Assembly: GCF_036588685.1 (NCBI RefSeq)
Contig: NC_086374.1
Location: 23,994,001 to 24,058,000 of the forward strand
Length of the DNA stretch: 64,000 nt
From: Mytilus trossulus
Lineage: Eukaryota
Reading direction: 5' to 3'
Positions 1 through 64,000 of the stretch are shown piece by piece; position 1 is the first letter of the stretch, and each line of letters starts with the position of its first letter. The notes under the pieces are model-generated. The model was given only the letters and a program-made list of their open reading frames with translations, was not told the origin of the DNA and did not search any database. The position numbers and the translations under genes were made by a program.

Positions 1-33
1 TATTTGTTTGGCTTTTTAACTATTTTGATCTGA

Positions 34-77
34 GCGTCACTGATGAGTCTTATGTAGACGAAACGCGCGTCTGGCGT
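34..77 (+). ncRNA. Minimal type I hammerhead ribozyme inside a PLE pLTR/retrozyme-like repeat (repeat spans about 1-110)
   Basis: Stem I GCGUCA (34-39) pairs with UGGCGU (72-77). Core CUGAUGA is at 40-46, stem II GUCU-uaugu-AGAC at 47-59, and GAAA at 60-63. Stem III is the palindrome ACGCGCGU. The GUC triplet predicts cleavage after C71. Confidence 0.85.
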
Positions 78-131
78 ATAAAATTATAATCCTGGTACTT
101 TTGATAACTATTAAAGGAAATGTCAATTTAC

Positions 132-2467
132 CTGTTGTAATATTTTATCTTTATCAAAGTCTTCTTTACTACTTGTCTCTATAAATAAATGGTAAGGACT
201 CAGTTTTTCTTCCACACTTCCATGAACGACACCAAACCTTCCTTTCTTTACATAGGACACTTTATCTCCTACCCTACAAAATAATTCCAGAAATCTTCTT
301 CTACATATCTTTTCTGTTAAATTTGATTAAATGCAGCTACCCATACCAGCATTTCCTAGAAATTTTTACAAGACAGATAAATTGGCACTTATTTGACTGT
401 TTCATTCCAATTTGAATGGTTGAAATGTAGGAAGACATACAATTTATATTAACCTTTTATTTCAATTATTTCAGAATATTCCCTCAGACCTGTCATTATT
501 TTTTTTTCAATAGTGATCTCTTAAAGTAACCTCAATCGAACTTAAAAACAAACATTAAAATAGGTGAGAATCATGATATAATGAAATGGATAATTAGAAC
601 TGCCTTGACAGCTTCAATAATTAACAGGTGAAAGTTCTAGGGTGTAAGCAACATAGTAACTGACACGTATAACTTACCTACTTCATAACATACAGTATGT
701 GTGTACAAAAACTGTACATGTATATCCACAGGACAAAGATTCAATTTTAATTAATCTTGCCTTTTTTAAATAAATGTTTCTATCAAAACATGAATATTGT
801 AAAATTTACAAAATCAAACTAGAGGCTCTAAAGAGCCTGTGTCATTCACCTTGGTCTATGTGAATATTCAACAAAGGACACAGATGGATTCATGACAAAA
901 TTGTGTTTTGGTGATGGTGATGTGTTTGTACATCTTACTTTACTGAACATTCTTGCTGTGTACAATTATCCCTATCTATAAGGATTGGCCCAGTAGTTTC
1001 AGTGGAAAATGTTAGTAAAAATTTACAAATTTTATGAAAATTGTTAAAAATTTACTATAAAGGGCAATAACTCCTTAGGGGATCAATTGACCATTTTGGT
1101 CATGTTGACTTATTTTTAGGCCTTACTTTGCTGTAAATTATTGCTGTTTACAGTTTTTCTCTATCTATAATAATATTCAAGATAATAACAAAAAACGGCA
1201 AAATTTCCTTAAAATTACCAATTCAGGGGCAGCAACCTACAAACCAGTTGTCCAATTCATCTGAAAATTTTAGAGCAGATAGATCTTGACCTGATTAACA
1301 ACATTAGCCCCTATCAGATTTGCTCTAAATGCTTTGGTTTTTGAGTTATAAGACAAAAACTGCATTTTACCCCTATGTTCTATTTTTAGCCATTGCGGCC
1401 ATCTTGGTTGAGTGGATGGGTCACCGGACACAATTTTTTAAACTAGATATATATCCCAATGATGATTGTGGCCAAGATTAATTTTATTTGGCCCATTAGT
1501 TTCAGAGGAGATGATTTTTGTAAAAGATTACATAGAAAGGGCAATAACTGCTAAAGGGGTCAACTGATCATTTTGGTCATGTTGACTTATTTGTAAATCT
1601 TACTTTGCTGAACATTTTTGCAGTTCACAGTTATCTCTATCTATAATAATATTCAAGATAATAACGAAAAACAGCAAAATTTCCTTAAAATTACCAATTC
1701 AGGGGCAGCAACCCAACAATGGATAGTAAAATTCATCATGGCGGCCATCTTGGTTGGTTGGTTGGGTCACAAGGCATATTTTTTAAACTAGATACCCCAA
1801 TAATGATTGTGGCCAAGTTTGATACAATTTGGCCCAGTAGTTTCAGAGGAGAAGATTTTTGTAAAAGTTAACGACGAAGGACGACGACAGACGCTGGACG
1901 ACGCTGGACGCAAAGTGATCGGAAAAGCTCACTTGGGCCTTTGGGCCAGGTAAGCTAAAAAGGGAGACAACCAATATTCAAACTCATAAGTGGAGGACAA
2001 ACAGGAGAAGTCATGGCAAAACATAACTTCCACTTCACATGGTGATAGCCTATCTTAAAATAATGGAGGTGTACAATTTCATACTTACATAACAAATCAT
2101 TAATCTATATTTATATATAAATTGAATCAATTTTTATAATAAAAAAAATGCATGCAATAATTTCTGAATTTGCAGTATAAGGCTCATGAGAGATACATTT
2201 TACTTACCAATGAAAATAAACAAATTTAACAGTTGTTGACATATCAAATGTGCTTTCATATCTGGCTAATGCATACATCATCTGTGTGTCATCAAAAAGT
2301 TCGGGCATATCTGAAACATCCTCTCCTACTTTTAAAACAGTCAGTCTATTAGGGTCATTTTCTATATGGCCCACAACAATATAATTATCTGGACAATTAT
2401 CATCTCTGATAGACTTGATGCCTTCATCACATGATACTTTATCGTCAAATTCAGCTGATGTACTCAT
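132..2467 (-). CDS. ADF-H (cofilin/coactosin/drebrin-like) actin-binding domain protein, 5' part. Coding exons 2467-2208 and 273-132; continues beyond the left edge.
   Basis: Splicing across a phase-2 intron gives MSTSAEFDDK...YALARYESTFDMSTTVKFVYFHW|VGDKVSYVKKGRFGVVHGSVEEKLSPYHLFIETSSKEDFDKDKILQQ. The KFVxxxWxG motif is typical of ADF-H domains. Donors are gtaagt (2207) and gtaaat (131); acceptors are at 274-275 and 2483-2484. Confidence 0.85.
817..1960. mobile_element. Non-autonomous Helentron-type (HINE-like) element, copy 1
   Basis: Starts AACTAGAGGCTCTAAAGAGCC, has an internally duplicated core and a GACG-rich microsatellite, and ends in the hairpin AGCTCACTTGGGCC..GGCCAGGTAAGCT followed by an A-run. 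Closely similar to 9221-10538. Confidence 0.7.
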
Positions 2468-4115
2468 TGTGTTAGGTTATACCTGTTAATAAAAGAAAAC
2501 ACATTTCCAATAATTGTCCATCTAAAAATATATCTTTACATTTGATGTTTGAGATAAAATTTGAGATATCTTTTGAAGGCTAATAAAAAAGTATTTCATT
2601 TGATCTCTGATTTAAAGAACTTTTTTCTGCCTGAGTCATAATGAAAATCAAAAACAACTGAAATTTTATTGACCAAAATAAAAACTTGTATTCTAATCCA
2701 ATGATTTATTTGAACAATTTGAAGTTTGTGAAAGATACTTACTTAACAAAACTGAAATTTAGAAAACTACAAAATGTAGTATAATTAAAAACACCTTAAA
2801 AAATAATTATTACATTAACAATTATCTCCCCTTAAAGGGAATTTACTATCCCTAAATTGAAATTATGACATGATTTTGAAAATATAATTGCTATTTTTCA
2901 AATGCATGGAGATCCAGTATAAATAAAAGGATCTTAGGATCCTGAATCTGTTATTTTTGTAATGATAATTCAGATTTGCATCATTTAAATCATTAGCAAC
3001 AGTGGAAGGTATCCTTCATACTACGTAAGATTGTGACCTGGTTTGATATAAATCTACACAGACAGAATAAAATCAAGTCATTTAAGGAAAATTACCTAAA
3101 TAAGGATTTTTTTCATTGCTGATAAATTTTGTAGGAAAACATCTTTGTCTTTAATAAAGAACTTGATCCATTTGATAATCTTATTTTTGGAAGTTACTGG
3201 GTATTTTTTTTCGATGCATTGCATAGGGAAGAGCAAATGTTAAAAACATCAAGAAAATTGTTAAATTATAAGTAACAAAAATCATTACAGTGAGGGATCA
3301 AGAACATTTCTTAAAGGGGGGCAAGCTCCAGTCTTGCTTCAGTGATTCCCTATATAATCATCCAAATTTTTCCAGAGGGCCCTGGATCCACCTACACATG
3401 AACAATAACTTCCAGGAGAGCTTCTTTTCAAATGGTCTTGGTTCATCAGTATTCCTATGTTATGCTTAAAATTTTTACTATTCCTATGTTATGCTTAAAA
3501 TTTTACTGAGTTGCAACAAGAAAAAGTTTGAAACAATTAAAAATGTTTTTTGTTTGTGTTAATTTTCAGCATTGTCTAACTAATTTTAAAATTACCTTCA
3601 CAACTCACTTAGTTATCTGTGATAATATATCAATGCTACATGTGTATCATTCAAATATTAATAATTGTGAATCTGTTTTGTATTTCAATATGTGTAGTGG
3701 AATGTTATAAAATATTTTATAAATAAGACAAAACATTTACATTTTTAAACTACTGGTCATGTTACTGTTATTTTGAAATGCATTTTGCTATATTTAAACA
3801 TTTACATATATATAAGCATAAAGATTTAAAAACCCTACCTATATATCATAAGAATGCTCTCATTATACCTGAGAAGGAAGTACGCCCCTTCCTTCCCTAT
3901 ATAGACACTTCCTACGACTTGTTACAACTGTAATTATATACATTCCTCAAGTGTGATGGTACTTTAACTAAAGTGTCTATCTTTTCACAAGGGTCAGCTG
4001 TTTTGACCTTACATAACTTAGTTATAAAACAGTTATATTAAATGTGAGTTAAATGTATGTATAACTAAGTAAATACGTGTAATTTGTTCAAATATCATAA
4101 TATACAATATACAGT

Positions 4116-4251
4116 CATAGGCGGATCTAAGGGGGGGGGGGGGGGGGGGGCCTTTCGTGGGAAAAATTTGGTTGATTATATAGGGAATCACTGAAGTGTG
4201 ACTAGGTCAGATAGTGGGCCCCCCTTACAAAAAGTTCTGGATCCACCACTG
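4116..4251. mobile_element. Short GC-rich MITE with CA...TG ends and 5-bp TSD ACAGT
   Basis: Imperfect TIRs CATAGGCGGATCTA / TGGATCCACCACTG. ACAGT occurs at 4111-4115 and 4252-4256. Related copies or fragments lie at about 3290-3395, 50828-50974 and 51580-51660. Confidence 0.65.
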
Positions 4252-5334
4252 ACAGTAACAGATAGGTTAGGTAAGGCCCAAACATAGCTCTCATTTCTAA
4301 CTAGAATTTAAGATTAGTATACATGTAGTAGTCTATATTATCACAATGAATCATAGTAAAAAAAATAACAATAGGTAAATATAAAAACAAAGATGTGGTT
4401 TGATTGCCAATGAGACAGTAATCAACCGAAGTTCAAAAGAAGATGATGTTAGCAATAATAGGCAACGGTACAGCCTTCAACAATGAGAAAAATATATATT
4501 TTTGAAAAATAAGCAATCAATACTCTGTATAATATCAATTTCAATTTACCAATGTATTCAATGAAAACTTCAAAAAATGTTCATAGCCTGAAACTTATCA
4601 TTATGTATACATGTACATGTCATTAATTTAGCATGCTATGATTGTGTCCTCAAAATAGATTTTGTTACAATGTGTTTTTATAAACTAATAACATTTCTGA
4701 CTTGAATATTTAGTTTTTCTAAACTGTGCATTTTATACTTCATAGACCCTAATTTGGTTGAAACCTTGAAATCCTGGGAAATTTTTTCTAATTTCTCCAA
4801 CATTTCTAAATTTGGCCTATTTTTAGTGTACCAGTAAGTGATAGCATTTCATTAGCAAAGTTCTACAAACAGTTGCTGTATTTAACTAACTCATACATGT
4901 CATACGTTCATTCATCATCTTGAAACGTTTTGTTTTGAAATAATGGACTGTTGATTTTTGGAGTCAAATAATGTTCTTACAGCATCTACATGTACAAAAT
5001 GTACCCATTAACATATACAATTATAACTTAAAAATCAGAAGGATCCTGTCATTCTTTCTCCTGTAAGCATTCAATTGAGATTAAACCAAATGGTCTTACA
5101 TTTGTACTTGTAGATCTTATTTTGCTGAACACTTTAGCTTTTACAATTTCTTCTATCTATTATTATGATTATAGTTTCTGTATAAACTTAAAAAATAAGT
5201 TAAAGTAGACTAGTCTTTCAAGGGCAATGATCCCCTAATTGTTTTGTTCATTTTTACTATAAAAATTTCTCTATTTTGTTTTATATTTTTCAAGATAATC
5301 TAATACCTAAAACTTTAAAATTTCGAAGAAGAAA

Positions 5335-6190
5335 AAAGAGCACACACTGAAATGTTTTGTCTTCTTTACTTACCATTGATATCATATTATGGTGGTTATC
5401 CTATATATAAAGCTTTACTACAACTATCACATAAACATGATCCAAGAAAATGAGGTCAAGGTCAGATAAACCAAACGAGAAATACATGCTTACCTTACAA
5501 TCATTTAATACACTGAATATACATGTAGTTAACTTTTTGCTTATAGCTTATTATAGTTTCTAAGAAACAGACTTAACCAAGAAAACTTGATATTCTTGAT
5601 TGACCAATAAACCATGAAAATGAGGTCAAAGTCATCTGACCCATGCCAGACAGACATGTACACCTTACAATCAATATATGGATTACATATAGTTGACCTA
5701 TTGCTTATAGTATCTAAGAAACTATTTTAACCATGCAACTTTAACATTGACCAATGAACCACTAAAATGAGGTCAAGGTCAGATGATACCAGTCATATAG
5801 TTTATAATCCTTCTATACCATGTATACAAAAAATAAAGTTGACCATTTGTTTAAAGATGTATAGTTTAAGACCAAAGCATAAAAACTTAACACTGAGTAA
5901 TGAACTGTAAAAATGAGCTCAAGGTCAAATAAAAACTGTGAAACTGACATGTACATCATAAAATATTTTTATACAACAACTTTTGTTGACCTATTGCATA
6001 TAGTATTAGTATTAGAAAAAAAAGACTAAAACTCAAAAACTTTACTTTGACCAATGTACCATGAAAATGAGGTCAAGGTCAAATTAGTTTACACCAGCTA
6101 GTTGGACATGTACACCTTTAATACAGTCATTCCATACACCAAATATAGTATACCTATTGCATACAGTATAAGAAAAACAGACCAAAACAT
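5335..6190. repeat. Degenerate ~150-170-bp tandem array, probably a Helentron-type element core
   Basis: The motif AAAATGAGGTCAAGGTCA recurs at about 5447, 5617, 5765, 5909 and 6064. Confidence 0.6.
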
Positions 6191-6241
6191 GAAGTAAAAC
6201 ATTTTGAATGCAAATTAAACTATTTTAAATTGGTAAATGTG

Positions 6242-6617
6242 AATAGACAACTTTCGAGTTCAATCCATTTCGGTCCAAAACTTCGGTTTTAGTGAACGCC
6301 ACTCATGTGTTTAGGTGGGTCGTGGAGCGAGTGATTGAAAAACTATAAAGCTATATTGCACAAATTATTCGGCCAATTAAATTCTCATAATTGAGATTCA
6401 GCACCGCTGTCATTAGGGTATTGTGATTAAGTACCTACTGAACATACTTTATTTCTAGTTTATCCTGCACAATGATGATCACAAAGACACTTGATGAACG
6501 TTCACGGTGCAGGGATACAGGCGAGCACACGTACCTCTATCTGGTAAATGACATCATAAAGGCACTTATAATTGATGAGTTTTTTCCGGTGACAGATGAA
6601 CTCGAAAGTGGTCTATT
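6242..6617. mobile_element. MITE with ~21-bp terminal inverted repeats
   Basis: AATAGACAACTTTCGAGTTCA at 6242 and TGAACTCGAAAGTGGTCTATT ending at 6617 (one mismatch). Confidence 0.6.
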
Positions 6618-6754
6618 GAATTATTTGTGAAACAGCATTAAAGTGTATTGAGTATGTCTATAACTTCATGGTAATGTGGTAAATCATGACAGGTACATTT
6701 GTACATGGTTACCTAGCAGACCAACATTGAACCATCTCAAGTTTTTTTAAGAGT

Positions 6755-7940
6755 TCAGCAGTGTAAGGGTTCCAAACAGCAAGAACACTCTAGTTTTTGA
6801 AGGAAAAGTGATATTAAAGTATGTCTGTGACTTAATGTTTGAATTGTGATAAATGATTTAATGTTTCTTATAAGGAAACCTAGGCTTTTATTTGCATTTT
6901 TTCTTGTTTGTGAGTTGAGTCTTCTTCTTCTCTGGAGGTAATGAACCAAATTCAAAACTGAATGTGGTTGGTTCCACGCAAAAACCTGACGGATTGTCAG
7001 GCAATAGAGGAAGTTCTTTCTTGGATATTTTCATTTAAAATATTCAAAATATAATACAATTAGAATTATGTACAACTGGTGTTCACCCCTTCCTTTCAGA
7101 GTATGCCTTTTAGGGCAGCCCTGAATCCCTCAACTGTGTTGGCTGATGAAACTGATGTTGGTAAGTTGTTCAAATCCCTGATGGTTCTTTGGAAGAGAGA
7201 TTTTCTGTAGACATATTCTTTCTTGGGAGAAGCAGTTTTTACCTCTAGTTCGGTTATCATTTGCGGTTAAACATTGGTGACAGTTTATGTCTATAAGATC
7301 ATGCTGGATCTTGAATAGCATGCATGTTTTCCTCCTTTCGTCAAGGCTTTCCCATTTTAGAGTTACTACCATATATGTGACACAACCTGTTCAATGATCA
7401 ATTGCCTTGATCTTTTTTGGGGTTATTGTGCATGCATATTCCACTGTACATGTAGGTCTCACCATGGATACATACATGTATGCAGCCGCCATTACATGTT
7501 TTGTACATCCTTTGAGATTTCTAGCTAAAGTTAGATTATCAAGGCCTACTATATTATCTATGTGTTTATCCCAGGTTAGGTAGCTTCGACTGTATCTAGA
7601 GTATGATCGTGTAGCTGGTATGACGTTTGTATCACTGGACAATTTTTTGGTGATACTCTTATGACAAGACATTTTTTGGCATTGTATCTCATCTGCCATT
7701 TGTTTTCCCAGTCTTCTCAAGCTGACAAGTCCATCTGGTGAAGTTCACGGTCTGCTTGTTTGGTGATGGTATGAAAGAGTAGGCTGTCATCACATATAAT
7801 TTGGTCTCTGATGTACATGAATATGCTGGTATGACGTTAATGTCGGCCAGGAACAGTAATGGTCCAAGGACTGTGCTTTGGGGTACACCAGAGAGTTCTG
7901 GTACTTGGGTGGAGACAGCTCCCTCAAAGTATTACGCTCT
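6755..7940 (-). mobile_element. Decayed non-LTR retrotransposon (LINE) reverse-transcriptase fragments
   Basis: The minus strand encodes GVPQSTVLGPLLFLADIN (RT motif), LTWDKHIDNI, SMVRPT..EYAC, LKWESLDERR..MLFKIQHDLIDI and NANKSLGFLIRNIK, interrupted by frameshifts. Confidence 0.8.
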
Positions 7941-9220
7941 GCTTTTCATTATGTAGTAATGAAGGAAGGGGTGAATCCATTTGTTGGTTTTGGGGTTCAA
8001 TGACACCATGGTGGATTTGGAGTGTGATGCCAAGATATTTTGCTGAATAGGCAGTTTCCAATGTATGGTTGTGAATAATCTAATAATGTGTGATATTTTT
8101 TTGTTGTTTGAAGCAATGAGTACTCTACTTTTATCTTGTGTAAGGCCTTTGGGATGGACAGACACAAAAATTTTCTAAATCAGTAAATGTAAGCCTCGAC
8201 TCAGAGCTTGAGATATAAGAAGGCATGCATTGGATCAAATGACATAATTTAAAGGTGCAGCCTAAGCTCCGAACTATTCTACCTTAGACAGTTTCTAAAC
8301 CTTTACAGTAAATCAATCGGAAAAATTGCCTGAGATCAGAATCCGGGACAATCCGGTTCGTTGACAAATTATTTAAAGCGAAGCAAGACATCTCGGCACA
8401 TTACAAACTCGGGACATGTCAACTCGGCATATTGCAAACTCGGTACATTACAAACTCGGCTATTACAAACTCGGTACATTCATACTAGAAATCTGAGACT
8501 ACTATAACAGTAGTCTCAGTAGAAATGTATCAGATTTATTATTGTGCCAATAAAGACTTATATTCAATAAATTTGAAATTAATACTTAGTAAAATATATG
8601 AACAATTTATACATGGCTCAGCAAAAACGGTATCTTTTATGGTTTTCTCATATATACCTAATATAGAAAATATAGCTCATACAAATACTTAAGACAAAAA
8701 TAAAATACAGGATTTAAACTATAATAGAATTGTCTGAAAATGATAGATTACAATCACTTCTATCTTCATTTGATAGTATAGAGCTTACTGTACCTTTCAT
8801 TAAAACAGTTGCACTATTATTGGAGGAGACAAAAACCTACATGAATAATACTGTTATATACAACTTTATATATATATAGTGTTCATAAACACTGTTTATT
8901 TTGTTATGATTTCTGCATATATATTATTTGTGTATATATTTGTATTGTATAGTTTATATATGCCTCCAAACCCCTAGGGGAATAAATAAATAGTTGTGTT
9001 TGTATGTAATATTTTTACGGTGAAATTCAGTTTTTTTTCTTTAAAAATTTTGATAACATTAAAAATGGCATCCCCGTTTTGCATCGTATCTAATAAACTG
9101 TAAATAATTATGTTACATTGTCAAGTGACGGTTTTTTTCATTGTTTCCTCAATTTAAATTATGTATTTTTTTTATGGTATTATGACGATTTTATGATTAT
9201 CTCCAACTAACTGCAATAAA

Positions 9221-10538
9221 AACTAGAGGCTCTAAAGAGCCTGTGTCGCTCACCTTGGTATATGTGAATATTAAACAAAGGAAGCAGATGAATTCATGAC
9301 AAAATTGTGTTTTGTTGATGGTGATGTGTTTTTAAATCTTACTTTACTAAACAGTCTTGCTGCTTACAATTATCTCTATCTATATTGAAATTGGCCCAGT
9401 AGTATCAGTGGAAATGTTAATTAAAAATTTAAAATTTTATGAAAATTGTTAAAAATTGACTATAAAGGACAATAACTCCTTAGGGGGTCAATTGACCATT
9501 TCGGTCATGTTGACTTATTTATAGATCCTACTTTGCTGAACATTATTGCTGTTTACAGTTTATCTCTATCTATAATAATATTCAAGATAAAAACCAAAAA
9601 CAGCAAAATTTCCTCAAAATTACCAATTCAGGAGCAGCAACCCAACAACCAATTGACTGATTCATCTGAAAATTTCAGGGCAGATAGACCTTGACCTGAT
9701 AAACATTTTTATCTCATGTCAAATTTCCTCAAAAGGTTTTGGTTTTTGAGTTATATGCCAAAAACTGCATTTTACCCCTATGTTCTATTTTTAGCCGTGG
9801 CGGCCATCTTGGTTGGTTGACCAGGTCACGCCACACATTTTTTTAAACTAGATACCCCAAAGATGATTGTGGCCAAGTTTGGATTAACTTGGCCCAGTAG
9901 TTTCAGAGGAGAAGATTTTTGTAAAAGATTACTTTAATTTACGAAAAATGGTTAAAAATTTACTATAAAGGGCAATAACTCCTAAACGGGTCAACTGACC
10001 ATTTTGGTCATGTTGACTTATTTGTAGATCTTACTTTGCTGAACATTATTGCTGTTTACAGTTTATCTCTATCTATAATAATATTCAAGATAAAAACCAA
10101 AAACAGCAAAATTTCCTTAAAATTACCAATTCAGGGGCAGCAACCCAACAACCGATTGACCGATTCATCTGAAAATTTCAGGGCAGATAGATCTTGACCT
10201 GATAAACATATTTACCCTATGTCAGATTTGCTCTAAATGCTTTGGTTTTTGAGTTATAAGCCAAAAACTGCATTTTACCCCTATTTTCTATTTTTAGCCC
10301 TGGCGGCCATCTTGGTTGGTTGACCGGGTCACGCCACACATTTTTTAAACTAGATACCCCAATGATGATTGTGGCCAAGTTTGGTTTGATTTGGCCCAGT
10401 AGTTTCAGAGGAGAAGATTTTTGTAAAAGTTAACGACGACGGACGACAGACGACGGACGACGGACGCCGGACGACGGACGCCGGACGCAAAGTGATGGGA
10501 AAAGCTCACTTGGCCCTTCGGGCCAGGTGAGCTAAAAA
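9221..10538. mobile_element. Helentron-type (HINE-like) element, copy 2, nested inside the MULE
   Basis: Same ends as 817-1960, a ~490-bp core in two tandem copies, a (GACG)n-like microsatellite at about 10433-10488, and terminal hairpin AGCTCACTTGGCCC-TTCG-GGCCAGGTGAGCT. Confidence 0.75.
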
Positions 10539-10895
10539 TAGGATGGCTACCTTTAATATTTATCCTTTCAATTAGAGAAGTTTCAGGAAATAGGTGATGA
10601 TTATATATTGACAGTATAATAATCACATAATAATTAATGACAGCGGTATTTAATGACAGCCTGATAACATTTTTATGATATCCCGTTAGTAAAGCAGCTT
10701 GAGTTTATCCTGATGAACTCCATGTGACAAATAAAATGTCAAGTACCGCCTCTTTTTAAATTTATTGCGTAAAAAGTACATATATATCTGGTAAGAAACT
10801 AAAAATATTATCATAGTCTTTTAATATTTTTAAATTGTTTCACGAATCGCTATGTATATCCGCTTTAATTAATAATTTTGTACTTTCGTCAAATA

Positions 10896-11864
10896 ATGGG
10901 CACAGACCATTGTGTCGAATGTTCCCGTGTTGTCACTACCAGACAACAAGCACTGACCTGTGATAACTGTGAAAGATGGGTACACAGAGTTTGTAATACA
11001 GGTATGTATATATATTTTAATATATTGAATTTAAAAAAAAATAATTTTACAACGAATTTAGTTTTATGAAACACACATTCCTATCATTTATACGATTCAG
11101 ATAGATCTTAAAATCTTCATCTTAAAGTTATTATTTAAAAAAAATGCTACATACAGTTATCTTATTTATAATAAAAAATATTTAAAGAACTTGTTACTAT
11201 GCATGCAACAAATTAATAATAGCCAGTAATAAATTGTTACATTTTCTATTAATTTTGGGACTTTTTGTTTGTATAAACCTGATAGATGTTTTTAAAATGT
11301 ATCACATATGTTAATAATAGCCAGTAATAAATTGTTACATTTTCTATTAATTTTGGGACTTTTTGTTTGTATAAACCTGATAGATGTTTTTAAAATGTAT
11401 CACATATGTATATAAAGTATATATATAGTTAACACATACATGTATACTTTCATTCCGATGTTCTTCCTTTTATTGATATTAATACTAAGAAGAGCGTAGT
11501 GTTCCGTAGTTCAATATGTTAAAGTAAATACTGAGTAGGCAAACACATATTAAACTTTATACATAAGTACATAACTGAAGTCTTTTTACTCTGACTCTAT
11601 AAACATATCTCGCTTCAAGTCTTATTAACTGATTACTACTGTATTTGCTCTCGAATTTTCAACATAAAAAACACGTATATGATCACTTTTACAGGCATAA
11701 CTCAAACAGACTATCGTCGTCTAATGAAAGGAAAGCTTGACATTGCATTTACTTGCAACCTATGCAAAAACACAACAGAAAATGCTCCTGTTGAATCCAC
11801 CAGATTAGAGCAAGACAGTGAGCAACGTTCCACACTGACAGGATACGGTACCTTCAATATTTGA
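10896..11864 (+). CDS. Transposon-borne PHD-finger protein, 91 aa (exons 10896-11001 and 11695-11864)
   Basis: Spliced product MGTDHCVECSRVVTTRQQALTCDNCERWVHRVCNTG|ITQTDYRRLMKGKLDIAFTCNLCKN... shows the C4HC3 pattern. The phase-1 GT-AG intron keeps the frame (106+170=276 nt). It may be a truncated transposon gene. Confidence 0.65.
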
Positions 11865-13177
11865 TGAAACTACTAATCTATTGCGATGGTGATACTAGAA
11901 ATAAATCACTGAACATGATACATTTAAACGAAATCATTCGAATATGGAAAACTCCTCAAATCTCAAACACTTTTAAATCTTTCCATTTGCACCATAATTT
12001 CTTTACAAGTTGCTAAGACTGTTGTTTTTTTCTAGTGATCTGATGATTTAAAATCCGGTCAGGTCTATGAGAAATGCTGTCGATTGCATTTAAATTCATC
12101 AGTCATGAGACTTATTGAAAACTGTAAGAAGTGTTGTTTCTGGCTATTTTTTTCTTGGTCACAAATATCAAACTAACAACTATATCACCCGAAAGACATG
12201 TAGAAACGGCCAACCGTTTTCCTTCCTTAACATAATGATGTGTCGTCATTTTTTATAACTATCTATCAGTTATAGAAGAGAGACGAAATATTCCAGAGGG
12301 ACAGTCAAACTCTTAAATCAAAAGAAAACTGCAAACATACAAACAATAGTACACATGACATAACATAGAAAACTAAAGAATAAGCAACACGAACCCCATC
12401 AAAAACTAGGGGTGATCTCAGTTGCTCCGGAAGTTTTTATCCTTCTGGTAACTGAATGTTTTCATTAATGTGTGCATTAGTTTTTAGACATTCGATCTAG
12501 ATAAGCAAAAAACGAGGGCAACACTTTTGCCTACCTAACTGCATCACCTTAAATACACATAGCATATATCAATGACCAAGAAAAAATGAATGTAGGACAG
12601 AAAGTCAAAGAACAAAAAAAGTCACAATTAATTTGGAGACATTTGTTTGAATATATAACAGAAAGATCTTGCAATGTTTTCTTTTTATTACAAAACACAT
12701 TTTTGTTCATATCAAGTGACACTGTTTTCTTATTTATGTCACAGAACTATATATAACTTGTGACTTTTTGTCCTATAGTTTGTTCCATTTCTCACCTATT
12801 TAAAAAAATAATGTTATCTTTTTCTCATCGTAATTATTATATAAAATTTCTTTTTATGAACCATTGCCATAAATATATTCATTGGTGTGCCGAGTTTGTA
12901 AAGGTAATGTGCCGAGTTTGTATAGGCCGAGTTTGTACTATGCCGAGTTAAACATGTCCCGAGTTTGTGGTGTGCCGAGATGTCCTGTATTCATTTAAAG
13001 CTGCCTAAAGCACAAACATTCTTAGTCTTACCGGTTTGTCTGACACTTCCTAATGACTTCAACGGAACTGAAGATAATGCTGTCTAATCAGAAGCACAAC
13101 TGTCACATTGATAGAAATTATTTGTAAAGAAAAAAACCAATAAAACCGTGAGGTTCTGTAAACTTACAAACACTTAC

Positions 13178-13300
13178 CACGCCCAGTGTTTACGGAAGTT
13201 CCAAAAATCCCGGCAAACCTCGTTTTCGTCAAGTTATAATACAAGTTATCTCCCTTAGACCGTCTCACTGTTTTGTGGATTAGTGGTCGATTCGCCACAA
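13178..13300 (-). promoter_or_regulatory. Candidate non-coding first exon/promoter of the ADF-H gene
   Basis: Locally CpG-richer DNA with an ETS-like CGGAAG at about 13193 and a minus-strand donor GTAAGT at 13172-13177. The acceptor at 2483 needs an upstream exon. Linking the two is inference. Confidence 0.35.
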
Positions 13301-14792
13301 ACCCGATCGTCCTTTCTAAAAGTATTAGAATGCAAACAGATATACTGGTATGTGTGACAAAAATAAAACAAAAACAAAACAACGAAAAAGTATCAATCAT
13401 AATATGAAATCTAAGATAAGATTTAATCGGACTGGAATGGATTGAGTGATTGTAAGTTGTATGTTCTATTTTTTTTGTGTTTTCCTGATAAATCCCCATA
13501 GGGAATATAGAGCATACATGTATAAGGAGGGGTTATTGATTAGTCATAGACACAATGAATTTAACTCTCACAATCGCAATACAATAAGACTGTAAAAAAG
13601 CCCTTGGAATATGATAAGGTTACATAAAAAAAATCTAACTCATTTTGACTTTGATAAATTTTCCAACAGCATTAAGGACCGGATTGTCCTCATAGCTTAA
13701 CAAATAAACGGATTATTGCTGTTTGTCCAGTATAGTTGTTTTTTGGCAAAGAAAGTCAAAGAGAGCATCTCTATTAGATTTTTTTTTACATATAGTTACA
13801 ATATACCTTTTTTTTTAAGATTCTTTCATTTTGTGGAATATTTGAAAAAAAGCCGGCCAATATCAATATGAACTTGAGCACATGAGCAGATCGATGTATA
13901 CGTAATTTGCAACTAGCTCTTCTAAAGTCAAAGTTCTTAACCAAAGAGAGATACTTTTCGTTACAAAAATTTTATTTAAATTTCAAATATTGAACAATTA
14001 TCCATTAGAAACATGTTTTTGAATAACATACCAGTTGGTTATATATTTATTGTGAATGGATTTGCTATATTTAAAAATCTATCTAAAACAGAATGTTTAC
14101 CTTCTTAATTATTATTTTTTTTAATCTAAATTTTTTGCCGTTTACAAGTTATATAAGATTTGTGAAGCTTTTGACTTCATTTATAATATAATCTGATTTA
14201 ATAATTCAAGGTCTTTTCTTGTCACCCATAACGTAATCATTTGGAATACGAAAGGTAACTGTAGTTAAGTTCCTCCTTTCTCATTGTTTTTTTCCATTTT
14301 TTGTTTGTTACGATACATGTATTTCATTTTGTATTATCATTAAATCATAGATGTTTTGTTATTGAAATTTTGTCTGTTCTAACAGAAACGTGTGTTTCTG
14401 GATGTAGGGTCTTCTATTTCAACAGAACTTGGATGCAGCAAGACCTTTTTATCTAACATTTTGTTTTTGGAATAATGCCATATTAAAGTCATATATAATT
14501 TCGGTAAGTGACTATCGACACCAGAAATAACAACATAGAAAATAGCTGAAAATTAATACTTAATTTCCAACGTTATTCAAAATGGCATTTCAACAAGCAA
14601 TGAGAATTCAGATGTGAAATGAAAAATATAGCTTAACCACAAGCTTCATAAAGTGGTTTGTAATCAACATATATAAATAATACACACAGTAGTAAGTATT
14701 TCTCAAAACCATGTAGTACCCCCAATAGTAACCTCTTAAGTTCCTTATTACATATACGCGTGTATGTTTTGATACTGAGTTATGTGAAGAAG

Positions 14793-17700
14793 ATGGCATC
14801 AGTTGATGAAAGTACAAGTAACAAGGTAAATAATTTCATGCAACCTTTGTGTAACGATTTTTTTCACTGATTGATTGCAAAATATTATTCAATAATTGAG
14901 GAGGCGATACATAATGGAGAAAAGACTAAATGTCCTTCCATTCGTTTCTCCTTTCTATTTATACATTAAAAAAGAAAAGGACACATATTCGGCTCGCTAC
15001 AGTTCTGTTATCGCTTGTCGGGTCTTGTTTGACTGACTGAGTACTTTAAACGACAGGGACAATAACATGAATAGTATTATTTTGATAACAAACATGTTTA
15101 TGTTCCGGACCATATGAGTATAAGTATTGATGCCACAGTCAGCTGATCTTAGTTTTCATCGCTATTTGTATTCGTGTATACTTTTGCATATTTCGAATGA
15201 CTTTCACACGGTACCATACATGTAGCTTTTCTGCGATTGCTTGTTTTGGCTGCGTGCAGTAATATCGATTGGGACAGTTCCGATGTGTCTACGGTGTTTT
15301 TAAGAAACTCTAGATCTCAAATATCGTAAATTAAATATTACAGATCAAATTAAATAAAGGCAGTGGCTATTTCATAGCTCTTAAATGCTATTTTACCGGT
15401 CTTATAATTAAGATTAAAATAGAAATATAGAAATAAAGAATAGAAAAAAATAAAGAAACATACACTTTTAATATTTTACTTATCAAAAATGTCTTAAAAA
15501 ATATCATGATCTTTAAATAAATATCATGATCCTTGTCGGTGATGTAATCTACTATAAACAACAAAATTCCTTTTACAATATGTTCATTTGATTTTGACAT
15601 CTTCTTATAATGATACTTACAAAAAGTAAGTAATATTAACAGTGTGAACCTGTTTTTTTTTAATAAGTTGTTTTAATATAATAAAATGACATTTTAGTGA
15701 CCAGAAGGGTCACACCAAATGAAGAGTTTAAAAGTATACGTGTTGATAACCCCGACCATACGCGTACGGTCCGACCATACGCGTATGGTCGGACCATATG
15801 AGTATATACCCATATAGTCATGACCATACGAGTATGGTCCAGATACGCATATGGTCCGGAACATTTATACCAAACTAGTTCAGCACATTCATCTGATTCC
15901 ATTTGACCAATATTGTGTTAACTGATTAACAAAAATGTAGCAAAAATGCTACAAAAGGGTCAAAATGTTTCTGTAATATGGAGTGAGGTGGCTGTTGTTT
16001 AAATTCATGTTTACCAAACCTACTGTAATGCTATTCTCTAACGTTTTGGCAGTTGCTCTTTTTCTGAAAGAAATACAAAATTGATGACATTTTTTTTAAT
16101 AAAGTTTTCCAAAATATAACATAAATTGAAATTCCATTTCTAAAACATATTGATTATAATTTAATGTTTTAGTTATAGTTGAATTCACTTAACCGATGTA
16201 AACTATGCACTTTCTCCCAAAATAGCGTGTTTACAATATTACAAAGAGTCTTGGAAATATACCAAGTTCGAATTGCTTTTTGAGTGATCTTCTCTTGTTC
16301 ATTGCATAACACATTGTTCTCCTCTTTTTTTTCCGAAGTACAGAGTTGAAAAAGTTCCGGAGGTCTAAAATTCTAATTTCTTTCCTTTTTTGTTACAATT
16401 GTTCTAATATGATACGCATATGTTGTTTGCAATAATAAAGTATAACCTACGGTTGAATTTCTTGAAAAGCTTATTTTGTTCAAGTGGTATTTCTTCTTGG
16501 AAATTAGGAGACCAGGATAGCGGCAGAGCACAGACACTTTTCTCAGAATTTTTTTTTTTTGCCTTAATATGTTATACTAAGAAGGTTGTCCTATATGAAC
16601 TATTAACTTGCTTAGCACTTTCAGAAGTAATTATTTTCATTATGATATAAACTTATATATTTTTTATTTAGGACGAGGGAGAATTAAATACTAAAGATGA
16701 CTTAGAAGAAGATAAGCAAACGTCATGGTCCTTAGAACAAAAACAAAGATTACTAGCAGATGCCATCAGTATGAAATCGCCCATTGATGATATCAAATCA
16801 ATTCTAAAATGCGGTGCTGATATCAATGGACCCGTTAAAAAGGGATTACGTCCCCTTCATTATGCCGCTTACGTGGATTATGTCGAATGTGTCAATTTTC
16901 TCATTGACGAAGGTGCGGATGTGAATACTTCTGATGAAATCGGATATACACCACTCCATTTGTGTGCCCGGAAAGGTGTGTATGGTTCAATGAAGGCGCT
17001 TATCGAAAAGGGTGCGTTGGTAAATTATTGTGATGCTGATGAAAATGAACTAGCGGAGAATGTCAGAGCAATCGGTTATCTGACGATGGAACCATTAAAC
17101 TTAGCCATTGAAAACAACAATGTCGATTGTGTTAGACTTTTGTTAAAAAGCGGGGCACGCCCAAATCACCAGTATTTCATTGGATGCCAGTTAAATGTCA
17201 TGAATCTTGAGAATTTGGAGTGTTTGGAAATTTTATTAGAAAATGGTGCCGACCCGAATTCGTTCAATAGATGTGGCATTGCTCCATTAATGAAAGCTTG
17301 TCGAGAACATAATATTGAAGCAGTAAGAATATTGATTAAACATGGCGCGGATATAAATGCGCAATGTCCGTCAAGATTTGACCAGAAATTTCCGATACAT
17401 TTTTCAATAGAAAGTGGCAATATTGCTATAACGGAACTTCTCATCGAAGAGGGAGCACAATTAACCAGATCAGAAAACTATAGATATAGCCCGCTGCACG
17501 CGGCTATTCTAAAAGGCCGCTCGGATATCGTCTATTTCCTGCTTCTACATAATGCAGTTGTTGATGAAACAACAGACGATGGTTGTACTCCACTTATGCT
17601 TGCTGCAGGAACTCCAGAACTGAAAGAACGTAAAGAAATCATCAAGATACTGCTTGAACATGGTGCAAATGTAAACGCAAGTGCTCAGTACATTAGTTAC

Positions 17701-18126
17701 ATGCATCCTTGTATGTCACCCATTGTCGAATACTTAAAATGTTCTCCTTACAACGCAGAAAAGGACATTTTATTATTGCTGCTCAAGTATGGAGCAAAAG
17801 TCAATATTCGTCTGGATGTATTAAGGTATCGCAGACAGGATCCATTCGGAATACTCAACTATTTAGGTAACTGTTCAGACAAAGAAATGATGGATATACT
17901 GGTATATGCTGCTCAGGTTATACATAAAGAACATATACAAAAAAATGATATTCTGAGTCCAGTGGAGCGTCGTTACCTTCTTAAACATGCTAACACACCA
18001 AGACCTCTGAAGCATACAATACGATTGTTAGTTCGAGATCTCTTAGACGATAAAGTACTAGACCGTGTGGATCAGCTGCCGCTTCCGAGTTTCATTAAGA
18101 AATATTTGCTATATGAAGTAAATTAG
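14793..18126 (+). CDS. Ankyrin repeat and SOCS box protein (ASB-like), paralog A, about 495 aa (exons 14793-14825 and 16672-18126)
   Basis: Multiple ankyrin repeats (GLRPLHYAA, GYTPLHLCA, GIAPLMKAC, YSPLHAAI, GCTPLMLAA) and a C-terminal SOCS box PRPLKHTIR...LPLPSFIKKYL. The short exon MASVDESTSNK (donor gtaaat) joins in frame at acceptor 16670-16671; this first exon is less certain than the main exon. Confidence 0.9.
15094..15870. mobile_element. MITE in ASB-A intron 1 with CCATACGCGTATGG-type palindromic subterminal repeats
   Basis: Inverted ends ATGTTCCGGACCATATG (about 15100) and CATATGGTCCGGAACAT (15848-15864). Possible 5-bp TSD CAAAC. Confidence 0.55.
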
Positions 18127-18433
18127 AAAAAAATGATTGAAGGATCTCAAAACTACTACATCAGTAGAATATTTGTGTTTCGCTTGTTTTTCGTTTGATA
18201 ACAAATACAATAATTTTTAAGACAAGAGGATTTTGACAGCTATCGAGGTCCAAACTATACCGCCCCCGCGATATAGTCAAGGCTGTAAGCCGCTATATTT
18301 ATCAATTAATTAAGCAACCTAACTTTACTTCAGTCAATTAAAATGACTAAGGGGTGCAGGATTTACAGTTCTCTAAAAGTTTGCTACTGCCAAGTTCAAG
18401 TGTTGTATACATAATGTGATAAATTTTGCCATT

Positions 18434-18710
18434 GGTATGAGTGCCAATAAGACAACTCTCCATCCAAATAACAATTTATTAAAGTAAACAATTATAGGTC
18501 AAGGAATGGCCTTCAATACGGAGCCTTGGCTCACACCGAACAACAAGATATAAAGAGCCCCAAAATTACAAGTGAAACCATTCAAACGAGAAAACCAACG
18601 GTCTAAACTATATAAAAAAAGCGAAACGAGAAACATGTATAAATAACAAACAAACGACAACTACTGTACATCAGATTCCTGACTTAGAACAGTCAGGTGC
18701 AAACATTTAC
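18434..18710. repeat. Abundant dispersed repeat family (GTGGTATGAGTGCCAATGAGACAACTCTCC...)
   Basis: Related copies or fragments at about 4392, 18985, 34665, 42220, 44660, 58079 and 60720, and inverted at about 63230-63475. Confidence 0.75.
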
Positions 18711-18858
18711 AACAGTACATATAACGCTTAAGCTACAGACTGAGCAGTATGAAGCACGCACAAAATACTGGAATTAAGTGTCAGGAGTGTTTAGTGGGAC
18801 TTTTTCTCTAAAATTTGCGTTTTCTGTGAAAAAAGATTATTTCAAAGACAGATTTTTT

Positions 18859-18893
<35 letters not shown>

Positions 18894-19557
18894 TTCTCTT
18901 CCTTTAGAAGTAAACATATATTACCAAGTGGTGTTTTGTTCAGTAGATTTTTGAAGCTATGCCATAAACTGGTACAGTAAACAGTAACACGGAGCCTTGA
19001 TTCACACAGAACAGCAAGATATAAAGTGCCCAAAATAATAACTAGTGTAGAACCATTCAAACGGGAAAACAGTCTAATCTATACAAAAAACGATTCAAGC
19101 TCATAAGTTGAAATTAAACCAACAACACCATGGTAAAAAAAAAGAAAAACACCAACAGACAAACAATAGTACACAAAACACAACCTTGGATACCCGTGAC
19201 TTCAATTTCCTGACTTGAACCGGCTGCTATTTTATGATCTTTTATCTGTATGTCTCTAAGAAACATTAGAGGAACTTCAAAAAGAGTTCAGATCGGTTGC
19301 ATCAACAGCATTCATCAAGTGCCATGCGAATCAACATTATCAAGATGTCATAAACAGAAATGATATACAAATATAACATGCATGTGCCAATTTGGCTTGT
19401 TCAAGTTGATAGTATTAGGTATGTATTAACTTGAAGCATTTATCGTATTAACATCTCGAAACAAAACCTGTTCATTGTGATGGTTAAGAAGGTTACCTTG
19501 GCTAGGCTGAAGGACAAACCGACGAACATTAGCCAAGTTACATTTACAAGTTCTATA

Positions 19558-20926
19558 TACGGGGCGCCGAATGGGACTCTTGTGGTTTTGTACAAAATTC
19601 AATTCTGTCATAACAAAATCATTTTTGTCTTACAAAACTATGTGCTACAGACTTGTTTTGTGAGAACTTCAATTTTGTGATGACAAAATTCATTTGTGTA
19701 GACAAAATTCATTTTTGTCATGACAAAATTCATTTTTGTAGACAAAATTCATATTTGTCGTGACAAAAGTCAATTTTGTCTTAAAGGTATGCAAATATAA
19801 ACATATTTGCATACAAAATTGACTTTTGTTACCTGATATGGAAATTAAATCACAAAAGTCAATTGTGTACGGTAAGATTCAATTTTGTGAGACAAAATTG
19901 ACTTTTGTGAAACAAAATTAACTTTTGTGAGACAAAATTGGCTTTTGTGAGACAAAATTGACCTTTGTGAGACAAAATTGACTTTTGTGAGACAAAAGTC
20001 AATTTTGTTAATTTTGTTGAGACAAAAGTCAATTTTGTAAATTTTGTTGAGACAAAAGTCAATTTTGTTAATTTTGTTGAGACAAAAGTCAATTTTGTCA
20101 ATTTTGTTGAGACAAAAGTCAATTTTGTCAATTTTGTTGAGACAAAAGTCAATTTTGTGACGACAAAATTCATTTTTGTGATGACAAAATTGACTTTCGT
20201 GAGACAAAATTGACTTTCGTGAGACAAAAATAAATTTTGTTGAGACAAAATTCAATTTTGTTAATTTTGTTGAGACAAAATTCAATTTTGTCAATTTTGT
20301 TCAGACAAAATTCAATTTTGTCAATTTTGTTGAGACAAAATTCAAGTTTGTTAATTTTGTTGAGACAAAATTCAATTTTGTCAATTTTGTTGAGACAAAA
20401 TTCAATTTTGTCAATTTTGTTGAGACAAAAGTAAATTTTGTCAATTTTGTGTAACAAAAGTCAATTTTGTGTAACAAAAGTCAATTTTGTGTAACAAAAG
20501 TCAATTTTGTGTAACAAAAGTCAATTTTGTGTAACAAAAGTCAATTTTGTGTAACAAAAGTCAATTTTGTGTAACAAAAGTAATTTTTGTGTAACAAAAG
20601 TCAATTTTGTGTAACAAAAGTCGATTTTGTATGCAGATTAGTTCAAAGAAACCAAATTAAACTAATTTAAATACAAAATTGACTTTTGTCGCTCAATTTT
20701 CAAATTAGGTAACAAAAGTCAAGTCTGTGTAACAAAAATGAATTTTGTCATGACAAAAGTGACTTTTGTCCAGTGATAGATAATTTTGTATGACAAAATT
20801 TCAAATATGTAGTATGATACAAATTTTGTTAAACTGAACTCATTTTTGTTGAACAAAAGTCACTTTTGTCCGTACAAAATTGAATTTTGAGTACAAAACC
20901 ACAAGAGTCCCATTCGGCGCCCCGTA
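19558..20926. mobile_element. Fold-back DNA element with 36-bp perfect TIRs, 5-bp TSD CTATA and an internal ACAAAA/TTTTGT minisatellite
   Basis: TACGGGGCGCCGAATGGGACTCTTGTGGTTTTGTAC at 19558 and its reverse complement ending at 20926. CTATA is at 19553-19557 and 20927-20931. Confidence 0.85.
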
Positions 20927-22020
20927 CTATAAGGAGTAACTATAGTAGCATACATAGTCATTCAACTGTTGTATGAACATCTGTTTTAATCATTATTGAA
21001 TTTGGAAGTTAAATTTATAAACAATAAGAAGCTGAAAAATAATGAATGGTAATTTCTTTGAAAACCTCTAGAACCGTGTGAATGTGGAAAGATACATACG
21101 AAATTTTCACGAGAACAAAACACACCATCGCATTTATTTCACAGTTTTGTCTTTTTATGACATATGGGGATTCCAAACGTGTATAGCGTACTACAATAAC
21201 AATCTAATATTAAATTAATATCTCTGAGTTCGTTATCATATGTTGTATAACGAAATAAGAGATCTATATTTTAATTAGTTTGCATAACTTGATAAACTAA
21301 ACATTTGGCGAGACAATATACATTTTACCGTGGTTGTGAAAATGGTTACATATGAACATTATACATTTTTTCAGGTTTTTGTCAATGCTACCGATGGGCT
21401 TGCCATGGATACAAAATTTTATGATTTTAACTCAACTAGTTTCGTAAATACAGCATCTTCTAATCGGCATACATTGGCAAACATAATATATGGGCAGAAA
21501 ATATGGAATTCAAACAAAATTCTGAATAATCATTTTCCTTTCTAATTAGAATTTTTACATGAGTATTGGCATTGAATACTCCAGATCTTGATGACAAAAG
21601 TTTTTGTTTATTTTTGGGTGGAATATATATGTGGTTTCAATGGAAACAAAACAATAAATATTCTAAAACGGTGATATTTTTGGTCTTCTCCAAATGTCTT
21701 GAATTTTACATATATATGTTCTGTGTTGTTTCTGGTGGTAATGTACTGTCTTCATGTAATTGTCATTAAATCTGTATTTTGTTTACATTGTTACTTTGAG
21801 ATTAAGTGTTCTGTTTTTGTAATGTAACTTAAGTTGGACCCTCTTTCCCACCTGGGACAGTGGTGTAACAATCCATCAAATGAACACACTACAAAAATCC
21901 GTAGAAATAGTCTTAACTTAAAAGATCTGTAGGAGGCATACAAACCACTAACATACAAAAAGAAGACAAACGAGTCAAAAGTCAAGTACCTGTATATATT
22001 TAATTGTGTTTTTAACTTAA

Positions 22021-22699
22021 AGGGGCACTAGCTGTAAAATTCATGGTCACCGATTTGACTCAAATTCTCATATTTGATATAGAACAATGTAAAACATTTA
22101 TCCAAACTACCAAAAGTCCAAAAGAAACAGTTTACAGAGCATGGGGTAGAGGAAATGTAGGTTCGTTTCGTGTGAATTTTAGTCCATCTAATTAGCTATT
22201 GATTTGACCTCAGATGACTATATAAGCGATGTAGACATAAATAAAGATATGAATAGATTAAACCAACACGTGCAGTTGGATTTGTATAGGTCTGTTTAAT
22301 TTTATTTTATAGATTAAACATAGATGTTTCTCATTGTTTTTAACCTTCTAAGAACGATTTTATATGGATCGAATAAGTAATCAAATGGTCTACTGTAGTT
22401 TCAATTTCATTGTTGACATTCTTTTTCTTTAAAAATAACCAGTACACGTACAATGCATGCTTTGTCAATCTCTAGCTAGAGGTTAAACTGAAGTTCACAT
22501 GAATACGGATTTAATGAGGTCGACTGATTCACTTTCAAGTGAATAAGAAAATATCAATGTTTCTTCGCTTAATTTGACAAAATTGAACTATTTTTGCTGC
22601 AAAAAGCGAATAATTATTTCACTATTTCACTTTCATTATTGATTTAACAAAAAAAATCTTACTTTATATTTTTTAATATATCTCGTAGCTAGTACCCCT
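22021..22699. mobile_element. Non-autonomous TIR element at a TTAA site (Kolobok/piggyBac-type target); second, 3'-decayed copy at about 55671-56320
   Basis: TTAA|AGGGGCACTAGCT ... AGCTAGTACCCCT|TTTA. The interior aligns by eye with 55671-56320 (CACCGATTTGACTCAAATT, TCACATGAATACGGATT). Confidence 0.65.
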
Positions 22700-22717
22700 T
22701 TTACTTTTACTTCTAGA

Positions 22718-23629
22718 CTGAGTTAAAGAGACAACTTATAAGTTGAGTTAAAGAGACAATTTATAGGTTGAGTTAAAGAGACAATTTATAGGTTGAGTTA
22801 AAGAGACAATTTATAGTTTGAGATAAAAGGACAATTTATAGGTTGAGATAAAAGGACAATTTATAGGTTGAGATAAAAGGACAATTTATAGGTTGAGTTA
22901 AAAGGACAATTTATAGGTAGAGTTATAAGGTCAAATTTATAGGTTGAGATAAAAGGACAATTTATAGGTTGAGATAAAAGGACAATTTATAGGTTGAGTT
23001 AAAAGGACAATTTATAGGTTGAGTTATAAGGTCAAATTTATAGGTTGAGATAAAAGGACAATTTATAGGTTGAGATAAAAGGACAATTTATAGGTTGAGT
23101 TAAAAGGACAATTTATAGGTTGAGTTATAAGGTCAAATTTATAGGTTGAGATAAAAGGACAATTTATAGGTTAAGACAAAAGGACAATTTATAGGTTGAG
23201 ATAAAAGGACAATTTATGGGTTGAGTTCAAAGGACAATTTATAGGTTGAGTTATAAGGACAATTTATAGGTTGAGTTATAAGGACAATTTATAGGTTGAG
23301 TTATAAGGACAATTTATAGGTTGAGATAAAAGGACATTTTATAGGTTGAGTTATAAGGACAATTTATAGGTTGAGTTATAAGGACAATTTATAGGTTGAG
23401 TTATAAGGACAATTTATAGGTTGAGTTATAAGGACAATTTATAGGTTGAGTTATGAGGACAATTTATAGGTTGAGTTATAAGGACAATTTATAGGTTGAG
23501 TTGTAAGGACAATTTATAGGTTGAGTTATAAGGACAATTTATAGGTTGAGTTATAAGGACAATTTATAGGTTGAGTTATAAGGACAATTTATAGGTTGAG
23601 TTATAAGGACAATTTATAGGTTGAGTTAA
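22718..23629. repeat. Tandem minisatellite, 25-bp unit GAGTTATAAGGACAATTTATAGGTT, about 36 copies
   Basis: Directly visible; variant units are arranged in blocks. Confidence 0.95.
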
Positions 23630-25857
23630 ACAACAGGAAATTTTTAGACTTTTAATACAAAGCGACTTCATAAATGTGTACATTGTATAAGGACATGTAG
23701 ATGCTGATATGATATGCATATCTAGATGCTAGTCCTTAGTATATTATGTATATTCCTACAGTCCTACTATAAAATTATTGTGCAGTTTTCAGATTAGTGT
23801 TGTCGGTATAAACTGCCTGTTAATCAAATTCATAGATGTTGTAAATTTAATTTTAAACATGCTGTTAAACATCTAGTGGAGATATATGTGGAATATATTA
23901 TTTGGTTTATCAATTTCAGTGAAAACTACCTATTATAAAACATTCTTTTTCATATGCTAATTCTAAACTACAAATTTGTGCTTGCGTCATAAAAAGTCAA
24001 TATGAACATGATATAACGTCATTATACAGTGTTGTAAATAAAAGTGCAACTCAATGTATAAATGATTCAGAGTCAATAACATTTTATAAATAAAAACATG
24101 TACATGCATTGCATATAAAATTATAATAATAATACAATAATAATTTTTTAACATCTCACAGTACTATGGAAAAAAGGTACTTTTTGAAAACATGTAATAT
24201 ACTTAAGTTAATCAGTTAATGCATGTGCGATGGATACTACCTAAATATATCAAGATACATATATGTAAGTTGTTAGTCACATTATTCATTTATTCTAGCT
24301 GATGAGAGGGGTACACAGACAATTATATATACATGTATATAAAAAAAAAAATTGCTAATTTGCCAACGCCGGCATAAAAAAAAAATTTGCTATTTTGCCG
24401 GCTTTGAGTAAAATTATATTACACAGGAATTTATTTGCAAGATAATTACTAAATATAAAACTCAACATTTATAAATTTAAACATTTGTTATTGTTACTTT
24501 AATAAACGCTTCAACTTTAGCCTATCAAATTGAAAAAAGTGTATGTTTATCAATATATATATAGACTTTATTCAAAGAGTTAACTTTCATAATTAATCTT
24601 CAATAAAAATTCATTTGTAGCATTTTATAGTGCAAGGAAAGCCATGTACTATGAAAAATAGGACTCGGGCAAAAAACTGATTTTTCATTGGACGAGAATA
24701 GGCGAGTATGTTCTAAATATTGATATATAACACTCCTTAAGGAAAAAAAACCATGATGTTTATGTATATCTTATGGCAATTCTATTAAAATTTCGAAAAA
24801 TAAAACAAACCAAAAGAACTTAAAAAGGGTGAGTACTTTAAACCTAAATAGTTGTTAAGTATATAGTATAGTGTGATAATGGATGATACAACTCCTGAAA
24901 TTAAGTTAAGCTAAATGCACAGTTTTATCCCTACAATGAGTTTGCAATGGTTATAAAATTATGAAAAGGAACATTTTGTTCAGCTGTGTAAAAGGGATGC
25001 ACGTACAATCAAAACCATGGAATGTCGAGCTCAAAACAGAGAGTTCAAAAAAAGAATTAGTATATGGGCACTTGAAGTTATACAAGTTATAATTACTGAA
25101 AAAGACATGTATGAAACAAAGGTTTTAGGGAAAGCTTTACTTTCAGCAAAGCTGCAGTTGTGACTGTTTCATGTTTTAAGGATTTTTAGACGAAATGTTT
25201 CAATCGAAAAATTGTGGATAACAGCTTGTGAGAAATTGCAAGCATTATAGAAATTATACAGAAATGGTCCACACGTAATTAGAGTATGAATATTTAACTT
25301 ACAAAGAACTGTGAGAAGAATCATCAAACTCAGTAATATCATACTACGACAGAAATTGGCACACAATCAGACATGAATGGGTTGATGGGCTAAAAGATGG
25401 TATTACTCTTTGGAATCGCACAAACAACAGGATTGAAAGAATAAAAATAAAATCTGTTCTCCATCACTACTTCATATTACCAGATTTTGCAAGAGACGCA
25501 AAAACTGTTACAATGAATCACAAGTCTTGCATCCGAAGCTACTGGTAATGAATATAAGCAGAGATTCGATATTATTTATGAATAAAATTCTTGAGAACCA
25601 GTTTCGCAAGATGGAGAACGAGATATAGCTCAACAAGAAGACACTTCTGTATTACAAAATAAATAAAATTGGTGTTTTTACTGTCTTCTGATTGGTTAAA
25701 ATTATAAGTTTTATTTTCAATGTTGTCAATTTTGATGGCGACACGCCCACTCTGACGTTTTGTATTCATACGCCAACATGTGTGTACGTTGTTATTGTTA
25801 ATATAAAAACAATATAAAAAGTACTTTGAGTCTTATTTTTGATAGAAATTTATTTAT

Positions 25858-26042
25858 AATGAATGGCAATAATATATTTTGATTTTATTGAACCATAAAA
25901 CTAATTTTTGACTCTTCACATTTTACATAATCCGCTTCGCGGATTATTCAATGTGAAGAGTCAAAAATTAGTTTTATGGGGTGAAGAGTCAAAAATTAGT
26001 TTTATGGTTCAATAAATTCAAAATAGATTATAGCCATTCATT
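25858..26042. repeat. Long imperfect palindrome (~75-bp arms) with a GC-TTC-GC apex
   Basis: AATGAATGGC...CTCTTCACATT..ATAATCCGC-TTC-GCGGATTAT..AATGTGAAGAG...GCCATTCATT. A 27-nt segment is duplicated in the right arm. Confidence 0.8.
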
Positions 26043-27481
26043 AATTGTGTGGGCCGCATGTTTCTCGCGTATTATTGTCACCAAATATCCAGAAACGTGA
26101 AAACCATAGAGGTTCAAAGACCCAAACTGTCATTGGTTTAAAAAATCGTGCCCGCAAATGCAAATGTTTACCATTTAATGAGAAAAGTTTTAAAGAAATC
26201 GGATTCCTTATACTAGAATAGTTTGTCGGAAAACATTTAGCAAAAATGCTGCAAATAACTACATTTTGATAATCAAGGAACAAGTTGAAACTAGACCGGT
26301 AGCTTATCAGGACGTAGAGAGAGAAAAAAAAAAGAATCTATATGTCGTGTATAAGTTGTAATGTTGTACAAATGTTGTACAAATCAGGAAGTAAAAATAG
26401 AGAGAAAAAAAAAAGAATCTATATTGTAATGTTGTTCAAATGTTGTACACATTATAATTTGTACAGGGTTTTTGTAAGAGTTATCAGTGTTTTATGAACC
26501 CCTCAACATAAATGGATGATGCAAGCTCACAGTCTTTTGTTTCGTATTTTTCTGTCATATTTTCACAACTACATAACTTCAGTCTTATGTATACTGGACA
26601 TTGATATAAATAAGATTATAAGAACACAAAAATACTTTTTATGGATATGATTTTGGTATAAGGAGAAAAATAAAATTAGAATTTAAACAATATTTAGGTG
26701 TCCTTATTTCCAGTTTGAGGACAAGGAGAATAGCACTAAATGTTAGGTTGATGTATAGCCATTTGAATCTAAAAACATTAAACTGATACATTTTAGAAGA
26801 TTAACCTTCATTACCTGGCGCAAGAAGGAATGTATAAAAAAATATATAACTTATACAAAAACCCTGTACAATTTATAATTTGTACAAACTTACATCTTGT
26901 ACACAACATATATATGTAACATATGCATGAATAGACTTAAAGGAAGCCAGTGTAATGTGAATTTCCTGTTTGGCAACATTTGTCTTGTGTTAGAACAAAA
27001 CAACTTCCATAGGCTAGAATTGGATTTGTAACAATTACAAATGTTGAATCATGTGTCAATTCTAAATTCGTTTCAAACAACTTATAAGTTTGTCTGATTT
27101 ATGATGCAGTTTTACTATAGCATTATTTATTATAACATTAAAGGCTATTTTTACCATAGATTTTACAAAGATTCGAAAATAAACTTTTTACAAAGTTTTC
27201 TGAAAAGAAAATGTATATAAATATGTGTTTAACTTTTGATGCTTTTAATTAATATTATAAAGTTTTAAATGATTTATTTATGACCATCTTCCATACCTTA
27301 ATTATTATCCATAATATAGCCACTACCATCACGTTTTCAGTACATGGTCTTCACACCAGGTTGCCTAACGTACTCCATAATCTGTAGAAAGTGCATAAAC
27401 CAACACATTTGTATTTCACATCTACGGCATATGTTTCATACATTCACGATTTTCTGTATTCGACGCCGCTTAATTTGTATT

Positions 27482-27740
27482 AAACAAGAATGTGTCTCAA
27501 GTACACGGATGCCTCATCCTCACTATCATTTTCTATGTTCAGTGAACCGTAAAAAATGGGGATAACATCTCTAACTTGGCATAAAAATTAGAAAGATCAT
27601 ATCATAGGGAACATGTTTACTAAGTTTCAAATTGATTGGACTTCATTGAACTTCATCAAAAACTACCTCGACCCAGCCGGACGAACCGACGGACGAACGA
27701 AGGCACAGACCAGAAAACATAATGCCCATAAATTGGCAAA
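27482..27740. mobile_element. Short Helentron-type (HINE-like) element
   Basis: Begins AAACAAGAATGTGTC..AAGTACACGG; a GACG/GAAC microsatellite precedes CATAATGCCC. Confidence 0.5.
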
Positions 27741-27802
27741 AAAATCATCCTTCTCTTACTCGGATTCATCAAGGATTCACATATTGAGTTCAGGCATTAT
27801 CC

Positions 27803-28027
27803 AGCGCCAATATCATCGTATATATTAGAGCCAACATCATCGTATAGATTAGCGCCAACATCATCGTATAGATTAGAGCCAACATCATCGCATAGATTAA
27901 GCGCTAACATCATCGTATATATTAGAGCCAACATCGTCGTATAGATTAAGCACCAACATCATCGTACTATAGATTAGCGCCAACATCATCGTATTATAGA
28001 TCAGCGCCTACATCATCGTATAGATTA
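27803..28027. repeat. Tandem repeat, ~24-28-bp unit GCCAACATCATCGTATAGATTA(G), about 9 copies
   Basis: Directly visible. Confidence 0.9.
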
Positions 28028-29590
28028 TCTCGTTGATAACCTTCTACAGTCGGAAACCCGGTTGAAATAGAACAAAAGAATCGAAGCTCTGTGTTAGAGA
28101 AGGCGATAAATGTGTACTGTAATGTTTACTATAGTGACACTAAATTTAAAAGTTAGTAAAAACAAACAAAATTACAATTTTCTTCTCAATAACGAAGTGT
28201 TTTATTTCAAAAACACCATTTGCATAAGTTTTCAATTTATCTAGTGCATAGTTAAGCAGAACAATTAGATATCAGGTCGACAACATGGGTATCTTTCAAC
28301 ATGGATGTAGAAAATGCATATCCTCCGATTTCTTTTAAAAAATTACCACGGACGGAAAACATATCAATCTAATAGTTCAGTCATTTTCGTATCTGCCCTT
28401 CTATTATGTGACTCAAGAAAAAAATAAAAAAATGGGTAACATTAGTATCGAAAAGAGAAAATCGAGTGCACCTTTTTATGTAAGGGCGTGTTTGAGTTTA
28501 ATATTTTGTCTTGATATCGTACAAAGCAAGAATATTTCATACATCGTCTCGCTTCAGATTCTATCATTTGTATATATCAAAGCTACAGGTTGACTTCATT
28601 ACTTAAAAACAGTACGAAAAGATGAAATATATGGGTCAAGTGAAATACCTATCTAATGAATCACAAAAACAGAGCAGGTGTGTTCGAATAGCTATTTTTT
28701 TAATAACAGTACTTGACGACAGTCTTTCAAGTTGGATGATGAAAATGCATATCTCCGAAAAATTATATTTTTTTTGTGTGTGATAACTAGGGTTTATAGT
28801 ATTTAACTAAAAAAATCTAGTCTGCCTTTCCACGAAATATTTAATTAGAAATTTTTTAAATGTTTATGAATTTTCGAAAATTCACCTGACAACTGATCAG
28901 ACAAAAGTTTTAAGTTGAATCAATGCAGACAAGATCATTAACTGATGCTCATTAGCGAGTTTTTACATTTGTCTTTTGAAATGCAACTGACATATAAGGA
29001 TCGTACTGGTGCAAAATTCATAGGTTTCCAAGAGCAAAATTAGTAGCGCATCATCCCTACATGGCTTGCATTTCTACGATTGTGAAAATGAACTGGCGTA
29101 ATGGGAGATAATTTTGACGAAGTAGGATCCTGACTGTCTATATCAGTATATGGGCAAACATTTAGTATCTGCTCAATTGTAAAAATAAGAGTAGTCAGAT
29201 ATCTGCCTATTCCTTTTTTTTTGCGAAAATAGTTATTAACATCTTGTTACATAATTTTGTATAACATAATCTCCCAATGACACGCATCCTCATGAAATTA
29301 ATAACATAGGTACTTGGGTCATATTCTCATAGTCATGGATACCAGTAATGTAGTTGGTATAGTAGATATTATTTTTTCCAATCGATTAAACATTCGATCT
29401 ATGTAATAACTATACTAATCTTAGTTATATAATAAGTTGTATGATGATAGCTTATTAACATATACAATTATATACGAAATACATAATACATGTGTGCTGC
29501 ACGTGTATCTGTTCGTTCATATGAAAGCAAAGTTGGTCTCTGGTGGATATAGTTGTCGGCAATCTTACCACATCTCCTTATAGTATAAAG

Positions 29591-31428
29591 ATGATATTCT
29601 GGGATGGATCCGAGGTAAGAACTATATATGAATCTTAGACATCTCTATATTGATAATACTTTTTTTACTTGCGTTGGTTCTATTTCGACTTGCCCTTCCA
29701 AAAGTTTAACATTACATTCTTTACAAAGCAGTTATTTTTGATTTTTTTAAAGTTTAAAAACTCGGTCCTAATTTAAAAAATTTAACAATATAATATTTCA
29801 ATACGTATTAGGGTCATGGTTTACTTTTTTCTGATGAACAAAAATGTAATTGTAGCAAAAAATGACGAGGGAATTTAATTTTGCAAACCTGTGGCTTGTC
29901 AGTTTTTTTTAATGCGAATTGTACCAACTACAAATGTATATGAATAATACATTGAAAATGATACACTTTTATATTTCACATTGTTATATAGAATGAATTT
30001 GAAGAGGAGAGAGAAAGACTGCACGATGCATCAACAGAACATCAGTTGTTACTTTTAAACGCCATATCTCTGAAATCACCTATAACAGAAATAACAAGTT
30101 TAATTGAAGCAGGTGCGTGTGTTAACAAGGCTGCCACGAACGGTATTCGACCTTTACACCATGCCGTTGACAAAAACTATGTGGAATGTGTTAGTTTATT
30201 ATTATTGAAAGGAGCAGAGATTAATGTTACCGACGAAAATGGATTAACACCCTTACTGTTATCTGCTTGCCGTGGGTATTTCAAAGCAATGCAAGTACTG
30301 ATAGATAATGATGCGATAATAAATTACTGCGATTCAGATAGGAAAGATGTCCCAAATTATATTCGAGAAATGGGTTATTTAACGTATGACCCTCTTAATA
30401 TGACCATCGAAAACAACCATGTACAATGTGTTAAGCTTTTATTAGAAAATGGAGCGCTTTCAAATAAAAAATACTACATGGGATATGAAATTAATTTGGT
30501 TCCAATCAACCATGTTACATGTTTAGAGTTGTTATTAAAGCACGGAGCGAATCCAAATTTGTGCAGTCGTTATGGGATGACGCCTCTTGTGAAAGCATGC
30601 AAAGAAAACATGGTAAATGCAGTTTGTCTTCTTCTGGGATTTGGCGCTGATGTGAATTTACAATGTAGATCCTGTTACAAGTGGAACACTCCACTAAATA
30701 CTGCGATAGAATACAATGCTACTAATGTAGTGAACATATTATTGCAAAGTGGTGCACACGTGTCCAAAGAAACTGGTTGTAAATACAGCCCTCTTCACGA
30801 GGCAGTCCTTTTAGACAGTCCTGACATCTGTCGGCTGGTATTGTCTTTTGGTGCGCGAGTAAACGATATGTCAGATGATCATTTTTCTCCTTTGATGCTA
30901 GCCGTGAAAACTTCAAAATTGTTGAATCGTGTGGAGATTATAACAATTCTTCTTCAGAATGGATCAGATCCTAATTTATATCATTCCTCTTCATCTGTCT
31001 CTGTCATTGGGCTGTACTTGAAAAACAACAAGACTTCTTTAGATAAAGCAGTTATATGTTTGCTATTACAGTATGGAGCAAACCTCAATTTCACAACGCG
31101 TTTGCCATGTGGTAAATCTGATCCTTTCGGTATACTTCTGCATTTGTCGGATTGTTGCCAGCAAGAAATATTACATTTACTTCTTACTACCACACGAAAT
31201 ATTGACAGAGAAGCAATTAAAAAGTGTGCTAATTTAAATCAGCATCAACGAGAATATCTTATGTGTCTTACTGCTACTCCGCGACAACTAGTATGTCTGA
31301 CACGAGGCTTTATATCGTACAACTTTGGGAGAGATCTTGTAGATAAAGTGAATGACTTACCATTACCCAAAACCATAAAAAGATATCTTATGTTTAAGGA
31401 AACAGAACAAACGGGAGTAGATACATGA
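29591..31428 (+). CDS. Ankyrin repeat and SOCS box protein (ASB-like), paralog B, about 486 aa (exons 29591-29614 and 29992-31428)
   Basis: Collinear with paralog A along its length (GIRPLHHAV, GLTPLLLSA, GMTPLVKAC, YSPLHEAV, DPFGIL, LPLPKTIKRYL). The short exon MIFWDGSE (donor gtaaga) joins in frame at acceptor 29990-29991. Confidence 0.88.
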
Positions 31429-32639
31429 CTTTTCCCTTATACTTTGACATTAACAGTGCACATTCATTTTTGAATTGTGATATTTTTTGTTTTGATTTCA
31501 AAGACAGTGTGTGTATTGGGGGTCTATTTGATAGAAAACTATCAGATATCACACTTCTTTGGGTACTAAACAATCCTAGTAATTCTACCAACACTGAACA
31601 TGATATACATTTTTGTTTGTAGCAGACTAAACACACTTTTCAAAAATATTTCTATAATACATACGATAAATAAAATTATTTCGATATCTTCAAAAAATGC
31701 ACTTGATCCCAACTCCATCACACAAAAAAACACCTACTAGTATATAAATATAAGAAACAATACAAACAAAAATACGAAAAAATGACACAATACATTAAAC
31801 AAATTAGAAACATAAAAACACTGATTGTTCATGACAGGTTTGGTGGTACAAGCAAAAGATCAACGAACCTTCGGATAGATGATGTAAAATGAACCAAATA
31901 TACGCTTATGAACAAAAAGTTGACAATATCCAAGGGAGTAGATCAGATTAACAAATTAGTATTGCACAATAGTTATCACCAAATATCTTGCTAGTGTCCG
32001 TCTAGAATAATCAAGTGTTGCCACAGATATATGTATCATCTGTTATGTTTACATGCAATTTTAATGTAGCTTTTTAAATTTAGTTGTTGAAATTGAAATA
32101 AAAATATTTATCATTTATTGTGCAATTAGTTAATGATACATGACGGATGTTGCAGCGCCAGACAAAGGGGCAACAGTCTTAATAGCTGTGTGTAAATATT
32201 TATTATGCCACGTGGTAAGATTTTATCATTTTTGGTCCACTACATCTTTAATAAAAGTATGAACAATTTTTCATTGTAGAACTGTATTTATTTTTCATAA
32301 TAAAAGCCCAAATATGGGTTAAAATTGATGAAAAATAAGATAATCCTTTAAAATGGATACTTTCAAATGGCCGTAGCATTTAAAAAGTGCTCACTCATAT
32401 GATTTTTTCTTCATTAATTATTTATTTACAGTCCCCCTATTATATATAAACTCGAAATTCAAATAATAACAAAAAAAAGTAAAATAACAAAATACCGCAC
32501 CCCTAGGAAAATCCAAAACTTGTGCAGTCGATGAACCATCTTACATGGGACTGTGCGTTTAGTCGTTAGTTGTCCCTCTTTTTAAAAAAAAACATACCTT
32601 ATCACAAACACCCAAAGGGTGACTGGGGAATAGAAATAT

Positions 32640-33040
32640 GGTCACTTGGTCTTCTCCCGACCGGCAGTAAAACGCTTGCGGAAGTGGGGTGTCCGTTTGG
32701 CTGTGCGGGATGTATTAAGTTCGCAGTCACGTCCGGTCAGAATGGGGACGTTAAATCCGATGTCTCGTGCAAAAAGAGTGCCACGATCTTTGCACGTTAA
32801 AAACCCTTGCAACAACTCTTTGAGGGCCCGTAGGTGACCTGTTGTAAGGCAACATTTCTGTCCCTATCCAATATACCCTCATTTGCCAGTGGCAGTCGAA
32901 ATTCCCCCAACTATCATCCCTTATGGTCTCTATTATGACAAGACCTACATATTGTATTTATTGTGAACTTGTTCTCGTCCTGAATATGCATGACATATTT
33001 ACCACTGGACGTTAAGCAACCAACAATCAATCAATCAACA
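32640..33040 (+). mobile_element. SINE-like element with a conserved core (GGGGACGTTAAA...GCACGTTAAAAACCC) and (CAAT)n tail
   Basis: GC-rich island ending GGACGTTAAGCAACCAACAATCAATCAATC, resembling mollusc core-domain SINEs. Family assignment is from recognition only. Confidence 0.6.
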
Positions 33041-34899
33041 AATTAGAAAACAAATTTTGCCGCCGCTAACGCAACCGACACAGCACGCCTCTTCGTAGAG
33101 GCGAGACAAAAAATAACTATACTAACATTTGTTCGCCCTCTTATAAAAATTCGGGTTGGTCTATACAACATGACTTGATATAATCCCTCAAGTATAAAAA
33201 ATAAAACAAAAACTTCAAGGCAAATTCAAAAAGGAGAGGTCCAATTAAAGCTGAAACCAAACGCTATCAATCAACGGAACAAAGTTAAAAACATCTGCTT
33301 TATAAGTTTATCAAATATGTCTGAAGAACAATTAAGAGTTTCGAAAGATGTCTCAAACCTTCATTTTGACATGTTGACAGTAGGCAATGGACAACGACTG
33401 CTACTTCATATACCATAAAACGTATAGTTTTTATACTACATTGAAAAAATATCGTATCTTTAATAAAATAAAAAGAATTTAATTTATTTACATAGAAAAA
33501 CGTAGCAGCACAGTTTTATCAAGGACGTAAACTTTTGTTTTTACTTCGAAATTGAGCATATTTAGGCTTGATTTTCGTTTATATTTATATGATAGGTTAA
33601 CAGTTCAAATATATCCATAAAGACATTTTACCGTGTTGCTCATTTATAACAGGTCCATTTGACTATTTTAACATTAAAGTTTTGTTATTGCACAAATAAA
33701 ACATCTTTTACCTAATGGAGTGTTTGCAAATTTACAATTTCAAATAAGAAAATATCGCGACTCCACACGAGAAGCGGTTTCTCGATTCGCACTTTCCATA
33801 TACTGATTATTGGACTTTCCCCCCGTTTATCTTAGCTTCGCAACTTTCGGGAATTCTTGGTACTGCACCCATCCCATTTGAGCAGTTTATTTTTCTTCCT
33901 ATTTTGGGGGGTTATTTTTATATCTATTGTTTGTTTTTATGGAAACTATTTTCACGCAAAATTTGATCAAATGCACCCGACCCTCCAGTGACCTTTGGGA
34001 ATATCACGTGCTATAATTTGTCAAACCCACCTTTCTTGTGTTTCAAATGCATTGACCTTGTTGTACAAACAGTTTTCCAGGTATAATAGATATGTTTATA
34101 AGATAAATCCGGGACAAAATTAATGTACATCATTGTTATCACGTAAAAGGCTATAATTAGTGATTTATTTACAAACTTCCCTTTATACATACCTTTGTAG
34201 ATGTTATGGTTGTTTGGTTATTTAACTTAAGATTGATAACCTTATTTGACATATCGTTTTAATATAGGACGCAGGTTTTAAAATCAATTTTCTAAGTATT
34301 GTGTTAAAATTCTGTCTTCATATGGAAACCATGAAATGATGAATATGACGACACACAAAGGTTGGTATTATACTTATTAATAATAATAGCTAGGTTTTTA
34401 CTAATTTCTGTTTATAACAATTATTCTTCTGTTTTGTAGAACGTACTACATGTATTAATTTAATAAGCGTATTTATGTTACGTATTGAGTAATAACTGTT
34501 TATAACAATTATTCTACTGTTATGTATAACGTACTACATGTATTAATTTAATAGCATATTTATGCTGCGTATGTTTCTGCACAATTCGCAAGGGAAACTA
34601 CAAGTCATAGTTTTGTTAGAAGGAATCAACATATACTATATTACCATCTTACGTATATAGATATAAGAAGATGTGGTATGAATGCCAATGAGACATCTCT
34701 CCATCCAAGTTACAATTTGTAAAATTAAACCATTATATGTTGCCATACGGTCTTCAACACGGAGCATTGGCTTACACCGAACAGCAAGCTATTAATGTAT
34801 ACATATATAATATATAAAAAGTCTAAATTATATGTATTGATAAATTAAAAAGTAAAATAATTAAACAATGTATATGTTATTTTACTATCTATTTTATGA

Positions 34900-35464
34900 A
34901 TATATATATATATATATAACTCGTCTAAACATCAACCCAACAATGTAAGATCTGTAAATTTGCTTTCGCAAATTTTTGGTTCTTCCCTCGCCGGGATTCG
35001 AACCCATGCTACTGTGATATCGTGACACCAAATCGCCTGCACTGCAGCCGTCCCGCTAGACCACACGACCACCTGGGCTCTACAATAATAGAGCTTTCGC
35101 TGGCCATGTGTTACCTTTCCTCGTCAGTTTTAATCTAGCGACGTACTACAGTACATGATATATAAGGCATGAAGATGTTTATATCATGTACGCCGCTAGA
35201 TTAAAACTGACGAGAAAAGGTACAGGCGATTTTGGTGTCACGATATCACAGTAGCATGGGTTCGAATCCCGGCGAGGGAAGAACCAAAAATTTGCGAAAG
35301 CAAATTTACAGATCTTACATTGTTGGGTTGATGTTAAGACGAGTTGTATATACATTATGTACACAGCCATGTATCACCATCATTAATGGCGATCCGATGG
35401 ATATATCTGTTGTAGAGTTGTCACTGACTCAGACGTACTTATATATATATATATATATATATAT
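34900..35464. mobile_element. (TA)n-flanked fold-back element with a tRNA-like segment and a hammerhead-like core
   Basis: Arm 34915-35040 is the reverse complement of 35223-35350, and arm 35112-35162 mirrors 35180-35222. The minus strand of about 35078-34985 has an A-box-like TGGTCTAGCGG and B-box GGTTCGAATCC. (TA)n runs lie at 34899-34917 and 35440-35464. Confidence 0.75.
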
Positions 35465-35659
35465 GCACATGCATTTTTTACGCCTATATATATTAAGCAT
35501 GTCAGTTATACCATTCAATCTTGTATCATCGCCTGAGGTCAGCTTCATTTTAGACATACTGCTATTCTTCTATGAGATTATAGCTTGTGGCAGGGAAAGT
35601 AGTCTGGAATGTATACATGAGAACCGTCTTGACAAGACATATATAGTTTCCCATTAAAT

Positions 35660-36385
35660 TGCAGATTTGTTTTAACTTTGCTGCAACTCATATAAAGTCT
35701 CCTTCTGTAATAAAAAAGTGAAATATTTATGATAAGTCTACTATGATATACTCACTGGAACAGTAACGAGATGATAAAAGTTGTCCCTTTTTTCTTTGAC
35801 AACACCTATGTACGTTTCGGCAATATAGTTTAAATAGTTAACAGTGATGAATCAGTCAAGAATTTCAATAACGGCCGGGAAACAGACTTCCAGTATACTT
35901 GCTTTCTGTAGGCCAAAAAGCCTAAAAGACTTGCTGATGAGAGCTGATTTATCCTATTAATCAGGCTTTTTGTCTGTGAGCTCTTGCAGGGGATACGGAA
36001 ACAAACGTTTTCTGACTTGCTTGCAAATACTGAATACCCTGACTTTAAACAGTCACTTCTGACACTAGTACGGACTAGACCATATTTTGCAATGTTAAAC
36101 GCAAGACTTCAAATGATACATGTATCGGCTTCAGTGTAAATGTGGTTATAGTTTGTTGACGAGTCAGAACAGTCATTTCACAAACGTATGAATAGCCATC
36201 ATAGCGTCTTCGAATGCAAGCAAGATTTTCTCCTTAGTCGACATTTGATATTTACACAAAGGCGGATTGCAATCGACTGACCATCACAACTGTTTGGTGT
36301 AGGTAGGATAGAATCGCCCAGGAAAGATTTTGGATAGGAAATATGAATTTTTTAGCACCAAATGCAATCAATAGAGAAGTGTAGA
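35660..36385 (+). mobile_element. Decayed Penelope-like element: short RT fragment plus linker and GIY-YIG endonuclease relic
   Basis: Frameshifted translations give YTHWNSNEMIKVV..FDNTYVRFGN, ILAFCRPKSLKDLLMRADL, YRLQCKCG, FVDESEQSFHKRMNSH..LLSRHL and ERFWIGNMNFLAPNAINREV*. These match PLE consensus motifs such as RRPKNLRDILV, YVGET..LxxRMNGH and ExFWI..L.P.GIN. Confidence 0.75.
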
Positions 36386-37090
36386 TCTAATTTGCGGAGT
36401 GTTTTTCATTTGGATTATATTACATACTATTAAAGCTATTACTACACAGTATCTGCTGCTATTGCATTACCTTTGTCTTATCTAAAATTCTAGATTTATA
36501 AAAAGTTTAAATCCCAGTGTGCTATGCATTTGAGATGTATAAGTACACAGCAACATTCAATTACAATTTACTTCATCTTTCTTTTCTTTTTTTTTCTAAT
36601 TTTTATCAAACTGCTATCTATTTGGGATGTGTAAAATATGCAGCCTTTGTTGTATTAGCTTTACCGTCGTCTTATTTAGAATAGTATACCAGTTCAAATC
36701 GGACAATGTTGTTCATTTGTTGACTTTCGTCACCTTTAGAATTTTAGAATTGTACCAATTCATATCGCACATTACTATTTTGTTAAAAGCATATATATGC
36801 CGTCAGTTGTAATTACCTAGTAACCTATGTCATTTTTGATTTATTATAATTGTACCAGTGTTGTTGTGTTCGGTTTTAATTGTATAAATTTAAAGATTGT
36901 TATAGTCAAATCAGAATAGATTGATTTGATTCATTCAACATCAGAAGGATCTGATATCTGTTATCCGATCATTTTTAGATAATTACTTTTAGACCAAAGT
37001 GTCGATTCTCTCAGCATAATAGTATTATTTTTTTCCGTAATCAAAATTATCATATTTTTATATGCTAACAATACCTTTTATTTCAGCTAA

Positions 37091-40000
37091 ATGGCAATCG
37101 TACTCCTGGTATTACTAATAAGTTATGCAGTACCGAATGTGAGTTCATATATATGTAGACATTCTCTGGCGCCAAACTTACTCTGCGTGTTGTCATAGAA
37201 TCATTGTCTTTTTGTTTTCCTTTTACTACACAGTCACTTGCCCTTCCTAAATTTCAAGGCAAGGACTCATACAAAACCAGCTAATCTGCGGGAATAACAG
37301 TATTTTCCATAGATTCCAAAACAAAGAAATGTTCAATAAATATATAATTAGAAAATAAAAAATATAAGAATGAGACAAACACACAAAGTAAATCATTACA
37401 ATTGGTTATAGACCCTTGTGAACGGTTCTACTATTAGCACAAAACACCTGAATGAGAGCAAATAGGTTATATAGACAAGTATTATAACCATCCATATTTG
37501 AATGAATATGTCTACTGAAAATTCATAGCATTATAGTAAGACATATAATAGTAATTGCATCAGTGAATGAAATAAAAATTGTTTCAGAATTTTTTTTTAT
37601 AGTTTTCTATTCTAGACTGAGATATAAATTCTACGCTTTATGATTTGAGTATAAAGTGCGTTAAATTGCTGTAGCTTACGAAATTTAACAATTACGAGAC
37701 CTACCAAAACAAAGAGATCCAAGAAATATTCCGAGATCAATCTTGCACATGCACTGTCAGAACTGCATTGAGATCATACTCCGGCAAAAGTTGTAATATA
37801 TCAAAGGTCATAACATATCAAAGGTCATTACATATCAAAGGTCATAACATCATACCAAAGGTCAAAATCAATTAAAAGGAGACAGACAATAACAAGGGGG
37901 CTAAAACAATAATTTTAATTAAAGCAAACAGTTCCAACGGCTAAAAAGAATAGGGGCTGAATTTTGGGGGATTTTGCTGTCATTTGTAACACATATATTC
38001 CATGAAAAGGAGAAACAAATCATTATGGCGTCCGTTAAACTTTAGATGATATAACTTTATCGCTACCATTTTAAACCATTGCTTCAATAATCTCATTGAA
38101 GTCAGTAACCTGCTATAAAAAAATTCTGATAGGAATCGCAAGTCATGAATTATCGAATTACCCGATATATACTCTATATGCAGATACAGCTTGAATGTTT
38201 TTATAAATTGAAAGTTGAATTTCTTGAAATTTCATATTTGATGTGAACTTCTTTTGTAATTTGATTGTCAACTATGAAACGAAACCGCCATAAGGACAGA
38301 AAAGAGGAGCAGTTGTTTCCCATAGGAATGCGGCAGATTATATGTTGAAAACGTTACAAATAGTTTATTTAATATCATTTATGTGTTCAACATATCTCTC
38401 TAATATGTTTTCTTTTTTGCTTGCAGATTTTATGCAATAGTATACCTGATATGGTACTAAACGGTAAGATATTTTTTTAACTACGTATTTGAGATTAACA
38501 CGATGCTATTTTTGAATAGACAACATCCGATTTTGACTAAATCTAAAAGTTTCACTTTAATTGACGAAGATTAACACTGTCCAGTACTACTCAATTTCTC
38601 AAAGGGATAACAAGTTATAAATCATTTACATCAGTTCAATTTATACGAACGATATATATCAGAACGATAGAAAAATAAGTTTTATAAAAACATTACATGA
38701 ACGTGAATTTCAAAACGCCTTGGTATTTCTATCAGTGGCGGGAGAAGTACGGTATTAAATAGTTTAATAACACATATTATAACCACAACAAACATACAGG
38801 AACTACAATGATTACTAGTATTAAATTCGATCATTAATGAGAAAAAACTATCATACCCATGAAATATACTAGTAACGTAAATCTGCCAAGACCTAGTCCA
38901 CACGTACAATTTGTATTGTTAGACTTGAGTAAGCATATAGAAAACTAACATTATCTTCACAATGAGACACACAGTTCGGCCACACTTGAAAGTATTTTGG
39001 TTTTCCCAAACCCTACCAAATGTAAAGACTGCGTATGTAGGTATTGGTAGGCTATTTTTTTTTTTTATTTTGAAAAAGAGAAATGGAAGTGTCGGATGTT
39101 TTTTTTTGTCGTGCAAATTTGATTAAAACAAAACTTTTTCTAATCGAGGCAATAACAGATTTTGAGTAGGCAGCTATAGGTAGAAAGGGTTAGAACAAAC
39201 ACAAATAATATTTATTATGGCCTTGTATATCTTTCCCCCTCTAGTCTATACTACATGCGCACCAGATGTAAACGGAACAGCACACATATCAGTGGTGTCA
39301 GATAAAGCTGTCGACGTTTTGATAGACTGTAGAAATCATGAGGTGTACAATGTGAATCAAACTGGACCACCAGAATATTACAATACAACAGTGCAGTACC
39401 CTGAAAACGTTACTGAACCAGGTTGTGTATTTACAGTGAGTATGTACATGCACCCATAAAATATGTTTTTGTAGACTGTTGGTCGTCTTTTGATCAGCTT
39501 ATGGTTTTGTCATAGCATTGTCAATCAGTTTTTGTAGACTGTTGGTCGTCTTTTGATCAGCTTATAGTTTTGTCATAGCATTGTCAATCAGATGGTTTTG
39601 TCATAGCATTGTCAATCAGTTTTTGTAGACTGTTGGTCGTCTTCTGATCATCTTATGGTTTTGTCATAGCATTGTCAATCAGTTTTTGTAGACTGTTGGT
39701 CGTCTTTTGATCGTCTTATGGTTTTGTCATAGCATTGCCAATCAGTTTTTTTAGACTGTTGGTCGTCTTTTGATCGTCTTATGGTTTTGTCATAGCATTG
39801 TCAATCAGTTTTTGTAGACTGTTGGTCGTCTTTTGATCAGCTTATAGTTTTGTCATAGCATTGTCAATCAGATGGTTTTGTCATAGCATTGTCAATCAGT
39901 TTTTGTAGACTGTTGGTCGTCTTCTGATCATCTTATGGTTTTGTCATAGCATTGTCAATCAGTTTGTGTAGACTGTTGGTCGTCTTTTGATCGTCTTATG

Positions 40001-43000
40001 GTTTTGTCATAGCATTGCCAATCAGTTTTTTAGACTGTTGGTCGTCTTTTGATCGTCTTATGGTTTTGTCATAGCATTGCCAATCAGTTTTTGTAGACTG
40101 TTGGTCGACTTTTGATCATCTTATAGTTTTGTCATAGCATTGTCAATCAGTTTTGTAGACTGTTGGTCGTCTTTTGATCGTCTTCTAGTTTTGTCATAGC
40201 ATTGTCAATCAGTTTTTGTAGACTGTTCGTCGACTTTTGATCGTCTTATAGTTTTGTCATAGCATTGTCAATCAGATGGTTTTGTCATAGCATTGTCAAT
40301 CAGTATTTGTAGACTGTTGGTCGTCTTCTGATCATCTTATAGTTTTGTCATAGCATTGTCAATCAGTTTTTGTAGACTGTTCGTCGACTTTTGATCGTCT
40401 TATAGTTTTGTCATAGCATTGTCAATCAGATGGTTTTGTCATAGCATTGTCAATCAGTTTTGTAGACTGTTGGTCGACTTTTGATCATCTTATAGTTTTG
40501 TCATAGCATTGTCAATCAGTTTTTGTAGACTGTTGGTCGTCTTTTGATCGTCTTATAGTTTTGTCATAGCATTGTCAATCAGTTTTTGTAGACTGTTCGT
40601 CGACTTTTGATCGTCTTATGGTTTTGTCATAGCATTGTCAATCAGTTTTGTAGACTGTTGGTCGTCTTTTGATCGTCTTATAGTTTTGTCATAGCATTGT
40701 CAATCAGTTTTGTAGACTGTTGGTCGACTTTTGATCATCTTATAGTTTTGTCATAGCATTGTCAATCAGTTTTGTAGACTGTTGGTCGTCTTTTGATCGT
40801 CTTATAGTTTTGTCATAGCATTGTCAATCAGTTTTGTAGACTGTTGGTCGTCTTTTGATCATCTTATAGTTTTGTCATAGCATTGTCAATCAGTTTTGTA
40901 GACTGTTGGTCGTCTTTTGATCGTCTTATAGTTTTGTCATAGCATTGTCAATCAGTTTTGTAGACTGTTGGTCGTCTTTTGATCATCTTATAGTTTTGTC
41001 ATAGCATTGTCAATCAGTTTTGTAGACTGTTGGTCGACTTTTGATCGTCTTATAGTTTTGTCATAGCATTGTCAATCAGTTTTTGTAGACTGTTGGTCGT
41101 CTTTTGATCGTCTTATAGTTTTGTCATAGCATTGTCAATCAGATGGTTTTGTCATAGTATTGTCAATCAGTTTTTGTAGACTGTTGGTCGTCTTTTGATC
41201 ATCTTATGGTTTTGTCATAGCATTGTCAATCAGTTTTTGTAGACTGTTGGTCGTCTTTTGATTAGCTTATTGTTTTGTTATAGCATTGTCAATCAGTTTT
41301 TGACTAATGAGTGTGACTACCCGCCTCTCTTTTTATCACTTAGATATACACTTCTCTTATTTATGTTTTCTTTTTAACGAGGTCGTGAGATGTTTATCGA
41401 CACTAGCTGATACACGAGTATTTCTGTTTTCAGTGATATTTTTTAACAATGTCATTAAGCGGGAGGTTATCTTACCTTAAAACGAGGTTCAACCCACCAT
41501 CTTTTCTTTGTACCGAGTCGGGAATATTGCATTTGTTGACTTATAGTTCGTTGCTGTGTATGTTGGCGATTGTTTTTGTTGCACTTCAGTGTTCCTGTTG
41601 TATCTTTGTTTTCCTCTTATAGTTGATATGTTAGTTTGTAACCCGGATTTGTTTTATTTCAATCGATTTATGACTTTTGAACACTGGTATACTTTACTGT
41701 TGCCTTTATATATAACATAACTTCATATGTTTTGCTATCTTAATATGAACACTTATGGTCCTACATCCTGTCAATTCTTGTATTGTGTTCAAACAATCAA
41801 TTTCACACCGTATGATTTTAATCATATATAATATTTTAAAGATACTTTTAAACCATAATTGTTCACATCTTAAATATGTTCATTTTTTGTTTTGTTAGAA
41901 AAAGGCCAACTCTAATGCTTATTATGCGACAGTAGAGATATCATACAGCGACGAGTCTGGAGTTAGACGTGTGGTAGACACATACATTGTAACGTGTACA
42001 TATGATACCCACAACGACAGTATATCATCAGTCATAGAAGTATCCAGATCGTATGTATATATATATATATATGTAAATTATGCTGTGTCTATGGTAGAAT
42101 TTGTTTGTGTGTTTTTTTTCCTGTGTTATATGATTTTCTCGATTTCAGTATTTGAAGACAGAACCTTTCCTTGCACTAGTATAAGATATATTCCAAATCT
42201 GGATGTATATAGATATATAAGAATATGTGGTATGCGTGCCTATGAGACAACTCTCGGGACATCCAAGTCACAATTTGTAAAAGTAAACCATTATAGGTCA
42301 AAGTACGGTCTTCAACACGGAGCCTTGGCTCACACCGAACAGCAAGCTATAAAGGGCCCCAAAAATGACTAGTGTGAAACCATTCAAACCGGAAAACCAA
42401 CGGTCTAATCTATATAAAAATCTAGAAATACTTATATGAAGCACACCAACAAACGACTACTGAACATGTATGTACGAATAACAGGATGGATGTGTAGAAT
42501 TGGAACAATCAGTTACTAGTACTTAATTTAACTTTATGTCCTATTTAGTCTGGTTCCAACGAAACAGTTACAGAGTCATATAGGACATACTGCAAGCTCA
42601 GCATTTACTATGGAAGTTCAGGATGTCTTAGGACGCACAATTACTGGAAATATAGGTTTCAGAACAAAAATACGACTGGTGATAACTATGTCTGGTAAGC
42701 GATTTTTTCATTTAGACTTTTAGTAGTTTCTATAGTAGAATTGCAGAAATATAATGCTTTGATAATCAATAACAGGATGCATTGATTTAAAAAAAAATGA
42801 ATATGAAATGGTTACAAGTGCTATTTTAATTCTTAAAATTAATGTAACTTTGGTAAAGGATCATATAGTAATAATCTAGATACAAACAGAACGGTAGAAT
42901 ATATGTCATGCACACCTGAATAAGTGGGCAAGATAATATTGTTGTCGTTTACTTGATATTGTAGGTACAGCCACAGAGAAAGGTTTTAAAGTAGTCAATT

Positions 43001-46000
43001 GCGAAGGAATTACAGAAGGCTCAAGTCATAAATACTCTTTTTTGCGATCAGGGTAAGTGGCATAATTATAAAACCCAACAAGGAGCTAGGGTCAATTACC
43101 TCTGATTTTTTTTTCTTCCGCATACGTGTTCACTGAAGTCCGAAAAATGGTGATTTTTTATATTACTAGTATTATTATTATCAGGCTGAATGCTATATAC
43201 ATACTTAAGTGATTGTGGAATAAATGTGTTTTACAACTGCTAAAATTGCATGCATTTGAAGACAATTTTCTTAGAATTATGCATATTTAAATTTCTTTTA
43301 TTTTATATTTTGCAGGTAAGGACACCTTTTACATAAACCTTGAAGACACTATGTATTTTGTTATTTTTTTTATGTATAAACTTAATTCTCAGTTAAGAAC
43401 GTCCTTCTTGTTTATTTGATTTTCATCGAGTCATTTTCATACTAACTTGGTTTTCATCCTGGGAAATAATGTTTAATGTATTAACCTTATCAAAGAATTC
43501 GCAATCTACATTTTTTTTTATTCTCTTAAATTTTTGGTATAGATGTGGTGACGGATATGTTCTGGAGAGTGATAAAGGGTTTGAGACAGACGGTCTGGTT
43601 GCAAGAAGTCCATACTTCAAGTCTTTCATGTTGTATAGTAGTACCTCTCTATCCTTCCAATGTACTTTTAACACCTGTGAGGAAAAGTGTGATGGAGTAA
43701 GTACGTTAACACTACTCATTTAGAGAACAAATTTGTATCATTCAAGTGTTCACTCGGCGTTGTTTAACACCGTGGTTTTAAAAATGTTGTTAGTCTAAGA
43801 ATTTATTTTTGTAATGCTTGAGTTATTTTAAATAAGAAATCAAAGGACAAACGTGTCAGCTATTATTTTGTATGCATGATCCGGTGATTTTGTTCAGCTT
43901 TTCTGGAAAATCATATTATTTCTGCTTTATGGCGTCAATAGATCTGACCTGGCGATATCAGATGACTAAACACCGCCTGTTTTTCAGCTAAGGCTATCCT
44001 ACTCCGAAGTGATCTTGCTCATGTAATCAGCCGTTTGAACATATGCGTGTTTTTGTTTACTTGTTTGCTTTATTTCATTCACTGACGGCAAAAAGATTCA
44101 TTCTGTGACTTTCGAACCTGGATAACCTATCCAACACTCTTCTGGAACGTTCATGTCGTGTTCATATATATTATGGCGTGATTAAATGAGCAATTGGATT
44201 ATCTTTCATTAATATTTTCTATCAACGAGAAATTAAAGAAATTTATATGTAGTGATAATGTTAACGGTTTATGTGACATTTGTTGTTAAACCTTTATCTT
44301 CAAGACTTTTCACATTAATTCAATAATAAATAATAAAGCTGGCAAGACCGTTTAAAATGCAATTTTTTTTTTAAAACCGGCAAGAACTTAAAAGCTTTGA
44401 TAGCTTAAACATATTTTGGTTGCTTAAATATAGATAAGACACAAGTTAATGAAACTTATTTTAAAAATCTTCATTAAGCTCTATAATACAAACATGTCAA
44501 ATAGAGTCGGGGGAAAACACAAGCATAATTATGATGAATGACAGTCTAATGTCTTGTCAACATTTAAAGGATTTTGTTATAAAATAGTCCTTTCTCAATC
44601 TTCTCCGATTTCAAGGCGATATTCTCATACTATAAAAAAAAAAAAAAAAAAAGAAGATGCAGTGGTATGATTGCCAATGAGACAAATCTCCACAAGAGAC
44701 CAAAATGACAAAGAAATTAACAACTATATGTCACCGTACGGGCTTCAACAATGAGCATTGCCCATACAGCAAAGTCAGCTATAAAAGGCCCCGTAATGAC
44801 AATGTAAAGCAATGCAAACGAGAAAACTAACGGCCTTATTTATATAAAAAATGAACGAAAAACAAATATGTAACACATGAACAAACGACAACCACTAGAT
44901 AGAGTTTAATGGCGACTTTCCTTGTCGGTATTGTGGGATATATGCTCATACGTACGAGCATCTAGTTTATATATGGCTGAATTTTAATCAGATTGATCCT
45001 TTCTGATTTTTGAATAAAATCGATTTATCATTTGCCGAAATCTTGAACCACTGATGTTATTGTTATTGTTATGCTCTTCCTGAACCAATTATTGGAAATT
45101 AAAAAAAAACATCATTATATTTTTTTAGGATTCGTGTACTCATTATTTCAAAGGAAGAAGACGTCGCAAAAGAGATGGAAATCATTTAGGATATATTTCT
45201 GGAACTGAAGGTTTTTATGATTTGTTTACATTTCGTCACAAATCGTACACCCTAAGCTACTTACATGTGCAGCTAATTTTTTACCATATATGAATCATCC
45301 GCCCGTAGAGTACACACTACAGTTTAATGCTTTTGTATTTCTAAACTAAAGTCTGATTAATTGCCATCAAAGACCATCTAAGTTTCGAGAAATGGTATGA
45401 GTTTCTAGTCCACAGATGATTTTGATCTATGTTTTATTTGACTGTGTCACTGTCATATATATTTTATCTACACAGACCACTTTGATAACATTGCGTTAAG
45501 AACAAAGATTTACGGTCTCCACTTGTATTGTAAGATATCCATTTTACTGTTCTTTCATTTGTCTTTGTTCTATTATTAATATTACTTTTACTGTTGAATG
45601 GTTTTATTTGATATCCGTTTGACGTGGCTCGGTACTTATACATCTCGTTAATGTGTGTGTATTGGCTTTCATTTTTTGGTGGTTTGTTTTATATATGCGA
45701 CTCTGTATTTCTTTTGTTCTTATTACTTGACCCTGTTCTTTAAAAGATCCCGTCAGTATTATTTTGGTCTATTATATGTCATTATGATATATTTCTATTA
45801 TGACTGATTACTAGAGTGGGGTGCTCATTTTCGCCGGGGACACAATTTCGCCGTTTTTGGATTTTGAGGTGTAAAAACTTCAAAGGATGGCTGAAATGGA
45901 AGAAATGTACCGGTAAATTATATTTTTATTACAAATATGATATTTTTTTAAACTGGAACAAAATCGAAGTATTTCTAAGTAAACATTTGACTGAATGCCC

Positions 46001-48905
46001 TAATTTTGAATTCTTTACACCTTTGAAATGTCTGCTATTCATCTATAATGCAATTGATTTGATAAAAATTGTTAAAAGCTGCGGTTATTTTTTTTTAAAT
46101 AGATGTGTAAAAACGGCGAATATGTGTCCCCCATTGACAAAACATCCGTAAATTTCATACACCCTTTAATCTAACTTTTCAGATGATTTTTTTCAAACAA
46201 ACCCGTTTTCAAGCTTAAGAATATTTTGCATTTGAAGTTATCTTCATATAGAAATATCAGTATACTTAAAAAACATTTAGACCTGCCCATAAACTGTAGA
46301 AAACATGGAAAGATGTGGCGAAAATGAGCACCCCACTCTATATATGTTGAACCACAAACGTCAAAGTCATTCAATCGCGTTGTGGAATTAACTATTTTTG
46401 GATTCTCATAAATTCTACCTATAACTTTTGGACTAGTTTAAATCTCGGTCTATTTCTGTAATTTGTTCTTACCGTACTTTTGATTTTTTAACTCTGTATG
46501 CTTACATTGCCTATGTAAATTTTAAAACTGTTTGTATATTGTCCCTTTTAAAATTGTTATGCGATGATGACTGATGTACCCATATTTTGACTATTTTATT
46601 AATTGTGACTGTTTATTCTTTACGTGACTTTTACGTCTATATTGTGTACCATTCTTTACATCTATATCTTGTAGTGTACCATTCTTTACATCTATATTTT
46701 GTACCATTCTTTACATCTATATTTTGTACCATTCTTTACATCTATATTTTGTACCATTCTTTACGTCTATATTTTGTACCATTCTTTACATCTATATTTT
46801 GTACCATTCTTTACATCTATATTTTGTACCATTCTTTACATCTATATTTTGTACCATTCTTTACGTCTATATTTTGTACCATTCTTTACATCTATATTTT
46901 GTACCATTCTTTACGTCTATATTTTGTACCATTCTTTACATCTATATTTTGTACCATTCTTTACATCTATATTTTGTACCATTCTTTACCTCTATATTTT
47001 GTACCATTCTTTACATCTATATCTTGTGCCATTCTTTACGAGACTTTTACGTCTATATTGTGTACCATTCTTTACATCTATATTTTGTACCATTCTTTAC
47101 ATCTATATTTTGTACCATTCTTTACATCTATATTTTGTACCATTCTTTACATCTATATTTTGTACCATTCTTTACATCTATATTTTGTACCATTCTTTAC
47201 CTCTATATTTTGTACCATTCTTTACATCTATATCTTGTGCCATTCTTTACGAGACTTTTACGTCTATATTGTGTACCATTCTTTACATCTATATTTTGTA
47301 CCATTCTTTACGTCTATATTTTGTACCATTCTTTACATCTATATTTTGTACCATTCTTTACGTCTATATTTTGTACCATTCTCTACATCTATATTTTGTA
47401 CCATTCTTTACATCTATATTTTGTACCATTCTTTACATCTATATTTTGTACCATTCTTTACATCTATATTTTGTACCATTCTTTACATCTATATTTTGTA
47501 CCATTCTTTACCTCTATATTTTGTACCATTCTTTACATCTATATCTTGTGCCATTCTTTACGAGACTTTTACGTCTATATTGTGTACCATTCTTTACATC
47601 TATATTTTGTACCATTCTTTACGTCTATATTTTGTACCATTCTTTACATCTATATTTTGTACCATTCTTTACGTCTATATTTTGTACCATTCTCTACATC
47701 TATATTTTGTACCATTCTTTACCTCTATATTTTGTACCATTCTTTACCTCTATATTTTGTACCATTCTTTACCTCTATATTTTGTACCATTCTTTACATC
47801 TATATTTTGTACCATTCTTTACATCTATATTTTGTACCATTCTTTACCTCTATATTTTGTACCATTCTTTACATCTATATCTTGTGCCATTCTTTACGAG
47901 ACTTTTACGTCTATATTGTGTACCATTCTTTACATCTATATTTTGTACCATTCTTTACGTCTATATTTTGTACCATTCTTTACATCTATATTTTGTACCA
48001 TTCTTTACGTCTATATTTTGTACCATTCTCTACATCTATATTTTGTACCATTCTTTACATCTATATTTTGTACCATTCTTTACATCTATATTTTGTACCA
48101 TTCTTTACATCTATATCTTATACCATTCTTTTTAAATCTTATTCCATTATTCGAAGACATCCAAAAAAAAAAATCATGATGAATTCATTCTGTCCTCTTT
48201 TATTTTATTTTTAAATAGACATAACAATGAATAAATATTACAGTACATGTCATATCCTATTGTCAGATATTTAGATTTGAGTAGCATATTTAACTCATTA
48301 TTTGTTATTAATTTTATATACCCAGGACATTGAATATACAATTAATGTAAATGTCATTTCTTATTGACTGATTAAACCTGTGTCTTTTTTTATTCTCAGA
48401 TATCAAGAATGAAGAAAACAAAGTTCAGACAGCAGTTATACGAGTTACTGGTCCAGATATTAGTAAAACTACAAACCCAGGCGTGTCGTCTCAATCAGAC
48501 AAACCATTGCAGTCCACAATATTGGAACCAGTCAAAAGTTCTAAAAGAATAACTGTTTTAAAACCATACAATAATTTTAAAAAGAACGCTGTTCATGGAC
48601 TGCAAAATAATATAACAAGATCAGCTAAATTATCAAATATGTTCACTAAAATGTTCCTACCTGCACAGCACCAAACAAAATCTACAATAAACCTAAACAC
48701 CCATTCTTCCAAGAAAAGGTTCACACATGACCAAATTGGAGCAATAGTGGGCTGTTCATCGTTCCTTCTGATGATAGGACTATTTTTAGGCATTACTTTA
48801 TGGCATATTAAGCAAAAGAATAACATTGAATCACAATACCGTACTCTCAGGGTTTCTGATGTTAGTAGCTTGAAGGTTCATTTACTCGACAATGATGAAG
48901 AGTAA
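37091..48905 (+). CDS. ZP-domain (vitelline-envelope/VERL-like) transmembrane precursor, 467 aa. Exons 37091-37138, 38427-38463, 39245-39435, 41899-42050, 42549-42694, 42965-43052, 43543-43696, 45129-45210, 48400-48905.
   Basis: All introns are GT-AG with consistent phases and the CDS totals 1404 nt. Signal peptide MAIVLLVLLISYAVPNILC; four-Cys ZP-N-like region; ZP-C-like motif SGCGDG..GFETDGLVARSPYFKSF..FQCTFNTCEEKCDGDSC; furin site RRRRKR; hydrophobic patch VQTAVIRV; TM helix IGAIVGCSSFLLMIGLFLGITLW. Confidence 0.85.
39467..41303. repeat. Intronic satellite, ~61-62-bp unit (TTTTGTAGACTGTTGGTCGTCTTTTGATCGTCTTATAGTTTTGTCATAGCATTGTCAATCAG), about 30 copies with interspersed half-units
   Basis: Directly visible; starts about 30 nt after the ZP exon 3 donor. 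Confidence 0.95.
45812..46340. mobile_element. MITE with 24-bp perfect TIRs and TAG...CTA ends (Academ-like termini)
   Basis: TAGAGTGGGGTGCTCATTTTCGCC at 45812 and GGCGAAAATGAGCACCCCACTCTA ending at 46340. Confidence 0.8.
46615..48130. repeat. Intronic minisatellite, 25-bp unit TGTACCATTCTTTACATCTATATTT, about 58 copies
   Basis: Directly visible. A variant unit containing CGAGACTTTT recurs at about 47040, 47250, 47561 and 47897. Confidence 0.95.
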
Positions 48906-49604
48906 TACTGTTGTATTTAATTTGTAATATGATTAAAAGTGTTGGGGGAAAATATGTGTTCTCTTGTTATTTGTAGCAAAGGTAAAATATGATTGTAGTT
49001 CATCTCGAAAAAAAACCCCACAAACACCAAAAGATAAAAAAAAAAAAAAGCAATCACAAATAACAAGCAGCCATTGTTAGAGGTTAATCCGGCATATTTA
49101 TAAAAAGAGAGAATTTTAAAATGAGATTTAAAAAGAAAAAAAACATGTTTTAATTTTGATATGTGATGCGTGGAAAAGAAATCTGTTCCTTTCCGTTTGT
49201 TTTATGTGAACTATAATAGATTGAAGGACAATTGATTGCTCTTTTGATTTTAGTTACATTATAATCACCTTAATGTTGTGCATTTTTTTTTTGGTAAGTA
49301 CAAGGGGAAAACCGAGACATATGTCTGACTTAAAATGATAAACTGAAACAATGCAGATTAATACAAGAGCCAATCAAATGTAGAAAAAAAACCAAATATG
49401 TTCCACATTTCTGAAGATTTGTTTTTATTAGGGTAACAATAAAGGGATTCATTGCTTATATCTTTGTTCAGTCGAAAATTCAAATTAAAGACTCTCAAAT
49501 CATTTCGAATACAAGATTATATATATAAAGGTCAGGATCTCGGACAGCAGATTTTTAGAGAGATTCCACACAGTCCGCTTCACCATTTATTTTGAATTTA
49601 TGAT

Positions 49605-49850
49605 CAGCAGGATTTTACACCAGGGATTTCGATACCATAAAACATTTACTAAATTTTATCATCGGTACAAGGACATCGTTCGTAAATATAAATCAACGTG
49701 CAGACATTTTTAATGTTCTGGTTTTTCACATCCCATCTTTTATGGTTATATTCTATACAATGCATGACAATGTCGCTATTCACCCCAAACCTAACCTAAA
49801 CTTTAAACAGAATTATTCAGAATGGATTTATTTACGATACTGTCAGTCAA
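49605..49850 (+). mobile_element. Penelope-like RT C-terminal relic
   Basis: Translates as LHQGFRYHKTFTKFYHRYKDIVRKYKSTCRH..SGFSHPIFYGYILY..LNRIIQNGFIYDTV with stops. It resembles the region after the RT thumb in invertebrate PLE ORFs. Confidence 0.6.
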
Positions 49851-50169
49851 ATTACTGTGTATTGCTGTGTTTTTGTATATTCCACATTGGCTAGTGGTAG
49901 AGGGGAGGGTTGATATCTCAAATTAATGTTAACACCCCCTTTTCCAGCATGTTTGCACCTGATCTTATTCAGGACTGTTGGTCTTTGTAAGTCCAGTGTG
50001 TTTTTTTTCTAATTTTTGTTCGTTTAAATTTTTCGGACTTTAGTGTGTTGTTCGTTAGCTGAACTAGTATACGTTTATTGTTCAGGGGCCAGCTGAAGCT
50101 GTGCTGAAGACCCAAAATACATGTAACAGTTACAGATTTTCAAGATAAGCGCTTCAGCTTATAAAAAGA

Positions 50170-50310
50170 AATCCATATGCTCTTCAACTTCGCACTTCAT
50201 TTGACTTTCTTAACTTTTTTGATTCGATGACCACTGACGAGTCTTTTGTAGACGAAACGCGCATCAGGCGTACAAAATTTCAATCCCGGTATCTATGACG
50301 AGTTTATTTG
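50170..50310 (+). ncRNA. Second copy of the hammerhead-containing repeat; degenerate ribozyme at about 50228-50271
   Basis: CTGACGA (50234-50240), GTCT-TTTGT-AGAC, GAAA, CGCGCA, TC, AGGCGT. Stems I and III carry mismatches relative to the copy at 34-77. Confidence 0.7.
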
Positions 50311-50827
50311 GTTCCTCCTTCTCATTTTGCTATGATCGACAGCTAAATTTTAGGCAAATATGCCTATATTAGACCATATAATGATATCCTCGTGCAATTT
50401 TTTTAAAATTATTCTTTTAATTATTCTTGCAACAAATTTTAAAATGTGCAAAGGATGGGTGTAATTGCGCTTTTTACGAAGCAGTTTATCTTATATTGGG
50501 ATCTCGAATTCAAATTGTTTTTTTCTTTGAGGTCCTAAATGGGCATCCTTAGTTTTTTTTGGGATTACTCGACTTTTCCTTTAGACAAAACAAAACAACA
50601 AAAAGCACGAAAACGAAAACGGGAAATGGTTTTCGCCTAGAGTTTCAAAGTTGCCTTTCTGTTTTCTTGCTCTGAAAAAAGTAAACTCGAATTGTATCCC
50701 TGAGTCAAATGTATGAAAACATAAATGTTAGACACGTATTAAAATATATTATCTAATTGCACCATAAACTTTCACCATCTATTAACTTTTGTGATTTGCG
50801 GACACCTTAAGTTCGGCTTCACCTGTC

Positions 50828-50974
50828 CAGGGGCGGATCCAGCCATTTTAAAAAGGGGGGTTCCTAACCCAGGACAAAAAAGGGGGGGTTCCAATTACAT
50901 GTCCCCATTCAAATGCATTGATCGTCCAAAAAAAGGGGGTTCCAACCCCCGGAACCCCCGTGGATCCGCGCCTG
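50828..50974. mobile_element. Short GC-rich MITE with 5-bp TSD CTGTC
   Basis: CAGGGGCGGATCCA ... TGGATCCGCGCCTG; CTGTC at 50823-50827 and 50975-50979. Confidence 0.75.
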
Positions 50975-53146
50975 CTGTCTTTATGGAGAAGGCTTGCATA
51001 GGCTTTGCCTGTTGCCAAATCCAGTACAATCTATAGAATAGAATATTTTTATTTATACATCTATATGTGGCATTGTCCTATATATGTTCCTGAATTAATT
51101 GTTTCATTTTTTTTAACTTATGGGAATATTTCTTATTTTATTTCATCTGTTATAGATCTATTCACTGGCCTTAATACCGTTTATTTTAATTTTATGGTCT
51201 ATTTATAGAGTATTTTTCATTGGTTGTCATAAATAGATCTTGTTAGTGACTAACTATTATTAGATTCCTATGGTATATATATAATTTGTAAACTCAGTTT
51301 TATGCAGAAATTTTGATTTGTTCTTCTTAACGACGAATATCAAATACTTCAGGTAAGAACCAATACTACTTTATAAAATTGTATCTATTATTATTTTCAA
51401 AAATCGATTTCGACTGACCGTTAATATTGATGCGTTGTGTAACCATAATAAATGTTCTTACTCTATGACGTGAACTTTAATTCCCCCCGATAGAGTGGAG
51501 CAAGGAATTACAAATCTTTAAGCGGAGCAGGGGTGGGACAAATAGCAGGTCAGTACAATTCGTAATTTTGTGCCGCCAAGTGGCGGATCCAGAAATAAGG
51601 GGTTTACTGCATGGCTGTCTAAGAACGGCCCCGCCCAGCCAGTCATGCTTCAGTGATTCCCTCAGAAAATTATATGGTACACCGGAATTGTAGTTGTTTG
51701 CAAATGTATGAGGCTAGGCTTCTTAATATCATTTAAGCACTTTTTTCTTTGTGTATTAACTAATTGTCTTGGGTTATGAAGGATCGACACCTCTACTTCA
51801 TGACTTATACTACTTAATAAAAAAACAAGATCAAGTGAATAATAATTAGTAAGATGTATATAGCAGTTCAATACAATACTACAAAGGGAAAAGATGATGT
51901 GAGAAATTCGCAAGTATAGCCCATATCAGTCATATCAAGACCACTAAGAAAGAATATCATTATGATAACGTGAGAAATAAGTTAATTATTATAACATCCA
52001 GTAAATTGCTTTATATTATACACAACATCCTGTACGTGTAATGGTCAGTGTACTTATTTATACATGTATATATAATATAGATTTGATTTCAAATAATCAT
52101 TGAATCACTATTTAAATTTTAGATAGTTATTGAACCCCACACACTGATATTGGTCAGATGCAAAATATTAAGATAGTGCCACGATGTGTGCATGCTCGTT
52201 ATTGGAACAGTACTAGGGATCTCGAGCATTTTACAAAACAAACATATATATATACTTATTGTATTAAAATGTGTGTAAACTATTTTTTTCTACAGGACAT
52301 TAGACAAACCGGCAACAATCAATCGTTTTCAACATGTACAAAATAATCTTTTTAAATTTCGTTTTGCCTCCTTATAAATTTCATGAAATATTTGCCATTT
52401 GACAAAATTGTTAGGCAAACAATCAACAAATCACTAACAAAATCCAAATGAGTTGGATTGCATAGCAGGCCATTACTTGTTACAAGAAAGTGTTTGGACC
52501 GTTAAATTGAAGTAATGTCTGTAAATCTTGGATAGCATTATGACTTGTTATCGATGACGATGTATAGCAGCAATGTTTATGGGCAAAAGTAGCATAAATT
52601 CCTTTGCAGTGTTAAGTATATATAGCTTTCACTTCTTTTCCTATTTTTTTGTTGAATTGTGATTTTTAGTTTATATGTCTTGATGTCCCCCTAACATTGA
52701 AGGGAAGAAAGCATGTAAGCATGGAACAAAAATCTTAGATTATCCTGCTATATGAAAGCTATATGACTTTGTTCTGAAATTGATTTTACGCGGTCTGACT
52801 CTATGTTTTGTTATTCCCCTGCAAGTTTCAAAAGGATTACTCCGACAACGGGTGGCCTTTTTATAGATTTATTGTGGTCCCACAGTCCAAGCGAGTCCCA
52901 AAAAGCAAACTAGACGACACGATTGGAGGATCAATCCTGATGAAGAAACAATCTAACCAAATATAAACTAATTGAAGCCATATAGAACCGTTAGCGACGT
53001 GGTGTAGACTTGACTAAAACGAGTTTTAAAATAGCATTGCTCAGCTGCATCATTTACTCTTTCATAACAGAACGTTGGATATGTTTTTACCATATCCATT
53101 TGAAGTTGCTATCTTTAAGTCTTATTACTTTATTTTACAGATTGAA

Positions 53147-56100
53147 ATGCAGAACATAAAACTTCTAGTTCTAGGAGATGGTGGTGTTGGTAAAAGTTGT
53201 CTTTTGATATCACATACTACTAATGCTTTCCCGAGTGATTATGTGCCAACGGTTTTTGACAACTACTGTTCAAATGTTATGATCGATGGAAAACCTGTCT
53301 GCGTCGCATTATGGGATACTGCTGGTCAGGTCAGTATTTTTTTCACATGTAATTTTCTTATTAGTACCTTTAATTAACAGTTTCTCTTAATCTAGTTTTA
53401 ACAAGTTATATTCAAGTACTGCTCACACCTTCAAGCCGTTAAACACAAGTCTCCACTTAATACGTAGTGTCTATACAATTTATCAAGCGCTATCATCCAC
53501 CAAAGTATTAATAAGACAGTAAATACTGAAGTATCAAAACCAAAAGGCAACAACTGACGAAAATCCGGTCTCCTCACAATTTAAGTACTGGATTATTCAA
53601 TTGCAATATCAAGCCTCTCTGTTTTAACTTCTATCAGTGGAATAACAATTCGTGCAATAAAATTTTGTTCGGGAATAGAAAATAGCTCTATGATAACGAC
53701 CAATACATGTTCAGGTAAGCAATTAGCTCTATTATTCGATAAAAATCAACAGTAGTTCAATGTATACATTAAATTTAATCGGGTGCTCTGTATTTTTAAC
53801 CGTATTCTCTGTAATTTAACCGGAAGCTATGTATTTTGCATACTCTGTTTCATTGAGATTCATTACCAATTGTGTTTTTTTTCGTTTTTTTTCTAGGAAG
53901 ATTATGATCGACTTCGTCCTCTGTCTTATCCACAAACAGACATATTTCTGCTTTGTTTCTCCATTTCCAGTAGAGATTCACTAGAAAATATCACATCAAG
54001 ATGGATACCCGAATTAGATCATTTTATACCAGACTGTCCTAGAGTTCTGGTTGGATGCAAGTCAGGTAACCAAAAACTTTCATTTTCTAACTCCAAATAA
54101 AATGAATGAATACATTTAGAAAGTTATAACACCGGATTTAGCTTACAGTTTTTCCGCGCAAAAAGCAACTATGTTCGTAAGAATGCATGTGTCTGGATTT
54201 ACTGTATAAAACTCGGATGGACCAAATTGTTAGATTATGATTTACCGTCATCTTGGATTGTACAATTACAGTACACAATCGGTCTAATTCTTTTCTAAAA
54301 TCTGCAAATTTGGAGAAATATTTGCCATTTATTGGTTTAGAGTGTTAATTTATAAAAAAAAGAAAACTTAGTGATCCATTGCACTATTTAAAATGTTTAA
54401 ACAAATACTAATATTTGTGTTTTTACATAATGTAGATTTTTTTTCTTCAACTCTGCTATTTACGGGGAGATAACTCGTATAGTAAAAAAATTATACTGGA
54501 TTGATTGGGATATTTGAAAATTTTACTTGTAACAAAAAAACAAGTTCGGCGACACCATTCTTTTCTTTTTATTTTCTTAAAACATATTATAAAACCTATC
54601 TGCTCATTATTTCATCATTTATTTCAAAATTCTATCTCGTACATTTCTTTGCATGCACAAAAATGTGTTTTTTTCATGAAAAATGTAAGCAAATTTGGAC
54701 AATTTTGAAGGACTGGTAGTTTCAAATTTATAACCGTCATTAATTTTGATTATTTTTATTTTCGTTGTACCATGTCCTTTCACGTATGTAAGTTATGTTT
54801 CACTAAATTGAATGTAGCCAGGAATAAAATCACGTGTATTTTGCATATTTCTTATTTTTTCATTCTGCGAAAAGTCTTTTTTTCTCCTCATTTGGTCATA
54901 AATAAATAACTTCTTTGACCTTGTTTTTAAAATCTCTCTCTCATTCAAGATTTTTAACAATACAGTAAACCAATTCTAAACAACCGACAACTTTAAAAAA
55001 CCCTGAAACTTTCATTATAATTGTTGTTTTATTGATTTTCTACATAAGGAAATGCCACTACCAAGTCAGGAATATGACCTTTGTTTTCCATTGTTTGATG
55101 TGTTTGAGTTTTTGATTTGATAAAGGATTTTCATTGAATATTTTTGCTCTTTTACTTTTCAAAACTAGCCAAATTAATACTGTCCGTTTGTCTTTCAACT
55201 CAGACATAATGTAATGCACACAATTCAAGAAAAGCAAAAGAAGAAGAAGAAAACACCCAAAGTGAATCAAAAATTGATCTTGGTAAAACATGTTACATAT
55301 TATAAAAGTAATTGGACTAAGGAAATGAGGTTAGGTGGACAAGTGTTAAGTCTTTTTGTTAAAACATTGTTTGTGGGCACGGTTTTAAAATTGTTTTTCC
55401 CGAAATGGTTAACCAACTAATTTTCGCAGTCGATTTAATTTCGCGACTTTTTGTGAGTAGAAAAATATCGGGGATATAAATCGTCGTGAATATGTAAAAC
55501 TTGAACCTATTTTCATGTAACGTCATCAAACAAAGTAGAATCGCAAAAATAAATAGCCTCGAAATGGGTTATTAAGGACTTAACGCGAAACAAAGACTGA
55601 AGTATCCGCGAAAATAAGTTCGTTTACAGTATCCCCATGATGTACGACTTATTTCATCTATCTAAATTAAAGGGACATTAGCTGTCGAATTCATGTTCAC
55701 CGATTTGACTCAAATTTTCAGATCAGATTTATAACATATTAAAACGTATATCTTTATTACAAAAAGTTTGAAATAAACCATTTATAATACATAAACTTGA
55801 TACCAATTATCAGCATTTTTTTTGTATATTTTTCTAGACTTAATTTAAGTATACATCAAAATGACCCACAAAGACTGTCGACGGTCATATAACATGAATA
55901 TAAATAGTGGCCACGTGCAATTGTATTTTCCTGGGTCTGTTTTATTTCATATTGTAGATTAAAAGGTATGTTTAACATCATTCTTACTGTATAAGAATGG
56001 TTTTGCTGTGGATAAAATCAGTAAACCAAGTCTTTCATCCTTATTTCACTTTCAATGTTCACATGCTTTTCCTTTCAAGAGCTGAATCGATGCATAACCC

Positions 56101-59100
56101 ATCTCCAGCTAAGGAAGGGGTTAATTGAAGGTCACATGAATACGGATTCAATAAGTTGGAATAAATCACTTTCAAGTGAATAATTTATCAGCGAGGTTTC
56201 TTATCTTATTTTGAGAAAATTGACCCAAAATGTCTGCTTAAAGCAAAGATTATTAAATCATTTCACTTTCATTTGTGATTGAACAATAAAATAATGTTTT
56301 ATTTAAAAAAAATATATATCAAAGATGACCTTATGGCCCTGAATATTTGATCTTGTAACGGAAGGTTTTTTAAAAATTCTAAATTTTATAAGTTTATTTA
56401 ACATGTTTTTCTCTACAGATTTGCGTGCTTCAAATCCAGATGAATGTGTTCCTCGCACAGAAATAGAAAAAATTGCAAAAGAAGCTGGGTTAGAATATTA
56501 TGAGACCAGTGCACTAACGCAAGATGGCTTGAAACGTTGTTTTGATAGCGCAGTAAGCTGACATTTGTAATACGTTTTATATCTTTGTTATTCTTTTCTA
56601 TATCCAGGTGACCTTAAATTAATATTATGATTTTAAATAGATGATTATCATATAAAAAAAGCAAATTAAAAAAAGCAGAAAAACATTTTTTGATGCATTA
56701 ACTCAACCTACCGCTTGTACCGAACGAACAAAATATTGTGACACAAAATTTGACAAAGACTAATACAAGTATTTTTTTTTTCACAACCAGATTCAATTCG
56801 GAATAGCAGGAAACCGAAAAAAGACAAAATCTAAATCAGGATTTGGAATATTTAAGAAGAAGAAACCAGATGACCCCATCCCTCCAGTGATGCCTCCAGC
56901 TGGTAAGTCAGAATATCTTATATCCCCAATGATGCTATCGATGATTAGCTAAATGATCTTATATCCCCAATGATGCTATCGATGATTAGCTAAATGATCT
57001 TATATCCCCAATGATGCTATCGATGATTAGCTAAATGATCTTATACCCTATTGACGATATCGATAGGCAAGCTAAATGATCTTATAACCCTATTGACGAT
57101 ATCGATAGGCAAGCTAAATGATCGTATATCCCCAATAATGCTACCGATATAGGCAAGCAAAATGATCGCATGTCCCAAATGATGCTATATATAGGCAAGC
57201 TAAATAATCGTATATCCCCTCCCTGATGCCATCAATAGGCAAGTTAAATGATCTTATATTCCCATTGATGCTTTCGATAGGCAAGTTAAATTATCGTATG
57301 TTACCATTGATGCTTTCGATAGGCAAGTTAAATGATCGTATATTCCCATTGATGCTTTCGATAGGCAAGTTAAATGATCGTATGTTCCCATTGATGCTTT
57401 AGATAGGCAAGTTAAATGATCGTATATTCCCATTTATGCTATCGATATGCAAGCTAAATGATCGTATATCCCCAATGATGCTATCGATAGGAAAGCTTAA
57501 TGATACTATAATAATCACCATTGATTCTTTCGAAAGACAAGCTTAATGATACTATAATAATCCCTAATGATGGTTTCGATAGGCAAGCTTAATGATACTA
57601 GTATAATAATCACCATTAATGCTTTCGATTGACAAGCTAACTGATCGTATATCCCATGTTATGCTATCAATAGACATGATCTCATACCCCCAATGATGCT
57701 ATCGATAGGCGATTCAAATTATCTTATGATCCCTATTAATACTATCGATAGGCATACTAAATGAAAGTATATCCCCATTGACGCTATCGATAGACAAGCT
57801 AAATGATAGTATATCCCCATTGACGCTATCGATAGACAAGCTAAATGAAAGTATATCCCCAATGACGCTATCGATAGGCAAGCTAAATGATAGTATATCC
57901 CCATTGACGCTATCGATAGACAAGCTAAATGATAGTATATCCCCATTGACGCTATCGATAGACAAGCTAAATGATAGTACAAAAATGTATATCCCCATTG
58001 ACGCTATCGATAGACAAGCTAAATGAAAGTATATCCCCATTGACGCTATCGATAGACAAGTTAAATGATAGATATAGGAAGATGTGGTGTGAGTGCCAAT
58101 GAGACAACTCTCCATCCAAGTAAAAATTTAAAAAGTAAACCATTATAGGTTAAAGTACGGCCTTCAACACGATGCCTTGGCTCACACCGAACAACAAGCT
58201 ATAAAGGGGCTATCGATAGACAAGCTAAATGATAGTGTATCCCCATTGACGCTATCGATAGACAAGCTAAATGATAGTTTATCGGTCGTCCCACTGTCTA
58301 TATCACTTGGTTCAACGCTTAATATTATTCCGTATCATGTCTTTGTGACGTCAAATACGTTGACCCGGCCTTAATAACTTTGACCCGGACATATCAGCGA
58401 CGTCATAATGTTTGAACCGACGTTAATAACTTTGACCCGAACTTATCAAGTCATCTTTTGTGTGCTGGTGAAACAAAGAAAACACTTCTGAAACACGCAA
58501 AATATAGCCCGATAAATTGATTATCAGATTATCTGCATATTGATATTGTAAAATATCAGCTTCTTGACATTATATGAAGGCTTTTTGATCTCGTTCGCTA
58601 CGCTCACTCGACAAAAAGCTTCATATTATGTCTCGCAGCTGATATTTTACGATATCAACATGCAGATAACCTGATAATCGGTACATATCCCCATTGACGC
58701 TATCGATAGACAAGCTAAATGAAAGTATATCCCCATTGACGCTATCGATAGACAAGCTAAATGATAGTATATCCCCTTTGACGCTATCGATAGACAAGCT
58801 AAATGAAAGTATATCCCCAATGACGCTATCGATAGACAAGCTAAATGATAGTATATTCCCATTGAGGCTATCGATAGACAAGCTAAATGATAGTATATTC
58901 CCATTGAGGCTATCGATATTCAGATTATCTTAAGTCACCAGTTATACTATCTATATGCAAGTCAGATGATCTTTTATTTCAATTGGTGATATCGGTGGAT
59001 GATTCAGATGATCTGAAATCCCTATAGACAAATCGGAAGATCTTATATCCCATGTGATACTATCGAGATAGGTCAGATGCTTCATATCCCTAGTGATGCT

Positions 59101-62100
59101 ATCGATAGGTATATTTAAAGATCCTAAATCCTCATTGAATCTAGTAATAGTCAAGTCAAATTATCTGATATCACCAGTAATGCTATCGGTAGATAAGACC
59201 AGTAATATCCCTATATCCCTAGTAATGCTACCTATATGCAAGTCAGAGAATTTTATATCACCTTATGCTGACTGTAGGTAAGTCAGATGAACCAACAATT
59301 CCAGTAATGCTATCGATATGTAAGTTAGATGAACTCATATTCCCAGTGGTGATATCGTTAGATTAAGTTAGATTCAATAATATTCACATTGATGCTTTCG
59401 ATATTTAAATCAGATTAATATATATTTTCCAAGTGATGTTATCGATAGGTATGTTGAAAGATCCTATATCCTCATTGAATCTTTTTTAACAGTCAAGTCA
59501 AATTATCTGATATCACCAGTGATGCTATCGGTAGATAAGACCAGTAAGATGATCTTATATCCCTGGTAATGGTATCTATATGCAAGTCAGACAATTTTAT
59601 ATCACCTTATGCTGACTATAGGTCAGTCAGATGAACCAAAACTTCCAGTGATGCTATCGATATGTATGTTAGATGAACTTGCATTCCCAGTGATGTTATA
59701 GTTAGGTTAAGTTAGATTCACTTATATTCACATTGATGCTTTCGATATGTAAATCAGACTAACTTATATTTCAAGTGATGATATCGAAAGGTATGTTGAA
59801 AGATCCTATTTCCTCATCGAAACTTTTAATAGTCGAGTCAGATTATCTTACATCCCCAATAATGCTATCTATATGCAAGTCAGAGAATTTCATATCATCA
59901 ATTTACACAAGTCAGATGGACTCAAAATCTCAGTGATGCTATCGATATGTAAGTTAGATGAGCTTGTATTCCCAGTGATGCTACAGTTAGGTTAAGTCAC
60001 ATTCACTTATATTCACATTGATGTTATCCCTTGCCAGTAATCAGTAATGTCAGATGACACCCCCTCCCCACCCCTTTTCAAGTGATTCTAACTATGAAGG
60101 TAGTCCTGTTTATCAACCACACACTTCCGAGTCAGATGATATCATCTCCTTATAGAGCATTTCTTATATTATGTTGTTGATATTTTAAATCAAAGTTTCA
60201 TTTTCCAATTCATTCAATATATAAATCAGAAAGGAACAGATGGATCATCTTTTTATCAACATGAAAGTAAAATTAAGAAATCTATTAATTGCTTAAAGAG
60301 AAGAAATAAATTTATTGACTGTGTAATTCGATTATTTATAAACATTTACGTTATTTAAATCGGGTTCCCTTCGAGTAATATGTGGGTCTTTATGCTTTTC
60401 TTCTTATAAAATCTGGTAGGTTTTGTTTACATTTGTATTTGTATTTCATTTATGTTCTATATTCTATTTCTTCGTTGAAGGAAAGGCTCCTAGGATAGAA
60501 ATAGAAACTTCGACGTTTTCAGAAGATTGGCAAAAAATGTTAGAGGATCCTAAATTTTCAGATGTTACTTTTTTATTGGAAGATGGGCAACAAAAACTTC
60601 AGGCACATAAATTGGTTTTATGCTCCGCATCCAAATACTTTTGTCAAATCTTGGGATTGTCAAATAGCAAAACTGTAAGTGTATAAAGATATTACTAATA
60701 AAATAGAAAACGGAAATAGGGGATGTGTAAAAGAGACAACAACCCAACCAGTAAACAAGTAGTCGAAGGCCACCAATGGGTCTTCAACACCACGAGAAGA
60801 TAAAATTTCACTCTTATTTTTTTTATAATTAAAATATCTTTATTTGCAAAACATACAAAAACCAATTTTGGTTGTGGCAAATACATTGACAAACAAACAT
60901 AATGAAACATAATGAAAACTCGACAATATTATAAGAAATATGATAAAAACAGTTACTGTTCTCCTTTCCTCAGTTCTAATGACTCTTTAATAAAAGAAAC
61001 AACTGCTTTTACATCATTTGGTGTTGATGGATTTAGTATTATCACGAGTTTATCAGTAAAATTAAGTGTATTAAAATTTACATATTTTTGTATATAATAT
61101 TTTAGAAAAAGATTTCTCTTTTATTTTTATTTATTTTACAGTTGAAGAAAAAATGAAATTCATCGTCTAAGATATTACATATTTTACATTTTCTTTCATT
61201 TCGTGGTATTTTGGTATATCGTCCAGTTTCTATTAAGAGACAATGATCGCTTATTCTAAATTTGGTTAACATTTTTCTTGTCTCTTTACTTGGGTGTGAT
61301 AGGTAGTATTTCATTTGGTTATTTATATTAGGTTTAAGAAATTTATATAGATATATTTTATTATTTTCATGGAATGAATACTGCAATATGTAAAAAAATG
61401 ATTCCAGCTGAGAAATTTGAATTATCAAATATCTTACGATTCTTGGTTCAGATTCAGCAAATATTGTGTGGATCTCTCATGGGTACTTGATTCTCTGATA
61501 TATGCATAATGTCAAATTTTCTGCATAATTGCAATCTTAATACTGTTCATTACTAAATTTTATACTATATTAGCATTGGATTGACAGATTTAAATGTTAT
61601 CATGCTAAAAAACAAACAAATATTTGCATGCTTTTTTTTTCGTTTTTCAGAATCAACTTAAAAATGTTGACAACAAACAAATATCTTCTGAAGAGTTAAA
61701 CTCTGGTAGAATAGAAGGCATTGCAGCGGTATATTTAACCGAAGAAACTCACAAGACAACGATAACGACAGTCGAAATCAGTTCAAATATCTCTGCTAAA
61801 ACATTTGCACGGGTGCTGGAATTCATATACACAGGTAAATACAGTACAATTTAAAGAATTAGGTTTCCACATTACAATCATTTTTGTTGTTGTACCATAG
61901 GCTAGCTTCTTGTGTAATTGGGGAAAACCAGCTAACATTAATGTCACAACTTCATAATGACCCCGAAAACACACTAGTTAGATAGTCGACTATAATACTG
62001 CAAGAATCCAGTTTCTTTTTAATATTCAAATTAAATATATCTATCGATACTGGCTCTCGTCAAGTTCAACATTATTGGTGATGTTTTTTTAAATTTTGGC

Positions 62101-62671
62101 TTTTCTCGTGGTTGGATTTTAAACCAAAATTTATGCCGCTCAGTATGATACGTGTTTTCGATTCTTATAAGTATTTTCCCTTTTGATGATGAGGAATGTT
62201 GACACTGTACAATATAAAACGTCTAGAATCTGAATGTAAAAGGAAAATAACGTAAATACCGAACTCCAATGAATATTCAAAACGGAAACTCCATAATCAA
62301 TTGTCAAAACAAAAAAACTCAAAACACATCAAACAAATGTTATAATTAATTAAATCATAGATTAAATCAAAGATTTGTTTTATCAATTTCTTCTAAGACG
62401 TATATTTTATGGAATTGTTTTTATTATTAATATTTAGGTGTTCCAAGGATTCCAGAAATTCATGAAGATTTTTCAGAAGTACAGGAACTATGCCGAGTGG
62501 CAAAAATATTCAAGCTTTCCATGCTGGAAACTATTTGCAGAAACATTGAGAACGAAGAAGACTTTTTAAATCCGAGTATTGGTACCTATCTCAACGATGA
62601 GACTGGAAAGGAAATGAAAACCTTGTTTTTTAATAAACCATCATGCTGTGATGTTATCTTTAAGGTCGAAG
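53147..62671 (+). CDS. RhoBTB-family protein of the RacA type (Rho GTPase, polybasic/Pro-rich linker, BTB1, start of BTB2). Exons 53147-53329, 53897-54065, 56419-56552, 56791-56902, 60481-60674, 61651-61834, 62438-62671; continues past the window.
   Basis: GTPase motifs [23 protein letters not shown]|[16 protein letters not shown]|DLR and ETSAL. Linker [16 protein letters not shown]|GKAP. BTB motifs [30 protein letters not shown], then [11 protein letters not shown] and [10 protein letters not shown]. All intron phases are consistent. Confidence 0.9.
56912..60030. repeat. Intronic ~39-42-bp satellite (ATATCCCCATTGACGCTATCGATAGACAAGCTAAATGATAGT) with an older, diverged higher-order part at about 58920-60030 and two nested insertions
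   Basis: Homogeneous units at 57770-58070 and 58685-58920. Three diverged ~340-bp blocks start near 59100, 59440 and 59790. Insertions are at about 58070-58208 and 58280-58683. Confidence 0.9.
60835..61430 (-). mobile_element. 3' end of a LINE (C-terminal Zn-binding region and 3' UTR)
   Basis: [41 protein letters not shown] is the typical LINE C-terminal CCHC motif. A minus-strand AATAAA lies near 60840. Confidence 0.8.
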
Positions 62672-64000
62672 GTAAATCTAATGTATTCTTTTTCTTGAAC
62701 GGTTTCGATGTTAAAGTAACACTCAACCTTCTTTACTAACCAAAGTCTTATATCAAAGAGACAATTCACACTAGTCTAGTAAATCAGCCATCTAACCAGT
62801 GCGTCTGGCACAATGACAAAGTTTCAATCCTGGTTTCTATGATGATTTTATATTGAATTTTGCACTATTGCATTTAGCAACAATTAGTTCTAGATAGAAA
62901 TCAGGGGTGTATGTCAATATACAAGACATATAAGTTTTTTAGTGGCTTTGGACTAGCTGTCAGTAACTGCGAGTACTCTCAGATTTGTATTTAGTGTCCT
63001 TTTTGTTGTTGGGATGTACAAGTACCCGTCCACAGTCACTTGTATTTGAAGTATTTGTATTTCTATCCATCTGATGAGTTAAGCCTTCACAACTAAATAG
63101 TTCGTTTATGTTGTATTGTTACACCGCTGTTCCAGGTTAAGGGGATGGTTGGGATCCCGCTAACATGTTTAACCCCGCCAAATTCTCTATGTTTGTGCCT
63201 GTCCCAAGCCAGGATCCTGTTATTCAGTGGTTGTTGTTTGTTTATGTATTACATATTTGTTTTTCGTTCATTTTATTATACATAAATTATAGGCCATTAG
63301 TTTTCTTGTTTGGATTGTTTTACATTGTCATTTCGTGGCCTTTAATAGTTGACTATGTGGTATAGGCTTTGCCCATTATTAAAGACCGTACGGTGACCTG
63401 TAGTTGTAAATTTCTGTGTCATTTGGATCTCTTGAGGAGTGTTGTCTCATTGGCAATCATACCACATCTTCTTTTTTTAATATTGTATATCTTAATACGA
63501 TACAGTTACAGGGGAGGTAATGACGTTGCTAACGTAAAATGTTATTTTCGCGACGTCAAACTTTGACATATCGGGAAAAGATGCATTTTTGGACTGATTT
63601 TTATCATTCAAACTGATTTAATTTAAAAACAAGTTCATGGACCCCTATTTTTCAAAACAGCAATTTGTTTCATTTTGCAGGGAGATTATCTGACCCAAAT
63701 TTTATAAAACTGTAAACAGAGGATTTTTTTTAATTTTGACAAACATGCAGCAAGAAAATGGCGTATTTTCCTCAATTCATGAACATTTGATAAATATGAG
63801 TTATTTCTGAATAAAAAATGCATAATTGTTTAGGGTACTTATAAAATACAGAAATTACCGATTATTTAACAGAAAACAATTTGTGGTTATCTTTTATAAC
63901 AAAAAAGTTATGTCTTTCTCTCGAAAAAGAAATTACGGCCACAAATCTAAATTTTGAGCAAATATACAAAATTTCGAATTCATTTTACTCAAAAAGTAGC

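Follow-up and report, generated by a model that had tools for sequence, protein, structure and literature searches.

The question raised by this locus is what kind of element lies folded back on itself within a (TA)n tract at positions 34900 to 35464 of the 64,000-nt stretch of Mytilus trossulus DNA that was analysed (the window), and by what machinery it arrived there. The initial annotation had described a fold-back element in which a hammerhead-like core runs directly into a tRNA-like head, and had proposed that it was a non-autonomous passenger of a Penelope-like element (PLE). Two 5'-truncated copies of a 441-base non-coding repeat, set back to back, make up the insertion. The inverted arms are real (34908-35032 with 35231-35355, at 98%, and 35112-35146 with 35188-35222), as are the (TA)n tracts that flank the insertion on both sides; the fold-back, on the other hand, is not the design of the element, the true unit being 441 bp and the inversion being the usual inverted, 5'-truncated PLE arrangement.

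The left (TA)n target tract (34900-34918, from the sequence and the list of TA runs) abuts the 3' end of the minus-strand arm (34919-35179), which is 5'-truncated, comprises unit positions 1 to ~263 and matches the natural unit at 96% (BLAST). This arm terminates at a fixed 3' end, site 1 (34918-34945, minus; defined by end counts and alignment), where a GT-rich run and AGACGAGTT are followed by TA. The motifs named in the initial annotation are all found on the minus strand at the positions given for them: CGCTAGA (35140-35134), CTGACGA (35127-35121), GAAA (35098-35095), the paired GCTCTA/TAGAGC (35094-35089 and 35082-35077) and TCTAGCG (35060-35054). Also on this strand are a minimal-hammerhead-like motif (35087-35131), composed of AAAA (35131-35128), CUGACGA, stem II, GAAA, GC, U16.1 (35092) and C17 (35091); a short hairpin (35077-35094), previously termed 'stem III', the loop of which reads TTATTG in the window copy and is a T7 run in most family copies; a tRNA-Leu-like head that is not a foldable tRNA (34986-35078), with an A-box-like motif (35071-35061) and a B box (35004-34994); and, downstream of the head, a perfect 8-bp hairpin with a GAAA loop (34956-34975). 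A partial antisense copy of the head occupies 35101-35140 (minus), where CGCTAGA and ACACATGGCCA are separated by a bulge of ~20 nt.

The plus-strand arm starts at the head-to-head inversion joint with unit positions ~18-68, carrying an 8-nt deletion (35180-35222), and it keeps CTGACGA at 35207-35213, as had been noted. The reported loss of ~70 nt corresponds to the absence of unit positions 69-137 (69 nt), after which the arm continues with unit positions 138 to ~357 (35220-35439), including a B box (35259-35269). It passes through site 1 (35337-35352) and stops at a second fixed 3' end, site 2 (AGACGTACT, 35431-35439), against which the right (TA)n target tract (35440-35464) abuts. Elsewhere in the window, a single open frame of 478 amino acids (29992-31428, plus) reads by eye like an ankyrin-repeat and SOCS-box protein, and long minisatellite arrays are seen at 22719-23630 and 46630-48131 (25-bp units), 39465-41302 (63 bp) and 56915-59869 (42 bp).

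Considered on its own, this locus holds a damaged copy of the 441-bp family. A search of the 1.3-Gb genome with the minus arm returned 2,738 first-look candidates, with copies 441-442 bp apart, and an exact 27-letter site-1 pattern was matched 7,833 times, which places the family at no fewer than 7,833 units; by hand count, 36 of the first 100 such matches are joined to TA repeats. The repeat consists of ORF-less tandem units dispersed over many contigs, in arrays of up to 18 units, with arrays of 12-18 units present. Fold-backs are frequent, and in one case of 24 units, two runs of ~11 and ~13 units meet head to head, and site 1 forms the outer end of each. With copies oriented as the head reads, their 5' ends are scattered, and their 3' ends are fixed at either of two unit positions, ~264 and ~357 (93 nt apart), where the sequence runs into TA repeats. 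Seventeen of 22 distinct loci, picked on the stretch lying between the two 3' sites, terminate at one or the other (hand count), and in a second set, selected in part on site 1, two intervals that together make up 10% of the unit hold 103 of 140 segment ends. The 5' breakpoints include small piles at unit 96-101 (10/137, three of them from a single event) and at the GAAA-loop hairpin (11/137 within unit 217-222), both of which are explained by hairpin pausing.

These ends bear directly on the fallback offered in the initial annotation, an ordinary tRNA-derived SINE with an inversion, which would here be LINE-driven, with the inversion and the ribozyme-like letters due to chance. The repeat does resemble the bivalve tRNA SINEs described in the accessible text of PMC11481361 in having a tRNA-like head with A and B boxes and in falling within their 200-700 nt range, and tandem and palindromic SINE structures are reported there from bivalves; moreover, the loose hammerhead pattern, consisting of the core halves and a 5-bp hairpin, was also produced by 17 of 100 window shuffles and so is not, by itself, beyond chance. 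The SINEs of that account have LINE tails, target site duplications (TSDs) of 6-18 bp and a fixed 5' head, whereas in the repeat only 10 of 137 5' ends lie at the head, copies extending upstream across it, and the 3' ends are two internal sites that are common to an autonomous element of the Neptune type (see below). Neither a LINE-like tail nor a fixed head is found, TSDs are unreadable within (TA)n, and inversions and arrays are the rule rather than the exception. The mapping of the ends thus contradicts an ordinary SINE, which we consider very improbable. A Leu-type family of ~440 nt with TA ends is likewise absent from the 30 of 37 Mytilida rows of Supplementary Table 2 of PMC11481361 for which descriptions could be compared, and the tRNA-bearing LTR elements of PMC10886601 are, from the portion at hand, a class other than this repeat.

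The tRNA-derived head with A-box-like and B-box motifs was correctly recognised. A local alignment running through both boxes to the genome's tRNA-Leu(CAG), the one tRNA with which the head was compared, gives a score of 152 (0/1000 shuffles). ARAGORN finds no tRNA in the 64-kb window, and Rfam gives no tRNA or ribozyme match in 30000-40000 or in six family loci. With the antisense copy that precedes the head, the region is predicted to fold as a rod in which 35101-35140 pairs with 35054-35072 (-39.7 kcal/mol, z -3.6, 0/200 shuffles); the same rod is obtained for two other copies, and the predicted structure buries both the A box and the hammerhead motif. About 95 tRNA-Leu(CAG) genes are arranged in tandem at 401-bp spacing elsewhere in the genome (L119-L128; G000:C9:15399582-15438159), and a second array, with a spacing of ~426 bp, lies on C83.

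What, then, is the source of the two 3' ends? A decayed PLE had been reported ~200 nt from the insertion; the element is real, although its coding remnant begins at 35896, ~430 nt away. This remnant (35896-36435, plus), which is outside the insertion, retains the linker and GIY-YIG part of a Neptune-type PLE and is followed by a 3' UTR remnant (36742-36991). Between the insertion and the decayed PLE, a possible decayed hammerhead-like remnant ending in GAAACGTAC is visible by eye at ~35795-35860 (minus). The decayed neighbour led to two young PLE families, A (to which it is 76% identical), with an intact ORF of 934 amino acids, and B, with 928 amino acids. Both proteins have the order reverse transcriptase (RT), Cys linker and C-terminal GIY-YIG-like motif, the first from an RVT_1 match and the others by eye (CKGCGNKRCLTC linker; VYLLQC..YVGES), the GIY-YIG motif being without a Pfam match. 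Named from this domain layout, the families may be Neptune-type, with Nematis also possible; they are called Neptune A and Neptune B here. Copies with twin 3' ends lie at L069 (minus), L107:1157-4680 and L103:4710-8300.

Each family has two sites, separated by 87-91 nt, at which it finishes in (TA)n, and unit positions 236-414 of the repeat are collinear with the terminal region of Neptune A, with both sites in register, such that site 1 of the repeat corresponds to the first of the two 3' ends in the Neptune-type element. The score for this range, which was picked after looking, is 200, compared with 110 ± 16 for shuffles, none of 1000 reaching it. The similarity to Neptune A is weaker when the whole unit is aligned (16/1000 shuffles), the alignment to Neptune B is not significant (323/1000 and 76/1000), and unit positions 1-100 have no homology with the core region of Neptune A (754/1000). 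The site-1 signature of the repeat and of Neptune A, with CATGTATC and with GATC downstream, recurs in a third TA-inserted family, which is non-coding and carries a CUGAAGA..GAAA core (L072:235-560, L092:2640-3300, L109). The repeat is present at 14 of 30 Neptune-A loci, a number that includes pairs of arms from one insertion, and at 10 of them it lies within 4 nt; this co-location owes part to the common target. Two loci considered as a parent element, L111 and L112, were rejected, being old joins of a unit 3' end to a truncated Neptune element; the join at L111:2264-4181 and L112 is present as a tandem duplicate and again at a second locus.

The repeat therefore displays the sequence features of a non-autonomous PLE: a 3' end like that of an autonomous PLE, a fixed 3' end with 5' truncation, tandem and inverted copies, and a microsatellite target. 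These match the insertion features of PLEs set out in the available part of PMC8557442, where Neptune-type elements and Chlamys MRC1 are described with 5' truncation, partial tandems, an inverted 5' copy, a second end, a bias to microsatellites and 3'-end similarity to an autonomous family. In this respect the initial annotation is supported: Penelope-type footprints of a non-autonomous element ((TA)n targets, common fixed 3' ends, tandem and inverted copies) were found, among them the tandem organisation, (TA)n targeting and ends shared with an autonomous PLE that it had suggested checking. As judged from these sequence footprints, the repeat has very probably been mobilised by Penelope-type machinery. 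It differs from the elements of PMC8557442 in that its second end lies 93 nt away, as opposed to a tail of 30-40 bp, and in having a tRNA-derived head and RNA reads that run round the whole unit; no such head is mentioned for MRC1-type elements in the part of that paper available to us.

The hammerhead requires more caution. As first drawn, it had a 6-bp stem III and C at position 16.1, with a cut at GCC/A, near 35075, that would free an RNA starting at the tRNA head. The 6-bp hairpin is indeed maintained in the family, with some compensating changes, and the distal CGCUAGA/UCUAGCG pairing occurs in the predicted fold. However, U16.1 and the first, proximal pair of stem I are missing, either of which is given as grounds for rejection in the consulted sections of PMC3088659; A9 is lost in most copies; and no pile of RNA 5' ends is seen near 35075 in the reads examined. 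A scan that covered each of the six block orders of a hammerhead, among them the non-circular orders in the available text of PMC10085705, recovered one of two canonical controls and yielded no hammerhead fold for the window arm in any order, even with position 16.1 left free. We regard the fold as originally drawn as scarcely credible. Long-range hits from tandem copies in the same scan were discarded, being merely the local motif repeated, and the best block-order scores of Neptune A and B (12 and 14) lie inside the null (95th percentile 16).

A short hairpin of at least 5 bp is present in 112 of 135 locus-level rows, with arms GCTCT/AGAGC in 90, GCTTT/AGAGC in 13, GCTTT/GAAGC in 5 and GCTTC/GAAGC in 1. 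This region is the most variable stretch of the unit; a few of its variants are changed on both sides, and the copies are too alike for a covariation test. A search for diverged relatives gave one metagenome match, which is near identical.

A different register of the same letters is more informative. Copies with the T run contain a local minimal hammerhead, with an AAAA/UUUU stem I (4 bp), a 2-bp stem II, GAAA, a palindromic AGCU and a site after CUC, and here U16.1, paired to A15.1 and followed by H17, is present (GAAA-GC-U-C), whereas the register first proposed has C instead. This stricter reading of a T-run copy is found in 0 of 20,000 unit shuffles, with a descriptor that was set after the motif was seen and that leaves position 9 free, and for this reason the motif is likely to be a real relic. 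It resembles the minimal hammerheads of PLE pLTRs, as described in the available text of PMC4209133, in its short A-U stem I, core, GAAA, palindromic 2-nt loop and U16.1-H17, and it fits such a Penelope-type motif better than it does the fold first drawn. It departs from them in stem II, which has 7-8 bp in the pLTR motifs and 2 bp at its base in the repeat, and in position 9, where the dominant form has U. Neptune A and B share an almost identical hammerhead-like core of 28 nt, which has 1 bp of stem I in A and, in B, a U at position 3 and a full minimal fold. The segment 34956-34995 (minus), just past the B box, aligns opposite the core of Neptune A and may be a second, more decayed hammerhead core.

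Position 9 divides the family. It is U in 4,622 of 5,392 genomic copies (86%) and A in 770, the CUGACGA form accounting for 14%. The window copy itself has the complete core (C3 U4 G5 A6 N7 G8 A9), unlike the family majority, which departs from it at A9, and it retains GAAA (G12 A13 A14 A15.1), conserved at 92-98% per position among 60 copies; its stems I and II are, however, reduced to 1 bp each, while many U9 copies have a 4-bp stem I and a 2-bp stem II. A9, a 2-bp stem II and GAAAGC occur together in only 169 of the 5,392 copies, the fold is complete in 6 of 35 A9 rows (most of the remainder lacking stem I or II), and the complete type I hammerhead in each unit that defines retrozymes is not found. 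The U9 copies are the younger, with a median divergence of 1.0% compared with 4.2% for A9 copies, and an unbroken T run tracks the state of position 9 (25/25 U9 rows versus 20/33 A9 rows), a linkage that is real but confounded by descent and is not taken as proof. By the criteria in the consulted sections of PMC3088659, in which any core change disqualified a hammerhead candidate, and by general knowledge, according to which the effect of A9U was judged, the hammerhead look-alike is likely crippled in the window copy and in most others, and in the dominant form the hammerhead is quite probably dispensable. Canonical-looking type I hammerheads with sequences unlike the repeat family occur in the window at 28-80 and 50222-50280 (both plus); the former passed the descriptor and the latter did not, and they likely belong to a described mussel retrozyme family.

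The foremost alternative takes the repeat for a genuine retrozyme whose minimal hammerhead is of variant form, and in which two tandem motifs would pair through the palindromic AGCU and cut after CUC (35091/35090), with RtcB-type ligation closing a circle and the tRNA head acting merely as a promoter, as in Schistosoma SM-alpha. The match of T-run copies to the minimal type I fold speaks for this alternative; motifs of this kind act as dimers and have low activity in vitro (PMC4209133, in the part available); A9 and the full fold are found together in some long young arrays (L173, L186); and Neptune B has the same type of motif. Set against this are the replacement of A9 by U in the great majority of copies and of reads (85-89%), the scarcity of complete folds among the older A9 copies, the predicted rod, which buries the site, and the single base pairs left to stems I and II in the window copy. 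A ribozyme-driven circle is on this evidence unlikely.

The RNA data, from four raw 2026 runs, show that the unit is abundantly transcribed. Three runs, of 8.7, 8.3 and 7.3 million records, contain 4,671, 5,937 and 3,814 unit reads respectively, which come almost entirely from one strand, the sense of the head provided that the libraries are of the usual stranded type; this corresponds to 520-720 reads per million records, compared with 30 in the fourth run. In the three abundant runs 8-9% of unit reads extend into flanks, and in the fourth (X24), the library of which is maybe unstranded, the 386 reads lie in both directions and 62% enter flanks. Coverage is unbroken round the whole unit: the arbitrary joint is crossed by 1,633, 2,112 and 1,217 reads, and the T run is crossed in one run (X21) by ~790 reads against a local depth of 870-1,020, that is, by 80-90% of the depth; the internal T4 is likewise read through. 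No pile of RNA starts or ends is found at the T run, and no site has as many as a fifth of the starts or ends. The A9 forms make up 11-15% of the RNA and 14% of the genome, and are thus neither enriched nor depleted. The dominant RNA has all the features of the minimal hammerhead save A9, beyond chance. The T-run joint is more varied among reads than the control joint (main class 521 of ~793 listed reads versus 1,633 of ~1,722), but this is no sign of fresh ligation, because the genome is equally varied there, plain T7 accounting for ~60% of reads and for 16 of 25 U9 rows in the genome.

Reads covering the whole unit would come equally from a circular RNA and from multimers read through genomic arrays. 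The repeat could accordingly be a Penelope passenger with a linear multimeric template of this kind, no circle being made and unequal exchange perhaps extending the arrays. The arrays of 12-18 units would yield identical reads and joints, arrays are also formed by copies in which the T run is broken, and the reads show no fresh junction scars, all of which are consistent with a linear template. Yet Pol III would be expected to terminate at T7, which most of the depth crosses; passive Pol II read-through looks unlike the abundant RNA, if the possibly unstranded X24 is a guide to it; and the variant at the T-run joint is uniform inside an array and different between arrays. A linear multimer, too, we hold to be improbable.

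The family is likely a retrozyme-like Penelope passenger with a vestigial ribozyme, the unit RNA of which is likely made by Pol III and ligation. Its unit combines a head resembling tRNA-Leu, a terminal region like that of Neptune, in which two TA-rich sites lie, and a minimal-hammerhead-like motif, and from these parts the following sequence of events may be proposed. Pol III would start just past one T run and terminate at the following one, so that the transcript would be one unit long, with ends that would pair within the short hairpin; such pairing would help ligation, and a host ligase would close the molecule, in keeping with reads that cross the T run as freely as they cross other positions. 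The Neptune GIY-YIG domain would nick (TA)n, and the RT would prime at the UAUAUA of either 3' site and copy round the template, generating arrays, fixed 3' ends and scattered 5' ends. The joining of two cDNAs head to head would produce fold-backs, the pattern observed in the window having its left end at site 1 and its right end at site 2. The hammerhead motif would be a relic of a retrozyme or pLTR ancestor.

The steps of this scheme differ in their standing. A Pol III promoter placed after T7, together with reads that cross T7, suggests a unit RNA ligated end to end, and transcription of the unit by Pol III appears rather probable from its sequence. Termination at the T run cannot be the sole route, because the older subfamily to which the window copy belongs, with a broken T run, has formed arrays regardless (L003). 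Uniform arrays, internal 3' ends and scattered 5' ends are what repeated copying round one circle predicts, and a uniform multimer or growth at the DNA level fits the array pattern too; on balance, we favour a circular template. For the chain as a whole, in which the repeat shares its 3' ends with a Neptune-type PLE and probably entered (TA)n by means of that element's enzymes, from an RNA that is likely circular and likely made with no active hammerhead, the chances seem about even. Tentatively, and with rather more doubt than belief, the repeat may be called a circular SINE of Penelope elements, in which the ribozyme would have been replaced by Pol III start and stop, with U-tail ligation by the host and rolling-circle target-primed reverse transcription (TPRT) from two internal sites.

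Compared with known systems, the repeat is closest in its workings to the metazoan non-LTR retrozymes, which include families of 350-390 bp in Mytilus galloprovincialis (PMC7229834; bioRxiv 10.64898/2026.07.22.740005; in the sections available of each). Both consist of short tandem units with no ORF, yield abundant RNA, are proposed to be copied by PLE enzymes in rolling-circle fashion and are related in sequence to pLTRs. Every unit of the retrozymes bears an active type I hammerhead of canonical form, as opposed to a core broken at A9 in most units of the repeat, and the available text mentions no tRNA head for the retrozymes, whereas the 441-bp repeat has a tRNA-Leu-like head and a built-in antisense arm. 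The repeat would work like a non-LTR retrozyme, yet it lacks the complete hammerhead per unit, and it is set apart from the mussel retrozymes by their descriptions. The Schistosoma SM-alpha and Sj-alpha elements (PMC6765202, in the part consulted) also combine a Pol III-type promoter with a hammerhead in a tandem unit, and multimers are needed for their propagation; the SM-alpha hammerheads cleave in vitro, in contrast to the minimal and mostly broken motif of the repeat, which differs further in having a T run at the unit joint and Neptune-type PLE ends. Our literature search found no description of this repeat family or of a tRNA-headed PLE passenger.

How PLEs choose their RNA and assemble tandem and inverted insertions is an open question, for which the available text of PMC8557442 calls for an in vitro system. 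The repeat supplies a young, highly expressed substrate of 441 nt with two mapped candidate priming sites and a candidate intact partner ORF, and with the sites mapped and this partner in hand the question of the PLE template becomes testable. If a circle is made without a ribozyme, it would represent a route to abundant animal circular RNA outside the retrozyme and back-splicing models; if, instead, the U9 motif does cut, the hammerhead core would be extended. Should the reading as a circular SINE prove true, the hand-over from one mode to the other would be preserved within a single genome, in copies of the older A9 and the younger U9/T7 form.
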